Origin: Longimicrobiales bacterium
GTDB taxonomy: Bacteria; Gemmatimonadota; Gemmatimonadetes; Longimicrobiales; Gaopeijiaceae
NCBI GenBank assembly: GCA_965226375.1
Contig: CBDDCX010000004.1
Span: forward strand, 1-64,000
DNA: 64,000 bases
Reading direction: 5' to 3'
This document shows positions 1 through 64,000 of the stretch, in pieces. Made by a program: the position numbers and the translations under genes. Below the pieces are notes generated by a model. It was not told the DNA's origin. It ran no database searches and saw only the letters and a program-made list of their open reading frames with translations. How positions within the stretch are numbered: the stretch's first letter is position 1; each line of letters starts with the position of its first letter.

Positions 1-55
1 GGTAGCGGAAGACGTACATGTAGGCGTTGAGCCGTTGGACTGTCCCTACTGCCAT
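1..55 (-). CDS. Possible 5' end of a gene running off the window (MAVGTVQRLNAYMYVFRY...)
   Basis: ATG at 55, open frame to the window edge, GC-rich third codon positions; too short to identify. Confidence 0.25.
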   Translation of the reverse strand, partial: MAVGTVQRLNAYMYVFRY

Positions 56-138
56 GCGTGGGGCGTTTGAATATTGCCGGAACCCACGAAGGCCCTCGCC
101 TGATAATCATGCGGAAATGGAAGCTCGAAACGGCTTCA

Positions 139-166
139 GCTTAACATAATAACGATTATACGGACC
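139..166 (-). other. dif: dif site (XerC/XerD chromosome dimer resolution site)
   Basis: Minus strand GGTCCGTATAA-TCGTTA-TTATGTTAAGC vs E. coli dif GGTGCGCATAA-TGTATA-TTATGTTAAAT: 9/11 identity in each arm, 6-bp spacer, intergenic AT-rich patch. Confidence 0.85.
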
Positions 167-535
167 TTGTGAATCCATAAATTCCCTTATTTCAAGCGGG
201 AAACTGCGGATTCCAGCGGGGCCGCTCGCGCCGAGGAGTACCCGCCGAGCCGGAGGGCTAGCCCTCCAGACCCGATCCGTCCGCCGCCCGCACCGCGTTC
301 AGCTGGCGAGCGCCCGCGGGAACAGAATGTTGTCTCCAGATGGATGTGTTGGTGCAGGGACGTCTCCAGGTCGGCAAGGCCGAACCACAACGCTCTCCAC
401 GTGTTACACGCGCCCTCCGGCACCTCGTAACCATCGGTCAGAGCGGGGTCAACGCAGGCGCAGCGGGTCGAACCTGAACCGTTGGCCCCCCGCAGCATCT
501 GCGATAGATTCGTACTCCCTCAAAAAGGAACACAC

Positions 536-1228
536 ATGCGATTTCGGTTACAGTCAGCTGCGGCTCTCGGCTTGGTCATCACGGCCGGGTGTCAGGCCGG
601 TGGAACGGCCTCTCTGGACACGGACATCCAGAAGGCGAGCTATGCCATCGGCACGGAGATCGGCACGAACTTCGAGCCGAGCAAGGAATTTTTCGATCTC
701 GCCGCCGTGGTGCGGGGCATCGAGGATGCCCTCGCCGGTAAGGAGATGGCCGTAAGCGCGGATTCGCTTGCCGTGGCCCGGCAGCGTGTGGGACAACTGG
801 TTCAACAGGCACAGGTTGCCGCTCAGCAGGAAATCATGGATACCAACGCCGCCGAGGGAGAGGCCTTCCTGGCCGAAAACGCGACCAAGGAGGGGGTCAT
901 AGTCACGGACAGTGGTCTCCAATACGAGATCCTGACGCAGGGAGACGGACCTCAACCCACTGCCGAATCGCGTGTAAAGGTCCACTACCGCGGCTCGCTG
1001 ATCGACGGCACCGAGTTCGACAGCTCATACGAGCGTGGCGAACCCACGGACTTTGGTGTGAACGGGGTCATCGCCGGGTTCGGAGAGGGTCTCCAGTTGA
1101 TGCCGGTGGGCAGCCACTACCGCTTCTTCATCCCCTCGAACATCGCGTACGGCATGCAGGCTGCCGGTAGCATCATCGGGCCCAACGCGACGCTGATCTT
1201 CGAGGTCGAGCTCAAGGAGATCCTTTAA
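536..1228 (+). CDS. FKBP-type peptidyl-prolyl cis-trans isomerase (FkpA/Mip-like), lipoprotein
   Basis: VKVHYRGSLIDGTEFDSSYERG, VIAGFGEGLQLM, IGPNATLIFEVEL; N-terminal FKBP_N (KASYAIG); lipobox ITAGC; AAAGGAA RBS before ATG 536. Confidence 0.93.
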   Translation: MRFRLQSAAALGLVITAGCQAGGTASLDTDIQKASYAIGTEIGTNFEPSKEFFDLAAVVRGIEDALAGKEMAVSADSLAVARQRVGQLVQQAQVAAQQEIMDTNAAEGEAFLAENATKEGVIVTDSGLQYEILTQGDGPQPTAESRVKVHYRGSLIDGTEFDSSYERGEPTDFGVNGVIAGFGEGLQLMPVGSHYRFFIPSNIAYGMQAAGSIIGPNATLIFEVELKEIL

Positions 1229-1287
1229 AGGGGCTGACGTAAAGTGACCCGGAGCAGGCCGAAATCGGTGACGGCTCTGGCGAGAGT

Positions 1288-1809
1288 CTAGCCCGCCAGG
1301 ATCCCCTCGATGAATTCCGATTTGCCCGCCGTATAACCCTCCAGGTCTATGCCCTCTCGGCCGGCGAGATCACGCTTGAGCGCCGAGTACGCCTCGCGGT
1401 CGGCCTCCTCTTCGCGCAAGTGGTTCCGGAGGGCGAGGTGCCGATCCAACTCCCGACCGCCTTCTACGGACACGTAGAGATGATGCGGCGCCCAGTCCCT
1501 CTTGGGATCCCTGAGCGGGACATCGGGCCCCCTCCGTCGGAAGGCCTCCTGACCCATGACACCTCGATCTCCCTCATATATGTAGCCCAGGTGGGCGAGT
1601 TGTCCGATCATACGACCCAACTGGGACTCGTCTCCGATCACGACATGGATGTCGAGGATCGGCTTGGCTGCCAGCCCGGGAACGGCCGTGCTCCCTATGT
1701 GCTCGACCCTCACGATCCCGCTCTCTTCAGACAGCTCCTCCAGCAGGCACGCTTTGACCTCTTCGAACCACGCCGGCCACGCCGGGTTGTTGTCTGATAT
1801 GGTGATCAT
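1288..1809 (-). CDS. GrpB family protein (nucleotidyltransferase fold)
   Basis: VEHIGSTAVPGLAAKPILDI, HHLYV, RNHLR...YSALKRDLA...YTAGKSEFI. Confidence 0.9.
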   Translation of the reverse strand: MITISDNNPAWPAWFEEVKACLLEELSEESGIVRVEHIGSTAVPGLAAKPILDIHVVIGDESQLGRMIGQLAHLGYIYEGDRGVMGQEAFRRRGPDVPLRDPKRDWAPHHLYVSVEGGRELDRHLALRNHLREEEADREAYSALKRDLAGREGIDLEGYTAGKSEFIEGILAG

Positions 1810-3281
1810 GGCACTTCGGCCTCCGCTTCGATCTCGACGAGATACTCATCCCCTATCAACCCCGCATGAATCAATGTGTTGGCCGGAAGGATCGAGCGAA
1901 ACCGTTCACCGTGAGCACGCGCTACGGCTTCCCAATCATCGAGGTTGGGTACGTACACTCGCGTGCGGACCACGTCTTCGAGACGACCCCCGAGGGATTG
2001 GAGCACCCCTTCGATCTTGTCGATGACGAACTGCGTCTGGGCGGCGGGATCCGCTCCGCCGATGGCACGGTTCCCGTGCGTAGCGGTGGTCCCCGACACC
2101 CAGATGCGCGACCCCCGGCGGACCGCTCGACTGAACCCGGCGAGGTCCTCCCACGTGGTGCCGGTCAGCACCAGGCTGCGCCCATTCTCGCGCGCCTGCA
2201 CGGTGTAGGGAGGTGGAAACGAGTCGAAGTGATGACTCAGATCGCCAGCGGCGGTAAGAAACGGCGGCTTCCGGTACTCGTCACCGCAGTCTCCCGGAAC
2301 ACCTCCCATATCCGATAGCGCCGTCTGGATTTCCGACACATCCTCATCGTCGAGAGAAAAGTCAAAGAGCCTGAGGTTGTCCTCGATATGGTCGCTCTCG
2401 CCAAGCCGCGCGCCAATGATGACGCCACCTACGGCAGGCTGCTCGAGAATCTGGCGGCAGGCCACGTTGGCCATCGAGACACGGTGTTTGTCGGCCACAC
2501 GTCTCACCGCTTCGAGAAGGCGTTGAAAGGCATCCCAACCCCCCGCGGCGTCGACGAACCGCCGGTACTTCATCTGCGACCAAGTATCCAGAGAATCCAC
2601 ATCGGGCTCGGGAACCCCCAGCCACCGCTCGGTGAGGAGGCCACCGGCCACCGTACCGAATGCCAAGAGCTTGACGCCGTGCTGCACACACAGATCGGTC
2701 ATGCCCCTACGCGCCCGCTGATCGATGAGGGAGTAGCAAACTTGATTGGAGACCACCTCGATCCCGCTGTGCAACACGATGCTCAGGTGGGCGGTGTCTA
2801 CGTTGGTCAGGCCGAGATGGCCGATCAGACCCTCGTGCTTCAGCTCCTGGAGCCAGAAAAGACAGTCCAGCCATCCAGGATCAGCATAATTCCAGGCATG
2901 GAACTGCAGGAGGTCGATGCGCTCCGTCTCCATCCGGTCCAGGGATCGTTGAACGGCTGCCCTTACGTCGTCGCGTGTATGGTGCCCCGGCTTGGGTACC
3001 CACTTGGTCAGAAGCTCGACCGCCGGGTCCCCTCCGGTCCGTTTCCGGAAGCGGCCGGCGATCACCTCGGACGAGCCATAGTGGTCGGCCATATCGTAGG
3101 TCGTGAAGCCCGCCTCGACGTACGGCGTCATGGCCTCGGACGTGGCGTCGGGATCCAGGTCGCTCCCGTCGCGTTCCATGTCGGCGATCTGCCAAAGGCC
3201 GGTCAGGACCCGTGAGATGCTGAACCCGGGAGCGAGCTCGATTCGCTCGACTCGTCCGTTCCGCTCGATACCCTCGGTCAT
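1806..3281 (-). CDS. Aldo/keto reductase fused to a C-terminal Rid (YjgF/YER057c/UK114) domain
   Basis: AKR motifs GFTTYDMADHYG, LLTKW, IDLLQFH, GLTN, SNQVCYSLID; C-terminal GFSRAVRRG..WVSGTT..DVVRTRVYV..LVEIEAEA. Confidence 0.88.
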   Translation of the reverse strand: MTEGIERNGRVERIELAPGFSISRVLTGLWQIADMERDGSDLDPDATSEAMTPYVEAGFTTYDMADHYGSSEVIAGRFRKRTGGDPAVELLTKWVPKPGHHTRDDVRAAVQRSLDRMETERIDLLQFHAWNYADPGWLDCLFWLQELKHEGLIGHLGLTNVDTAHLSIVLHSGIEVVSNQVCYSLIDQRARRGMTDLCVQHGVKLLAFGTVAGGLLTERWLGVPEPDVDSLDTWSQMKYRRFVDAAGGWDAFQRLLEAVRRVADKHRVSMANVACRQILEQPAVGGVIIGARLGESDHIEDNLRLFDFSLDDEDVSEIQTALSDMGGVPGDCGDEYRKPPFLTAAGDLSHHFDSFPPPYTVQARENGRSLVLTGTTWEDLAGFSRAVRRGSRIWVSGTTATHGNRAIGGADPAAQTQFVIDKIEGVLQSLGGRLEDVVRTRVYVPNLDDWEAVARAHGERFRSILPANTLIHAGLIGDEYLVEIEAEAEVP

Positions 3282-3290
3282 GGGGCGGCC

Positions 3291-4841
3291 CTACTCCGGC
3301 GGAAGTTTCGAGAAGAGCGCGTCGACATCGACACCTTCGGAACGGAGGCCCCGGAGCTCCTTGAAGTAGACGCCCGTCGCGACCGCCATGACCACCAGCC
3401 ACAACGGGGTCGAATGGAAGTACCACGCGTCCACATCAGCGGTCAGATCCTTCCACACATGGACGACCAGGAAGATCGAGAGCATCACGATGCCCGACAC
3501 CGCTACCACGACCTGCAGGGTGCGCGAGGGTAGGACGCTCACGTCCCGCGCGATCTCCGGGTTCCGCCGGGGAAGCGCGAGAACGGCCAGGCACATGACC
3601 AAGAAGTTCACCAGCATCGACGTAACCAGAATATCGATGCCCAGGAAAAAGTCACCGGCCATGTGGCTGCCCAGAATGCCCACCGACGCCATGAGACCGC
3701 TGAGGACAATGGCCACATAAGGCGTGTGCCACTCGGGGTGCACCTTCGCCACACCCCGGGGGAATATCCCGTCCTCGGCCCACGCGAACATCAATCTCGA
3801 CACGGCAAGTAGCATGGCCGGCAGATCGTTCATCAGCGCGATGGCGGCTCCCGCCACAATGGCGACGGTCCAAGCCGGCGGCAGGAGATACCCCAACAGA
3901 CCGGGAGCCGTGAGGTCCTGTGTCTGCGCCTGCTCCGCCACGTAGCTCCAGGGCACGGCATGGTATACCGCCGCCGTGAACAGCATGTAGAACGTGCCGA
4001 CCGTGAGGACGGCGATCCCGATGGCCAGCGGCAGGGTGCGAGACGGGTTCTTTGCCTCACCGCCGGCCTGAGCGATCGAATCGAATCCGATGAAGCTCGA
4101 AAAGAGCAGAGCCGACGCCGCCAGATAGGTGCCGATCCGGAAGGGAGGAGTGACGGCATCGGGAATGGCCCGCCCTTCCCGGAGCTGGACCGCCGCTGCG
4201 AAGTCCTGGTGATCGAAAGCGAAGCCGGCAACGATGACCACCGCGCCCAGCACGAACATCAGGAACATCAGCGGCACGAGCGTCCGCTCATACAGCCGTA
4301 CACCCCGCAGGTTGACTCCAACGAAGGTCCACAGGAAGGCCAGAGCCAGGGTCACTCGCACGAAACCCCCGTCGAGACTCTCGGCAAGCGGCTCCCACCC
4401 CACGGCCGTGGCGATGTCCCTCAGAAACGGAATCATCACATACGACACCACACCGATCGCGATGCTGAGACCGAACCACTGAGAGGAACTCGCCACGAAT
4501 CCCAGATAGGGACTCAGACCCCGGCTACCGTAGACATAACTCCCACCTGCACGCGGCATGGCGGAGGACAGGATCGCGTAGGCCAATGCTGCCAAAATGG
4601 CAGGAATCGCCCCATAAACGTATGCGTGCAGCACGTACGGGCCGATGCCGGGCACGTTCCTCTGGATCATGATGGGGACCACATTGATGGCGGCCCCAAG
4701 CATGGAGCAGATCCCGGTGGCGGCCAGCCCCAGCAGCCCCATCTCCCGTGCGAGGCCGGTGCCCTGCGCCGCCGTGGCGCCGTGCCTCAACGCCGCCCGC
4801 CGCGGCGCCCCCTCGGGCGCCGGGTCGCCGCCCCCGGTCAC
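3291..4841 (-). CDS. APC family amino acid/polyamine permease
   Basis: About 12 hydrophobic segments, SAMPRAGGSYVY, FIGFD..AQAGGEAKNP; start re-called at GTG 4841 (GTGA overlap with upstream stop). Confidence 0.88.
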   Translation of the reverse strand: MTGGGDPAPEGAPRRAALRHGATAAQGTGLAREMGLLGLAATGICSMLGAAINVVPIMIQRNVPGIGPYVLHAYVYGAIPAILAALAYAILSSAMPRAGGSYVYGSRGLSPYLGFVASSSQWFGLSIAIGVVSYVMIPFLRDIATAVGWEPLAESLDGGFVRVTLALAFLWTFVGVNLRGVRLYERTLVPLMFLMFVLGAVVIVAGFAFDHQDFAAAVQLREGRAIPDAVTPPFRIGTYLAASALLFSSFIGFDSIAQAGGEAKNPSRTLPLAIGIAVLTVGTFYMLFTAAVYHAVPWSYVAEQAQTQDLTAPGLLGYLLPPAWTVAIVAGAAIALMNDLPAMLLAVSRLMFAWAEDGIFPRGVAKVHPEWHTPYVAIVLSGLMASVGILGSHMAGDFFLGIDILVTSMLVNFLVMCLAVLALPRRNPEIARDVSVLPSRTLQVVVAVSGIVMLSIFLVVHVWKDLTADVDAWYFHSTPLWLVVMAVATGVYFKELRGLRSEGVDVDALFSKLPPE

Positions 4842-5695
4842 ACCCTGCACACGTCCACCGCGTCTCGGATCGCCCCGATGGGCTCTCTGGTGGGGTTGAA
4901 CTCGTGCGCCACGTAGCCGCCGAATTCGAGTTCGGCCAGCGCCAGGGCGATACCCCGGTAGTTCAGTTCCTGGGTCTCGTCCAGTTCGTGACGGCCCGGC
5001 ACCCCCGCCGTATGAATGTGGACGATGGCGTCTCGATGCGCCCGTAACGTGTCGATGACGTTCCCCTCCATCACCTGCATGTGGTAGATGTCGTAAAGGA
5101 GGCGGAAGTTCGGTGAGCCCACGCCCCGGACGACTTCGAGTCCGTACCGGGTAGAGTCGGCATCGTAGTCGGCGTGGTCCACCGTACTGTTGAGCATCTC
5201 GAGGCACAATGTCACGCCGTGACGCTCCGCGGTCGGGGCAATCTGCCGGAGGCCCTCGGCACAGGTGGCAATGCCCTCGGCCTCGGTCCGCCCCCTGCGA
5301 TTCCCGCTCATGACGATCAGGTTGCGGACTCCCGCCGCGGCTGCGTTGGGGATCGCCTCTTCCAACTCCGCGATCAGCGTCGCGTGCATGTCGCGATCGT
5401 TGAAGCCGTCCGAGATCAGTCGAGGGCGTCGCGACGCGTACCCCATAGACACCGCGAGGCCGTGGGAATGGGCCACAGCCCATTCGTCGGGGAACAGCAG
5501 ATCGATGGCTTCGAGGCCCATAGAACGGGCTTCGCGACAGAAGTCCTCGAGCGGGATGTCCTCGAAGGGCCACCTACAGACCGACTGGTGCAGACGGCCG
5601 GGCGAGGCGGACCCGCTCGCGGGCCCGGTGGCACCCAGGCCGGCGAGGGCGCCCGCCGTGCTCGCCGCCCCTGCCACGAAAGCACGTCGCTTCAT
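4838..5695 (-). CDS. Hydroxypyruvate isomerase family TIM-barrel protein, Tat signal
   Basis: MKRRAFV Tat motif; LCLEMLNSTVDHADY, LLYDIYHMQVMEG, HIHTAGVPGRHE. Confidence 0.88.
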   Translation of the reverse strand: MKRRAFVAGAASTAGALAGLGATGPASGSASPGRLHQSVCRWPFEDIPLEDFCREARSMGLEAIDLLFPDEWAVAHSHGLAVSMGYASRRPRLISDGFNDRDMHATLIAELEEAIPNAAAAGVRNLIVMSGNRRGRTEAEGIATCAEGLRQIAPTAERHGVTLCLEMLNSTVDHADYDADSTRYGLEVVRGVGSPNFRLLYDIYHMQVMEGNVIDTLRAHRDAIVHIHTAGVPGRHELDETQELNYRGIALALAELEFGGYVAHEFNPTREPIGAIRDAVDVCRV

Positions 5696-6540
5696 CAGGT
5701 GCCCAGTCGGCTCAGATAATCGAAGCTGGCCGCAACCGAGGCGTAGCTGTCGGTGGGATCATCGTGCTCAACGAAGTAGTGGCGGATGCCGGCGATGGCA
5801 CGAGCACCAAAGATCTCTTCCCAGTCGATGGCACCGGCGCCCACATCCACCATGACACCTTCGGCCGTTCGGTCTTTCACGTGGACCATGGGCACCCGAC
5901 CCGGCCAACGCTCGAAAAAGGTCAGGGGATCGCCCCCACCGTGGATGATCCAGAACAGATCGAGCTCGATCTTCACCAGATCCGGGTCGGTCTGCTCACA
6001 GAGCAGGTCGAAGGGGATCTGCCCATCGATCGGCAAGAACTCGGTCGCGTGATTGTGGTACGCGAACTGGATGCCCGCCGCGCGAGCCGCATCGGCCGCC
6101 CCGTTGAAGATGTCGGCCACTGCGCGCCAATGGTCCAGGGTGACACTCATCTCGCGTGGCACGGAGGGCACGATCACATACGGATGTCCGATCGTGTTCG
6201 CGATGTCGAGCGTATTCGGCCAGTCGTTGAGCACGGCGTTCATGTCGACATGCGCCCCGGGTGAGCTCAAACCGGCGGCGGTGAGTCCGTTCCGGATCTC
6301 GGCCGGACTCAGGCCGAAGTAGCCGGCGAACTCCACCTCGCGGTACCCGATCTCCCTAACCCGGGCAAGCGTCGCATCCACCCCCTCGGCCATCTCACGC
6401 CGCAGCGTATAGAGCTGGAGGCCGAGCGGACCCAAGGGGCCGGTCACGATTTCGGTTTGTGCGCATGCGAGCTCACTGATCCCGACGGTGCCGGCGGCCA
6501 TGATCCCGAGGCGCCGTAACGCGTCGCGGCGCGTGATCAT
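5695..6540 (-). CDS. Sugar phosphate isomerase/epimerase (AP_endonuc_2 TIM barrel), Tat-lipoprotein signal
   Basis: TRRDAL...LAC; GLQLYTLR, FAYHNH, IELDLFW, VHVKD, YFVEHD; start at ATG 6540 overlaps the GMC stop. Confidence 0.88.
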   Translation of the reverse strand: MITRRDALRRLGIMAAGTVGISELACAQTEIVTGPLGPLGLQLYTLRREMAEGVDATLARVREIGYREVEFAGYFGLSPAEIRNGLTAAGLSSPGAHVDMNAVLNDWPNTLDIANTIGHPYVIVPSVPREMSVTLDHWRAVADIFNGAADAARAAGIQFAYHNHATEFLPIDGQIPFDLLCEQTDPDLVKIELDLFWIIHGGGDPLTFFERWPGRVPMVHVKDRTAEGVMVDVGAGAIDWEEIFGARAIAGIRHYFVEHDDPTDSYASVAASFDYLSRLGT

Positions 6541-8228
6541 CACAACTCCCCCCGTGTTATCAGGTCGACCGCATGATCTACGGCCCTTGCCGTGAGCGCC
6601 ATATACGTGATGCTCGGGTTCTGGTTGGCGCTCGACGTCATGCAGGCCCCATCGGTCATGAATAGATTCGGGACGTCCCAACTCTGGTTCCACCCATTCA
6701 GTACGGACGTAGCGGCGGTCCGGCCCATTCGGGCCGTCCCCATCTCGTGGATGGTGAGTCCGGGCGGGTTGTCTTCCAAGAAGGCCTCAATCTCGGTAGC
6801 CCCGACCGCCTCGAGCATCTCCGCGGCCTGGGTCCTCATCTCCCTGAGTACCCTGCGTTCGTTGTCACTCCACTGGCAGTGGATCCTGAGCGACGGAATA
6901 CCCCAGGCGTCCACCTGCTCCGGGTCCAGGTCCACGTAGTTCGACTCTCGAGGTAGGCACTCCCCGAAGCCGTAGAGGCTCGTCTTCCATGGCCCCGGAG
7001 TCCTGAGGGCATGCTTGAAGTCGGCTCCGAACCCTTGCATGGCGTTGCCCCGCTGCCAACCCTCACGAGAGGCTCCCCCCTGGTACGCGTACCCCCGCAG
7101 GAAGTCCGGATGCTGGTCAGTCACGTTGGCAAAGCGAGGCAGGTAGATACCGTGCGGCCGACGGCCGTACATCCACTTGTCGGCGAATCCGGGGATGGTC
7201 CCCACCGCCCCTCCGCCCATGGTATGATCCATGAGGTTGCGGCCCAGCTGGCCCGAAGAGTTGGCCAGCCCGTCCGGCCAGCGCTCCGTCTTCGAGTTGA
7301 GGAGAATCCGCGTGGACTCGAGGGCAGAAGCGCACAGAAACAGCAGGCGAGCCTTGTACTCGAAGGTCTCGTGCGTCTCGCCGTCGATGACACGTACGCC
7401 CTCAGCGCGTCCGGTACCGACGTCGTAGATCACGCTGTGGACCACGCTGTGCGGGCGAAGCGTCATCCGGCCCGTGGCGGCCGCGGCCGGCAAGGTTGCT
7501 GCGAGAGAGCTGAAGTACGAGTGGGTCGTGCAGCCGCGCTCACAGACCCCACAGAAGTGGCAGGCGGCACGTCCGTTGTGGTTCTCGGTCAGGATCGCAC
7601 ACCGGCCCACGGTGAGCACCCGGTCGCGGCCGAAGCGCCGGCTCATCCCATCGCGGACGAACTTCTCGGCGCAGTTGAGCTCTACCGGCGGAAGGAACTG
7701 AGCGTCGGGGACCTGCGGCAGGCCCTCGGCCTGTCCACTGACCCCTACGAATCGCTCCACATAGTCGTACCACGGCTCGATGTCGGCATACCGGATCGGC
7801 CAATCGACCCCGTGTCCGTCTCGGGCGTTGGCCTCGAAGTCCAGGTCGCTCCAGCGGTAGACGTGGCGGGCCCACACCAGCGACCGTCCGCCCACCTGTC
7901 GTGATCGGATCCAGGAGAAGGGTTTTCCTTCTCCCGTGGTGTAGGGGTTCAGGTCATCACGGACGAAGAATTTCTCGCTGTAGGCATCGCAGGCGTAGCA
8001 CTCGCGCTGGACGGGCCGTTCCTTCTCTTGCCGGTCCCGATCGCGGCGGCCGCGGTGTCGCATCTGCCACGGCTGCGTCGTCATCTCGTAATCGGTCGCC
8101 GGATCGATGGAGCGTCCAGCCTCGAGGACGAGCGTGTTGAGGCCGCGCTCCGTCAGCTCCTTTGCGGCCCAGCCCCCGCTCATGCCGGAGCCGACCACGA
8201 TGGCGTCGAAAGCCTCCTGGCGAGCCAT
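6540..8228 (-). CDS. GMC family FAD oxidoreductase (glycoside 3-dehydrogenase-like catalytic subunit)
   Basis: DAIVVGSGMSGGWAAKEL, RQVGGRS, Cys cluster CHFCGVCERGC, IHEMGTARMG, NPSITYMALTARA; start ATG 8228. Confidence 0.92.
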   Translation of the reverse strand: MARQEAFDAIVVGSGMSGGWAAKELTERGLNTLVLEAGRSIDPATDYEMTTQPWQMRHRGRRDRDRQEKERPVQRECYACDAYSEKFFVRDDLNPYTTGEGKPFSWIRSRQVGGRSLVWARHVYRWSDLDFEANARDGHGVDWPIRYADIEPWYDYVERFVGVSGQAEGLPQVPDAQFLPPVELNCAEKFVRDGMSRRFGRDRVLTVGRCAILTENHNGRAACHFCGVCERGCTTHSYFSSLAATLPAAAATGRMTLRPHSVVHSVIYDVGTGRAEGVRVIDGETHETFEYKARLLFLCASALESTRILLNSKTERWPDGLANSSGQLGRNLMDHTMGGGAVGTIPGFADKWMYGRRPHGIYLPRFANVTDQHPDFLRGYAYQGGASREGWQRGNAMQGFGADFKHALRTPGPWKTSLYGFGECLPRESNYVDLDPEQVDAWGIPSLRIHCQWSDNERRVLREMRTQAAEMLEAVGATEIEAFLEDNPPGLTIHEMGTARMGRTAATSVLNGWNQSWDVPNLFMTDGACMTSSANQNPSITYMALTARAVDHAVDLITRGEL

Positions 8229-8806
8229 CAGCCGCCCTCCACCGTCTGGCGGGTGACCTCGGACAGATCCGCGCATCCGTCGAAGCGGCCGGGAATCTCT
8301 TGCCAGAGAAGCTCCTGCTTCATGCCGATCTCAGACGTGTAGTATCCACTCAGGACTAGACTACGGAAGGAGTGGAAAAAGGGCGTGGGGGTGTCTGCGT
8401 CCCCCTCCTCCATCAGCGCCCGGCCCTCCGCCTCAAAGCCGGACAGAATCGCCGTCTGGGTAGCCTGTCCCGAGTGGGCGAAGCGGACCCCCGTCAGGGC
8501 CTCCGTGTGTTCGTCCACGTGAGCCAGACCTCGCATGAGGTGTTCACGCTCATCGGGTCTCATCCACTCGGATACGATCATCTCGATAAAGTCCACCACT
8601 CCGGCCTCGACGGCACCCGGCGTGTCCGTCTCCGGAATGATGGCCTCGGACAACGCCGCCACGGCCTCCCGTTGCTCGGCCGTGAAGAACGCGCTCCCTG
8701 GACGTCGACGCTCGCCCGGAGCAATCAGGGCGGCGAGTTGGCTGGGCGAGAGGCCAGCGACAGTCGCCGTAACACCGAGAATCTGTAGTAGATGGCGCCG
8801 GTCCAT
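8228..8806 (-). CDS. Gluconate 2-dehydrogenase subunit 3 family (Tat hitchhiker subunit)
   Basis: MDRRHLL Tat motif; IIPETDTPGA, LSGYYTSEIG, IPGRFDGC; GAAGGAG RBS. Confidence 0.9.
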   Translation of the reverse strand: MDRRHLLQILGVTATVAGLSPSQLAALIAPGERRRPGSAFFTAEQREAVAALSEAIIPETDTPGAVEAGVVDFIEMIVSEWMRPDEREHLMRGLAHVDEHTEALTGVRFAHSGQATQTAILSGFEAEGRALMEEGDADTPTPFFHSFRSLVLSGYYTSEIGMKQELLWQEIPGRFDGCADLSEVTRQTVEGG

Positions 8807-9022
8807 CCGCGCTCCTTCGAGTGAGGGGGCGGTGAACTTACTCGGGGGAAGCATGAAGCCGCCAGAAGAGTCTGACCCGAAACTCGTTCTGCCGACCTGG
8901 TTGCGTCACTGGTTTCGTCACTGGTCTCCTCCGGCGTCCGACCGTATCCTCGGCGAGTCGAACCCGCGCCGCCATGAGTCCGCTCGACCCGGCTCGTCCT
9001 ACGCCAATCGAGGGAGTTATCA

Positions 9023-10753
9023 GTGAACCGTCGCATCCTTCCCCTGATCATGCTCCTGCCCACGGTCGCCGGTGGCTGCGGCCCGAGGTCCGCCGATCTC
9101 CTCCTGACCAACGGTCGCGTCTACACGCTGGCCTGGAGTGAGCCCGGATCCGACGGGGCGCCGGCGCTCGACGCGCCGTACTCGGCAGCCGACGGCTGGC
9201 GGCCCGACGCGCAAGCGGTAGCGGTCCGAAATGGAAGGATCGTGTTCGTGGGGAGTGCCGAGGACGGTGACGCCTACCGCGGAGCGACGACCGAAGTGCT
9301 CGACCTGGGCGGCGCAACCGTTCTACCGGGTATGGTCGATTCGCATACTCATGTCGTCGAGTTGGGCGCCCTGTTGGCGCGCGTCAACCTCGTGGACGTG
9401 GCCACGGAAGAGGAGGCGGTGGGGCTGGTCGCCGAACGTGCCGCCCGGCTGCCGGAAGGCACCTGGATCGTGGGAGCCGGCTGGGACGAGGGAGCGTGGG
9501 CCGACCGCTACCCCGACATGGAGCTGATCTCGGAGCGGGTGCCGAACCACCCCGTGTACATGAGAAGCCTGCACGGCTTCGCCGGATGGGGCAATCGTAT
9601 GGCCTTCGAGTTGGCGGGGATCACGGCGGACACCGAAGCGCCCATCGGAGGCGAAATACGCAAGGACGCCCAGGGACGTCCCACGGGCCTGCTGTTGAAC
9701 CGGGCCGTGCCTCTCCTGGACGAGGCCATTCCGGCCCCGACTCATGAGCAACTTCAGGAGCAGATCCTGGACGGCTTGGAGGAGATGGCCCAATCCGGCT
9801 TCGTGGCCATCCATGAGGCGGGAGCACCCACCGAGACCATGGCCACGTTCGAGGCTCTCGAGGCCGACGGGCGGCTACCGGTGCGGGTCTATTCCATGCT
9901 CTCCGCGCGGGACACCTCAGTACTCGCCGTCTGGGAGGCACGGGGTCCCGATCGAGACCGCGAATCGATGCTCCGGACCCGCTCGGTGAAGGCCTTCTAC
10001 GACGGCGCCCTGGGTTCGCGTGGCGCACGCCTTCTGGAGGACTACTCCGACACACCGGGGCATCGAGGCCTGGCCGGTGAAGGATACGGATTCGACGCGA
10101 CGTGGATGCGGCGCATGATGGCCGCCGGCTTCCAGGTCGCGATCCACGCCATCGGCGACGCCGGAAACCGTGAGAGCCTCGATTTCATCGAGTCCGCGTA
10201 TCAAGAAGTGCCCGGCGCTCGCGAGAACCGAAACCGTATCGAACACGCGCAGGTCGTCCACCCCGACGACTTTCGGCGGTTCGCGGAGCTCGACCTCGTG
10301 GCCTCCATGGAACCGGCCCACGCGGTCGAGGACATGCCCTGGGCCGAAGGACGCGTGGGCCCGGATCGCATCAAAGGAGCATACGCCTGGCGGACGCTCC
10401 GCACCGTCGGCGTGGACTTGACGTTCAACTCCGACCTACCCGGATCGGACTGGAACGTCTTCTACGGCATGCACGCAGCCATGACTAGGAGAAACAAGTC
10501 CCGCGAGCCGTCAGGCGGATGGTATCCGGCACAGTCGCTCACTGCCGAGGAGACCGTGCGCGCCTATACCAACTGGGCAGCGTTCGTAGCCTTCAGCGAA
10601 GACGACACCGGGATCATCGAGCCGGGGCGCTGGGCGGATCTCACAGTGATGGACATCGATCCGTTCGCGCTGGCGTCTGCAGACCCCGGTCGCATCCTGG
10701 ACGGAGAGATCGTGGCCACCATCGTAGAGGGACGGGTGGTCTACAGGCGGTAG
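9023..10753 (+). CDS. Amidohydrolase family 3 (YtcJ-like) metal-dependent hydrolase, lipoprotein
   Basis: PGMVDSHTH, KAFYDGALGSRGA, IHAIGDAGN, RIEHAQ, ADLTVMD; lipobox AGGC. Confidence 0.9.
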   Translation: MNRRILPLIMLLPTVAGGCGPRSADLLLTNGRVYTLAWSEPGSDGAPALDAPYSAADGWRPDAQAVAVRNGRIVFVGSAEDGDAYRGATTEVLDLGGATVLPGMVDSHTHVVELGALLARVNLVDVATEEEAVGLVAERAARLPEGTWIVGAGWDEGAWADRYPDMELISERVPNHPVYMRSLHGFAGWGNRMAFELAGITADTEAPIGGEIRKDAQGRPTGLLLNRAVPLLDEAIPAPTHEQLQEQILDGLEEMAQSGFVAIHEAGAPTETMATFEALEADGRLPVRVYSMLSARDTSVLAVWEARGPDRDRESMLRTRSVKAFYDGALGSRGARLLEDYSDTPGHRGLAGEGYGFDATWMRRMMAAGFQVAIHAIGDAGNRESLDFIESAYQEVPGARENRNRIEHAQVVHPDDFRRFAELDLVASMEPAHAVEDMPWAEGRVGPDRIKGAYAWRTLRTVGVDLTFNSDLPGSDWNVFYGMHAAMTRRNKSREPSGGWYPAQSLTAEETVRAYTNWAAFVAFSEDDTGIIEPGRWADLTVMDIDPFALASADPGRILDGEIVATIVEGRVVYRR

Positions 10754-10813
10754 TTGGGAGCGACCGCTGCGCCACCGACTCACCGGCGGCCCTGCGGCCT
10801 CCACCCCCGTAGG

Positions 10814-12738
10814 TCAGGCGAGCAGCGCCTCGATCGCGCGTCGGCCTTCGCCCGCCGCTCCAGTCCAGTTCTGATGGCCCCGGAGTTCCGAGTGCCCGAT
10901 GGCGATGCGCCCGAACGGCTCCCGGATGACGTCGGGGGGTGCCGGCGCTCCGTTGCGACCGAACATGAAGCCGGGCCCGGGATGCACGTAGGCGTGTCCC
11001 CAACGGTTCAGAATGATCCCGGCGATGTCGTTGGCCGGATCGAACCCCGCGTCGCCGAAGAGCCGGACCATCTGCTCTCGAATCTGCCGCTCGTATCCCG
11101 GGAAAGACGTTCCCAACACCTGTGTACGTCCCGCAACCCCCTGGTCGGCAGCTGCCATGCCTGGAAAGTAGCTCGGCGCGTAGAACGTCATCACCACAGG
11201 CCGATCGGGGTGGAGCGGTGGAGCCTCTCCGCCCACCAGCATAGGCCGTCGGATATTGCAGTAGAACCCGAATCCGTCGGACCAGATACCCGCGGCGACG
11301 CCGAGCCGCTCGAGGAAACGCCAATTGGTCAGCGCCACGTTGGCCACGAGCACCGAAGAGTGGTTGAACCCCTCGTAGGCCTGCCGGTGGCCGTCGGGCA
11401 AGTCTCGCAGAACGCGGCGGTTGACCCACCCACCCGAGCCCATGACCACCTGATGCGCCCGAAGCTGGTGGACCCGATCATCGTTCAGATACGTGATCAC
11501 CACACGCTCCGAACTGCTCACCGCACCCTCGTGCTCCACCGCACCACCGTCGATCCGAGCCTCATTCGGACCGGATTGTCGGAACGATCCAGACGGTCGA
11601 AAGCCACGGCTCCATTCAGGACGTCGGCCAGCTCACCCGACCCGACGATGCCGTCCGGAATTAGATTCTTGACGAAGTAACGTGCGAGTCCGGCATTCCC
11701 CCCCGGAAAGCAATGGAACGTGAAGCCGGCATAGCGGTCGGGCTTCCGGAAGCCGGGGAGCTCGAAGTGCAGCCCCCACCAAGCCGAGATCGCGTCGCAC
11801 CCCAGCCCGATGATGCTCGCGAGAATCGGGTCGACGTAGGCGGTCACCTCAGGCGGCAGGCCCAAGACACCCTCGTAGTACTGCTTCATGGTCATCGAGT
11901 CGAGCCAGGGACCGATCTCCCCTTGGGCGTGCCGTTCGGCCTCCTCCTCACGCGCCCCCCGGAAAGAGTCGCGAACCCCCGAGCTCCATGGAGCCTGGTC
12001 CAGCCCGGTCCGCCAAAGATCGTGGACCCAGCGCCCGCCACCATCGTCGAAGAAATGGCCTACGGAAAATAGGTCGTGCTGCCAGTGGAGGAAGCCATAG
12101 TTGTCCATGGGAATTCTCATTCCGGCGGCCGATCCTTCCGGCTCGCGGTACTCGAATTCACGGGGGATGCCGAGGGCCGTGAAATAGTCGTCCGGGTTCC
12201 CGGTCTCTGCTTGAATCCCGAAGTCGTTCGATCCCTGGGGGCCCATGAGCCGATGGCCATCCACCAGGAATTCGTTCCGCTTGGCCTCGCCCCCGAAAAT
12301 GGGGTGGTTATCGAGAATCAGGCAGCGTCCACCGGGGTTCAGACGGCGGAAGTGGTGTGCAGCCGAGAGTCCGGAGAACCCAGCGCCGACGACCACCAGG
12401 TCGTACTCCTCGCCACTGTCGATCGCGTTCGCCGAAGGCCGATCGAACTCACCCGCCCGGATCCGGTGCGCATCGCGCACCAGCCCCGGGGTATTGCCGT
12501 GTGAGTCGCGGTAGTCACCGACTCCACCCGGGCCGAACCAGTCGTCCCCAACCTCGAATTGGTACGCGGCCTGGGACGCATCGGAGGTGGCCGCACCCGA
12601 ATCCGCCGAGTCCTCCGGACGGCAACCTGTGATGGCTCCGGCGGCGAGCAGCGCCGAGCCATACACCGAGCCGTACACGAAGTCCCTGCGCGTGATAGGC
12701 CGGTCAAGGCCGAGCTCGCGGTCTCTTTTCGCAGTCAT
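10814..12738 (-). pseudogene. spdH: Spermidine dehydrogenase (SpdH-like flavoprotein) split by a 1-nt frameshift near 11540
   Basis: N-part: LGLDRPITRRDF, YDLVVVGAGFSGL, DNHPIFGGEAKRNEF, FPGGNAGLAR; C-part: NRWGHAY, PFGRIAIGHSEL. Adding one G at ...CGG^TGG... restores STVVRVEHEG. Could be a sequencing error. Confidence 0.8.
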
Positions 12739-12802
12739 GTCATCTCCGCAGAGTTGAGGTACCGGCCGCACGCCGCAGTGGCGAACCCGGAGGCGGCCCG
12801 GC

Positions 12803-14551
12803 CTACGTCGCCTCTGTGCTCGATGCGATGGCCCCAACGCCGAAATGGCTGAACCGCCCCCGCTCCGCACCTCGGCGGACCCACTGAACAAGGGCCCACT
12901 CCGCCAGAACCGCCAGTGCCACCGCCAGCAGTACGCCCAGGTAAGCCGTGAAGGGCGCCGGCTCGTTCAGGTCCAAGTACATCCAGGAGGAAAGAGACAT
13001 GCGGAGGCCCGTCTCGCCGTTGGCTCCGTCCCAGACATGGAAGGCCACCGGGACCAGCCGCCCCGCCGCGAGCTGCACCTCGCCCGTGGTATGCTCGGTT
13101 CGGAGCGGCCTCCGGATCACGACAGTCCATCGTCCCTCCATCCAGGATCCGCTCCCGGTGGCGAGTTGGCTGTCGGCGTCGTGCACCTCGGGTGGAGCAT
13201 CCGCCCCATCTGCGCTCATCTCGATCACGGCGGGCTGCCCGGCACCGTACTCGTGCTCGGCCCGCCATCTCCACAGGTCGACGGGCTGGCCCACGTTGCC
13301 GTACACGAAGTGGGGCAGGACCAAATTGTTCTCGTTGTGCACCGGGATCATGATCTCGGCCGCATCGGCGAACCAGCCCCGCACTCGCTCTCCATCGGGG
13401 AATACCACGGGGTACGTGTCGTCGGCGCTATAACCCTCGGTGAGCGCCCGCATCGAGTCCACGGCCAGGGTGTCTGCGAAACGGTCATCCCAGGCAAGCC
13501 GGAACGCGATCTCGTCTTCGTTGAAGGCGACTCGAACCGAAACGTCCGTCACCGCGGGAATCTGCCACCGAGGCGCGTATGTGGCCTGTCCGGTCAGAGG
13601 CACCTTGACCTCGTCCACGTCATCCCACGCCGGATCCTCGGAATCGTTGGGTAGTGGACCCTCGACCCGAAACGCAGGGATGATGCTGGACTCGGACTCG
13701 CTCTCATCGTCAGGGATCAGGGACTCGATGTAGTAGGCGAGCTGCCAGCGTTCCTCATTGGTGACGGTGGCCTCGTATGAAGGCATGGGCGTGCCGTCGA
13801 GTCCCGTGGTGAATCGCAGGTAGATCTCCTCGACGGTCCGGCCGCCCTTCAGCTTCCACTGCTCGTGGAGGTTCGCGGGCCAGATGGGATAGTCCCAGTC
13901 GTCGGTCAGGTCCGGTACACGCGCGCCATCGCCACGTCCGAGCATGCCATGGCACTCCCAGCACTTGTTCTCGTCGTAGATCCTCTCGCCCGCGGCGATC
14001 AGGTCTTCAGCCCTTCCGGAAGGCCGGTCTCCAATCTCGGCAATCGCCTGATAAGGATCGAAGAACTCATCCTCGAACAGGTCGGCAGCAAAGTTCTTGA
14101 TGTACCCGATCACCTGCCACCGCTCCTCTTCAGACAACACCGACTCCCAAGCGGGCATGGAGCTGCCCGCGAGACCGATGCTGATGGTGCGGAAGAGATC
14201 CTCGTCCAGGGGAAGCTCGCCGGTGGTCGTGGTTCGGAGTTTGAAGCTTCCCATGGTGAAGTCGCGCGGGCGGGGCCACAGGTACGGAGCGACAGGGCCG
14301 TCACCCATGCCTTCTTCCCCATGGCAGAACCAGCACTGTTCCTCGTAGACCGCCCGACCTGCATCAACGTCCACTGTCGCCGGGTCGGGTCGGGTGGGAA
14401 CGTTCAGCTCGATCCATTGAGCGGCGGCGGCGCGCGGCCACCCTCCGAGCAGCGCGATGGCCATCAGGGCCGCCACGAGCCAGGGAGCACAACGGGGAGC
14501 ACAACGGGGAGCACGACGGGGAGCACGACGGGGAGCACAACGTGGGCTCAT
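12803..14551 (-). CDS. Di-heme c-type cytochrome fused to an ethylbenzene-dehydrogenase gamma-like (EB_dh/DOMON) domain, with C-terminal membrane anchor
   Basis: CWFCH and CWECH; PRPRDFTMGSFKLRTT; PVDLWRWRA, WTVVIRRPL, VAFHVWDG; signal peptide ending AAAA-Q; ATG 14551 overlaps the upstream stop. Confidence 0.85.
   Translation of the reverse strand: MSPRCAPRRAPRRAPRCAPRCAPWLVAALMAIALLGGWPRAAAAQWIELNVPTRPDPATVDVDAGRAVYEEQCWFCHGEEGMGDGPVAPYLWPRPRDFTMGSFKLRTTTTGELPLDEDLFRTISIGLAGSSMPAWESVLSEEERWQVIGYIKNFAADLFEDEFFDPYQAIAEIGDRPSGRAEDLIAAGERIYDENKCWECHGMLGRGDGARVPDLTDDWDYPIWPANLHEQWKLKGGRTVEEIYLRFTTGLDGTPMPSYEATVTNEERWQLAYYIESLIPDDESESESSIIPAFRVEGPLPNDSEDPAWDDVDEVKVPLTGQATYAPRWQIPAVTDVSVRVAFNEDEIAFRLAWDDRFADTLAVDSMRALTEGYSADDTYPVVFPDGERVRGWFADAAEIMIPVHNENNLVLPHFVYGNVGQPVDLWRWRAEHEYGAGQPAVIEMSADGADAPPEVHDADSQLATGSGSWMEGRWTVVIRRPLRTEHTTGEVQLAAGRLVPVAFHVWDGANGETGLRMSLSSWMYLDLNEPAPFTAYLGVLLAVALAVLAEWALVQWVRRGAERGRFSHFGVGAIASSTEAT
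14483..14542. repeat. 12-bp tandem repeat x5, GGGAGCAC(A/G)ACG, encoding (R[C/R]AP)5 in a signal-peptide n-region
   Basis: Units start at 14483, 14495, 14507, 14519, 14531. Confidence 0.95.
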
Positions 14552-15339
14552 CCGCCCAGCTCCTCGGGCTCGCGCGGCTCCGTACCCGAAAGGCGGTACT
14601 CGGCCATGATGATCTTCCAGATCTCCTCGGTCGTGAGTTCGTCGCCCCACGCTGGCATGGCCGAATTCCACGGCGTCGAGATGGCGGGGAGCCCGAGCGA
14701 CCCCTCCGTGATCCTCCAAAAGGGGTGCGACTCGATCACGGTGCCAATCGTTCCGAGATCCGTAAAATCGATCGGCTGGAGCCGCTGACCGCGTGCCAGG
14801 GGCCCGTCGCCGTCTGCCCTGGTCCCGTGGCAGGGCCGGCAGTTCTTCTGATAGAGCACGACGCCCTCGCGCTCGAGTCTGCGACGGTCCTCCGCTGACA
14901 CGTCGGCATAGGGATTCTCCAGGCTGGCGAACTCGTCGGGAAGGGCCGGGTGTTGGACTCGGATCACAGAAGGAGTGCGCGAGATCGGCATCAACTGCCG
15001 GAAGGCCACCCACCCCACCAAGAGAGGGAGGAGTGCTAGGATCAACAGCTGGGAGCGCCGCGGGCCGGCGTCCGCGATGCTGAAGATGCGGACCATGGGA
15101 CCCAGGAAGGCATTCCACCGCTCGTTGTCGGCGCTCATGTAGATCACAGTGCCCACGACGACGCAGGCCATGTATCCGCCCAAGGCGAAGCGAGGGACCG
15201 GCGCCGGTGTCTCGCTCAAACCCACGATCACCGACAGCCACGGCACGCCGAAGCGGAGGCTCACATAGATGGCCACGAACGCGATCGCCGCGGCCGAAAG
15301 GACTCCTCCCTTCCGAGCAGATTCGGTGTCTTTACTCAC
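14548..15339 (-). CDS. Membrane-anchored monoheme c-type cytochrome
   Basis: Three N-terminal hydrophobic segments, CRPCH, SAMPAWG distal Met motif. Confidence 0.85.
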   Translation of the reverse strand: MSKDTESARKGGVLSAAAIAFVAIYVSLRFGVPWLSVIVGLSETPAPVPRFALGGYMACVVVGTVIYMSADNERWNAFLGPMVRIFSIADAGPRRSQLLILALLPLLVGWVAFRQLMPISRTPSVIRVQHPALPDEFASLENPYADVSAEDRRRLEREGVVLYQKNCRPCHGTRADGDGPLARGQRLQPIDFTDLGTIGTVIESHPFWRITEGSLGLPAISTPWNSAMPAWGDELTTEEIWKIIMAEYRLSGTEPREPEELGG

Positions 15340-15393
15340 CTACCCCCTCCTTCATTCTCGGCGATCTTCAGCCACCGTCTCGCGCAGCCACAT

Positions 15394-16368
15394 CTACTGC
15401 AGCGTTCGTAGGTAGGACAGCAGGTCGTGGAACTGCGTCACCGAGATCATCCCCGCAAAGTCGCCCGGCATGAGCGAGAGCTCCTGCACGCGCCGCCGAG
15501 CGATCCCCTCAATGGCGAGCGCGTACTCCACCTCGTCCGCCGTCACCAACCATAACGAGTCGGCCGTCTCCCGTCGGATCACTCCATCCAGGATGCGCCC
15601 GTCGGTCGTCTGAATGAGGACGGACTCGTATCCACCAGCGATCACGGCGCTCGGCTCGAGAATCGACTCGACGATGAACTGAGCGGTCCTCGTTCCCGCG
15701 ATCGCCGACAGGTCGGGACCGATGTCACCGCCCACGCCGCCGACCGTGTGGCACTTCGCACACGGGGTCGGACCCTCAAGGTCGAAGAAGATCTCCCGGC
15801 CCACCACCGAATCTCCATCAAGATACGGAGCCCAGGCCTCGACGTCCGCAACCCTGCCGGCCGCCTGACGCACCTCGGCGGGTAGCACGATCGAAGCCGG
15901 GTCAGGCGCTCCACCCAGCGTCTGGAGATAGAGGATGACCGAGCCGAGCTGATCGGGCCCCAGGCTGATGGGTGGCTCATAGACCGTCGGCATCTCGTCC
16001 TTGAAGCCATCGACCACGAAAGCGCTGGGACGGATAACGGACTCGATGAGGTATTCGGTGGCCGTGAGGATCCGTCCCAAATCCCCCTCCCGCGCACGAC
16101 CCCGCTCTTCGGCTCGCACAGCGATTATCGGCCCCACATCGGACTGACCGAGGTTCGGGCCTCTGACCGAGCTCCCACGACTTCCGATGGAATGACAGGT
16201 GCTGCACTTGCCTGGGCCCCAGAAGATCAGCTCTCCGTTTTCCGCGCTCAGGCCTTCTCCCAACGCCAAGGGAGATCCCTCACCCGAGACTCGGGTGATC
16301 CCGTTACCGGCCCATATGAACAGTCCGATGAGGACCACCGTGAACGCGAAAATCTTGAACGGGGCCAT
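15394..16368 (-). CDS. Membrane-anchored di-heme c-type cytochrome
   Basis: N-terminal TM helix, CSTCH and CAKCH, GPDLS..ESILEPSA..SLMP motifs; start ATG 16368. Confidence 0.85.
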   Translation of the reverse strand: MAPFKIFAFTVVLIGLFIWAGNGITRVSGEGSPLALGEGLSAENGELIFWGPGKCSTCHSIGSRGSSVRGPNLGQSDVGPIIAVRAEERGRAREGDLGRILTATEYLIESVIRPSAFVVDGFKDEMPTVYEPPISLGPDQLGSVILYLQTLGGAPDPASIVLPAEVRQAAGRVADVEAWAPYLDGDSVVGREIFFDLEGPTPCAKCHTVGGVGGDIGPDLSAIAGTRTAQFIVESILEPSAVIAGGYESVLIQTTDGRILDGVIRRETADSLWLVTADEVEYALAIEGIARRRVQELSLMPGDFAGMISVTQFHDLLSYLRTLQ

Positions 16369-16372
16369 GAGT

Positions 16373-18424
16373 CTAAGGTCCCTCGCCGGCGGTCGGCCGG
16401 CCCGCGGGTTCGAGCGCTGGCCGGAGCGGGTTATCGGTGCTCGCAAGCACGTCCTCCGGATCATTCAGGCCCGAGAGCCAAAAGAGGAACGACACCGCGG
16501 CCAGAAACACGAGGGTGATCCCACCTACCATCTGTGTCATCACGGCAGTCGTCGGCGTGAACGCCCATTCAGACGTATCGCGCAAGACACCGTAGATGTG
16601 CCAGCCCTCCCTGAGGCCCGAACGAACGAAGCCCATCAGACCCATCGTCAGGACGGTAGTCACGCAGAGAGCGATCAGGGCGTATTGGGAGCGCGCCGTG
16701 ACTTCACCCCAGCGTATGGCCCCGAGACTCCTGGCTCCCCGGAAGAGGAGCACGTCGATGGCCGTGACGAGGATCAACCCGGACATGAGTATCAACCACT
16801 GGGTTGCCGCGACCTGCCGCAGGAGTGGGTTCGCCTGGACCATGACGACGAATCCGTACACCCCGAGGAACCCCACGGCCGCCAGAGCCACCGTCGCGAC
16901 ATAGATGATTTGGGCGAGATGACCCCGGTCGCGCAGAGCCAACCCCACACACACCACCACAGCCAGCATGGTCGCAACGAGCAGGAACGCCGGGATGCGG
17001 ATGAAGACCGCCCCCTCCGGTCCCAGGCCTACGGACTCGGGGGGCAGGGTGAACAGCACACTCGCGTACCACCCCAGGAGCAAGAGGCAGAGCCCTCCGG
17101 ACAACACCAGGACCAACTTGGCTCCGCCACCCTGCTTAGACAGTGGCACCAGATCGGTCTTGTTGGCACGTCGATAGAGGAGGAAGCTCGCGAAGGTCGT
17201 CAGGATGATGAGATTGATGACCGCGTTCTTGGCGGCCATGAGACCGAAGTAGCCCAACACAGGGTGCACCTGTCCACCTAACGCGAGCTGCTCCTCGGCG
17301 CTCAGGGGAAGGTTCCGGGGCGTGAGCCAGATGGCTACGCAGACGATTAGAATGACGTTGAAGTACTTCACGAACCTCTGATACCGCTCGGCTCCCGGAA
17401 TGCGATTCATCCCGGACCACAGGTAGTAGTTGCCGATCATGAACAGCAAGCCCACGAGCAAACCCTGGAGGATGAACGTCCAGGAGAACGCCCCGCCCAT
17501 CATGTTGTTCCCCATGACTGGACTGGCGCTGTAGATCTCCCGACCCAGGTAATAACCCGCGAAGGGTAGCGGGATGAGGGCCGCCAGGCCGATGAAGTTC
17601 CCTACGTACCCCATCCAGTCGTAGTGGGCCCTCCTCGCCTCGGTACGCGCGGCCAAGAACTTCACCGCCGCGTAGGCGCCGACCAGGAACCCCCCGAACG
17701 CCACATTCCCCAGTAGTCGGTGAATGTTCAGGGGCATCCACAGTGGGTTGGCCACCGCCTGCATGGTGGTCCCGACAAACGTTCCCGTCTCATCCACACC
17801 GGTAGGGCTCATCATGTACGAGGCCCACGCGTTGCTTATGAAGACCAGGATCGTACCCGCCAGGTTGAGCAGAACACCCAGGGCGATGTGAAATCCCTTT
17901 CGATCCGCCAGTCGATCCCAAGAGTAGTAGTAGCTGTACAGGATGCCCGTCTCGACGAAGAAGAACGCGGCGTAGATGTAAAGAGACGGGGAAAAGATGC
18001 TGATGAAGTACCCGGAGAACGCCGGGTACAGCCCGAACAGGGTAAAGGCGAGGAGGCCGCCGAGGGCCGCCGTGGTGGCGAACGCGACCGTCAGGAGTTT
18101 GACGAATTCTCGGGCCATGCGATCGTAACGCTGATCACCGGTGCGCCAACCGATGCACTCGACGATGACCGCGAAGATCGGTACTCCGAGAACGAAGGCC
18201 GCGAACAAGAGGTGGAGCTGGGCGACCACCCAGATGGTGGCCCGCGGGCTCAGTCCGAAGAAGGTTCGTACCCCGTTCTCCACTGCGGGCACACCCCCCT
18301 GGGCCGCCCAAAGGGCCTCGGGGAGGACAAAAAAGACCAGCCCGGCAACGACTCCGGGGCACAAGGCTCGACGTGCCAACGTGCCCATTCCCGGGCACGA
18401 AGGCAGGCGGAGCCTCATGGTCAC
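16373..18424 (-). CDS. cydA: Cytochrome bd-like oxidase subunit I (CydA homolog, Nitrospira-type)
   Basis: WVVAQLHLLFAAFVLGVP, FFVET...WDRL, SYMMSP, PLNIHRLLGN, MGFVRSGLREGWHIYG; many TM helices; GTGA overlap with the upstream gene. Confidence 0.85.
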   Translation of the reverse strand: MTMRLRLPSCPGMGTLARRALCPGVVAGLVFFVLPEALWAAQGGVPAVENGVRTFFGLSPRATIWVVAQLHLLFAAFVLGVPIFAVIVECIGWRTGDQRYDRMAREFVKLLTVAFATTAALGGLLAFTLFGLYPAFSGYFISIFSPSLYIYAAFFFVETGILYSYYYSWDRLADRKGFHIALGVLLNLAGTILVFISNAWASYMMSPTGVDETGTFVGTTMQAVANPLWMPLNIHRLLGNVAFGGFLVGAYAAVKFLAARTEARRAHYDWMGYVGNFIGLAALIPLPFAGYYLGREIYSASPVMGNNMMGGAFSWTFILQGLLVGLLFMIGNYYLWSGMNRIPGAERYQRFVKYFNVILIVCVAIWLTPRNLPLSAEEQLALGGQVHPVLGYFGLMAAKNAVINLIILTTFASFLLYRRANKTDLVPLSKQGGGAKLVLVLSGGLCLLLLGWYASVLFTLPPESVGLGPEGAVFIRIPAFLLVATMLAVVVCVGLALRDRGHLAQIIYVATVALAAVGFLGVYGFVVMVQANPLLRQVAATQWLILMSGLILVTAIDVLLFRGARSLGAIRWGEVTARSQYALIALCVTTVLTMGLMGFVRSGLREGWHIYGVLRDTSEWAFTPTTAVMTQMVGGITLVFLAAVSFLFWLSGLNDPEDVLASTDNPLRPALEPAGRPTAGEGP

Positions 18425-19263
18425 GGCGAGCTCTGCGTCAACTCTACACTCGCGTCAAGGGTCTCGCCGGCCGCTACCGTCACCGTCTGCGTAGTCGCCC
18501 CAAGGGCCTCGTGCCACACCTCGAGCGTATACGTGCCGGGGGGCACGTTCGAGAGGACGAAATCTCCGTCACCGTCGGTAACGGCATGGTATGGGTGGCC
18601 CGTGACCACGATCCAGCCGTTCATCCATCCATGGATATCGCACTTGACCGCCACCTTCTCGGCAACGTCGAAGGTCGCCTCGAGCTTCTCGAGCGCAGGA
18701 GGCTGGGTTCGGTTGAACGAGCGGTTGTCGAACGCCATGGTGTGGACGTTGTGGGACACATCGTCGCTATTCAGTATCTCGAGCACCTCGCCGACTGCCA
18801 CCATCACCACATGGGGATCGAAGTCGCACCCGTTCTGGTCCAAGGCGGGAGGCGATGCGGCCTCCTCGCGGGCGGCTCCACTGGTGATGTCCGTGAGGGA
18901 CACCACGACGTTGGCCAGTCCGCCTCCGGCGCCGACCTCGATGTCCTGTAGCTCGACGGACGAGCCACAGGCGTCCACATCGTCGGTAATGGTGATCGTG
19001 CGGGCCGCAGGCACCGCCCCGGCAAAGACGATCGTCCCGCTGATCGAGCCACCGTTCTCTACCGCGACCACGTTGTATCCGGAGCCACCACCGCCCTGGG
19101 CTTCACCCGCCGGTTGCCCCGCGGACCCAGGAGCCTGATCGGCGCTACCGCCGTCCCCACCGCATGCCGCCAGTCCCAGGACCAGCAACGCGGAAATGGT
19201 GTTGTTTATGCCTGCCGCCGAGCGGCCTGACGGCCCGCGGCGAAGTTGATTCTGGAATCGCAT
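18421..19263 (-). CDS. Lipoprotein with cupredoxin-like core and carboxypeptidase-regulatory-like beta-sandwich
   Basis: Lipobox LAAC; DQNGCDFDPHV, HNVH, KCDIHGWM, LSNVPPGTYTLEVWHE; CAGGAGG RBS before ATG 19263. Confidence 0.82.
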   Translation of the reverse strand: MRFQNQLRRGPSGRSAAGINNTISALLVLGLAACGGDGGSADQAPGSAGQPAGEAQGGGGSGYNVVAVENGGSISGTIVFAGAVPAARTITITDDVDACGSSVELQDIEVGAGGGLANVVVSLTDITSGAAREEAASPPALDQNGCDFDPHVVMVAVGEVLEILNSDDVSHNVHTMAFDNRSFNRTQPPALEKLEATFDVAEKVAVKCDIHGWMNGWIVVTGHPYHAVTDGDGDFVLSNVPPGTYTLEVWHEALGATTQTVTVAAGETLDASVELTQSSP

Positions 19264-19467
19264 CAGAGCCTCCTGTGGGCTCAGTCGTGTACGGGTTATT
19301 TGGCGGTTCAATCTGCGGCCTGAGGGCGCGTGGTCAAGGACCCTCGAGACGCTCGGCGGTGAGTGGCTACCCCCGCTTGTGGGAGGGTGGCGAAGGCAGT
19401 AATAGTTTAGGGTCGTCCATCCGCCTCGAATCGCTGCGAGCGATCTCAGCCAATCGGAGGTGAGAGC

Positions 19468-21225
19468 ATGAACAGGCACCGACCCTCCCGCTCACCGAAG
19501 CCCCGCGTCGCACTCACCGGCGTATTGTTGAGCCTCGCCCTAGTCGGCTGTCAGGATCGAGACAGCGCGCGGCTCCGATTCGTCATCTCCTTTCCCGAAC
19601 ACCGAAGCGCCGAGGCGCAAGACGGTCGAGTCCTCCTGTACATCTCCAAGAACGACAATGCCGAACCCCGCTTCCAAGCCGGGAACGGACTCGATACTCA
19701 GCTCGTCTTCGGCGTTGACGCGGAGGGGCTCGAGCCCGGCGAGGATGCGGTCATCAACGCGGGAGTCTTCGGATACCCGCTCGAGAGCCTCGCGCAGATT
19801 CCCCCGGGCGACTACTGGGTCCAGGCCCTCCTCAACCGATACGAGACTTTCCATCTGGGCGATGGGCGTGTCTTGAAGTTGCCTCCCGACAAGGGCGAGG
19901 GGCAGCATCTGGAACGCAAGCCGGGCAACTTCTACAGCGCCCCCCAGCGCATGCACATAGATCCTCGTGAGAAGGCTACGGTGCGGGTCTCGATGGATCG
20001 GGAGATTCCGCCGATCGTGCCACCCGAGGATACGAAGTACGTGAAGCACGTTCGTATGCAGAGCGAGCTCCTCTCGGAGTTCTGGGGCCGCCCCACGTAT
20101 CTGGGCGCGCACGTGCTCCTCCCGGAGGGATTCGACGAGCACCCCGAGGCCCGTTATCCACTAGCGATCTCCCACGGGCACTTCCCCGTAGACTTCGGAG
20201 GGTTCCGCGAGGCTCCACCCGACCCCGACCTGGCACCCGACTACAGCGCCCGCTTCGACCTAGAGGGTTACAACCGGATCGTCCAGGAGCACGCCCACCA
20301 GTTCTACCAAGAGTGGACCGGACCCGACTTCCCGAGAATGCTCATCATCTCGATCCAGCACCCCACTCCGTACTTCGATGACTCCTATGCGGTGAACTCG
20401 GAGAACATGGGCCCCTACGGTGACGCCATCACCCACGAGTTCATCCCCTTTATCGAGCAACGCTTCCGGGGAATCGGCGAGGGGTGGGCCCGCTTCCTGT
20501 ATGGAGGGTCGACGGGTGGGTGGGAGGCCCTGGCAGTTCAGGTCTTCTACCCCGACGAATACAACGGGGCTTTCGCAGCCTGCCCAGACCCGATCGACTT
20601 CCGGGCGTTCACGCTCGTCAACCTCTACGAGGACAACAACGCGTACTATCCCGACTCGGACTGGAAGCGGATCGCACGGCCGCGCAGCCGGACCACGCTG
20701 GGGCAGGTCACGACTACTCTCGAGGACGTGAACCATAAGGAGCTGGTACTGGGCACCAAGGGCCGCTCGGGCGGTCAACGCGACGTGTGGCTGACGCTCT
20801 TCGGTCCGCCCGGGGAAGACGGCTATCCCCGGCACGTCTGGGACAAGATGACGGGGGAGATCGACTCCGAGGTGGCCGAGTACATGAGGGAGAACTTCGA
20901 CCTACGCCATATCCTGCAGCGGGATTGGGCGACCCTGGGTCCGAAGCTGGTCGGCAAGATCCACATCTACGCGGGTGAGATGGACAACTCCTATCTCAAC
21001 AACGCCGTCTACCTCATGGAGGACTTCCTGGAGGGTACGACCGATCCCTATTACGACGGACTCGTAGACTACGAGCCCCGGGCCGGTCATTGCTGGAACG
21101 GCGATCACGACCGGCCCAACGCCCTCTCACGTCTGCGCTACAACCAGATGTACGTGCCCCGGATACTAGAGAGGATCACGGCAGCAGCGCCTCCCGGAGC
21201 GGACCTGACCAGTTGGAGGTATTGA
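19468..21225 (+). CDS. Putative esterase (alpha/beta hydrolase), lipoprotein
   Basis: Nucleophile elbow GGSTGGW, DDSYAVNS, IHIYAGEMDN, GHCW; lipobox LVGC. Confidence 0.75.
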   Translation: MNRHRPSRSPKPRVALTGVLLSLALVGCQDRDSARLRFVISFPEHRSAEAQDGRVLLYISKNDNAEPRFQAGNGLDTQLVFGVDAEGLEPGEDAVINAGVFGYPLESLAQIPPGDYWVQALLNRYETFHLGDGRVLKLPPDKGEGQHLERKPGNFYSAPQRMHIDPREKATVRVSMDREIPPIVPPEDTKYVKHVRMQSELLSEFWGRPTYLGAHVLLPEGFDEHPEARYPLAISHGHFPVDFGGFREAPPDPDLAPDYSARFDLEGYNRIVQEHAHQFYQEWTGPDFPRMLIISIQHPTPYFDDSYAVNSENMGPYGDAITHEFIPFIEQRFRGIGEGWARFLYGGSTGGWEALAVQVFYPDEYNGAFAACPDPIDFRAFTLVNLYEDNNAYYPDSDWKRIARPRSRTTLGQVTTTLEDVNHKELVLGTKGRSGGQRDVWLTLFGPPGEDGYPRHVWDKMTGEIDSEVAEYMRENFDLRHILQRDWATLGPKLVGKIHIYAGEMDNSYLNNAVYLMEDFLEGTTDPYYDGLVDYEPRAGHCWNGDHDRPNALSRLRYNQMYVPRILERITAAAPPGADLTSWRY

Positions 21226-21305
21226 GACACGGCCCAGGCGCCCCGGGCGACCGAGCGGATGGCCGGCGACCAGAGGCGTCGGATCCAACGCCACCTAGGG
21301 CCGGC

Positions 21306-23642
21306 TCACCGCCTGAACAGGTAGCTCAGCTTCATGAAAAAACGATCCTCGTCGCGCTCCATGTGACGGAACTCGAAGGCGTCGGGGTCCTCCATCGTGG
21401 CGCCGTATCCCAGAAACACGATGGTCCCCGGGGTGGGTCGGTAGGACAACAGAATGTCCCCGGTGAACTCGTTGCTCTCGAACGGTTCCGAAGGCACCCA
21501 GCCGCCCGCGTCGGAATCGAACAAGAAAATCGGCTCGTCCGTGTCACCGGCTCGGAGCGCGTCCTTCCGGACGGATGCGTACTGCCCCACCAACCGAATG
21601 AACAGGAACCGCGAGATCTGGTACTCGAGCGAGAGCCTCGGAATTCTCTCGATGGACATGTTCGAGTCATCCGATCGGCGGTCGAGAGTGAGTTGGCTAT
21701 AGCGAAAGTTCAGGCGTAATTGACCGGTCGGTCGCCAATTCATGTCCACACTGGGACGTAACAGCCACACGCTCCTCGCCTCGGCAAAGCCCACATCGCG
21801 CCACATGCTTACGCCCACCCGGGCCGAAAAAGAAGAAAACTCGGGGGTCGTGATGTTGGGGAGCCATCCTCGCACGCCTTGGATGCGATCAGGGGGGATC
21901 CAGGAAACCGTGTCGGCCCCGGTGGCCGAGGGGCGCACGACTCCATAGTCGGCATACCGCTCGGCGTTGAAAGCGTAACTCTCCCACCCGTAATTCACAC
22001 GCACCGACCACCCCCCGCGGAGCTGGAAGGAGTTCTGCAGAAACGTCTTGGTTTCCACGGGGGCTTCGTCCCAAAGGCCGAAGTAGTCCCACCAGTGACT
22101 GGTGCTGAATCCCGGTGTCCAGCGCTCGACCAACGAGCCCGGCTCGCCGTAGAGGTTCACGCTGGTGTTGGCGCGGGTCGAGATCACCCCGGGACGGTTG
22201 ACGAAGCCCACCTGCGTCTCGAAGTCAGGATGAATGCCCGCGATGCGGGCACCCAATACGAGCCGTCGGCCCCTCCGTTGGAAGTTCCCTTCCCATATCG
22301 GAGCATCAGTCGTGGTGCCGCCAGTCCTGGTAAAGCTCGCGCCTCCCTGAAGGGCAAGGGTGTACAGGCCGCCGAAAACCAAGCGCGCATCGGCGGCCGC
22401 TACCCGATTGAAGTCGTCACCAACGATACGATCCGTATACACCATGCCGATCGTGGACTGCCCCCCCACGTCGCGTCGTAACCGAATCGCATTGAAGTAG
22501 GGATTGGACTCTCCGCCGAAGGAGGTCGTCCGTGCAGCGTCCACACCCGAAAGCAACCCGACGTTCGTTCCTGCCACCTTGCCCGTCAGCTTCAGGCCGG
22601 CCACCGGGTCGCTGAGTTGCCTTGTGTAGATGAGTCGATTGGGTGTGTCGAACCGGTCGATTCCCTCGAGAAAGAACGGCCGCTTCTCTGGGAAGAAGAG
22701 AGCAAAGCGCTGATTGCTCGACAGCTGACCCACGTCGGCCTCGACCTGCGAGAAGTCGGGGTTCACAGTGGCGTCTAGGGTGAGGTTTGCGCTCAACCCC
22801 ACCCGTAGGCTCCCACCCAACTCGGTATCCGAATCCTAGACCCAGGGGTCATCCACGGCGGGCGCTCCGGACAGAGATGTCGTCAACGTTGGTGTGAAAT
22901 CGACGACCATACCTCGGGTCAGGTTGTTCAGACCGACCAGTCGCCCCGACTGCGCGAGGAACGATGCCGCTCCCCGGCTGGTCGAGGTCCAGGTGTCGGT
23001 GAATCCCGAATGCTGCACCTTGCGAATGACGTTGATGCCCCAATTCTGGATGTCGGACGCCTGGTAGCTGATGCTCTCGAAGGGAATGAAGACCTCCACC
23101 TCATACCCATAGTCCGTGACCCGCCCACGCGAGTCGAAGACGTAATCGGGTGTGAGATCGGTCCCTCTGTTGCCGCCCCCTCTGCCCGCACTTCCCTGCT
23201 CTCCCTCTGTGCGATTCCCATCCTGTTGGATTCCGAGCGGATTCACGCCGAAGAAGAGGGCCTGCCGCTGGTCGTCGAAGGTGTCGAGCAGGAGCTGGAC
23301 GTAATCATCCCCGTCGATCTTATCCCGGTCCGCGAGGGTGGCATTTACGGAACCGGACGCGTCGAACGCCCTGATGCCAAAGTAGATACCGGTGGGCGAA
23401 TACCAGACGAGCACCTGGGTCGTGTCGGCCGCAGGCCTCTGATCGACCGGCTCGTACTGGGAAAACCCCGTGAGGACCGCGGCGTTGGCCCAAACGGCCT
23501 CGTCCAGCGACCCGTCTATATCCGCACTCTGATCCAGACGAGGCAGGGCGACCTCGATGTCACCCCGAGTCCCGACGTAGACGGACTGGGGCTGTTGGAT
23601 CGAGGACGCCACAGTCAGAAGGCTCAGGAGGATCGGCAGCAT
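21306..23642 (-). pseudogene. CBM9-like/DUF5916 outer-membrane protein interrupted by an in-frame TAG (22836-22838)
   Basis: IDGSLDEAVW, DTFDDQRQA..NPLGIQQDG, then in the same frame after TAG: LDATVNPDFSQVEAD, FFPEKRPFFLEG; C-terminal KLSYLF. Confidence 0.8.
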
Positions 23643-23721
23643 CGGGACTCCGGCTCGGGCGGGTCGGCGGACGGACGGCTAAGCGATGATCGCTCCCGGA
23701 CCGCCACGCCACGTCGAGGAC

Positions 23722-24414
23722 TCAGGGCTGCGGCGTCTCGGACGCACCCGTGAACGTCACGTCGACGGAGATCGTCTCACCGTCTCCAACCTCGATTGTG
23801 GTCTTGACCTCACCGGACCACTCGCTCCAGGCGGTCAGTTCATACTGTCCGGGAGGCACCTCACTGATCGAGTACGTGCCGTCAGCGTTTGCCTTGGTGA
23901 AGAACCCGTTCTCCAGCACCAGAATGTGAGCGATCATCTGCGAGTGGATGTCGCACAGCACCAATACGCTGTCGGGCCTGGCAAAGACCCCGGTAAATGT
24001 CGAGCCGGGACGCTGACCGCGGTTGAAGTTGCGATTCCGGCGCCTACCCTTGGCGTAGGTATGGATGTTGTGGAGTTCGTCGTCGCTGTTGTGGAACGAC
24101 AATTCGTCACCCGCGAGAACGGGCATCACCCTGGGGACGAACGTGTAGTCTATCTGGTCCAGGAGCAGTTGCTCCGGGGTGTGGGTGGGCGCGGGTGTTT
24201 CAGCCGTCAGACCTTCGCCCGACAAATAGATCACGGCGTCCGTGACCTCGAAGAACTGCTCGTCGGGCAGGGTCTCGAAGCTCACTGTCCCTTGTACGGT
24301 GCCGGTCGCTGGCTCGTCGACCGCGGTCGAGGGACCGAACGCAGGCCAGAGGAACGGTGTGATGAGCCCTGCGGCCAGGGCCAGAGTACTGTGACGGGTC
24401 ATTTTGCTGTTCAT
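23722..24414 (-). CDS. Secreted cupredoxin-like / carboxypeptidase-regulatory-like domain protein (paralog of 18421-19263)
   Basis: DQIDYTFVPRV, HNIH, LCDIHSQM, ISEVPPGQYELTAW. Confidence 0.78.
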   Translation of the reverse strand: MNSKMTRHSTLALAAGLITPFLWPAFGPSTAVDEPATGTVQGTVSFETLPDEQFFEVTDAVIYLSGEGLTAETPAPTHTPEQLLLDQIDYTFVPRVMPVLAGDELSFHNSDDELHNIHTYAKGRRRNRNFNRGQRPGSTFTGVFARPDSVLVLCDIHSQMIAHILVLENGFFTKANADGTYSISEVPPGQYELTAWSEWSGEVKTTIEVGDGETISVDVTFTGASETPQP

Positions 24415-24846
24415 GTGTGCTCGTTCATCTTCGTGTGTGCCCGTACATCTCGTGCATACTTGCTGGTCTGGTTCACATGCTGCTACGTCATTGTGTTGGC
24501 CCGACCAGCGCAGCCCGTTCGATTTCATGCTACACCGTGCGCGCCGCTGAGATCGCCTTTCCCGTGCTCCGCCCCTCCCGAATCACCTTGAAGTGGGGCC
24601 ACCGTCGAGTGCATGAAGCAACACAATGTATTGATAAATGGTCTAATCCGGGGTGAGGACATGACTATTGCCCGGCAACCGATTCACACCGTATGTTCAA
24701 ATTCCTCACGGGCCCGCCGCTCCGAGAGGACAAGACATGCACGACTACTGTCGTGCGCTCGCCCGTGTCAGCCTCTGACCGAGTGTTCTTCGGCCACGAT
24801 ACCGCACCACGGGATCGGGCCGAATGATGCTTGTGAGGAGGAGCTT

Positions 24847-26265
24847 ATGAGACGGTCTACATTGTCCGACGTTACTCACCTTCTTGGCGCACTGTGGATC
24901 GCCTTCTCGGTGTTGCCGACGAGCGCGCTGGGTCAGGACTCGCCACACCCCAACAACTATGGCAATCTCGGGGACGCTCTCCCCGTAGGGGACCGTGGCA
25001 CTCCCAACATGCACTATCTGGGAAGCATCCCGCTCGGGGGTTTCCTCCATGTCGCAGATGTCGAGATAGAGCAGGAGTTGGATCGACCTTACGCATATGT
25101 GTCCAAGCGCTTTCGCCCATCCGGAATGGACATCGTAAGCCTTGAGGACCCGACCAATCCCAAACTGATCTATTCGTGGCGGATCGAGAACGCCGAGCTC
25201 CACCAGGGGTCGGGGGCACTCGATGGTCGGTACTTCAAGCATGAAGGCCGTTACTACATCGTTCAGTCGACGCAGTTCGGGGCGGGCGGGCCCAACAACG
25301 ATCTAGGTGCGGTCGTCTTCGACGTGACCGGGTTACCGGATCCGTCCACGGTCCGTGAAGTGGGAAGGATCAGAGCTCCCCTTACTCCCGGTGGGTTCCA
25401 CAACATCTTCACCTACAAGCACTCCGACGGACGGGCGCTACTCTTCACCACAACGAACGGCCCGCACGCAAATATCTACGACATGGGTCTGTTCCTGGAT
25501 GGAGATCCGGATTACGGGCTCGTGGGCCAGGTGCCGGTGCCCGAGACCCCCTTCTGGGCCCTGCGCGGTGGCCGGGCCAGTTGGCACGACTACTACGTCG
25601 CCTTCGATCCCGCTACGCAGCAAGATCGGCTCTGGGCCGGCGGAACGGGCGGATACTTCGTGTTCGACATTACAGACACGTCTAACCCCGAACTCCTGGT
25701 GTCCATCACCAACGTCCGTGGGGTCAACAGCGGACACACCTTCACGCCGTCCCCCGACGGCATGTTCGTCGTCGGCGAAATCGAGAGCCAGTGGCAGCCG
25801 CTGAGGATCTTCGACCTCCGCGACGCGTGGGCCGAAGGTGGGAATCCCGTGGTCAGCCGGGCCATCAGTGCCTGGACAGCCGACTATCAGAATCTGTCGC
25901 ACAACCATGAGGTTCGCTGGCCCTTCGTCTTCGTGTCAGCTTACGAGGACGGACTTCAGGTGTTCAACATGTTCGACCCGTTCAATCCCAGGACGGTCGC
26001 CTATTACGACACGTATTCGGGCCCGCACATGGCTCGTGGGCACGGGAATGTCAACCTGGGTGCCTGGGGTGTGGACGTTCGCAACGCTGACGGCCTGATC
26101 GTCGTCAGCGACATGGTGAGTGGGCTCTACACGTTCAAGATGGACGGCTTCCCGAGCTGGAACGGGAACGATTGGAACATGCCCAACATTTCGAGCGCCC
26201 AGGATTGGGATAACGGGCCGGAAGGTTCCCAGCGCCGGACCACCATGGAAGACGGTGGTAACTAA
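24847..26265 (+). CDS. Secreted LVIVD-repeat beta-propeller protein
   Basis: Repeats such as MDIVSLEDPTNP, FDITDTSNPELL, LQVFNMFDPFNP; HN motifs; GAGGAGGAG RBS before ATG 24847. Confidence 0.75.
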   Translation: MRRSTLSDVTHLLGALWIAFSVLPTSALGQDSPHPNNYGNLGDALPVGDRGTPNMHYLGSIPLGGFLHVADVEIEQELDRPYAYVSKRFRPSGMDIVSLEDPTNPKLIYSWRIENAELHQGSGALDGRYFKHEGRYYIVQSTQFGAGGPNNDLGAVVFDVTGLPDPSTVREVGRIRAPLTPGGFHNIFTYKHSDGRALLFTTTNGPHANIYDMGLFLDGDPDYGLVGQVPVPETPFWALRGGRASWHDYYVAFDPATQQDRLWAGGTGGYFVFDITDTSNPELLVSITNVRGVNSGHTFTPSPDGMFVVGEIESQWQPLRIFDLRDAWAEGGNPVVSRAISAWTADYQNLSHNHEVRWPFVFVSAYEDGLQVFNMFDPFNPRTVAYYDTYSGPHMARGHGNVNLGAWGVDVRNADGLIVVSDMVSGLYTFKMDGFPSWNGNDWNMPNISSAQDWDNGPEGSQRRTTMEDGGN

Positions 26266-26448
26266 CTTAATAGTCGCTATCCCATTTATGGTATAGGGGT
26301 CTGTAACTTGACCGAGTCCCCCAACGTATTGACTTCTCAATGGCGGAATACGTGTCATTTGCGGTCTGAATTCCGCATGAGTCTGTCCGAACAGTTGGAC
26401 CGTCCAGCTGACCCACAGTCCAACGTCCCGACAGGACAGGAGGACTCC

Positions 26449-27045
26449 ATGACAGGGGTACGGAGACTTTTCCTCGCAGTAATTGTCAGCGCGATCGCCG
26501 CGCTACCCGCCAACGCCCAGGAGGCTGTCAACAGCATCTCCCTTTCGGTGCACGGCGGATTCATAAACTCCCCCACCGACTTCGACGCGGATCGCGCGGT
26601 CGATTACGGCTCGGGAGTCCGCTTTGGTGGCGGTCTCGATCTGCAGATTTATGAGCGTCTCTCGATCAAAGGAAGCGCCAGCCTTGCGTCCGGTTCCGGG
26701 ACGGATGTCACTGGGGGCATTAACGAAGACGTGACCCTGGACCGCCAGTTTTACGGAGGTGGTGTCGAGGTCTTGTTGATGACGGGCAGGAACGTCGAGC
26801 CTTATTTGTACGGCGGCGGCGGGCTGGTGATTGTCGATCGCGTCGGCGGTACGACGACCAGCTACTCGTACGACGTCACCGAGTTCACTGGTGTGGTGGG
26901 CGTAGGAATCCGGTACATGTTCGACTCCAACGCGTTCTTCTTCGTAGACGGTACGAATTGGATCTACAACAACTCCGTCACAGACAGTGCACAAAACGAC
27001 TCGTCTCTGAGCGTCGGATTGGGCTACCGCTGGGGTGGCAACTAA
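26449..27045 (+). CDS. Small outer-membrane beta-barrel protein
   Basis: Signal ending ANA-Q, alternating beta-strand pattern, PYLYGGGG, C-terminal VGLGYRW; AGGAGG RBS. Confidence 0.75.
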   Translation: MTGVRRLFLAVIVSAIAALPANAQEAVNSISLSVHGGFINSPTDFDADRAVDYGSGVRFGGGLDLQIYERLSIKGSASLASGSGTDVTGGINEDVTLDRQFYGGGVEVLLMTGRNVEPYLYGGGGLVIVDRVGGTTTSYSYDVTEFTGVVGVGIRYMFDSNAFFFVDGTNWIYNNSVTDSAQNDSSLSVGLGYRWGGN

Positions 27046-27414
27046 AACAGTAGGTGAGGGTAGGGCCCTGAGTTGGAGGGTGGTTCTGTCTTGACAGAGC
27101 CTCGGGATGATGGGGGCGAGGGCCCCGCAGTACGATGAGTGGCACGGGATGAGGAAGCCAGCTTCCTCGCCCGCTGTAAGACGGCTTCGTGATCCGCCGC
27201 ATTCCGGCTCGCCATCGGTCGAGTCGGCGCGAAGTCGCGGTACCGTGAGAGGGCATATGACAAGGACCTTCCAGTCCTTTTTGCAGCGCCCACCTAAAGG
27301 CGTCCCTCTCCGTGCTCATCACATCCACATCCAAGAAGGAGTCCGCTTATGACCTGTAATGAACGTTTGAATTCTGTAAAGACTATTCGGCAACACATCG
27401 CAAGGAGGTTAGCA

Positions 27415-30400
27415 ATGAAGCGGTATAATGTCTGGGCGATTCCACTCGTCATTCTGGCCGTGGCTGTGATGGCCGCTCCGTCCCAGGTCCTGGCGCAGAC
27501 CGGCAACGTGACCGGTCGCATCCTGGACGTAGCGACGCAGGCACCTTTGGAGTCCGTCCAAGTTTCGATAGTAGGCCAAGGCATCGGGGGTCTGTCCAAT
27601 CAGGACGGACGGTTCATCATCTCCGGTGTTCCGGTCGGAACCGTTACGGTGCGGGCGCAACTCTTGGGATACGTCACGCAGAACCAACAGATCACCGTGA
27701 GTTCTGCTGGCGCGGCGGCAGCCGACTTCCAGCTCGAGATCGGTGCGTTGATGCTGGAAGGAGTCGTTGTCACGGCTCTGGGCATCTCCCGTGAGGAGCG
27801 AGGAATCGGTTACTCGGTGCAGGGGCTCGACGGTGCCGAGCTGTTGGAGACCCGAGACGTCAACGTAATCAACAACCTGGCCGGTAAGGTGGCCGGCCTG
27901 ATGGTCATCCCCCCAGCGGTGCTCGGTGGGACGTCCAAGATGGTCCTACGCGGGGTCAGTTCCATCTCGGGAAACAACGAGCCGCTCATCGTGATCGACG
28001 GCGTGCCGATGGACAATAGCCGCCGCGAGACGGCGACCTCAGGGGGGACACGCGGGGCGACGGTTCGAAATCGCAGCGGCATCGACTACGGAAACATGGC
28101 CCAGGACATCGACCCCTCGAACATCGAGTCGATAACGGTGCTCAGAGGTGCGAACGCGGCCGCGCTATATGGCTCCCGCGCCTCTAATGGTGTCGTGGAG
28201 ATCACGACCAAGTCGGGGCGGGGCACCAACGGCACGGTCGTCTCAGCAAGCGTGAACACGGTCTTCGAGACGCCACTCCGGTTGGTCCGTTACCAGAACG
28301 CCTTCGGTGGCGGCGCCACCGAAGGCGACTACGACTGGGTCGACGGCAGGGGTAGCGGTGTGAACGACGGGGTGGACGAGAGTTGGGGTCCGGCCTTGAA
28401 CACGGGCGTTTCGTACCCGCAGTGGTGGACGAACGGGATTCCACAGCCGTGGCTCTCCTCTCCAATGAACGTCCGGGAGTACTTCCAGACGGGCCACAAC
28501 GTCACGACCAACGTGGCCATCTCACACTCGAGCGATCGTTCCAACGTGCGCTTCTCGGCCTTGAGAATGGACGCCACCGGCATGCCGCCCCGGCAGGGGG
28601 CGAACCGCACGCAGCTCGCGATCAACGCCGGAGTGGAGGTGTCCGAGAGGCTGGACGTCGATGGGTCGATCCAATACACGGAGTCGGCGGGGCGCAACCG
28701 GCCGGCCCCCGGAAACGGGTCCTACAGCGCTATCCACATTTTCAATTGGTTCCAGCGACAGGTCGACGGTAAGCGCATGGAGTCGGCCAACGACCTGTGG
28801 GATCCGAACGGCGGTACGCTGACGCCCAACTGGAACCACAACTATCATGACAACGTGTACTGGCTCCAGAACTTCCGGAGCAACGACGACTCGCGGAACC
28901 GTATCACCGGTCAGGTGACCGGGAACTACGAGGTCAACGATTGGCTGGACGCTCGGGTGCGCCTTGGAACGGACTGGTTCGAGCAGCTCACCAAGGAGGT
29001 CTATCCGTTCTTTTCGCAGGACACGCCTGAGGGGGGATTCGTCGAGAGTTCGGCATTCCGTCAGGAGACCAACATCGAGGCGCTGATAACGGCCAACCGT
29101 CAACTGACCAGCGACTTCTCGCTGAACGTCAGCGGTGGCGCCAACATGCGTCGCAATGAATTCGACCTGAAAGAAGCGGGCAGCCGCAAGCTGAACGTGC
29201 CGGACATTTACAACGTGTCCAACTCGGCCGCTCCACCTCTTCTCAACAACATCGTCCAACTCAAAGAGGTCAACAGCCTCTACGGGTTGGTGACCGTCGG
29301 GTTCAAGGACTTCGCATTCCTCGACGTCACGGCCAGAAATGACTGGTCGTCGACGCTGCCTACAGACAACCGCTCCTACTTCTACCCGTCCTTCTCGGGC
29401 AGCCTCGTTTTCACCGACGCCTTCAACATGGTCTCGGACTTCCTGTCCTTCGGTAAGGTCCGGGCAAGTTGGGCAAAGGTAGGGAATGATGCGGATCCGT
29501 ATCAGTTGACGTCGGTCTACTCCGAGGTCGATAAGTGGGGGAACATTCCGGGCTTCACCACCAGCAACACGATCCCGAACGCCGGCCTCCGCCCGGAAGA
29601 GACCAAGTCTTGGGAGATCGGTACCGATCTCCGCTTCTGGTTCGATCGTGCCTCACTGGACCTCACGTACTACAACTCCACGACCAAGGACCAGATCCTG
29701 GCCGTGGACGTGTCGGAGTCGAGTGGCTACACGCGGCAGGTTCTGAACGCCGGCGAGGTCCGGAACAAGGGTATCGAAGCGTTGCTCACGCTGGACGTGC
29801 TCCGACAAGCGGAGAACGGTATTGGCTGGGACATTACAGTGAACTTCGGTAAGAACGATTCCGAGGTGTTGGCGCTCGCCCCCGGCCTCGAATCCATCGT
29901 CATCGGCCGGGCCGGTGGTATCCGGGGAGCCGTCGAGGCTCGCCCCGGGCATCCCTACGGCATCTTTTTCGGTCCGACATGGAAGAGAGATTCGGCGGGC
30001 AACATCATCGTAGGTGACAACGGTCTGCCGATCCGTGGGTCTTCGGAGGTGATCGGAGATTACCAGCCTGACTGGATCGGTGGTCTGCGGAGCTCGATCA
30101 GGTACGGCTCGTTCACGTTCAGCGCTCAAGTCGATACTCACCAGGGCGGCCAGATCTTCTGTGGCTCATGCCGCCTTGGATACCGGACCGGCGTGCTCTA
30201 CGAGTCTGCCAACACCGACGCCAAGAGTTGGGATCCGGACGGGACCACCGGTCGTGGGATGACCGTCTTCCCCGGAGTCACGGAGAGCGGAGCCCAGAAC
30301 ACTGTAGCGGTCGCGCCGCGGACGCTCGCCACTCGCCTCGACGATGTCGATACGGAGTGGCTGTTCGATAACAACTACACCAAGCTTCGTGAAGTAGCCG

Positions 30401-30624
30401 TCGGTTTCGACATTCCGCTGCAATACCTGAACAGGCTTCCGATATCGAGCGCCCGCTTTACCATCGTGGGACGAAACCTGTGGCTGTGGACCAGCGTCCC
30501 GCACATCGATCCGGAGTCTGCCGCCATCGAGGGCAGCACCACGGAAGCGAACCTGGCGGGAATCGAGTACGAGCAGTACCCCACGGCTCGTACCTTCGGG
30601 TTCAACATCGCGGTCACGCATTGA
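27415..30624 (+). CDS. susC: SusC/RagA family TonB-dependent outer-membrane transporter
   Basis: VVVTALGI, PLIVIDGVP, DIDPSNIESITVLRGANAAALYGSRASNGVVEITTK, RNDWSSTL, LRPEETKSWEIG, YPTARTFGFNI; AAGGAGG RBS (an in-frame alternative start at 27349 also has an RBS). Confidence 0.95.
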   Translation: MKRYNVWAIPLVILAVAVMAAPSQVLAQTGNVTGRILDVATQAPLESVQVSIVGQGIGGLSNQDGRFIISGVPVGTVTVRAQLLGYVTQNQQITVSSAGAAAADFQLEIGALMLEGVVVTALGISREERGIGYSVQGLDGAELLETRDVNVINNLAGKVAGLMVIPPAVLGGTSKMVLRGVSSISGNNEPLIVIDGVPMDNSRRETATSGGTRGATVRNRSGIDYGNMAQDIDPSNIESITVLRGANAAALYGSRASNGVVEITTKSGRGTNGTVVSASVNTVFETPLRLVRYQNAFGGGATEGDYDWVDGRGSGVNDGVDESWGPALNTGVSYPQWWTNGIPQPWLSSPMNVREYFQTGHNVTTNVAISHSSDRSNVRFSALRMDATGMPPRQGANRTQLAINAGVEVSERLDVDGSIQYTESAGRNRPAPGNGSYSAIHIFNWFQRQVDGKRMESANDLWDPNGGTLTPNWNHNYHDNVYWLQNFRSNDDSRNRITGQVTGNYEVNDWLDARVRLGTDWFEQLTKEVYPFFSQDTPEGGFVESSAFRQETNIEALITANRQLTSDFSLNVSGGANMRRNEFDLKEAGSRKLNVPDIYNVSNSAAPPLLNNIVQLKEVNSLYGLVTVGFKDFAFLDVTARNDWSSTLPTDNRSYFYPSFSGSLVFTDAFNMVSDFLSFGKVRASWAKVGNDADPYQLTSVYSEVDKWGNIPGFTTSNTIPNAGLRPEETKSWEIGTDLRFWFDRASLDLTYYNSTTKDQILAVDVSESSGYTRQVLNAGEVRNKGIEALLTLDVLRQAENGIGWDITVNFGKNDSEVLALAPGLESIVIGRAGGIRGAVEARPGHPYGIFFGPTWKRDSAGNIIVGDNGLPIRGSSEVIGDYQPDWIGGLRSSIRYGSFTFSAQVDTHQGGQIFCGSCRLGYRTGVLYESANTDAKSWDPDGTTGRGMTVFPGVTESGAQNTVAVAPRTLATRLDDVDTEWLFDNNYTKLREVAVGFDIPLQYLNRLPISSARFTIVGRNLWLWTSVPHIDPESAAIEGSTTEANLAGIEYEQYPTARTFGFNIAVTH

Positions 30625-30694
30625 GGTGATGACGATGTTTCGAACACTGAAACCAACCATGATCAAGACATTCGATACTTGTGGGGGATCAAAA

Positions 30695-32173
30695 ATGAAG
30701 ACGACTAGAACGACACTCAGGAGTCTCGCGGCCGGTTTGCTCATCGCAGTCGGTCTCGGAGTCTCCGGTTGCACCGACGACTTCAACGCAATCAACACCA
30801 ACCCGAACGCGCCCACGGATGTGGGTGTGCAGTACCTCCTGCCGTCCGGGATCGTCGATGCCGTAACCGACCTGCTGGGCACGGGCTTCGACCGCGGGAC
30901 CGCCTCGGTCTGGGTTCAGCACTACGCCCGACTTCAGTACGGCTCGATTGATCGGTACGAGATAGACGGCAGCTTCTCGGACGGCCTTTGGTCGCGCCTC
31001 TACACCGGAGCCATCGTGGACTTCGATGGAATGGTGAACAAGGCGGCCGAGCTGGGGAACGTGAATCAGCAGGCGGTGGGGAGGATCATGCGGGCATGGA
31101 TGTTCCACAACATGGTGGACATGTGGGGCGACATCCCGTATACGCAGGCGCTAGGTGGGTTGGCAAATAACGACATTACACCGGTCTATGACGACGCGAG
31201 CAGCGTCTATAACGGCCTTCTGGCCGAGTTGACCTCGGCCAGTTCGCAGATCGCGCCCACGGGAGCCCTTTTCCCGGACGTGTTCCGGGGCACCATCGGG
31301 AATCCCGACCTCATCTACGACGGCGATATGGAGAAGTGGCGGTTGTTTGCCAACTCGCTTCGTCTGCGCATGGCCATGCGCATCCAGAGCGCATCGGAGG
31401 TTTCGAGCGCGATCGCCGCTGGTGTCTTCCAGAGCAGCGCATCGGAGGCCAAGCTCTCGTGGCTGGGCACGCCGCCCAACGAGAATCCGATGGCACCGGC
31501 CTTCATTTCCCGGCCAGGTGACTTCCGGATCAGCGCAACCATGGTGGACAATCTGATCGCGTACGACGATCCGAGGCTCCCCATCTACGCCGATGCTGCG
31601 AGAGAGACGGGGGAGTTTGCGGGTATGCCCAACGGGCTCAACGACAGTCACGGGATCGAGTTCGAGCAGGTATCGCGGGTGGGGGATTGGTTCCTTCAGC
31701 CGACCACGCGGACCTGGATCATCTCGTACGCCGAGACCTCTCTTCTTGAAGCCGAGGCAGCCGTGAGAGGCTTTGCTGGTGGGGACGCCGAGTCCCTGTA
31801 TGAAGCCGGTATCCGCGCGTCGATGGAGACCTACGGGATCTCGGCTGCGGACATCGACGCCTACATGGCCGGACCCTTGGTGGCTTTCGCCGCCGACATG
31901 GCCGGTCAACTCGAGCAGATCGGTATGCAGTTGTGGTTCGCCCTGTACGACCAGGGTCCAGAGGCATGGGCCTCCTACCGGCGGACGGGGTTTCCCAACC
32001 TGATCGCGGGTCCCGATAACCTGAACAATGACCAGATCCCGGTACGGCTGCCGTACCCGCAGAGTGAGCAGTCTGTGAACGGCGCCAACCTATCTGCGGC
32101 CAACGCGGCCCAGGGCCTGAGCACTGAGCCTTGGAACGTGCCCCTCTTCTGGGACCAAAATGTTATGATGTAG
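30695..32173 (+). CDS. susD: SusD/RagB family lipoprotein
   Basis: Lipobox VSGC, INTNPN, DMWGDIPYTQA, KWRLFANSLRLR, EAWASYRRTGFP, PVRLPYP; start uncertain (30629-30695). Confidence 0.92.
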   Translation: MKTTRTTLRSLAAGLLIAVGLGVSGCTDDFNAINTNPNAPTDVGVQYLLPSGIVDAVTDLLGTGFDRGTASVWVQHYARLQYGSIDRYEIDGSFSDGLWSRLYTGAIVDFDGMVNKAAELGNVNQQAVGRIMRAWMFHNMVDMWGDIPYTQALGGLANNDITPVYDDASSVYNGLLAELTSASSQIAPTGALFPDVFRGTIGNPDLIYDGDMEKWRLFANSLRLRMAMRIQSASEVSSAIAAGVFQSSASEAKLSWLGTPPNENPMAPAFISRPGDFRISATMVDNLIAYDDPRLPIYADAARETGEFAGMPNGLNDSHGIEFEQVSRVGDWFLQPTTRTWIISYAETSLLEAEAAVRGFAGGDAESLYEAGIRASMETYGISAADIDAYMAGPLVAFAADMAGQLEQIGMQLWFALYDQGPEAWASYRRTGFPNLIAGPDNLNNDQIPVRLPYPQSEQSVNGANLSAANAAQGLSTEPWNVPLFWDQNVMM

Positions 32174-32231
32174 GATGAGACAGTTAGACCCTCTATGACC
32201 TCAACCCTCGGGGGCTCATCCCCGAGGCTAG

Positions 32232-32271
32232 AAAAGACCGGCCAGCCCAACTGGGCTGGCCGGTCTTTTTT
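32232..32271. terminator. Bidirectional intrinsic terminator
   Basis: AAAAGACCGGCCAGCCC-AACT-GGGCTGGCCGGTCTTTTTT between the convergent susD and DUF3179 genes. Confidence 0.9.
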
Positions 32272-32346
32272 CTGCTCGGGATCTGGGGAGCGACGGTCCG
32301 AGGAACAGCCCCGAGAGCGTGGCAGTAGCTCGTTACGGCACCGGTC

Positions 32347-33477
32347 TTAGTAGAGCGCCGTGTTGGGATGGAACGTCGCCCAAGCGAACCAGAACGACAC
32401 GTACGCATCGGTAACGAGGTCGAGTACCGAACCTTCGAGGGGACCTGAAACAGCCCTTCCCAGCAGGCTCCACTCGCTTCCGTTTTCCAAGTCGAAGAAT
32501 CCGTCGTCACGCACTTCGAAGGTCAAGTCCTGACCGTTTATTCGAGGCACGAACGCAATCGCGGTCTCGGCGTCGGTGGACCAGAAGACGACGACCGACC
32601 GCTCGCCCTGTACGTCGTCGTGCACCACGGCCTTGTCGCCGAGCCGTTTGAGCTCGTTGAACGGAAACGCTATCCCGAAGCCGTGATCTCTGGGAATGCC
32701 GAGAACGCGCTCTTTCGGAGGACGGCGACGGTCCAACTCGTCGTGCGGGAACAGCGTCTCGGTATTGTTGATCGCCTCGTAGTCCCCGTAGGGATACCAG
32801 CGGTAGGGCCGTCCGTAGTTCTGCCGGCCCGAAACGACTCTGGTCTCGGGGTGCAGCTCCTTCCATGCGTCCCAACGCATTTCTACGGACGGATACATCG
32901 GTAGGGAAGAACCGTCCAGAGGACCGCAGCGAGCCCCGCGCAGCATCTGAGGAAAAAACGACTCCTCGCCTCCGTCGCTCCTCCGGTTGAACATGATCAG
33001 GTTGTTCTGATAAATCAGGCCCGAGACGCCGAAGTCGCCCCCCTCCACCGCCGAGCGATCGAAGACCATGCTCGAACCCGTGAGGGGGCAGAAGGTGACC
33101 ACGAGCTGGGGTCCGTAGTGCTCCAGGTTCACGATCTCATGATGCCACAAAATGTTGTGTGGAACCGCCAGAACCTCGCCCCCCACCTCGATTCCGATGA
33201 CCCGGTCGAAATCCCGCACGTAAACGGCCTCTGCATGATCGGGCGCGACGAACGCCGGGTTGAGCAAGGCGGGAATTCCGTCCCTCGGCACCCCACCGAA
33301 GAAGATCTCGGATTCGTTGATGCTGCAGAACTGGTCCTCAGGGGGCTGATCGTCATTCTGAATGGGCGGGGAGGTGGTGTCGTCGCCGCAGGCGGAAACG
33401 GCAAACGCGAAGACAAGTATGGCTAGCGCTCTCAGCGGTCCCGCATGCGGGCTAAGCTTGAACTCGGAAGCAACCAC
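32347..33477 (-). CDS. DUF3179 domain lipoprotein
   Basis: GGVPRDGIPAL, ILWHHEIVN, TFCPLTG, FGVSGLIY, FWFAWATFHP; lipobox VSAC; start uncertain. Confidence 0.85.
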   Translation of the reverse strand: MVASEFKLSPHAGPLRALAILVFAFAVSACGDDTTSPPIQNDDQPPEDQFCSINESEIFFGGVPRDGIPALLNPAFVAPDHAEAVYVRDFDRVIGIEVGGEVLAVPHNILWHHEIVNLEHYGPQLVVTFCPLTGSSMVFDRSAVEGGDFGVSGLIYQNNLIMFNRRSDGGEESFFPQMLRGARCGPLDGSSLPMYPSVEMRWDAWKELHPETRVVSGRQNYGRPYRWYPYGDYEAINNTETLFPHDELDRRRPPKERVLGIPRDHGFGIAFPFNELKRLGDKAVVHDDVQGERSVVVFWSTDAETAIAFVPRINGQDLTFEVRDDGFFDLENGSEWSLLGRAVSGPLEGSVLDLVTDAYVSFWFAWATFHPNTALY

Positions 33478-33575
33478 TAGTCTCCACCTTAGATCGAGGG
33501 TCTGGAACACTAAGCGTAACTCCCAGCGCCGGAGGCCGGTTCCCAGGGGTAGCAGCTGGGACGTTAGTGCACGAC

Positions 33576-33601
33576 AAAGGGCTCCCAACGGGAGCCCTTT
33601 T
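33576..33601. terminator. Intrinsic terminator-like hairpin
   Basis: AAAGGGCTCCC-AAC-GGGAGCCCTTTT downstream of the 33663 gene. Confidence 0.7.
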
Positions 33602-33662
33602 ATCTGGAACGCTCGATCCAGACGCTTCGGCGTGACTCCGTCACGCGCGGCTCAGCTAGGCT

Positions 33663-34052
33663 TCACCTTCGCAGAGAGACAATCTCGATGATGCCCCTCG
33701 GAAACCCCATCCCATAGCGAATCCCCGCCCTGCCCTGGTCGAGGAAGCGGATCTCGAAAATGTCGCGCGCCTGATACACGGCGAGCACTTCCAGCCCTCC
33801 CATGCGGGTGCCGTCCAAGTAAACAGTGGGCGTCAATTGCCTGGGATCGATGGCCGAGTTGGTCTGACCGCGGGACCTCAGCCACTGAGGGTGTAAGGTG
33901 CGAATGGCGTCGTACGCCGTGATCGCCTGGGTCTCGGCGATCTGTTCCCGGGTTATGGTGTCCCGGGACGAGCCCGCGCCGCCGCCCGTCGCCGAAGACG
34001 CGCAGCCTCCGAGACAGAGCACGAAGCCGAAGAAGAGGCCTAGGTAACGCAT
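33663..34052 (-). CDS. Small lipoprotein resembling a stand-alone TonB-receptor plug domain
   Basis: Lipobox LGGC; DTITREQI, TAYDAIRTLHPQWL, PTVYLDG, DIFEIRFL..A..RYG..GIIEI. Confidence 0.7.
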   Translation of the reverse strand: MRYLGLFFGFVLCLGGCASSATGGGAGSSRDTITREQIAETQAITAYDAIRTLHPQWLRSRGQTNSAIDPRQLTPTVYLDGTRMGGLEVLAVYQARDIFEIRFLDQGRAGIRYGMGFPRGIIEIVSLRR

Positions 34053-34131
34053 GCGGGGTCCTCCATAGCCGATGGAATCATATTGATAGAATTCAAGGCC
34101 AGGCCTGTCAAACGAAACGGTAGAGCCCCTC

Positions 34132-34674
34132 TCATGGGAGCGTCCATGTCCCCCTGAAGCCGAGCCCATCAGGCTCCACCATTCCGCCTCGAAGCGAAGC
34201 CAGCGGGATCACTTCCCAAGTGAAGGTCTTGTAGCGTTTGCCGATGACGGCACCGGCGAACGCCCCTCCAACCGCGGCGAAGGCCGCCGTGTACACACGT
34301 CGATCCGTCTCTTCTGGTGATAGCGACTCGACCGTCACCGCATCCGACCGATCAACCAAGAACCACGCGCCTGCTCCCGCCACGACTCCACCGATCACGC
34401 TGAAGAGGAGCGACTTGGTCTCTACACGCTCCACCTGAAGCCCCTGGAGGGCCTCCATGGGAACACTCGTCAGGTCGACGTGGCTGGGTATGTGAATGAT
34501 GAGTTCGCCCTCAGCGATTCCCACTAGATCACCGTCGATTTGCATGGGGACCGACACACGAACCCGGTCTCCGATCTCGATGGGATAAGCCTCCTGGCCC
34601 ATGACCGCATCGGCGGACACAGGCAAGAGCAACGCCGTCAGCACCCAAACGCGTGTGGCGACTACTACCTTCAT
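34132..34674 (-). CDS. Hypothetical secreted/membrane protein with glycine-zipper-like helices
   Basis: Signal peptide, GDRVRV, GGVVAGAG and AVGGAFAGAVIG segments. Confidence 0.6.
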   Translation of the reverse strand: MKVVVATRVWVLTALLLPVSADAVMGQEAYPIEIGDRVRVSVPMQIDGDLVGIAEGELIIHIPSHVDLTSVPMEALQGLQVERVETKSLLFSVIGGVVAGAGAWFLVDRSDAVTVESLSPEETDRRVYTAAFAAVGGAFAGAVIGKRYKTFTWEVIPLASLRGGMVEPDGLGFRGTWTLP

Positions 34675-34949
34675 GACGTTATTTCCTTTCAGCTTCAGAC
34701 CGACAGCGGACACCGCCGACCCGGATCCTTCACAAAATGATCGAAGAGGTCAAGCTTTGCCAGCAGTATTCTGTGGGAGGTGCGGCGAGGCATCTCTCGT
34801 ACGGTAAGAAGTACGTATCTTCGGCTGTACACTTACCATGTAGCCCCTCCCCTTGTGGATCTTGCCCGACAACCCCATTTGTTGACCGGAACATACGCCA
34901 GCAAGCCCCTGAACACACGTAACAAAGGGCTCCGATACCTGGAGACGAG

Positions 34950-37601
34950 ATGACTGATCGTACCCGTCTGAATCCTGCACCTGGGCTACCCTCGTCGGCG
35001 CTCACGGCCTTGTGTGCCTTCTCCCTGCTGCTGCTGCTCCCGTCAGAGGGCCGCACCCAGGACCAGAATGGGGCGTGGGACGCTCGTCAGGTCCTCGAGC
35101 AGAAGCAGTTCGTGTCGCCGCCAGCGGTGGTCACCGAGGCCGTGTTGGCACCGCGCTACCTGAATGTGACGCTGTCGGACGTGAGCCCCGACAGGATGTG
35201 GTTTCTGCATGAGGTCGGAGACGGCCCGATCACGATGGAAGTCTTCTCCAAACCGTTTCACGAGCTGGGTGGCCAGTTCATCGACTTCGAGGCGAACCGC
35301 AGCCGCCGGCTGACCACGAGAAACAACGTCGGCATCGACGTGATCTCAGCGAGCGACGGGTCCAAGGTGGAGGTCGAAATCCCCAGGGGTGCCCGGGTTT
35401 CCAACGCCTCATGGTCACCCGACGGCTCCAGGCTGGCCTTCTTCGCCCACTTCGACGACGGCACGCACATCTACGTGGCCGACGCCGCCACTGGACGCTC
35501 GAGGCGTATCACCCGCCGAGCCGTGCTCGCCACTCTGGTCACATCATATGAGTGGACGGCCGGGGGAGACCAGATCGCGACCGTCCTGATTCCTGAGGAC
35601 CGTCCGCCGATGCCCGTGGCGCCCGCGGTTCCCACGGGCCCACAGGTCAAGATCACCGAGGAGGGCGAAAACCACCTGCGGACGTTCGCGAGCCTGATGC
35701 AGACGCCGCACGACGAGGCCCTCCTGACCTGGCACGCCACGGGCCAGTTCGCGCTGGTCGAGGTCGACACCCGGGATGTTGAACGCGTCGGTGAGCCGGC
35801 CATGGTAAAGGGCTTCGACTTTTCGTCTGACGCACGCTACGTCCGCGTGTCATTGATGGAGCACCCCTTCAGTTACATCGTCCCGGTCAACAACTTCGGC
35901 AACGTCGAGGAGATCTGGGACACCCAGGGTAACGTGCTCACGGAGTTGAAGCGCACGCCGATCAACACCGGCCTCCCCGACCCTGATCGACCGCGGCCGG
36001 GTTCTCCGCAGTTCGGGCAGGAGGACCAGGAAGGCCGTCGGCAGGTAAAGTGGCGGATCGACGGACAGGGCATCACCTACCTCGAGCAGGAGCCAAGGCG
36101 GGACGACGCAGAGGAAGAGGATCCCGAGCAGGAGCGGCTCAACCCCCGCATGGATCGGGTCATGCAGTGGCTTCCGCCCTTCGACGACACGAGCCTCTCC
36201 GTCGTGTACGAGAGCGACAACCGCATCTCGGCCCACCGCTTTTCACCTGATATGTCCATCCTCTTCGTGACCGAACGCAAGGAAGAGCGGGTCTGGGAAT
36301 ACGCCGTCTTCCTGGACGATCCGGAGGCCGAGGCTCACACGTTGTTCGAGTACGACGCAGAGGATTTCTACTCGATTCCCGGTAACCTTGTCATGACCGG
36401 AGGCAGACTGCCCGAGGTCGGACGGCGACGCAACAGTGTGCTAGTCGACACGCGAGACGGATCCGTCCAGCTGTCGGCCGACGGTGAGCAGGTCTTCTTT
36501 TATGGGACACGCTACAACGAGGACCCGCTTGCGGTCGCACCGATGACGTTCCTGGACCGAGTCGACATTCGCACCGGCGAGAGCGAGCGGATCTTCGAGG
36601 GCGCCAACGAAGGAGCGTTCGAGCAGCTCACGTCTCTCCTGGACGTCAACTCCGGACGCTTCATCGTGTCGCGGGAGTCCCCCACGGAGGTTTCCCAGTC
36701 GTACCTCGTGCAAGGCTCGAGCCGCGTCCAAATCACCGACAACGCCGACTACACGCCCGACCTGACGGCCGCTCCGAGGGAACGGTTCACGGTGGAGCGA
36801 CCCGACGGGTTCCGGTTCCTGGTCAACGTCACACTGCCGACCGGGTACCAGCCCGGCACGCGGCTTCCGGCCATGTTCTGGTTCTATCCCAGGGAGTACG
36901 AGGACCAGGAGGGGTACAACGAGCGAGGACGCACGTACAACAAGAACGCCTTTCCGGACTTCGGGGCGCGCTCCATCGAGTACCTGATCCGTCTCGGCTA
37001 CGCGGTGGTCGAGCCCGATGCACCCATCGTGGGCAAGCCGGGTCAGATGAACAACAACTACGAGCACGACCTGAGGAACAACCTGGCGGCGGTGATCGAC
37101 GAACTCGATCGCCGAGAGATCATCGATCGGCAAAGACTCGGACTCGGCGGACACTCCTACGGAGCCTTCTCGACGGTCAACGCCATGGTACACACCCCCT
37201 TCTTCAAGGCCGGCATCGCGGGAGACGGGAACTACAACCGGACCTTCACGCCGCTCAGTTTCCAGTCCGAGCGCCGCTTCCTATGGGATGCCAAGGACGT
37301 CTACCTGGGGATGTCGCCGTTCCTGTACGCCAACAACCTCACTGGAGCGCTGCTCATGTACCACGGACTCCACGACCAGAACGTGGGGACCGATCCGGAT
37401 CACTCTCCCAGGCTGTTCCACGCATTGAACGGGCTGGGCAAGGAAGCCGCCATGTACCTCTATCCGTTCGAAGATCACGGACCGGCGACCAAGGAAACTC
37501 TCCTCGACCTATGGGGGCGCTGGGCAGCTTGGCTGGACGTGTACCTCGGGGGCTCAGAGACCACGGGGCGGGCGATCAGCGACCTCATGGGACGCCGCTA
37601 G
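34950..37601 (+). CDS. S9 prolyl-oligopeptidase family serine peptidase, secreted
   Basis: WSPDG propeller repeat, GGHSYGAF nucleophile, YHGLHDQN, YPFEDHG. Confidence 0.9.
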   Translation: MTDRTRLNPAPGLPSSALTALCAFSLLLLLPSEGRTQDQNGAWDARQVLEQKQFVSPPAVVTEAVLAPRYLNVTLSDVSPDRMWFLHEVGDGPITMEVFSKPFHELGGQFIDFEANRSRRLTTRNNVGIDVISASDGSKVEVEIPRGARVSNASWSPDGSRLAFFAHFDDGTHIYVADAATGRSRRITRRAVLATLVTSYEWTAGGDQIATVLIPEDRPPMPVAPAVPTGPQVKITEEGENHLRTFASLMQTPHDEALLTWHATGQFALVEVDTRDVERVGEPAMVKGFDFSSDARYVRVSLMEHPFSYIVPVNNFGNVEEIWDTQGNVLTELKRTPINTGLPDPDRPRPGSPQFGQEDQEGRRQVKWRIDGQGITYLEQEPRRDDAEEEDPEQERLNPRMDRVMQWLPPFDDTSLSVVYESDNRISAHRFSPDMSILFVTERKEERVWEYAVFLDDPEAEAHTLFEYDAEDFYSIPGNLVMTGGRLPEVGRRRNSVLVDTRDGSVQLSADGEQVFFYGTRYNEDPLAVAPMTFLDRVDIRTGESERIFEGANEGAFEQLTSLLDVNSGRFIVSRESPTEVSQSYLVQGSSRVQITDNADYTPDLTAAPRERFTVERPDGFRFLVNVTLPTGYQPGTRLPAMFWFYPREYEDQEGYNERGRTYNKNAFPDFGARSIEYLIRLGYAVVEPDAPIVGKPGQMNNNYEHDLRNNLAAVIDELDRREIIDRQRLGLGGHSYGAFSTVNAMVHTPFFKAGIAGDGNYNRTFTPLSFQSERRFLWDAKDVYLGMSPFLYANNLTGALLMYHGLHDQNVGTDPDHSPRLFHALNGLGKEAAMYLYPFEDHGPATKETLLDLWGRWAAWLDVYLGGSETTGRAISDLMGRR

Positions 37602-37615
37602 CTTCCCGCCCGAGC

Positions 37616-38176
37616 GTGAGTGAAGCCGTAGGCCATCCGCTGAGCACACCGAGCGAACGCTCGCTGACGATCGGTATCTTCGGGTTGACCCTGCTGGTCG
37701 GGGGACTCGTGGCTGCGCTGGCAGCCTTTCCGCAAGCACTCCGCTTGGACGGTCTGGACGTATCCGGACTCCCGCGCCTACACGCGGTCATAAACGGGAC
37801 GACAGCGCTGTTACTGACGACCGCCTACGCGGCGATCCGTAATGGGTACCGCAGAACGCACATCTGCATCATGTGCGTGTGCTTTATCCTGTCGTGCCTC
37901 TTCCTGATCTCCTATGTGACGTACCACTCCCAGGCGCCACAGACCCATTTCGGCGGCGTCGGCTGGGTCCGTCCCACCTACTTCTTCATTCTCATTACAC
38001 ATATTTCGCTGGCGCCCATCCTGGTCCCGTTCGTTCTCTTTACTTTGTCGAGAGCAGTGAGCGGCGAATTCGTCAAGCATCGCCGGCTGGCTCGTTGGAC
38101 GCTGCCGATCTGGATGTACGTGGCCGTGACCGGCGTGCTGGTCTACCTCATGATGGCGCCCTACTACCCGTCCTGA
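37616..38176 (+). CDS. DUF420 family membrane protein
   Basis: LPRLHAVIN, FLISYVTYH, YFFILITHI, HRRLARWTLPIWMYVAVTGVLVYLM; start approximate. Confidence 0.85.
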   Translation: MSEAVGHPLSTPSERSLTIGIFGLTLLVGGLVAALAAFPQALRLDGLDVSGLPRLHAVINGTTALLLTTAYAAIRNGYRRTHICIMCVCFILSCLFLISYVTYHSQAPQTHFGGVGWVRPTYFFILITHISLAPILVPFVLFTLSRAVSGEFVKHRRLARWTLPIWMYVAVTGVLVYLMMAPYYPS

Positions 38177-38236
38177 CGTAGCAGTCGGCCCGACTCTCAG
38201 GGTAGGCCGAAGACGAGTTACCCACGAGGAAATACC

Positions 38237-39793
38237 ATGCCGTCCAACAGACTCAGTCTTCTCATCGCCGCCTTCACACTGTCCGCCCTGGCCTGCGAGC
38301 CCCAGGCCGGACCCATCGATGTGGTGGAGGCGAGTATCGCGGAGATCCAGGACGCTATCCTGACCGGACGTACCACATGCCGGATGGTGGTCCAGGCTTA
38401 CCTCGATCGGATCGAGGCCTACGACGAATCGACGGTCAACGCCATCACGGTCGTGAACCCGAACGCCCTCTCCCGGGCTGACGATCTCGACGCATTGCTC
38501 GGGGCGGGCCTCGAACCACCGCCGCTCTTCTGTGCTCCGATGCTCGTAAAGGACAACTTCGACACCCACGACCTACCCACGACGGGCGGCTCCGCCGCGC
38601 TCATGGGGAGCCTCCCTCCCGACGACGCATTCATGGTGCGACGTATCCGCGAGGCCGGTGCCGTCATAGTCGCCAAGACGAACATGGCCGAGTGGGCCTT
38701 CAGTGCCCGCCAGACCGTAAGCTCGTCTTACGACACCACCGCGAACGCGTATGCTTTCGATCGCGTGCCTGCGGGATCCAGCGGTGGCACGGCTTCGGGC
38801 GTCGCCGCCAGCTTCGGCGTCGCCGGACTGGGAAGCGACACGGGCAACTCCATCCGCGGCCCCTCTTCGCACCTGGCTCTGGTGGGGATCCGGTCCACGA
38901 TCGGCCTTACGAGCCGGGACGGCGTCATCCCCCTCTCCTTCGATCGGGACATCGCGGGCCCGATGGCCCGCAGCGTCGAGGACGCGGCCACGATCTTCAA
39001 CGTGGTCGCCGGCTACGACCCCGCCGACCCTTACACCGAGGCGGGACGCGATCGTAAGGAGCCCGACTATACGGCGGGCCTGGATGCCGATGGACTGCAG
39101 GGCACACGGATCGCGGTAGTACGCCAACTCGTGGACGCGGAGGACGCCGACACGGCGGTCGTGCGCGTCTTCGAGCAAGCCGTAGCCGACCTGGCCCAGC
39201 TCGGCGCCACCATCGTAGACCCCTTCGATTTCGACCTACAGGCGCAGCTCGATCGGGAAGGCATGTTCTGCAGGCGCTTCCGTTACGACATGTACCAGTA
39301 CCTATCGTCCCTGGGCGAGGACGCTCCGATCCGCGACGTGCTCGAGGTGCTCGAGACGGGCCAGTACGCCGACTACTCCGAGCAGTCCCTGCGGCGCCAC
39401 GAGGATATGCCGATGGACGTGCACCCCAGCGATTGGGGCACACCCTGCCCCGACTACTCCGAGCACCGGGAGAGGCAAGCGTATCTGTCGGAGTTGGTGG
39501 CGGCCATGGATGCAGCCGAAGTCGACGCCATCGTATACCCCAGCTGGCGGAATCCCCCGGCACATCTCGATCGAGCACGCGCAGAGTACCTGGGGGACAA
39601 CAGCCAACTCGTGGCGCCGGCGACCGGAATGCCCGCCATCACGGTACCGATGGGGTACACGTACGGAACGCTCCCTGCAGGACTTCAGATTCTCGGACGC
39701 CCCTACGACGAGCTACTGCTCTTCAGACTGGCATATGCGTACGAGCAGGGCACGCATCACAGACGGCCTCCGGCCGGCTTCCCGGCCCTGTGA
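38237..39793 (+). CDS. Amidase signature family protein, lipoprotein
   Basis: VKDNFDT, GSSGGTASG, GSDTGNSIRGP; lipobox ALAC. Confidence 0.92.
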   Translation: MPSNRLSLLIAAFTLSALACEPQAGPIDVVEASIAEIQDAILTGRTTCRMVVQAYLDRIEAYDESTVNAITVVNPNALSRADDLDALLGAGLEPPPLFCAPMLVKDNFDTHDLPTTGGSAALMGSLPPDDAFMVRRIREAGAVIVAKTNMAEWAFSARQTVSSSYDTTANAYAFDRVPAGSSGGTASGVAASFGVAGLGSDTGNSIRGPSSHLALVGIRSTIGLTSRDGVIPLSFDRDIAGPMARSVEDAATIFNVVAGYDPADPYTEAGRDRKEPDYTAGLDADGLQGTRIAVVRQLVDAEDADTAVVRVFEQAVADLAQLGATIVDPFDFDLQAQLDREGMFCRRFRYDMYQYLSSLGEDAPIRDVLEVLETGQYADYSEQSLRRHEDMPMDVHPSDWGTPCPDYSEHRERQAYLSELVAAMDAAEVDAIVYPSWRNPPAHLDRARAEYLGDNSQLVAPATGMPAITVPMGYTYGTLPAGLQILGRPYDELLLFRLAYAYEQGTHHRRPPAGFPAL

Positions 39794-39830
39794 AGTCGAG
39801 CAAGACACGCATTTCGGGAGCCGGGCTGCT

Positions 39831-40256
39831 TCAGGGAAGCAGTGCGTTCACCTGAACCGTGGCGGTGCCGCTCCGGCCCTCAGAGGTCGCAGTAATGGTG
39901 GCGGTGCCCAGGCCCGTTCCGGTGACTAGACCGGCGCTGGTGACCGTCGCGATCTGACCAGTCGACGACGTCCACTCGACGGGACGGCCGAGCTCCTGCC
40001 CGAAAGGATCCCATGTCACGGCCATGAGCTGCACCGTCGCACCGGAGAGGATGGTCGATTCCCGGGGTGTGACTCCCACCCTGAAGACTCCCCGACAGCC
40101 GGCGCACAACACCCGCTCCGATGAGTTATCGAGAGCGGTTCCACCGACCCCTTCACACGGTGCGGTGAAGAGCATTCCCGCCAATGCCGCAGCGAGCGCG
40201 ACGCGGTGATGCCTGGCGGGAGGCGCTACAGGGCGGTGCTTGGAGATAACGGGCAT
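39831..40256 (-). CDS. Small secreted protein: CxxC followed by one Big_2 Ig-like domain
   Basis: Hydrophobic N-segment, CAGC, VEWTSSTGQIATVTSAGLVTG..GTATITATSEGRSGTA; start uncertain. Confidence 0.65.
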   Translation of the reverse strand: MPVISKHRPVAPPARHHRVALAAALAGMLFTAPCEGVGGTALDNSSERVLCAGCRGVFRVGVTPRESTILSGATVQLMAVTWDPFGQELGRPVEWTSSTGQIATVTSAGLVTGTGLGTATITATSEGRSGTATVQVNALLP

Positions 40257-40453
40257 CCCTTGTTGAGCTCGTGGGGCCGAACGCACCTGTATCTGATCCA
40301 TGGACCGCCGGAAGAGTTCCCGCACCGCGCCTTCGCTTGCCGTCGCGTCGCGGCCCGTCTAAGGTGGACCACCTTCCCGTGGTTCCTCGTGAGAAGACCG
40401 ACGACGGCTACCGGATCCGGGCGGGCGGCTGACACCTATGCCCTGAGGTTACC

Positions 40454-41824
40454 ATGCACGCACCATCCGCACTCTTGGCCCTGTCCCTCTCGCTCTGGGC
40501 ACCTGCCGGAGCGCCCGCACAGTCCCCCGCCCCCGATCCGCCCGTTCCCGGCGACGGCGTCATGACCATGACGCTCACCGGCGACGCGATCATCACCCGG
40601 GCCCTGTCCCCTTATGTGGAACCGGCGTACCTGGAGATGATCGACCTCTTGAGGAGCGCCGACATGGCGTTCACCAACCTCGAGGTGCTCCTCCACGACT
40701 ATGAGCCGTATCCGGCCTACCAGAGCGGAGGTACGTGGATGCGTGCCGCTCCGGAAATGGCCGAGGAACTCGTGTGGGCGGGCTTCGACATGGTGTCGTT
40801 GGCCAACAACCACACTGGAGACTACGGCCCCCTGGGAGGGCGCCTCACACGCCAGTACGCCCGAGCCGCCGGTCTGGTGGGTGCCGGGTCGGGCGAGGAC
40901 CTCAACGAGGCCCGGGAAGCGAAGTTTCTCGAGACCGCCGACGGTCGAGTCGCTCTGATCTCCCTGGCTTCTACCTTCACGGCGCACTCGGTAGCGGGCC
41001 TACCGGGTGCAGCGACGGTTGGGCGTCCCGGACTCAACCCCCTGCGGCACGAGCGTTGGCGCGTGGTGACGAGGGACCAGCTCGAGGGACTCCGAGAAGG
41101 GCTGGACAATGCCGGAGTCGGCATGGCGGCGAGCGGTGACGGGCTCACGATCTTCGGGAATCGCTTCGAGGTAGGGAGCGACCTCGGTCGTCATACCGCG
41201 CCCGATCCAGAAGACGTCGCGGCGATCACTGCAGTGGTCCGGAACGCCAAAGTGCAGGCGGACTACGTCGTCGTGTCGATCCACGCGCACGAGGGCGGCG
41301 CAAACCGGACCATCCCCGCGGACTTCATCATCGAGTTCGCGCACGCCGTGATCGACGCGGGAGCGGACGTCATGGTGGGCCACGGACCCCACGTGCTGCG
41401 CGGTGTGGAGATCTACAAGGGAAAGCCGATCCTCTACAGTCTCGGGGACTTCATCTTCCAGAACGAGACACTGCTGCGACTGCCGGCCGAGAACTACGCC
41501 CGGTACGGCCTCGATCCAACGGCCGGCGTCAGCGCGTTCAACTACGAGCGTTACGCGGGAGACACACGCAGCTTCCCAGCCGATCCCGAGATCTGGGAGG
41601 GAGCGATCGCCATGCCGTCCTTCAGAGACGGAGAACTCTTCGAGCTACGCCTGCTCCCGGTCACGCTGGGCTTCGGCGCACCGCCGTCGATCCGAGGTAG
41701 GCCCCTGCCGGCCACTGGAGAGTTGGGTCGCAAGATCGTTCAGGACGTGATCGAGCGCTCAGCGCGCTTCGGGACGACCGTCGAGGAGAGCGACGGCGTG
41801 GCACTGGTACGGATCCCGAGATAG
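40454..41824 (+). CDS. CapA/PGA_cap family metallophosphoesterase-fold protein
   Basis: LTGDAI, FTNLE, SLANNHTGDYG, VSIHAHE, GHGPHVLRGVEIY, YSLGDFIF. Confidence 0.9.
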   Translation: MHAPSALLALSLSLWAPAGAPAQSPAPDPPVPGDGVMTMTLTGDAIITRALSPYVEPAYLEMIDLLRSADMAFTNLEVLLHDYEPYPAYQSGGTWMRAAPEMAEELVWAGFDMVSLANNHTGDYGPLGGRLTRQYARAAGLVGAGSGEDLNEAREAKFLETADGRVALISLASTFTAHSVAGLPGAATVGRPGLNPLRHERWRVVTRDQLEGLREGLDNAGVGMAASGDGLTIFGNRFEVGSDLGRHTAPDPEDVAAITAVVRNAKVQADYVVVSIHAHEGGANRTIPADFIIEFAHAVIDAGADVMVGHGPHVLRGVEIYKGKPILYSLGDFIFQNETLLRLPAENYARYGLDPTAGVSAFNYERYAGDTRSFPADPEIWEGAIAMPSFRDGELFELRLLPVTLGFGAPPSIRGRPLPATGELGRKIVQDVIERSARFGTTVEESDGVALVRIPR

Positions 41825-41840
41825 CGGGGACTTCGCGGGC

Positions 41841-42296
41841 TCAGCCGTGCGGGAGGCGAGGTCGCAGATAGCCGTAGGCCCAAGCGCCCGCCATCGCCGC
41901 CAGGAGTCCCACGAACATGACCCAGACGCCGGTTCCGATCAGCGCATAGATCGGGCCCGGGCAGGCACCGGCAAGCCCCCAGCCCAGCCCGAAGATGGTC
42001 CCGCCGATCCAATGCTGGGGCCCTGGCCGACTGTCCTGTGGAGAAGGAAAGACAATGGGCCGCCCAGTCAACGTGCGCGCGTTGGTTCTCTTCATCAGGA
42101 AGACACTCAGCGCACCCACCGCCACCGCTCCACCGATTACCCCGTACATGTGAAACGAATGAAAGCGGAACATCTCCTGAATCCTGAACCACGAGATCAC
42201 TTCCGTCTTGACGAACACGATCCCGAGGAACACCCCCAGCAGGAGGTAGGGGCCCAAGGGTTCGGCCTTGCTGAGGGTCTGCTCTTGCATCATCAC
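41841..42296 (-). CDS. YeeE/YedE family sulfur-compound transporter subunit
   Basis: SWFRIQEMF, GGTIFGLGWGLAGACPGP. Confidence 0.88.
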   Translation of the reverse strand: MMMQEQTLSKAEPLGPYLLLGVFLGIVFVKTEVISWFRIQEMFRFHSFHMYGVIGGAVAVGALSVFLMKRTNARTLTGRPIVFPSPQDSRPGPQHWIGGTIFGLGWGLAGACPGPIYALIGTGVWVMFVGLLAAMAGAWAYGYLRPRLPHG

Positions 42297-42847
42297 AGAA
42301 TCAGCGGAAGCAGAAAATGCGTCACGGTCAGGCCACCCACGAAAAAGCCGATGACCGCGGCGACGGACGACAGCTGGAGGGTCGAGAGTCCGGAGATGGC
42401 GTGGCCCGAGGTGCAGCCGTCCGCATAGCGCGCCCCAAAGCCCACCAGGAATCCACCTACGACGATGAGGACGAAACCGGGAACGGTCGCGAGTCCGCTC
42501 CAGGAAAAGAGCGACGACGGTACCATGCCCTCCCGGTCCTGCAGACCCAGCTCAGAAAGCGCCGCCCAAGTCCGCTCCGAGATGGGCAGCACGGAATCAG
42601 GGGACGCGAGGAAGACGGTGGCGATCAGAGCACCGATCACCGTGCCCGCAGCCATCATGAGCTGCCAACCCCCGCGAGAGCGCCAGTCGTACCGGAAATA
42701 CTCGAGGCCGGCGGGAACGGTGGCGGCGCACATGTGGCGGAGAGTCGAGGAGACGCCCCACTTCTTGGCCCCGTACAGGTAGACCGCAGGAACCACCAAG
42801 CCGATCAGTGGACCACCGACCCACCACGGCCAGGTCTCTCGGATCAT
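42293..42847 (-). CDS. YeeE/YedE family sulfur-compound transporter subunit
   Basis: WPWWVGGPLIG, GVSSTLRHMCA, GFGARYADGCTSGHAISG. Confidence 0.9.
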   Translation of the reverse strand: MIRETWPWWVGGPLIGLVVPAVYLYGAKKWGVSSTLRHMCAATVPAGLEYFRYDWRSRGGWQLMMAAGTVIGALIATVFLASPDSVLPISERTWAALSELGLQDREGMVPSSLFSWSGLATVPGFVLIVVGGFLVGFGARYADGCTSGHAISGLSTLQLSSVAAVIGFFVGGLTVTHFLLPLIL

Positions 42848-43248
42848 TCGCCTGCCGGCGTGTCGCCGACGACGACGAAAGCCGTCCCGACGACGTCACT
42901 CACCGTCACTGAGATGGTCACGTTCCCAACGGCAAGTCCGGACACGATCCCGACGGAAGTGACCTTCACGACATCCTCGTCAGACGATTTCCACGAGATG
43001 GTCCGTCCGATCAGAATCACACCCTGTGCGTTGACGGGCTCACCGATGAGTTCGCGAGTCTCTCCGACGAGAAGGGTCGTGTGGAGTGGGTTGACCCGCA
43101 CCGCAACCACGTCTTTACAAGCCGAACATCCCCCCTGGTTCTGCCCGGTGATCGTGTTGGACTCTCTTTCGACCTCCCAGCACGCCACAGAGAGCGCGCT
43201 CATAACCACGAGTGGCGCCAAGAACCGCATCGGGCGTTGTCGCGTCAT
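42844..43248 (-). CDS. Small lipoprotein: CxxC followed by one Big_2 Ig-like domain
   Basis: Lipobox SVAC, CSAC, ISWKSSDEDVVKVTSVGIVSG..GNVTI; GAGGAGG RBS; ATGA overlap with the YeeE gene. Confidence 0.75.
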   Translation of the reverse strand: MTRQRPMRFLAPLVVMSALSVACWEVERESNTITGQNQGGCSACKDVVAVRVNPLHTTLLVGETRELIGEPVNAQGVILIGRTISWKSSDEDVVKVTSVGIVSGLAVGNVTISVTVSDVVGTAFVVVGDTPAGE

Positions 43249-43360
43249 GAACGCTCGCACCTCCTCAAAAGGAACTACCATCCGAGGGTAAATTGGGGGT
43301 CTATTGAGAGATCGCACAATCCCCCTCAGCGGGTAGCCGTACGCCCACTGGTGCCGACCG

Positions 43361-45367
43361 TTACGAAGTCCCTCGCCGTGGTCCGTTCAGCGAAGCCATG
43401 CTCCGCTCTGTCTGTTCCCACTCGGTCATGAGACCGGCCACCTCATCCTGCAGGCGAGACCGCTCGTCTTCCAAGCTCCGTACCTCGTCCGCCGCAGTCG
43501 TTTCGTAGTAGTCAGGCCTGCAGAAAGCCTCGTCGATCTCCTGCACCCGGGCTTCAGCGGCCTCGATGCGGACCATCAGGGTGTCGAGCTGCACTCGCAA
43601 GCGCCGTGTTTCGGCCTTTGGGTCCGCGTGCGAGACCTTGCCCTGCCCGCGCCGTGAGCCGCCCTTCGACCTTCGACCGCCTTTACCGTTGACCGACGCG
43701 TCGGTCGCATCGGACTTGCCTTTCTTCTTCTTGTCGCGCTTAGCCTTGAGTATCACCCGGTCGGCGTCGAGATGATCGTCACCGCAGAAGTGGACGTATT
43801 CTTCATACGTGCCCAGATAGTCTACGATGTCGTCGGGTTTGATCTCCACGACGCGGGTAGCAAGCTGGCTCACGAACCAGCGGTCGTGGGACACCAGCAG
43901 CAGGGTGCCCTCGAAGGACCTGAGTCCCTCGACGAGCGCCTCGATCGACTCGAGATCCAGGTGATTCGTGGGCTCGTCCAAGACCAGCACGTTGGGCCGC
44001 TCGATGGCGAGTCGACTGAAGACCAGCCGCGCGGCCTCCCCGCCGGAGAGCGCACTCAGCCGCTTTTTTCCGTCGTCGCCCGAGAAGAGCATCATGCCCA
44101 TGCGGGCTCGGACATAGCCAATGTCCTTGTCCGGGCAAAAATCCCATACCCACTCCTCAGCCGTGTGCGTCGGGGCCTCGAACTGCTCGTGGTGGTCCTG
44201 AGCGAAATAACCCGGATGGGTCTCGTATCCCCAGACCACCTCTCCAGCGTCGGCCTCGAGCTCACCCATGACGATCTTGAGAAGCGTGGACTTACCGATT
44301 CCGTTAGGCCCCATGATGGCCAGGCAATCTCCGCGGTTCACGACCAGGTCGACCCCGTGAAGCACCTCATTGTCCCCGAACGCCTTCTTGACGCCCTTGA
44401 TCTGCAGCACGTCTCTCCCGCTGTCGCGCGTCTGCTCGAAGTGGAACGTAGGATAACGCCGAGAGCTCTGCGGCAACTCGTCGAGGGCGTCCGCCTTCTT
44501 CTGGATCATGCGGACCCTGCTCTGAGCCTGGCGCGCCTTGCTCGCCTTCGCCTTGAACCGATCCACGAACTTCTGGTGATGGGCGATCTCCCGCTCCCGG
44601 GAAGCGATGTCCTTCTCCCTGCGCTGCCTCTCCGACTGCTTCGCCTGCAGAAAAGCGTTGTAGTTCCCGTGATAGAGCGTCACCGTCTCGTAGTCCACAT
44701 CGAGGATGTGGGTCGAGATGTTGTCCAGGAACCGGTGGTCGTGGGAGATGACGACCAGGGGTCCAGAAAAGTCGCGAAGAAACATCTCGAGCCATCGGAT
44801 GGAGAGGATGTCCAGGTGGTTCGTCGGCTCGTCGAGGAGGAGTATGTCAGGGGCGCTGGCCAGCACCTGCGCCAACAAGACTCGAAGTTTGAAGCCACCA
44901 GAAAGCGTGGAAAGCGGTTGGTGATGTATGTGCGCCGGAAGGCCCAGCCCCTCGAGGATCGTGGCGGCCCGGGCCTCCGCCGTATAGCCGTCGTGCAATT
45001 GCACGGTCTCCTCGAGCTCAGAGAAGCGGTCGGCATCAAAGTGCTCATCGGCCCGCGCCAACAGGGCCTCCTTCTCCACCATCGCGTCCCACAACTCGGG
45101 GTTGCCCATGAGCGCTACGCCGAGGATCTCCTGATCCCCGTAGAGGAACTGATCCTGGCGCAGGACTCCCATGCGCAAACGCTTGGGAATCGAGACCGTA
45201 CCACCACTGGCATCCAGGTCACCGGTCATGATGTTGAGCAGCGTGGACTTGCCCGAGCCGTTGGCGCCTACAAGCCCGTAGCGCTCGCCGGGGTTGAGCT
45301 GAAACGACGCACGAGCGAACAGGGTCCGGTCGCCGAACGACTTCTCGAGATTGGATACGGAGATCAT
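43361..45367 (-). CDS. ABC-F family ATPase
   Basis: Two NBDs (GANGSGKST, GPNGIGKST; LSGG; DEPTNHLD x2), no TM segments, C-terminal coiled coil. Confidence 0.93.
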   Translation of the reverse strand: MISVSNLEKSFGDRTLFARASFQLNPGERYGLVGANGSGKSTLLNIMTGDLDASGGTVSIPKRLRMGVLRQDQFLYGDQEILGVALMGNPELWDAMVEKEALLARADEHFDADRFSELEETVQLHDGYTAEARAATILEGLGLPAHIHHQPLSTLSGGFKLRVLLAQVLASAPDILLLDEPTNHLDILSIRWLEMFLRDFSGPLVVISHDHRFLDNISTHILDVDYETVTLYHGNYNAFLQAKQSERQRREKDIASREREIAHHQKFVDRFKAKASKARQAQSRVRMIQKKADALDELPQSSRRYPTFHFEQTRDSGRDVLQIKGVKKAFGDNEVLHGVDLVVNRGDCLAIMGPNGIGKSTLLKIVMGELEADAGEVVWGYETHPGYFAQDHHEQFEAPTHTAEEWVWDFCPDKDIGYVRARMGMMLFSGDDGKKRLSALSGGEAARLVFSRLAIERPNVLVLDEPTNHLDLESIEALVEGLRSFEGTLLLVSHDRWFVSQLATRVVEIKPDDIVDYLGTYEEYVHFCGDDHLDADRVILKAKRDKKKKGKSDATDASVNGKGGRRSKGGSRRGQGKVSHADPKAETRRLRVQLDTLMVRIEAAEARVQEIDEAFCRPDYYETTAADEVRSLEDERSRLQDEVAGLMTEWEQTERSMASLNGPRRGTS

Positions 45368-45453
45368 AGCGGGGGAATCTAAACGATATCGGCCGGAGCG
45401 GGTCGAACCCTCGGACGGTTGATCGTGCGTTGCGGGCCCACCATGCTTGTTTC

Positions 45454-46569
45454 ATGAATTCTGAACCAACGCAGCACCTACGTCCGGACAGAAGCCCGAG
45501 GCGTCGGGCGCTCATCGCCGTGTTCGCTCTCGTCATGGCGACAGCGATGGTCCTGGGACGACGTAGCTGGACAGGCGGTGAGTGGACCGTTCAGGAAGTG
45601 GGCGGGGCCACGATGGGGACCACCTACTCCATCAAGTTCGTGGCACGCTCCCTGTCGACGGACCGGTTCGGGAGCGTCCACCGTGCGGTCGAGGCTTGGC
45701 TGGACGAAGTCGACGGAACCATGTCGACCTACAAACCCGACTCCGAGCTGTCTCGCTTCAATCGGCATGAGAGCACAGAACCCTTCGCCGTCTCCGCGGG
45801 TGTGCTCGAGGTCTTCCTGCTGGCTCGACAGGTGAGCGTAGAGAGCGACGGTGCGTTCGACGTCACCGTCGGTCCACTCGTCGATGCTTGGGGCTTCGGT
45901 CCCGACGGCAGCCCCCAGACGATCCCCGATGACGCCCATCTCAGAGAACTCAGGGGGCATGTCGGTTTTCGCAAAATCGCGATCGACTCCGCAGCATCGA
46001 GCCTGACCAAGCAGGATCCCAAGGTGGTCGCCGACCTGTCTGCCATCGCCAAGGGATACGCCGTGGACGGCGTGGCCGACCTACTCGTCGACCAGGGCTT
46101 CACCGACTTCCTGGTGGAGGTGGGTGGCGAGCTGCGATCGGCGGGCACGAAGCCGGACGGAATGGCGTGGGTGGTCGGGGTCGAGGCGCCTCTGCCGGAC
46201 ACCCGGAGCCTGTACGCCACCATGGACCTGGGCGACGAATCCGTGGCCACGTCCGGCGACTACCGTAACTTCTGGGACTCCGACGGAGGCAGGTATTCCC
46301 ACATCATCGATCCTCGCACAGGACGTCCACTGCCCTACGTCGGGGCCGCGGTGACGGTCATCCATGAGCGCGCGGTCCTGGCAGACGCCTGGGCCACGGC
46401 CATGACCGTGCTGGGACTGGAGGTTGGCACGACGGTGGCGGACAAGATCGGCCTCGGGGTCATCTTCGTGCGACGAGGCGAGTCCGGTCTCATCGAGACG
46501 CGGACGAGGGCGATCGGTGATCGTCCGCTCGAGCCGGTCCCCCCACCGGTCCCCCCCCGAACCCGCTGA
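45454..46569 (+). CDS. apbE: FAD:protein FMN transferase
   Basis: TMGTTY, SELSRFN, FDVTVGPL, DLSAIAKGYAVD, ATSGDYRN, HIIDPRTG, ADAWATA. Confidence 0.93.
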   Translation: MNSEPTQHLRPDRSPRRRALIAVFALVMATAMVLGRRSWTGGEWTVQEVGGATMGTTYSIKFVARSLSTDRFGSVHRAVEAWLDEVDGTMSTYKPDSELSRFNRHESTEPFAVSAGVLEVFLLARQVSVESDGAFDVTVGPLVDAWGFGPDGSPQTIPDDAHLRELRGHVGFRKIAIDSAASSLTKQDPKVVADLSAIAKGYAVDGVADLLVDQGFTDFLVEVGGELRSAGTKPDGMAWVVGVEAPLPDTRSLYATMDLGDESVATSGDYRNFWDSDGGRYSHIIDPRTGRPLPYVGAAVTVIHERAVLADAWATAMTVLGLEVGTTVADKIGLGVIFVRRGESGLIETRTRAIGDRPLEPVPPPVPPRTR

Positions 46570-48208
46570 GCGCGAGGCCGACCACCACGACCGTCACGGC
46601 CCCGATTACGTTGTGCCACAAGAACGAGACTTCCGGAGTCCCGAACGCGACCGCCGCAACCACACCCATGCCCGCCAACAGTCCGAAGAACGAGCCGTTG
46701 CCCCGAGAGCGAGGGATCATCGCCAAGAGGAAGACGCCCAGGATCGATCCGTAAAAGAACGACCCGAACCGGTTCACGACTTCGATGAGCGATCCCAACG
46801 TCGCCGCATAGATGGCGATCACGCAGGCGAAGACCCCCCAAAACACGGTGGCGGCCCTGGAGACCCTGAGGTAGTGCGCGTCGTCCCCGTCATCCTTGAC
46901 CCAGCGCCGATAGAAATCCATGACGCTCGTGGTCGTGAGCGAAGTGAGCTCGGCGGCGATACTCGACATCGCCGCCGCGAGCACTCCCGCGATGAAGAGA
47001 CCGGTGAGCCCGATCGGAAGCTCAGAGAGCACGAAGCGCGGGATGATGTAATTCGTGTCGCGTGACGCCTCACCGGTGACCTCCTCGGCCATGGTGAGCG
47101 CCTGGCCTCGGATCGCCTGGATGTCGGCCTCACGCGCCAGGAACGTCTCCATAGCGGCAGCTGCACCCGCTTCGTCACCGGCGTTGGCCGTCGCAAGCGC
47201 CGCGTCCTCCCGCAATGCGAACGTCGACTCGTACTCCCGTTGTAGCGCGGCGTATGCGTCACCGCGCTCGGCAACCACCGCCGACTCGTGGGTGGGGTTG
47301 AACAGCAACGGAGCGGGAGTGAACTGGTAGTAGACGAACACGAGCACGCCGACGAGCAGCACGAGTCCCTGCAGCGGGATCTTCCAGTAAGCACTCATGA
47401 GCAGCGAGGAGCGCGCCGCATCGACCGACTCGGCCGCGAGGTAGCGCTGCACCTGGCTCTGGTCGGTCCCGAAATACGACAGCATCAGGAACGTGCCTCC
47501 GATGACTCCGGACCAGAACGTATAAGTCTCGGTCAGGTCGAAGCTGAAGTCGAACGCCTTGAGCCGGCCCGTCGCGCCCGCGATACGTAGCGCATCATCG
47601 GGACTCACCGGCATCTGCACCAGCAATACGACCATGATCGCCAGCAGCGCCACGATGATCAGCACCATCTGCTTCACGTCGGCCCAGGCGACGGCCTGAA
47701 CGCCGCCGACCATCGTGTAGAGGATCGTGGGAACACCGATCAGCGCCACACTCCAAACGAGCGGAGTGCCGAAGACCGCACTGAGCACCACGCCCGGTGC
47801 CGCCATGATCGCACCGACCGACATGCCCCGGGACAACAGAAAGAGGAACGCCGTCAACGACCGCGTCCTCGCGTCGAAGCGGCGCTCCAGATATTCGTAC
47901 GCGGTAAACACTCCGGAGCCGTGCAGGAACGGCACCAGCGTCACACCGAGGATCACCATCGCGAGCGGCAGCCCGAAGTACATCTGCACGAAACGAATTC
48001 CGTCCGTTGCGCCCTGGCCCGGCGTACCGATCATGGTGACCGCGGACAGCTGTGTCGCCATCACGGAGAGTCCGACGACCCACCACGGCAGGCTCTTGCT
48101 CGCCAAAAAGTAGCCGTCGATCGTGTCGGTATCCTTGGACCTCCGGATCCCGTCGATGATCACGTACGCCAGGTAGACCACGACGATCAGCCAGTTGATC
48201 CAATGCAT
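46490..48208 (-). CDS. Sodium:solute symporter (SSS family)
   Basis: GYFLASKSLPWW, TAYEYLERRF, GTDQSQVQRYL, AAAMSS. Confidence 0.92.
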   Translation of the reverse strand: MHWINWLIVVVYLAYVIIDGIRRSKDTDTIDGYFLASKSLPWWVVGLSVMATQLSAVTMIGTPGQGATDGIRFVQMYFGLPLAMVILGVTLVPFLHGSGVFTAYEYLERRFDARTRSLTAFLFLLSRGMSVGAIMAAPGVVLSAVFGTPLVWSVALIGVPTILYTMVGGVQAVAWADVKQMVLIIVALLAIMVVLLVQMPVSPDDALRIAGATGRLKAFDFSFDLTETYTFWSGVIGGTFLMLSYFGTDQSQVQRYLAAESVDAARSSLLMSAYWKIPLQGLVLLVGVLVFVYYQFTPAPLLFNPTHESAVVAERGDAYAALQREYESTFALREDAALATANAGDEAGAAAAMETFLAREADIQAIRGQALTMAEEVTGEASRDTNYIIPRFVLSELPIGLTGLFIAGVLAAAMSSIAAELTSLTTTSVMDFYRRWVKDDGDDAHYLRVSRAATVFWGVFACVIAIYAATLGSLIEVVNRFGSFFYGSILGVFLLAMIPRSRGNGSFFGLLAGMGVVAAVAFGTPEVSFLWHNVIGAVTVVVVGLALSGFGGGPVGGPARADDHRSPSSASR

Positions 48209-48220
48209 CCGATCGGCCTT

Positions 48221-48352
48221 CTAGACGGTGTAGCGGAGTTGGAGCAGGGCGAGCGCAGCGAGTGCGAGGACCTGGACGACGATCACGCGGATCAGCGTGG
48301 TCTTGAAGGTCGAGCCCGTAACTCCGGGCACGGCAGAGTCCTGATCGTTCAT
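48221..48352 (-). CDS. 43-aa single-TM small protein upstream of the SSS symporter
   Basis: MNDQDSAVPGVTGSTFKTTLIRVIVVQVLALAALALLQLRYTV*, GGAAGGA RBS, ends 12 nt before the SSS start. Confidence 0.6.
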   Translation of the reverse strand: MNDQDSAVPGVTGSTFKTTLIRVIVVQVLALAALALLQLRYTV

Positions 48353-48448
48353 CGCGGTCCTTCCATTGGGAGTTCGACGCGGGAAGCTTCGAGCGCGCGC
48401 GGCTGCGGCGCAAGCGACCCGCTCTACTGCTTCGACGGCCTTCCAGGG

Positions 48449-49837
48449 CTAGATCGCGTCGCTCACGCTCGCGAGGTTGAAGCCTCGGACCTTGAGAGCG
48501 GGCACCACGACGGGCGCCGAGACCGAGCTGTTCTCACCCGCCGCGACCCGTGTTGGCCGACCCAGCATCTCCACGTTCTGTAGCAGCGACACCATGGACT
48601 GGTTGAACCGGAAGTTCGTGACCGGCCGAGTGATTCTGCCGTTCTCGATCAGGAAGGTCCCGTCGCGTGTGAGTCCCGTATAGGAGATCGTCCTCGGGTT
48701 CAGCCCCCGGATGTACCAGAATCGCGTGATCAGGACACCCCGCCGGATCGAAGCGATCATATCCTCCATCGTGGCGTCTCCCCCCGACATGATCAGGTTC
48801 GGAGGTGGGGGCTTGGGCTCCCTGCCCTGACGATCCGCCCAGGATCGGCTGTACGACAACGCCCGTAGAACGCCTGATTCCACCCAAACCTCCGGGTGCA
48901 CCGGGTAGCCGTCCACCATGAACGGACTGGTCTCGGCATCGCGCTCACCCGGATCGCTCCGGATCGTGATCTTAGGATCGAACACGCGCTCGCCCACCCT
49001 CGTACCGCCGCCCTGCTTAGAGAAGTACGACCGGCCTTCGTCCGCAGTACGTGCATTGAACCCGTTACGCATGTTGCGCATCAGCATCCCGACCGCGGTC
49101 GGCTCCAAAACGACGTCGTACTCCCCGGGGTCGAGAGCCGTCTTGCCGCGCCAATCCAGGCATTTCCGAACCGCATCAGTCGCGATCCGCTCCGACTCGA
49201 TCTGACTCCAGTCCGCCGCTTCGTCGCCCGCCCAGCCCGATGACTGGCCGTCGGGTGTCCGCACGGTCAGCGTCGATGCGACCCCGGTGGACGCGTGGTG
49301 GGCGAATAGGCCGTTGGATGTGGCGACCGAAGTGGTCCCCGCCCTCACGTCCATGTATCCCGCCGCTATGGTGTCCGAGCCCGTGGCTTCCCTCAAGGCC
49401 ACAGACATCGACCGGGCCCGGGCCTCGGGCGGCAAGTCACCGGTGCTCGCGTAGTAGCCGTTCACCGTCTCGTACTCCTGGGGGCCGAGCTCGGGAAGGT
49501 ACTCGGGGTCCTCCGGGGACAAGCGCGCGAGCGCCTCCGCGTCCCTCACGGCCTGTTCCAGCCCCGCCGGGTCCAGGTTGTTGGTGGTGACCCGGGCGAC
49601 CCGCTTTCCGAACACAGCAGTGATCTGGACCGTGGTGTCAGTGCTACCGCCAGCCGTGGTGACCTTGTTCGTGGCCGTACGGGTGAAGCCTCGCCACCCC
49701 GAATGAACGTTGACTCGGGTATGGTCGGCCTGGGCGAAGCCCAGCACGAGATCGCAGAGTGCACGCGCGTCATCCGCGGAGAGCCCGCGCCGCGCCGGCG
49801 CTTGTGCGGTGTCGAATCCGTTCATGGTCATCGTCAT
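48449..49837 (-). CDS. tldE: TldE/PmbA family protein
   Basis: PGEYDVVLEP, GVLITRFWYIR, GLTRDGTFLIENG, NFRFNQS; no HExxH. Confidence 0.85.
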   Translation of the reverse strand: MTMTMNGFDTAQAPARRGLSADDARALCDLVLGFAQADHTRVNVHSGWRGFTRTATNKVTTAGGSTDTTVQITAVFGKRVARVTTNNLDPAGLEQAVRDAEALARLSPEDPEYLPELGPQEYETVNGYYASTGDLPPEARARSMSVALREATGSDTIAAGYMDVRAGTTSVATSNGLFAHHASTGVASTLTVRTPDGQSSGWAGDEAADWSQIESERIATDAVRKCLDWRGKTALDPGEYDVVLEPTAVGMLMRNMRNGFNARTADEGRSYFSKQGGGTRVGERVFDPKITIRSDPGERDAETSPFMVDGYPVHPEVWVESGVLRALSYSRSWADRQGREPKPPPPNLIMSGGDATMEDMIASIRRGVLITRFWYIRGLNPRTISYTGLTRDGTFLIENGRITRPVTNFRFNQSMVSLLQNVEMLGRPTRVAAGENSSVSAPVVVPALKVRGFNLASVSDAI

Positions 49838-51522
49838 CAGGCCGTGTTGAGAATGTTGACGTCACGGAAGAGGACCGTCGGGCAGCCGTGGGACACGGCA
49901 TTGACCTGCCCCGGCTGGCCTTTCGCGTCGCTGAACGTGGCGCCCAGGTAGTAGGTGCTCGGTCCGCCGATGACATCCAGGGAGTTCCAGAACTCAGGCG
50001 TGCGGCCTTGATACGCCACGTCGCGGAGCATCCGGTCCTTCTTGCCGTCGCGGATCTCCCAGAACACCTGGCCCGCGAACTGAAAGTTGTAGCGCTGCTG
50101 GTCGATGGAATACGAACCGCGCCCCTCCACCATGATGGCACGGTCGGTAGCGGCGATCACGTCGTCTTCGCTGAGGTCGTCCCCACCCGGCATGAGGCTC
50201 ACGTTGGGCATACGCTGGAAGGGGATGGTCGCCCAGTTCATTCCGTACGCGCCGCCCAGACTCTCGGTGATGCCCGTGTGCTCGGCGATCCATGCAGCCT
50301 GCTCGCGAGTGGTCTGGTAGTTGACGAAGATGCCGTCCTCGATGATGGGCCACTCCGTGGCCGCGACACCCTCGTCGTCCCAGCCGACTGTAGCGCAGCC
50401 CCCCACCTCGGTGCGGTTGCCCATGAACGTCATGAAGTCCGGACCGAGGCGCAGCTTGTTGAGCGTTTCGTCGGGCGGGAAGATGAAGGAAGTGCCAGCG
50501 TAGTTGGCCTCGAACCCCAGCGTGCGGTCCAGCTCTGTGGGGTGAGCGATGGACTCGTGGATGGTGAGCCACAGGTTGGACGGGTGCAGAAGTAGATCCC
50601 AGGTCCCCGGGTCTACCGGTGTGGCCGTGAGCTTCATGACGGCTTCTTCAGCCCAACGGGCGGCGTTCCCGGGAAAGTCGAGTCCAACCACATATTCCCA
50701 GCCTCGGCCTGCGGGCTCGGCGACCGCTCCACGACTCTGAAAGTCCGATCGATCCGAGGACACCGCCGTGATGTTCATGCCGGGGTTCACCCGGATGAAC
50801 GTCTGCTGGATCACCGACCCCTCACTCGTGGCGACCAGACGGCTCTCTTTGACCGAGCTGATGTTGGACGAGACGAACTGCACGCCGTCGACCTTCATCG
50901 CCTCTTCATTCGCGCTGAACAACAGCCCCGCCTTCTCCTCGACGGAGACCGTGAACGGGTCGATCTCATGAGGCGTGACCCAACGGCCGTCCGGCACCGC
51001 GTCGACCGGAGCCAGCACCGTCTCGCTCGGGGCGATGCGGTCGTTCGCCGCCGCGATGGCAACCGCCTCGCGGGCCGCGGCGACCACGGCATCGCGGCTC
51101 ACGTCGCGTGTGGCCGAGAAGCCCCAGGATCCGCCGACCAGAGCACGGACGCCAATGCCGTAGGAGTCTCTCTTGCTGACGTTCGTGATCTGTTGCTCTC
51201 GCGTGTTGATCGACTCGTTCCAGTGCCGGGAGATGCGGACGTCGGCGTAGCTGGCGCCGGCACCTTGGGCTTCGTCGAGTGCCAGCAAGGCCAACTCGCG
51301 TTCCGCCGGATCGGGGGCTGGGCCATTTCCGCTGATGGGTGCAGCACCCGGTTGGCACGCGAAGCTGCCTGCGCCAACCGCGAGTACGGCCCCGGTGGCG
51401 CCGGCGATCTTGACGAACTCCCTGCGACCGATCGATCCGAGGCCGGGCGGAAGCGGGTGGTTTACGGGGTAGAGAATTCCCCGTTTCCGAATCAGCTCGC
51501 GAGACGCTTCTTGGCTCATCAT
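49837..51522 (-). CDS. tldD: TldD family metalloprotease with Tat-lipoprotein-like signal
   Basis: HESIAHPTELD, YADVRI, QRMPNVSL, C-terminal VSHGCP; N-terminal GRREFVK...SFAC. Confidence 0.9.
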   Translation of the reverse strand: MMSQEASRELIRKRGILYPVNHPLPPGLGSIGRREFVKIAGATGAVLAVGAGSFACQPGAAPISGNGPAPDPAERELALLALDEAQGAGASYADVRISRHWNESINTREQQITNVSKRDSYGIGVRALVGGSWGFSATRDVSRDAVVAAAREAVAIAAANDRIAPSETVLAPVDAVPDGRWVTPHEIDPFTVSVEEKAGLLFSANEEAMKVDGVQFVSSNISSVKESRLVATSEGSVIQQTFIRVNPGMNITAVSSDRSDFQSRGAVAEPAGRGWEYVVGLDFPGNAARWAEEAVMKLTATPVDPGTWDLLLHPSNLWLTIHESIAHPTELDRTLGFEANYAGTSFIFPPDETLNKLRLGPDFMTFMGNRTEVGGCATVGWDDEGVAATEWPIIEDGIFVNYQTTREQAAWIAEHTGITESLGGAYGMNWATIPFQRMPNVSLMPGGDDLSEDDVIAATDRAIMVEGRGSYSIDQQRYNFQFAGQVFWEIRDGKKDRMLRDVAYQGRTPEFWNSLDVIGGPSTYYLGATFSDAKGQPGQVNAVSHGCPTVLFRDVNILNTA

Positions 51523-51684
51523 GACTCCAGGTGGATTCGGGCCGCTCCACGAGGCCCGGTCGGACTGATCCTGACCCTCGCCCTCCGGCCTGGCAAGTGT
51601 CCGAGGGAGAGGCCCAAGCCCCATGGGGCGGGAGGGTCGACCTATCTGTCGGAGTCCCTCTAGGGCTCCCACAAAACCGGCTGA

Positions 51685-51706
51685 CGTTATATCATTTGAT
51701 ATAACG
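51685..51706. promoter_or_regulatory. Palindromic operator candidate
   Basis: CGTTATATCA-TT-TGATATAACG: perfect 10-bp inverted repeat in the divergent tldD/NTF2 intergenic region. Confidence 0.65.
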
Positions 51707-51785
51707 CTAGGCCATGTTGAGTCGTCCAGAAAGGGCACGACGTGGCTGACAAGGCACTGACCCACGACAATCGAGGACGGGACTG

Positions 51786-52259
51786 ATGACGATGCGGACG
51801 CGAAATCACGTACTCAGGACACTGCCAGTGATCCTGGCCGTATTGGCGAGCTCGAGCACGTTGCAGGGCCAGATGGCCGACACCGCGGACGACGAGCACG
51901 AGATCCGACGCGTGGTGATGGAGGGGTACGTAGTGGGCATTCACGGCAACGGTGATCGTGAGGCCGTGCGAACCGGCTTCCATCCCGAGTTCGTGATGAA
52001 GGTCCTCGGCCGAGACGGCGCGGTCGCCAACGTCACCATCCAGGACTGGATGGCACGCCTACCCGCAGAGGGCACTCCGCCTGCACAGCCGGTGACCGCC
52101 GAGATTCCACGCGTGCTCCTTTCCGGAAACGCAGCGGTGGCGGAGATCCACATCGCGAGAGAGGGCGAGCAGATCTACACGGACTTCATCAGCCTGTACC
52201 GCTTCCCCGAAGGGTGGCGCATGGTGGCAAAGGTGTATTACAGCCATCCGACGTCGTAG
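51786..52259 (+). CDS. Secreted NTF2-like (lumazine-binding-like) protein
   Basis: Signal peptide; YVVGIHGNGD..FHP..GNAAVA..YTDFISLYRFPEGWRMVAK. Confidence 0.75.
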   Translation: MTMRTRNHVLRTLPVILAVLASSSTLQGQMADTADDEHEIRRVVMEGYVVGIHGNGDREAVRTGFHPEFVMKVLGRDGAVANVTIQDWMARLPAEGTPPAQPVTAEIPRVLLSGNAAVAEIHIAREGEQIYTDFISLYRFPEGWRMVAKVYYSHPTS

Positions 52260-52292
52260 CCGGGTCCGACTCTCCGTACCTCCGGGGTCGCC

Positions 52293-53216
52293 TCAGGCTG
52301 TGGCTACTTCAACCGACTGCGGCCCTCTGATATCGAGATTGAAGCCGACTCTTTCGATGACGGCCGTGAGTTCGGCGCGCGTGTAGTCGTCGATCTGCAT
52401 GCCCGGCGGGCGGATGAAGGTCGAGTCGATGATGCCGCGCTTCTGATAGGTGAACTTCCGGTAGGCCAGGCCGATCTTCGGCTGAAACTCGTACCGGATC
52501 AGGGGCACGTATCGGTCGAAGATGGCCGCAGCTAGTTCAGAGTCACCCGCCCTGAAGGCCTCGTAGACGGCGACCAGCACCTCAGGGAAGGCGAATCCGG
52601 TCATGATCCCTCTGGAGCCGCGTTGGAGTTCTTCCAGGAAATAGACGCCGCCGAGACCTCCGAATATCCCGATCGAGTCGGGCGCCAGCTTCTGGACGCG
52701 GGTCATCTTAGCCAGAGGAGGATAGTCCTCGAGCTTGATGTAGCTCACCCCGTCGATCTCGCTGGCCATCCGCGCGATGAGTTCGGGCGACAGGATGGTC
52801 CGGAAGGACTCCGGGAAGTCGTGGATGGCCACCGGGATGTCGAGTGCATCGGCCACGGAAGCGTAATAATCGAAGATCACCTGGTCGTTCTGAACGCCGA
52901 TGGGGGCGACGAACACACCTCCAGCGCCGAGATCCTGCGCCTCGAGGCCCTGCTCGACGGCACCCGCCGCTCCAAAGGCCAGGACACCCACCCAGACGGG
53001 GAACGAGCCGCCGGCCTGGTCCACAGCGGTCGCCACGACCTGCTTCCGCTCCGAGTTCGACAGCCGGTGCGCCTCGCCCATGAAGCCGAGGACGCTGACG
53101 CCGTGGACGCCGACCTCGATCTCGAAGTCGATGACACGCCGGAGACTGCCCTCGTCGACCTCGCCCTGGTCCGTGAACGGGGTGGGGAGGATGGGAAGAA
53201 CGCCTTGAAGCTGCAT
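52293..53216 (-). CDS. DHDPS-family class I aldolase/lyase
   Basis: GVLPILPTPF, GFMGE, YIKLED Schiff-base Lys, GIMTGF. Confidence 0.85.
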   Translation of the reverse strand: MQLQGVLPILPTPFTDQGEVDEGSLRRVIDFEIEVGVHGVSVLGFMGEAHRLSNSERKQVVATAVDQAGGSFPVWVGVLAFGAAGAVEQGLEAQDLGAGGVFVAPIGVQNDQVIFDYYASVADALDIPVAIHDFPESFRTILSPELIARMASEIDGVSYIKLEDYPPLAKMTRVQKLAPDSIGIFGGLGGVYFLEELQRGSRGIMTGFAFPEVLVAVYEAFRAGDSELAAAIFDRYVPLIRYEFQPKIGLAYRKFTYQKRGIIDSTFIRPPGMQIDDYTRAELTAVIERVGFNLDIRGPQSVEVATA

Positions 53217-53242
53217 GAGGTTCGTCGTGTGGAAGTGACTGC

Positions 53243-54649
53243 CTACGGTCGTCTCGTGAGACCGGGTACGAACTGGCCGACGCCCGGCTCCACCGTGATC
53301 TGTCCGTCCTCGTAGATGCACCGGCCCCGAAGCCACGTGGAAATCACCCGCCCACGCACCCGACGCCCATGGTAGGGACTCCACCCCACCGCGTAGTGCA
53401 TCGCGCCCTCGTCCAGCGTCCACTCGGCATTGGCATCGAAGACGACGAAGTCTGCATCGGCTCCTAGCTCGAGTCGCCCCTTCCGCTCAAAGCCGAACAC
53501 CGACGCAGGCCCCGAACAGACGAGCTTGATGAATCGTTCGAGGTCGATGCGACCCGAGGCCACACCCTCACTGTAGAGGAGTGTCCCGAGTGTCTCGGCC
53601 CCGGGCATTCCCGCGTACGCCTCGAAGATATCTTCGGTCTCCTTCCGATAAAGCGGATAGGGGGAGTGGTCCGACGTGACGATATCGACTGTTCCTTCCT
53701 GCACCTGCTTCCAAAGGCCGTCCACGTCCCTCTGCGACCGAAGCGGCGGGTTGCACTTGGCCCGGCCTCCCTGCTCCCGAAGTGCGTCCATGGTGAGGAG
53801 CAAATACTGGAGGCACGTCTCTCCCGTCACCGAAACACCTTGTCCACGATTCCACTCTATGAGGTCGAACGTGCGAGGTAGCGTGCCATGCACCATGTGC
53901 AGATGAGCGCCCGTCCAATACGCCAACTCGAGCAAGCGGCCCGCTGCCTCGGCCTCGGCCACAGGCGGACGGCTCAAGGCGTGGTCGATGGGCGTCGTGT
54001 CACCGCGGGATTGAAACGCCTCCGCCTGGGCCAAGACGATCTCCTGATTCTCCTGGTGGGCCGCGACGGGGCGACCCGTGAGCGCGATCTCCTGAAAGGC
54101 CTCGTACAGACGCCCGTCGGGGATACGCGGAAAGCGCAGCGGATCGACTTCGATGGTCGACACCTTGAAGCCCGCAGCCCCAGCCTCGGCCATGTCGGCG
54201 ATGATGCCCAAGTCGCCTTCCGGAGGGAACGTGGCGTATAGACCGACATCGATGACGGCCTCGTGGCCGATGTCCACCACCTTGGCATCGAACCGCTCCC
54301 GGGAATTGACCGGGCGGGCGGGTTTGTCGAACGGCATGTCGACGATAGTCGTCGTCCCCCCAGCCGCCGCCGACCGGGTCGTGGCGGTGATGCCCTCGTC
54401 CACGCAGGACCGCGTGTGGACGTGCGCGTCCACAAATCCCGGGAGCACCAGGTACCCGGAAGCGTCGACAAGCTCGGTGCCGGCAAGCGGCGTGTTGGCA
54501 ACAGCCGTGATCTGCCCGTCGGCGATCCCGAGCCACCCAGCCGTCAGAACCGTTCCGTCTGGAAGGGCGACGTCACCTTGTACGACAAGATCGTGGATCT
54601 CCGGGCGGGTCTCGGCCCCTCTCTCCGCTTGGGTCTCCCGATCGGTCAC
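53243..54649 (-). CDS. Allantoinase/dihydroorotase-like cyclic amidohydrolase
   Basis: PGFVDAHVH, AAAGGTTTIVDMP, KCNPPLR, SDHSP, GADADFV; start approximate (GTG 54649). Confidence 0.88.
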   Translation of the reverse strand: MTDRETQAERGAETRPEIHDLVVQGDVALPDGTVLTAGWLGIADGQITAVANTPLAGTELVDASGYLVLPGFVDAHVHTRSCVDEGITATTRSAAAGGTTTIVDMPFDKPARPVNSRERFDAKVVDIGHEAVIDVGLYATFPPEGDLGIIADMAEAGAAGFKVSTIEVDPLRFPRIPDGRLYEAFQEIALTGRPVAAHQENQEIVLAQAEAFQSRGDTTPIDHALSRPPVAEAEAAGRLLELAYWTGAHLHMVHGTLPRTFDLIEWNRGQGVSVTGETCLQYLLLTMDALREQGGRAKCNPPLRSQRDVDGLWKQVQEGTVDIVTSDHSPYPLYRKETEDIFEAYAGMPGAETLGTLLYSEGVASGRIDLERFIKLVCSGPASVFGFERKGRLELGADADFVVFDANAEWTLDEGAMHYAVGWSPYHGRRVRGRVISTWLRGRCIYEDGQITVEPGVGQFVPGLTRRP

Positions 54650-54861
54650 CGATTGGGCCTCATAACGTCTGCAGCTTCCTTTCGAGGACATCCATGACAA
54701 TGACGAATGCTCGGCTGAGCCACTTCCAGGGACAAGGCCCGGAACACAGGTGCCCTTCCACCTCCACCTTTCATCATCGGCATGGGCACCCGTAGGATGG
54801 GGTCGGCCGTGGCATCTGTCCGCGGCCCGCCCGGTGTGCCGGATCACCTCAGCGAGGTCGT

Positions 54862-56270
54862 ATGCTCGGATCTTTCCTCGACAGCCTGGCCGTTATCGAC
54901 ACGTTCCTGTGGGGGCCGTGGACCATGGCCTTCTTCGCGGGAGTTGCGGTCTACTTCACCGTCCGCTCGGGCTTCTTCCCGATCTCGGGGCTCGGGTACA
55001 TCCTCCGGAACACCGTCGGAAGACTCGGCCTCGGCTCCGCCACCATCTAAGAAGGCCAGACCCTGACTCCGGTGCAGGCCGCCGCGACATCACTGGCCGG
55101 CACGGTGGGGATGGGCAACATGGCGGGCGTGGCGACGGCGCTATCGGTCGGCGGCGCCGGAGCCATCTTCTGGATGTGGCTTCTGGCCTTCTTCATGATG
55201 ATGTCGAAGACGGTCGAGATCACCCTGGGGATCTACTACCGGGAGCGAAGCCCCGATGGCCGGTTGCGGGGTGGGCCGCAGTACTACATCCGCCGTGGCC
55301 TCGGCTGGCACCCTCTCGCCCTCCTGTTCAGTGCCGGCATGCTCATCAACGCCGTGTTCGCGGCCTCGATGCTGCAGTCTCATACGGTGGGCCGTGCGCT
55401 GCTGGCGAGTTACAGCCTGAATCCCTACGTCGTAGCGGTCTCGGTGGCGGCCATCACAGCACTGGTCGTCCTGGGTGGTCTCCGGCGGATCGGCCGCTTC
55501 TCGGAGCGGCTGGTCCCGATCATGACCTTGGCCTATCTGGCCGGCGGGATCGTTGTGATCGTAGCAAACATGGAAGCTCTCCCAGCGGTTTTTAGCTCGA
55601 TCTTTACGCACGCGTTCTCCGCCACGGCCGGAGCCGGGGGCGCGGCTGGAATTGCCGTGAGTACCGCGATCAAGCAGGGGATGGCTCGGGGTATGCTCTC
55701 CAACGGGCGGGCATGGGCAGCGCCCCGATGGTGCACGCCACCGCACAGACGGAGCACCCATTCCAACAGGGTGTGTGGGGCGCCTTCGAGGTGTTCTTCG
55801 ACACGATCGTGATCTGCTCCATCACGGCGCTGGCGATCCTCTCGACCGGCGCGATGGCTGATGGTGAGTCGGGGATCGAGCTGCTGCTGACGGCGTTCGC
55901 GAGGGTGTTCCCGCTGTCGGTGGCGTCGATCATCGTGTCGGGGTCCATCGCGACGTTCTGCTTGTCCACACAGATCAGCTTCTACGTCTATTTCGAGACC
56001 TGCCTGGTGAGCCTGGTGGGGCTGCGCCCGGTCCGGGTGCTGCGCTGGCTTTACTTCTTGCCCGGAATCGTCGTTGCGGGAGTTGCCGATGTGGATCGCC
56101 TGTGGGTGGTCGCCAACATTGCGGTCGCCGTGGTAGCGATTCCGAACCTGGTAGCGATGCTGAGCCTCTCGGGGGTGTTCACGACGCTCATGAAGGACGA
56201 GCTTTCGGGGGAAAGGGCCTACGCGACGGCTGATGTGGATGACTCCGAGCCGGTGCTGAAACGGAGCTAG
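54862..56270 (+). pseudogene. Alanine/glycine:cation symporter (AGCS) with a nonsense codon and a frameshift
   Basis: LAGTVGMGNMAGVA, GGAGAIFWMW, GGPQYYI; in-frame TAA at 55048-55050; 1-nt deletion at about 55705 breaks SNEAGMGSAP. Confidence 0.88.
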
Positions 56271-56298
56271 GCGACGGGGCCCGCGCACTCCAAACTGA

Positions 56299-57543
56299 TT
56301 AGGCCCCCCGCTCGTCCAAGACGCTACCGCCGTTCTTTTCGACGGTGCCAGGCTTCACGACTTCGATGTCGAGCCTGAGCTTCACCGCCTGCTCGAGCGA
56401 GCGCTGCACCGCAGCCGTGTCGAGAGCGACAAGGTCGTCCGCCTCGATGCGCACCGTCAACCGGTCCACATGCCCCTCGGCCGTGACTACCCCCTGCCAC
56501 CCCACCACCTCCGGATAGGACCCCAGCGCGCCGGCGATCTGCCTGGGATGCACGAACATCCCCTTCACCTTCACACCCTCCCCCACCCTACCCAGAAAGC
56601 CCTTCAACCGACCGCTGGTGCGACCGCACGGACACGCACCCTCGACGAATGCGGACAGGTCACCCGTACCGAACCGGACAAGGGGATACGTCTCGTTGGG
56701 GCTCGTGACAACGACCTCGCCCGTCTCACCCGCGGGAAGGGGGGCACCCGTAGCCGGGTCGGTGATCTCGATCGCCACCCCGGGCGCTATGTGCCACCCC
56801 ATCCTCTCCGCACACTCGAAGCCGAGGGTGCCCGCATCCGCTGTTCCGTACGACTCGTAGGCATCGACACCGTGCTCGGTCCGGACTGCCTCCCGCATGG
56901 CCGGAAAGAACGGCCCCCCGGTCACGAGCGCTCGCTCCAGCCCCAAGGTGGCGCCCATCTCCACTGCCTTCTCCAGGAGTACGAGCAGGAACTGGGGCGT
57001 ACCCACGTAGCCGGTCACCCCTGCCACACGGGCCAGCTCGACCTGCGCGGCCGAGTTACCAACCCCGCCAGGGATGACCACACACCCCACCTCCCGGAGG
57101 CCGGCGTCCAGCATCAGACCACCGGGCGTCAGGTGGTACGAGAACGTGTTGAGCACCACCTGGCCGGCCTCGAAGCCGGCGGCGTGGAGCGCGGGGGCCA
57201 CACGCCAGAAGTCCGGACCCTGACCCTGCGGATCGAGGATGGGACCGGGCGACGTGAAGATCCGTTTCAGATCTCTGACGGGGACGGCCAGCATACCTCC
57301 GAAAGGAGGTGACGCGGCCTGAAGATCCGGAAGGCTGTCTTTGGAGAGGACCGGTATCGACGCCAAGTCCGACAGGCCCCGAATGCTGTCAGCCTCCACG
57401 CCTGCCGCGGCCAGACGGGCGGCGACCTCGGCTGACTGCTCGGAGGCGTAAGTAACAGCCCGCCTGACCAGTTCATCCCGATGTTCCTGCCAATTTGGCA
57501 GATATTCTGGCCCTGCAATGCCGTGAGGGGCTCGTTCGCTCAC
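56299..57543 (-). CDS. Phenylacetate-CoA ligase family protein
   Basis: FTSPGPI, FSYHLTPGG, YGTADAG, RFGTGDLS, KVKGMFVHP; GTGA overlap with the upstream gene. Confidence 0.88.
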   Translation of the reverse strand: MSERAPHGIAGPEYLPNWQEHRDELVRRAVTYASEQSAEVAARLAAAGVEADSIRGLSDLASIPVLSKDSLPDLQAASPPFGGMLAVPVRDLKRIFTSPGPILDPQGQGPDFWRVAPALHAAGFEAGQVVLNTFSYHLTPGGLMLDAGLREVGCVVIPGGVGNSAAQVELARVAGVTGYVGTPQFLLVLLEKAVEMGATLGLERALVTGGPFFPAMREAVRTEHGVDAYESYGTADAGTLGFECAERMGWHIAPGVAIEITDPATGAPLPAGETGEVVVTSPNETYPLVRFGTGDLSAFVEGACPCGRTSGRLKGFLGRVGEGVKVKGMFVHPRQIAGALGSYPEVVGWQGVVTAEGHVDRLTVRIEADDLVALDTAAVQRSLEQAVKLRLDIEVVKPGTVEKNGGSVLDERGA

Positions 57544-58334
57544 GAGAGCCATCGCTTCCGGCGCCGGTAGTGCTTCACGTCACGATAGGAGCGCCGCTGA
57601 TCCCCGGCGCCGAGCCCCAGATAGAACTCCTTCACGTCGGCGTTGTCCCTGAGGCTGTCCGCCGTGCCCTCGAGCACTATGCGTCCCCCTTCCATCACGT
57701 ACCCGACGTCCGCAACGGACAGGGCGATCCGCGCGTTCTGCTCCACCAGGAGAATGGTGGTCCCCTCCTCGCGGTTGATGCGTGCGAGGGTCTCGAAGAT
57801 CGAGCGGACCAACAGGGGCGCCAGGCCCAGAGAGGGCTCATCCAGAAGCATGAGACGAGGGCGAGCCATCAGCGCCCGGCCCACGGCGAGCATCTGCTGC
57901 TCTCCACCGGACAGATACCCGGCGTGCTGCTTGGCCCGCTCACCCAAGCGCGGGAAGTACTCGAAGACCCTCTCGACATCCGGGCGCACTTCACCCCGGT
58001 CTCGCCGGGTGTAGGCACCGGCCAGGAGGTTCTCCTCCACAGTCAGGGTCTCGAAGACTCGCCGCCCTTCCATCACCTGGAAGATGCCGCCACGCACGAT
58101 CTCCGAGGCGCCCATTCCGTGGATGTCTCGCCCCTGGAACTCGATTTTACCGTCCGAGACCCGGCCATCGTCGGGTTCCAGAAGGCCGGAGATGGCCTTC
58201 AGTGTCGTGGTCTTGCCCGCGCCGTTGGGGCCAAGCAGAGCGGTTATCGAGCCTTCGGCCACAGAGAGTGACAAACCCTTGAGAACCAGGATCACCTCGT
58301 CGTAGCGGACCTCGACGTTGGTCAGGTCCAACAT
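57540..58334 (-). CDS. ABC transporter ATP-binding protein (LivF-like)
   Basis: GPNGAGKTT, LSGGEQQM, DEPSLGLAP, C-terminal KHYRRRKRWLS. Confidence 0.92.
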   Translation of the reverse strand: MLDLTNVEVRYDEVILVLKGLSLSVAEGSITALLGPNGAGKTTTLKAISGLLEPDDGRVSDGKIEFQGRDIHGMGASEIVRGGIFQVMEGRRVFETLTVEENLLAGAYTRRDRGEVRPDVERVFEYFPRLGERAKQHAGYLSGGEQQMLAVGRALMARPRLMLLDEPSLGLAPLLVRSIFETLARINREEGTTILLVEQNARIALSVADVGYVMEGGRIVLEGTADSLRDNADVKEFYLGLGAGDQRRSYRDVKHYRRRKRWLS

Positions 58335-58338
58335 CGAC

Positions 58339-59532
58339 TCAGCGTCCGCCGTTGGCCGAAGGACGCCGGAAGTCCGTGATGGGATCCCACACACCCCCGT
58401 CCACCCGATACAGGCGAACGGCCTTTGCACCGCGATGATCCTCCGGACTAAAGGTGATCGGTGCCGTCACGCCGCCCATATCCATCTGCGACACCCCCTC
58501 CAGCGCAGCCTTGATGTTTTCTCCGGTGACCTCTTGGTCGGCCTCTATAACACGTCCGATGCCTTCGGCCAAGACGGCCATCGTCCACCAGCCCTGGGTC
58601 AGAGCGTTGCTCTTCTCTTCGATGGCCTCACCCTTCGCCTCCAGCAGCGTGCGGATGTCCTGAGTGCCCGTCAGCTCACTGGCGACCGGAGCGAACGGCA
58701 TGGAGCCGATCACTCCCTCGGACGCCTCGGGGGCGAGGCTGACCAGCAGCCGGTTCGCACACCAATTCAAGCACACAAAAGTGACGTCCAACCCAAGGCT
58801 CCGTGCGTTGCGTACTGCCAGCGCCACCGGACCCGACGTGTTCTGAAAGACCACGTACTTCGCCCCGGCCTGCCTGATCCGGGTCAGCTCGGCAGTGAAG
58901 TCGGTAGCGCCGCGGGGCATTTCATAGGCCCGAGCGTCGACCCCAATCCGCGCAGCATAAGCCTCCCCGCCCTGCTGCCAAGGAGACAACCCAAAAGGGC
59001 TGGCGTTGTGCATCAGCGCTACGGAGGGTCGCCCGGCCTCACCCCTGGAGGCGTAGTCCTCCTTGATCCAGTCGAGAACGATAAAGAACTGGTCGCTGTA
59101 GGTGGCGGCCACCAAGAAGTTGTAGGGAGCGTCCTCGGCATCGCCCAGACGGTGGGACAGCGACGCGGACGTGAACGGAAGCTGATCCTCGACGATGCGC
59201 CGCTGCAGCGCCTCCGTGTCTCCCGTACCCCATCCCATGAACGCGACCACACCCTCCTGTACGAACTGGCTGTAGAGCTGCTCGGCCCGGCTCACGTCGT
59301 ACCCGTAATCCTGGTAGATGAGGTCGATGGGCCGACCCTCGATCCCGCCCGTCCCGTTGCGCCACTCGACGTAGGCGCGGATCCCCTCCGCGTAGTCCGT
59401 CCCAACGTCCGCCGTGGGCCCACTGAGGTCGAAGATGGCGCCGATCTTGATCGCGTTGGAGTCGTTGGAGGCCACACCCCCACAGGCGAGCGCCAACGGA
59501 AGCAAGATCAGACATGAGGCGAGTCTTCTCAT
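58339..59532 (-). CDS. ABC transporter substrate-binding lipoprotein (LivK-like)
   Basis: Lipobox ALAC, IKIGAIFDLSGP, NGTGGIEGRP, GWGTGDT; AAGGAG RBS. Confidence 0.9.
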   Translation of the reverse strand: MRRLASCLILLPLALACGGVASNDSNAIKIGAIFDLSGPTADVGTDYAEGIRAYVEWRNGTGGIEGRPIDLIYQDYGYDVSRAEQLYSQFVQEGVVAFMGWGTGDTEALQRRIVEDQLPFTSASLSHRLGDAEDAPYNFLVAATYSDQFFIVLDWIKEDYASRGEAGRPSVALMHNASPFGLSPWQQGGEAYAARIGVDARAYEMPRGATDFTAELTRIRQAGAKYVVFQNTSGPVALAVRNARSLGLDVTFVCLNWCANRLLVSLAPEASEGVIGSMPFAPVASELTGTQDIRTLLEAKGEAIEEKSNALTQGWWTMAVLAEGIGRVIEADQEVTGENIKAALEGVSQMDMGGVTAPITFSPEDHRGAKAVRLYRVDGGVWDPITDFRRPSANGGR

Positions 59533-59575
59533 CCAGCGCTCCTTTGCCGGGACGGCGCCCCAGCGGGCACCACCT

Positions 59576-60625
59576 TCATGATCGGTACGCATAAGGCCAA
59601 ACGTGGAAGTAATCCTTCACGTTTCGCCACAGCTTGGCGAGTCCCTCGGGCTCGAGGACAACGAACAGGATGATAACGACCCCGAACACGGCCTGCTGCA
59701 CGTGGGGCATCACTCCCGCGACGGCGGGTGCGGAGTCCTGGAGGGCCCGTCCCAGCGTACCGATGCCCGCCGGCAACAAGGTGATCAGCACAGCGCCGAA
59801 GAACGAGCCCGACACACTACCCAGACCGCCGACGATGATCATGGCCAGGTACACGATGCTGGTCTCGAGCGTGAACCGCTCCCACGTGACGATCGTGCGG
59901 TAGTAGGCGATGAGCGCCCCGGACAACCCGACAAAGAACGACGAGGTCGCAAAAGCCAGCAGCTTGTACCGGAAGACGTTCACACCCATGGCGCTCGCCG
60001 CGATGTCCTGGTCGCGGATCGCCACGAAGGCCCGGCCGACCCGAGAGCGGAAAAGATTCGCGGCAAACAGCGCGGTGCCCGCTGCCGCGGCGGCACCCAA
60101 CCAGTAGAACCGGAAGTCCGTGTTCATGCGAAGACCGAACAGCATGGGCGACGGCAGCACCAGGGCCTCGGTGCCTCCGGTCAGGAAGGTCGAGTGAGTC
60201 ACCACCCACTCCACGATCTCCTGGGCGGCGAGGGTGGCCACCGCCAGGTAGAGTCCCTTCAGGCGAAGCGATGGGAGCCCGAAGAACACGCCCACCGCCG
60301 CTGTGAGCAAAGCCGCCAGCACCATGCTCACCCCCCAGGGCAGTCCCAACCTCAACGTCATGAGCCCTGCGCCGTAGGCGCCAACCGCCATGAACGCACC
60401 CTGGCCCAACGAGATCTGCCCTGTGTACCCGACCAGAATGTTCAAGCCGATGGCACCCACCGTGGCGATGGCGATCTGGTTGGCCAACGTCAGACCGTAG
60501 GGCGTCGCCACGAAGGGAAACACCAGGACGGCAGCCGCGAACAGCCACAGGCGCAGGCGCTCGGCAGGCTTTCGCCTGAGACCCATGTCCGACCGGTAGT
60601 CGGTAAAGAAGACGCCGCATTCCAT
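59576..60625 (-). CDS. ABC transporter permease (LivM-like)
   Basis: GYTGQISLGQ, LRLKGLYLAVATLA, GRAFVAIRD, IVGGLGS. Confidence 0.92.
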   Translation of the reverse strand: MECGVFFTDYRSDMGLRRKPAERLRLWLFAAAVLVFPFVATPYGLTLANQIAIATVGAIGLNILVGYTGQISLGQGAFMAVGAYGAGLMTLRLGLPWGVSMVLAALLTAAVGVFFGLPSLRLKGLYLAVATLAAQEIVEWVVTHSTFLTGGTEALVLPSPMLFGLRMNTDFRFYWLGAAAAAGTALFAANLFRSRVGRAFVAIRDQDIAASAMGVNVFRYKLLAFATSSFFVGLSGALIAYYRTIVTWERFTLETSIVYLAMIIVGGLGSVSGSFFGAVLITLLPAGIGTLGRALQDSAPAVAGVMPHVQQAVFGVVIILFVVLEPEGLAKLWRNVKDYFHVWPYAYRS

Positions 60626-60689
60626 GGCTAGTGTGCCGCCCCGGGAGTTCGCCGGGACACTAGAGTGCCCCCGTCGGCAGAATGCGACA

Positions 60690-61562
60690 TCAGACGCGCT
60701 CGATGATAGGCCGGCCGAACAGCCCGTAGGGGCGAACCATGAGCACCACGATCAGCACGACGAAGGGTACGACCAGATTCAATCCGTGCCCCACATAGCC
60801 GCCGGTGTACGCCTCCAGGAGCCCGATCACCGCACCGGCGATGACGGCTCCCGCGATGGAGTCCAGGCCACCAAGAATCACGACGGGAAAGACCCGCAGG
60901 CCGACCGCGCTGATGTTCTGGCTCACACCCACGATATTGCCCAGCATGATGCCGCCCAGAGCCGCCGACACACCGGCGAGCGCCCATGCGATGCCGATCA
61001 CCCTCTTGATGCTGATCCCCATGCTCAGTGCCGCTTGCTGGTCGTCGGCGATGGCCCGCATGGCGATGCCGTCCCGCGTGTACCGGAAGAAGAGACCGAG
61101 CAGGATCAGAACCACGGCCGCGGTCGGAATCACGATGAGCCGATCCATACCCAGCACGGCTGATCCTATCGTGATCTCGCCACGTGGCAGAAAGGCCGGA
61201 AACGTACGAGGTCGGGCGCCCCAAACCGCGTTCACCAGGGCTCGCAGCACACTGGACAACCCTACCGTCACCATGATCATGGATATGACGGGCTCCCCGA
61301 TGAGGGGGCGGAGCGCGAGACGCTCGATGAGCAGCCCCAAAACGACAGCCAGCACCAGAGTTAGGGCGACCCCCACACTCCAAGGGAGCCCGATCTGGGC
61401 GATGGTCGAGAAGGAGAGATAGGCTCCGAACAGGAGCAGCTCGCCCTGAGCGAAGTTGATCACGTCGCTGGCCTTGTAGATCACCACGAAGCCGACGGCC
61501 GCAAGGGCGTAGACCATGCCGTTCGAGAGGCCGGAGACCGTCAACTGCAGGAAGATGGCCAC
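60690..61562 (-). CDS. ABC transporter permease (LivH-like)
   Basis: YALAAVGF, INFAQGE, GIAMRAIAD, ILGGLDS, RPYGLFG; start GTG 61562. Confidence 0.92.
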   Translation of the reverse strand: MAIFLQLTVSGLSNGMVYALAAVGFVVIYKASDVINFAQGELLLFGAYLSFSTIAQIGLPWSVGVALTLVLAVVLGLLIERLALRPLIGEPVISMIMVTVGLSSVLRALVNAVWGARPRTFPAFLPRGEITIGSAVLGMDRLIVIPTAAVVLILLGLFFRYTRDGIAMRAIADDQQAALSMGISIKRVIGIAWALAGVSAALGGIMLGNIVGVSQNISAVGLRVFPVVILGGLDSIAGAVIAGAVIGLLEAYTGGYVGHGLNLVVPFVVLIVVLMVRPYGLFGRPIIERV

Positions 61563-61564
61563 GG

Positions 61565-63553
61565 CTACGGCGTCTCCGACGTGTCGGGCGCCGCCCCCGG
61601 CACCAGCGTCTCGATGCGCAACTCGTGCCGCACCATCACCGTTCGCCCGTCCTGGTAGGCGATCTCGGTCTCCACCGCCAAGCTGTCTCGGTCCCCGTAC
61701 AGAGCCTCGACCAGCTCTGCATAACGCTCTCCAATGAAGCGTCGCCGCACCTTTCGTGTTCGGGTCAGCTCGGCGTCGTCCGCGTCCAGTTGCTTGTGCA
61801 GTAGCAGAAACCGGCAGACACGCGCGGCCTCGGGAAGGGTGGCGTTCACCTCCGCCACGTGATCGGTCACAAGGGCATAGACTTCCATCTTCTGCGCCAA
61901 GTCCGTGAACGTCGTGTACGCGATCTGATTCCGTTCGGCCCACTGGCCCGCGTTCTCGTAGTCGATGGCCACCAGGGCGGTCACGAACGGCCAATCCCCA
62001 CCAAAGACCACGGCCTCACGCACATAAGGGCTGAACTTCAGCTGATTTTCGATGAACTGGGGACTGAACGTGCTGCCGTCGGCCAGGATCATGACGTCCT
62101 TGGCCCGATCGATGACCACCAGGTGACCACGGTCGTCCATGTACCCGGCGTCACCGGATCGCAGCCATCCGTCTTTCAGCGCCTCGTCCGTGGCCTCGGC
62201 GTCCCCGTGGTACCCCATGAAGACCGCCGGGCTGCGGGTCAGGATCTCACCGTCTTCGGCGATCTTGACCTCGGTGCCGGGCAGGGGCGTTCCAACGGTC
62301 TGAAAGCGGATGTCCCCGTCGCGATGGACCACGCTGAGCCCGCTGACCTCGGTCTGGCCGTAGAGCTGCTTCAGGTTCACTCCCATGGCATGGAAGAACC
62401 GGAAGACGTCGGGGCCCAGCGCCGCACCACCCGTGTACGCTCGCCTTATGCGCCGTAAGCCGAGCTGATCCTTGAGTGGGATCAGTGTGAGAGCCGACGC
62501 CAGCCGGTGTTTCCACTCGAGTCCCCGCCCCGCCGCCCTCCCCTCGAAACGCGCGTCGGCCATCTCCTTCCCAACCGACATGGACCAGTCGTACACATAG
62601 CGCTTCAGGGGGGTGGAGTCCTCCATCTTGACCTGCACCTCGGACACCATGCTCTCCCAGATGCGGGGAGGTGAGACGATGGCCCTGGGCCCGATCTCAC
62701 GGAGATCGCGGCGCACCGTGCCCGAGTCCTCCGGAAAGTCGATCGTGAATCCGACGACGAGGGCCCACGAGAGCGTCACCATCTGCTCGCCGATCCAGGC
62801 CAGCGGCAGGAACGACACCACGTCGTCGTCCGCCACCATGGGATCGACCTGCTGAAGCTGCTCGGCCATGCTGATCAGGTTGGTGTGGCTGAGCATGGCC
62901 AGCTTGGGGATGCTGGTCGTACCCGATGTGGTACAGAGCAACGCAACACCGTTCGGATCGAGGGCTTGGAGGGTCGTTTCGAACAGGTCGGGCTGCTCAC
63001 GATCCAGCGCCTCACCCAGCTCTTCGACTATCGGGAAGAACAGAAGGTGCTCCGAGTCGTACGTGCCGAGCCCCTTCGCGTCGTGGTAGATGACCCGCTC
63101 AATGCCGGGAAGCTGCCCCTGCACATCCAGAACCTTGTCCACCTGCTCCTGGTCCTCCGCGACGACGATCCGCGCACCCGACGCCTCCAGGACGTATCGG
63201 AGCTCCTCGAGTACGGAGTCCTGATAGATGCCGACCGGCACGGCGCCAAGAGCCTGAGCGGCCAACTCGGAGATCACCCACTCAGGGCGGTTGTCACCGA
63301 TGATCGCAACCTTGTCACCAGGGACCACACCCAACGCCCGCAGGCCAAGGGAGAACCGGCGAACCCGGTCCAGATATCCGGCCCACGTCATCTCCTGCCA
63401 GACGCCGAACTCCTTCTCCCGGAGGGCGACGGCATCGGGGGTAACACGAGCACGGGAAACGAGGAGGCCCGGCAAGGTCGCGGTGGGAGAGGAGGCCTGC
63501 CCAGCGGCTCCCCCACGGTCGGCCATCGGCCCCGGGCGGACGTCGTCGCTCAC
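61565..63553 (-). CDS. Long-chain acyl-CoA synthetase (AMP-binding)
   Basis: TTSGTTSIPK, YGQTE, GWLRSGDAG, IDRAKD, ELTRTRKVRR. Confidence 0.92.
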   Translation of the reverse strand: MSDDVRPGPMADRGGAAGQASSPTATLPGLLVSRARVTPDAVALREKEFGVWQEMTWAGYLDRVRRFSLGLRALGVVPGDKVAIIGDNRPEWVISELAAQALGAVPVGIYQDSVLEELRYVLEASGARIVVAEDQEQVDKVLDVQGQLPGIERVIYHDAKGLGTYDSEHLLFFPIVEELGEALDREQPDLFETTLQALDPNGVALLCTTSGTTSIPKLAMLSHTNLISMAEQLQQVDPMVADDDVVSFLPLAWIGEQMVTLSWALVVGFTIDFPEDSGTVRRDLREIGPRAIVSPPRIWESMVSEVQVKMEDSTPLKRYVYDWSMSVGKEMADARFEGRAAGRGLEWKHRLASALTLIPLKDQLGLRRIRRAYTGGAALGPDVFRFFHAMGVNLKQLYGQTEVSGLSVVHRDGDIRFQTVGTPLPGTEVKIAEDGEILTRSPAVFMGYHGDAEATDEALKDGWLRSGDAGYMDDRGHLVVIDRAKDVMILADGSTFSPQFIENQLKFSPYVREAVVFGGDWPFVTALVAIDYENAGQWAERNQIAYTTFTDLAQKMEVYALVTDHVAEVNATLPEAARVCRFLLLHKQLDADDAELTRTRKVRRRFIGERYAELVEALYGDRDSLAVETEIAYQDGRTVMVRHELRIETLVPGAAPDTSETP

Positions 63554-64000
63554 GGCCCCACCCCGCCGTTGCCATGGTCATCTCCCAGGTATGCCTCCAC
63601 GACAGCCCGATCCGTTCGGATCTGCTCCGGCGTCCCTTCCGCGATCTTCCTTCCGAAGTCGAGGACGGCCACGTGGTCCGAGATGTCCATGACCACGTCC
63701 ATGTCGTGATCGATCACGACCGGAGTCACACCCCACTCGTCGTTTACATCAAGCACGTAGCGGGCGAGCGCCTCCTTCTCTTCCGAGTTCATACCCGCCA
63801 TCGGCTCGTCGAGCAGCAGGAACTCGGGCTGCATGGCGAGAGCCCTACCTAGCTCCACGAGCTTTTGCTGTCCGTAGGCGAGATTCCCCACTCGAGAGCG
63901 TCGAATGGGCTGGAGCTCCAGGAAGTCGATGATCCGCTCTACCTCTTCCCGATGCTCAATCTCACGTGCCTGCTGACGTCCCCAATACAGACCGCAGCTC
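63550..64000 (-). CDS. ABC transporter ATP-binding protein (LivG-like), 5'-truncated by the window edge
   Basis: LAYGQQKLVELGRALA, LLLDEPMAGMN, DHDMDVV; frame stays open to 64000. Confidence 0.9.
   Translation of the reverse strand, partial: SCGLYWGRQQAREIEHREEVERIIDFLELQPIRRSRVGNLAYGQQKLVELGRALAMQPEFLLLDEPMAGMNSEEKEALARYVLDVNDEWGVTPVVIDHDMDVVMDISDHVAVLDFGRKIAEGTPEQIRTDRAVVEAYLGDDHGNGGVGP

Follow-up and report, generated by a model that had tools for sequence, protein, structure and literature searches.

A complete copy of the CydB-less bd-like (OR-N) module in a heterotroph-like Gemmatimonadota genome

The five-gene block studied here, which lies in a window of 64,000 nucleotides (the whole stretch of DNA that was analysed), is a complete copy of a known bd-like module, namely the OR-N type (bd-like_3 with alt_NxrC_2; TO_1-like). 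A sequence-only reading of this DNA had related the block to the CydB-less bd-like oxidases described mainly from Nitrospira, Nitrospina and Ca. Manganitrophus, and both the gene set and the clade bear out its identity as the module of Nitrospira, Nitrospina and anammox bacteria. Its suggestion of an undescribed system has to be dropped, since Lucker 2013 (PMC3578206) and Mundinger 2019 (PMC6606698) already describe this very combination of genes, and Murali 2021 (bioRxiv 10.1101/2021.01.16.426971) classifies it as the OR-N family. Modules of this kind were known before from nitrite oxidisers and anammox bacteria, and the present one represents no new kind of system. New are the split of the family into two clades, the occurrence of the anammox/Nitrospirota-type clade in a heterotroph-like Gemmatimonadota genome, the presence there of a second module of the commoner clade, and a complex prediction that supports docking of the monohaem cytochrome on the CydA-like protein. 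OR-N complexes are presumed to act as terminal oxidases in Nitrospira and Nitrospina, and their genes also lie within the anammox nxr cluster. The presence of an anammox/Nitrospirota-type module in a genome in which no nitrite oxidoreductase was found suggests that its role is not tied to NXR alone.

Organisation of the block and its periplasmic subunits

The whole block is encoded on the minus strand (Table 1), and the junctions along the block are a 4-nt overlap (GTGA), a 4-nt gap, a 54-nt gap and a 4-nt overlap (ATGA), in agreement with the earlier description of co-oriented genes that overlap or lie within about 55 bp of each other. A membrane anchor was found in every subunit, and the three cytochromes bind five haem c in total, their two, one and two CxxCH motifs and the EbdC-like fusion of the last being as first read. 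The CxxCH motifs with their Met ligands, and likewise the four ligands of the copper, are kept in at least 93% of 40–72 homologues, which indicates that these motifs are not due to chance.

Table 1. Genes of the bd-like block, with positions in the window
Product	Position	Strand	Length	Motif or signal
Blue-copper (amicyanin-like cupredoxin) lipoprotein	18421..19263	-	280 aa	AGGAGG 5' of ATG
CydA-like membrane haem protein of the "bd-like" (OR-N) type	16373..18424	-	683 aa	
Membrane-anchored dihaem cytochrome c	15394..16368	-	324 aa	CSTCH + CAKCH
Monohaem cytochrome c, three-helix N-terminal membrane domain	14548..15339	-	263 aa	CRPCH
Dihaem cytochrome c–EB_dh fusion (EbdC / alternative-NxrC-like)	12803..14551	-	582 aa	CWFCH + CWECH

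The lipoprotein, previously recognised by its H..CxxHxxM pattern, has the lipobox L-A-A-C and the copper ligands H171, C208, H211 and M214, which are invariant in 25 aligned homologues and kept in at least 93% of 40. Its Pfam Copper-bind match (19.4 bits) lies just under the cut-off of 21.2; the AlphaFold2 (AF2) model (pLDDT 84.7) retrieves amicyanin, plastocyanin and other cupredoxins as top Foldseek matches (E 1e-6 to 1e-4; TM scores to the target near 0.7), so that both the fold and the His, Cys, His and Met ligands are those of a type 1 blue-copper protein. The C-terminus forms a CarboxypepD_reg beta-sandwich (43.5 bits). In the periplasm, this lipoprotein probably serves as an electron carrier or entry point.

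Cytochrome c Pfam domains score above the cut-off in all three cytochromes of the block. The shorter dihaem protein has a single N-terminal hydrophobic membrane helix (residues 1–25) and a second haem domain of the TIGR02603 type (119.6 bits, cut-off 68.15), while CSTCH and CAKCH are both kept in at least 93% of 58 homologues; a longer start of its gene at 16464, given in the earlier note, is less likely than the start at 16368. In the monohaem cytochrome, which matches Cytochrome_CBB3 with 39.8 bits, hydrophobic stretches span residues 10–42, 48–70 and 95–119, and the motif R127-x2-H130-P131 after the third helix is invariant in 24 sequences.

The fusion protein matches EB_dh (PF09459) with 80.9 bits (cut-off 33.3) and TIGR03477 with 96.7 bits, below the cut-off of 169.85, and it has one C-terminal hydrophobic membrane helix (530–559). 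In EbdC, a gamma subunit of the type II DMSO reductases, haem b is held by the ligand pair Met108 and Lys201. When the fusion was aligned to chain C of 2IVF, Tyr and Met occupied these positions, and no H/M/K pair is conserved in EB_dh across both clades. Since the EbdC pair is not conserved, haem b of the EB_dh domain itself is uncertain.

The CydA-like protein and its predicted partner

The Cyt_bd_oxida_I profile (Pfam PF01654; 99.8 bits, cut-off 26.2) assigns the CydA-like protein to subunit I (CydA) of the cytochrome bd superfamily, with a match limited to residues 61–303, which correspond to profile positions 3–243 of 418. The NCBIfam CydA equivalogs reach 36.7 and 30.5 bits where 968 and 1025 are required, and no Q-loop homology is seen, as judged from the extent of the profile match and the equivalog scores. 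The protein has no CxxCH, the haem c motif by which OR-C is recognised in CydA. As noticed earlier, no cydB adjoins the block; moreover, a search of the entire 4.2-Mb genome (90% complete) with the CydB profile PF02322 gave nothing, although the control search with this profile matched in 9 of 14 genomes. With homology ending near residue 303, equivalog scores of at most 37 bits and no CydB found, the view that this protein is not a canonical quinol oxidase holds.

An N-terminal signal-like helix is followed by about 14 long membrane helices (hydropathy scan and AF2 helices). The AF2 model (pLDDT 84.3, pTM 0.85) was compared by VIA-align with ten CydA structures (Z 32–35, rmsd 3.1–3.9, 345–359 residues aligned), and as modelled the CydA fold is retained across the whole core. 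The next-best structural family comprises the NrfD-like ActC/ActF of alternative complex III (ACIII), with Z 20–23 and 311–345 residues aligned.

Seven residues (H71, Y151, E158, H179, H235, H387 and H609) are invariant in 42 CydA-like sequences of both clades. Alignment to Geobacillus CydA equates H21 with H71, E101 with Y151, E108 with E158 and the haem b558 His with H235. The E. coli equivalents are His19 for H71, Glu107 for E158 and His186 for H235, so that the haem ligands His19 and His186 are kept, while one of the two proton-channel glutamates, Glu99, is replaced by the invariant Tyr; no equivalent of Glu445 was found by sequence.

Prediction of a complex of CydA-like residues 58–658, the monohaem cytochrome and three haems gave a median score of 0.71, the best control reaching 0.01. 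Of 157 solved complexes 116 attain this mark, as do 2 of 215 mismatched pairs; these counts apply only roughly here because custom alignments were used and haems were included in the prediction. At least 50% of the contacts agree between runs, the partner pLDDT is at least 74, and residues 32–72 of the monohaem cytochrome are placed against the CydA-like protein, which supports the docking of a membrane helix of this cytochrome on it. There is no solved OR-N structure, and only canonical CydA chains were matched, so a memorised structure is an unlikely source of the predicted contact. The predicted contact is testable.

Distribution, clades and known relatives

The module is widespread, 593 matches being counted among GTDB species genomes. 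In loci fetched from other phyla, over a dozen of them, all three cytochromes are present in 71 of 79, in the same order in 65, and in the remaining 8 the DNA ends within 1.1 kb; the block is conserved beyond this genome. The earlier placement of such modules mainly in Nitrospira, Nitrospina and Ca. Manganitrophus was too narrow, many of the carriers being likely heterotrophs.

The family tree splits with full support into two clades. The window protein falls in the anammox/Nitrospirota-type clade, which is concentrated in anammox bacteria, Methylomirabilota/NC10, Nitrospirota and Nitrospinota, and it is 55–59% identical to the anammox, Nitrospirota and Nitrospinota copies, whose gene order is alike; anammox copies make up 9 of the 29 rows of this clade (55–57% identity). 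The larger clade is spread over aerobic heterotroph lineages (Acidobacteriota, Rhodothermales, Gemmatimonadota). Modules of each clade come with three cytochromes of their own, and in some genomes only one of the clades is present, either of them being found in this way, which constrains the proposed subunit composition: if the two clades are N1 and N2, solo occurrence with own cytochromes does not fit an obligate CydAA' pair.

The second module of the genome belongs to the commoner clade, lies on another contig (C6, locus L003) and runs straight into coxBAC (aa3 oxidase) on the same strand. Accessory genes that accompany the module in other genomes, for a Usp-PCP_red protein and for a haem-type radical SAM enzyme resembling AhbD/NirJ2, occur once in this genome, beside this second module, and no Usp/zinc-finger-type accessory gene adjoins the window block. 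The earlier term "self-contained" needs qualification on this account. Across 80 loci, a Usp-domain protein accompanies the module in 46, an ActB-like gene of ACIII lies directly upstream in 24, and cox genes adjoin it in 12, the second module included.

The window block is surrounded by SusC/D, peptidase and amidase genes; no adjoining oxidase gene was seen, and a profile search revealed no denitrification gene within the block. In the whole genome (90% complete), the best matches to NarG (TIGR01580) and to the type II DMSO-reductase alpha subunit (TIGR03479, a proxy for NxrA) are 32.2 bits against 1084 and 117.8 bits against 984.75, which, for the NarG and NxrA types, extends to the genome the previous remark that the window has no nxrAB or other molybdoenzyme. 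RuBisCO was likewise not found at this completeness. ACIII-like genes, cytochrome b and three COX1-family genes are present, and the host looks like a Gemmatimonadota organotroph.

The rarity of the window clade in the phylum (5 of 301 sampled genomes, always alongside the commoner clade), the accessory genes missing from the window and a frameshift in the gene immediately 3' of the block might suggest that the window copy is a decaying or silent horizontally acquired relic and that the C6 module does the work. We regard this as highly improbable: none of the five reading frames is interrupted and no conserved ligand is missing, GC and third-position GC match those of the surroundings, and three further genomes of the phylum keep the five-gene order at 50–76% identity, which indicates purifying selection.

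According to Lucker 2013 and Mundinger 2019, the same accessory gene set is found in the N. moscoviensis cluster (bd-like_3, two cytochromes c and alt_NxrC_2) and in one half of the nxr cluster of Kuenenia and Nitrospina: a 14-helix bd-like protein lacking the Q-loop, a monohaem and a dihaem cytochrome c, a cupredoxin-like protein, and an alternative NxrC that carries a membrane helix and two motifs for haem c. The window genome differs in that no nxrAB-type enzyme was found in it; nor was RuBisCO. As described by Murali 2021, OR-N has no quinol site or haem c motif in CydA, keeps His19, has about 14 helices and stands in operons with alternative electron donors, and the window copy is alike in all these respects. 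About 14 helices are ascribed there to OR-N1/N2, versus 10 in N3–N5, and OR-N2, like the window block, has no second cydA in the operon. TO_1 of Ca. Manganitrophus/Troglogloeales likewise pairs its bd-like protein with an EB_dh subunit, a periplasmic protein of the cytochrome b type that is presumed to draw electrons from the periplasm (Yu et al. 2022, PMC9040806). The Troglogloeales locus L012 carries the block; in it and in the Nitrospirae locus L006, CydA-like genes of both clades stand in tandem, whereas in the window genome they are on different contigs.

Possible functions of the module

We give an even chance to the reading that the module is a putative cytochrome-c/copper-fed terminal oxidase, a single five-protein complex adding to the proton motive force. 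The five proteins would form one membrane complex, in which periplasmic donors (soluble cytochromes c, cupredoxins, or dehydrogenases directly) would deliver electrons to the copper site and to the c-haems. From there a low-spin haem b at H235 (the b558 position) would be reduced, and then a high-spin haem at H71, which corresponds to His19 in E. coli CydA; this last site would reduce O2, protons from the cytoplasm passing the conserved E158. Charge separation would add to the proton motive force in parallel to the haem-copper oxidases of the genome. The tight spacing of the genes, the loci with all cytochromes, the anchors and the complex prediction were counted for one complex, and cytochrome c/copper rather than quinol as the donor, the reading of the literature, fits the anatomy. 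An oxidase role for OR-N has been proposed in Murali 2021 and in PMC10839748, PMC12342949 and PMC9040806, and the position directly downstream of ACIII is usually held by oxygen reductases (PMC12342949).

Several observations count against an oxidase. Glu99 is replaced by Y151, Glu445 has no equivalent by sequence and the EbdC ligand pair is not kept; the genome already has three COX1-family genes; and the second module, in line with coxBAC, reads equally well as feeding the aa3 oxidase. Anammox bacteria are strict anaerobes, and the window clade is kept in them. No OR-N member had been purified or assayed as of 2024 (PMC10839748), and the role put forward by Mundinger 2019 for the matching N. 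moscoviensis cluster is a reverse flow of electrons to quinone and not the reduction of O2.

The retention of the family in anaerobic anammox bacteria favours an appreciably less probable, though serious, alternative, a quinone-linked module resembling ACIII, put forward in Lucker 2013 and Mundinger 2019. Its CydA-like protein would have an unrecognised quinone site, and the complex would connect quinol with cytochromes c or copper of high potential; working forward it would feed aa3-type oxidases, and in reverse, driven by the proton motive force, it would serve the reverse flow proposed for nitrite oxidisers and anammox bacteria. Cox genes lie beside the module in some loci, the passage of L003 into coxBAC recalls ACIII-caa3 operons, and the model resembles the quinone-interacting ActC/ActF, as canonical CydA may also do. 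However, the quinol-binding residues of canonical CydA are reported absent in Lucker 2013, with which the end of the sequence homology near residue 303 is consistent, and the window copy adjoins no oxidase. Where the module follows ACIII, two quinol:cytochrome c enzymes would be adjacent, and since the genome has its own ACIII-like genes and cytochrome b, a second such link is not needed.

Perhaps the same cytochrome-c-fed haem site reduces or detoxifies another oxidant (NO, peroxide or an oxyanion), which we consider improbable. The window clade is concentrated in nitrite and NO handlers, a Usp-domain protein often accompanies the module, and canonical bd oxidases also detoxify O2 and NO, a matter still open for OR-N (PMC10839748). 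On the other hand, the larger clade resides in ordinary aerobic heterotrophs, the block is without a denitrification gene, and there is no experimental hint of such a role.

Within the terminal-oxidase reading, a more specific proposal is rather unlikely in our estimation, namely that the two clades are separate self-sufficient complexes for cytochrome-c-driven O2 reduction. In both, the membrane domain of the monohaem cytochrome would dock on the helices replacing the Q-loop, the invariant H130 and a conserved periplasmic patch (E378/H387/M396) would form the electron entry to the b558-type haem, and Y151 would replace Glu99 at the O2 site. If so, this would be a distinct O2 reduction within the bd superfamily, by which heterotrophs could burn electrons of periplasmic dehydrogenases at low O2.

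Canonical CydAB(X) (E. coli 6RKO/7OSE, Geobacillus 5DOQ) shares the CydA fold and the His19, Glu107 and His186 equivalents, whereas the window system has no CydB or Q-loop homology, carries Tyr for Glu99 and extra inserted helices, and has c-type cytochromes as partners. In outline, cbb3 oxidase (CcoNOP) works in a similar way, with monohaem and dihaem cytochromes c, anchored in the membrane, that pass electrons to a catalytic membrane subunit, and the window cytochromes show weak NCBIfam matches of the CcoP/FixO type; the catalytic subunit of the window module belongs to the bd superfamily and not to the haem-copper one, and the module has more haems, an EB_dh domain and a cupredoxin.

The five-gene block, its conservation and its two clades

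The layout of the block is compact: the first and last junctions are overlaps of 4 nt, while the second and third are gaps of 4 nt and 54 nt. The particulars of the block given by the sequence-only reading were correct, except for the start of the dihaem cytochrome gene, which is more probably 16368 than 16464.

Features of the block, of its surroundings and of the second module (window coordinates unless a contig is named)
Feature	Location	Strand	Remarks
Cupredoxin lipoprotein	19263-18421	minus	280 aa; lipobox L-A-A-C; H171...C208-x2-H211-x2-M214, then CarboxypepD_reg beta-sandwich
CydA-like membrane protein	18424-16373	minus	683 aa; Pfam Cyt_bd_oxida_I hit (99.8 bits) over residues 61-303
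Dihaem cytochrome c	16368-15394	minus	N-terminal anchor
Monohaem cytochrome c	15339-14548	minus	three membrane helices precede haem domain
Dihaem cytochrome c-EB_dh fusion	14551-12803	minus	C-terminal anchor
Tat-signal lipoprotein FAD oxidoreductase	10814-12891	minus	directly downstream of block
Cupredoxin-like + CarboxypepD_reg paralogue	23722-24528	minus	CDIHSQM motif; 4.5 kb upstream of block
SusC-like TonB-dependent receptor and SusD-like lipoprotein	27349-32173	plus	
Gluconate_2-dh3 small subunit, GMC flavoprotein dehydrogenase, two xylose-isomerase-like TIM-barrel genes	4838-8854	minus	
Second module	G000 (this genome), contig C6, ~630.3-645.1 kb (locus L003, 4311-19115)		co-oriented

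When a single genome of each GTDB species was scanned, at least 593 stretches encoding a relative were obtained, from which 79 loci were kept. All three cytochromes were matched by tblastn in 71 of these loci, and in 65 they lie downstream, on the same strand and in the same order; the block is conserved in other genomes. In the eight loci with no cytochrome matches, the DNA ends within 1.1 kb of the CydA-like match. The 79 loci come from Methylomirabilota/Rokubacteria, Nitrospirota, Nitrospinota, anammox Planctomycetota, KSB1, Chloroflexota, Myxococcota, Acidobacteriota, Rhodothermales, Poribacteria, Fibrobacterota, Bdellovibrionota, Pseudomonadota, and Gemmatimonadota.

The initial view of the block as an undescribed system has to be abandoned. 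The gene set is described by Lucker 2013 (PMC3578206) and Mundinger 2019 (PMC6606698), the module is classified by Murali 2021 (bioRxiv 10.1101/2021.01.16.426971), where its CydB-less family, OR-N, is stated to be widely distributed in Bacteria, and in Manganitrophaceae it bears the name TO_1 (PMC9040806); therefore, the module belongs to an already known kind. Our search of a limited literature collection gave, among the papers listed, none on it in Gemmatimonadota/Gemmatimonadetes or Acidobacteria. What is added here is the division into two clades, both of them represented in one genome, the scarcity of the window’s clade within its phylum, the lack of NXR in the assembled genome, and a predicted docking site.

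In a quick maximum-likelihood tree, 94 CydA-like sequences form two clades (SH-aLRT 100). The window’s protein belongs to the smaller one (29 rows), where it groups with four Gemmatimonadota sequences (support 100), adjoined by Nitrospirota and Rhodospirillaceae rows (support 96); anammox, Chloroflexota, Methylomirabilota, and Nitrospinota copies are also included. A cupredoxin homologue accompanies all 24 smaller-clade loci among the 79, directly upstream in 21. The larger clade (65 rows) is devoid of approximately residues 433-510, which correspond to two helices. This genome carries one module per clade, the second on contig C6 with the same four partner genes. Among 301 sampled genomes of the phylum, a tally that takes in one flagged as unpublished (G182), 86 have a match, and the window’s clade occurs in five (G000, G060, G127, G086, and G290), always alongside the other clade; three of the five preserve the order of all five genes, at 50-76% identity, while the flanks differ.

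The two clades are adjacent in four loci (L006, L012, L024, and L066), which represent two Nitrospirota MAGs, one Myxococcota MAG, and one Rhodospirillaceae MAG, and the CydAA’ proposal of the literature probably derives from this arrangement. An obligate pairing is unlikely because each clade comes with cytochromes of its own and, in some genomes, is found without the other. Of five window-clade genomes from other phyla, three (a Kuenenia, a KSB1, and a Nitrospinota MAG) showed, as far as their assemblies go, that single gene.

The CydA-like protein and its partners

The AlphaFold model of the CydA-like protein, built on a 42-sequence alignment (pLDDT 84.3, pTM 0.85), was superimposed on ten solved CydA chains with Z of 32-35 and rmsd of 3.1-3.9 A over 345-359 residues, spanning model residues 46-663. 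The whole CydA core is therefore retained, with extra helices inserted. When the protein is aligned by profile to CydA of Geobacillus, H71 falls opposite H21 (His19 in E. coli), E158 opposite E108 (Glu107), H235 opposite the haem b558 His, and Y151 opposite E101 (Glu99); these four residues of the CydA-like protein, as well as H179, H387, and H609, are invariant in the 42 sequences. NCBIfam CydA equivalogs give at most 37 bits vs cut-offs near 1000, and no CydB was found genome-wide (4.2 Mb, 8 contigs, 90% complete). Among solved structures, the matches are canonical CydA chains only, with none from the branch of the CydA-like protein.

The next-best structural matches are the NrfD-like ActC/ActF of alternative complex III (ACIII; Z 20-23, 311-345 residues aligned), a likeness that canonical CydA may share.

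That the genes overlap, that their order is conserved and that each subunit has a membrane anchor all support the five proteins acting as one complex. For CydA-like residues 58-658 with the monohaem cytochrome and three haems, the median prediction score was 0.71 vs 0.01 for the best control; by counts that the use of custom alignments and of haems makes rough, 116 of 157 solved complexes score this high, as do 2 of 215 mismatched pairs. The runs share at least 50% of contacts, with a partner pLDDT of 74 or more. The contacts predicted with confidence are between cytochrome residues 32-72, which comprise its first turn on the periplasmic side and its second helix, and residues 329-390, 576, and 578 of the CydA-like protein. 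The 329-390 segment is outside the part alignable to CydA by sequence and, by inference, occupies the place of the Q-loop, where helices stand according to Lucker 2013 (PMC3578206). The prediction thus supports, short of proof, binding of the two proteins.

The predicted fold of the cupredoxin lipoprotein (pLDDT 84.7) resembles amicyanin, plastocyanin and other cupredoxins, and its four copper ligands do not vary among 25 homologues. In the EB_dh domain, no haem-b ligand pair is conserved across both clades.

Accessory genes and the module on contig C6

By tblastn in 80 loci (the 79 GTDB loci and the C6 locus), the neighbours of the module include a Usp-PCP_red protein (46 loci), an ACIII ActB-like gene (24), a radical SAM/SPASM-PCP_red enzyme (23), an Mrp/ApbC-like Fe-S carrier (13), and cox genes (12). 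The window has none of these genes; in this genome, each accessory gene occurs once, adjoining the C6 module. There, the order is Mrp/ApbC-like Fe-S carrier, Usp-PCP_red, AhbD/NirJ2-like radical SAM/SPASM-PCP_red, CydA-like (586 aa), dihaem, monohaem and dihaem-EB_dh cytochromes, cupredoxin, and coxB-coxA-coxC. The radical SAM enzyme is closest to NirJ2 (282.6 bits) and AhbD (273.6 bits), both under the 500-bit cut-offs; NirJ2 and AhbD are haem-modifying enzymes. The frequency of the radical SAM and Usp-PCP_red genes hints that the CydA-like protein requires a tailored or specially delivered haem. The ActB-like gene (about 990 aa) is directly upstream of the module where it occurs (L026-L070, mostly Acidobacteriota), and in L036, L061, and L079 cox genes are also present.

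An NXR adjoining the module was sought in the Kuenenia hertensis locus, where 8 kb upstream hold no molybdoenzyme gene; the nxr link of the module rests on published papers rather than on the loci examined here.

Possible function and the host genome

According to PMC10839748, nothing has been measured for any family member. We consider the evidence evenly balanced on whether the module is a putative O2 reductase that takes its electrons from cytochrome c or copper. In its favour, the CydA-like protein retains the active-site His and one channel Glu, ACIII is often upstream of the module, and the literature concurs (Murali 2021, PMC12342949, PMC10839748, PMC9040806). Against it, Glu99 is replaced by Tyr, and anaerobic anammox bacteria keep the window’s clade. 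In Mundinger 2019, moreover, the matching Nitrospira cluster, among the 40 most transcribed genes, is read as a reverse-electron-flow device, and the C6 module reads equally well as an aa3 feeder, both of which weaken the case for an oxidase. The genome, on the other side, needs no further quinol:cytochrome c link, which favours the oxidase. Of the other readings, a putative quinone-linked module seems rather doubtful, and a putative reductase of another oxidant is, in our opinion, improbable. That the window copy is a silent relic is very hard to believe.

A scan of 12400-19600 gave one promoter-like and four terminator-like sites, not above shuffled sequence and uninformative about the ends of the operon, and the stretch is present, whole or in part, in 20 sequencing runs from 9 studies, none listed as RNA.

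The nearest proteins carry the Gemmatimonadota label, and composition gives no sign of recent transfer, the GC of the block (0.62-0.65) being the same as that of its flanks. The surrounding window encodes SusC/SusD, peptidases, an amidase, amidohydrolases, and a GMC-type dehydrogenase, and the SusC/SusD pair fits an organotrophic lifestyle. Whole-genome family searches revealed three COX1-family genes, two NrfD/ActB-like sets and one cytochrome b; RuBisCO was not found in the 90% complete genome. No type II DMSO-reductase alpha subunit (best 117.8 vs 984.75 bits) or NarG (best 32.2 vs 1084 bits) is over its cut-off genome-wide. Thus, the proposed heterotroph without NXR is supported, as far as this completeness permits. 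The genes at 4838-8854, which are not accompanied by a cytochrome c subunit belonging to them, are a possible periplasmic electron source, although nothing ties them to the module.

The FAD oxidoreductase was rejected as a part of the module since it has no homologue in the 79 loci or next to the block of three related genomes and, secondly, its gene is split into two frames by a frameshift near 11,535. The gene is either a true pseudogene or misassembled; its paralogues, on contigs C3 and C6, are each uninterrupted. The cupredoxin-like paralogue upstream of the block belongs to a set of five in the genome, located on contigs C4 (two), C6, C7, and C8.
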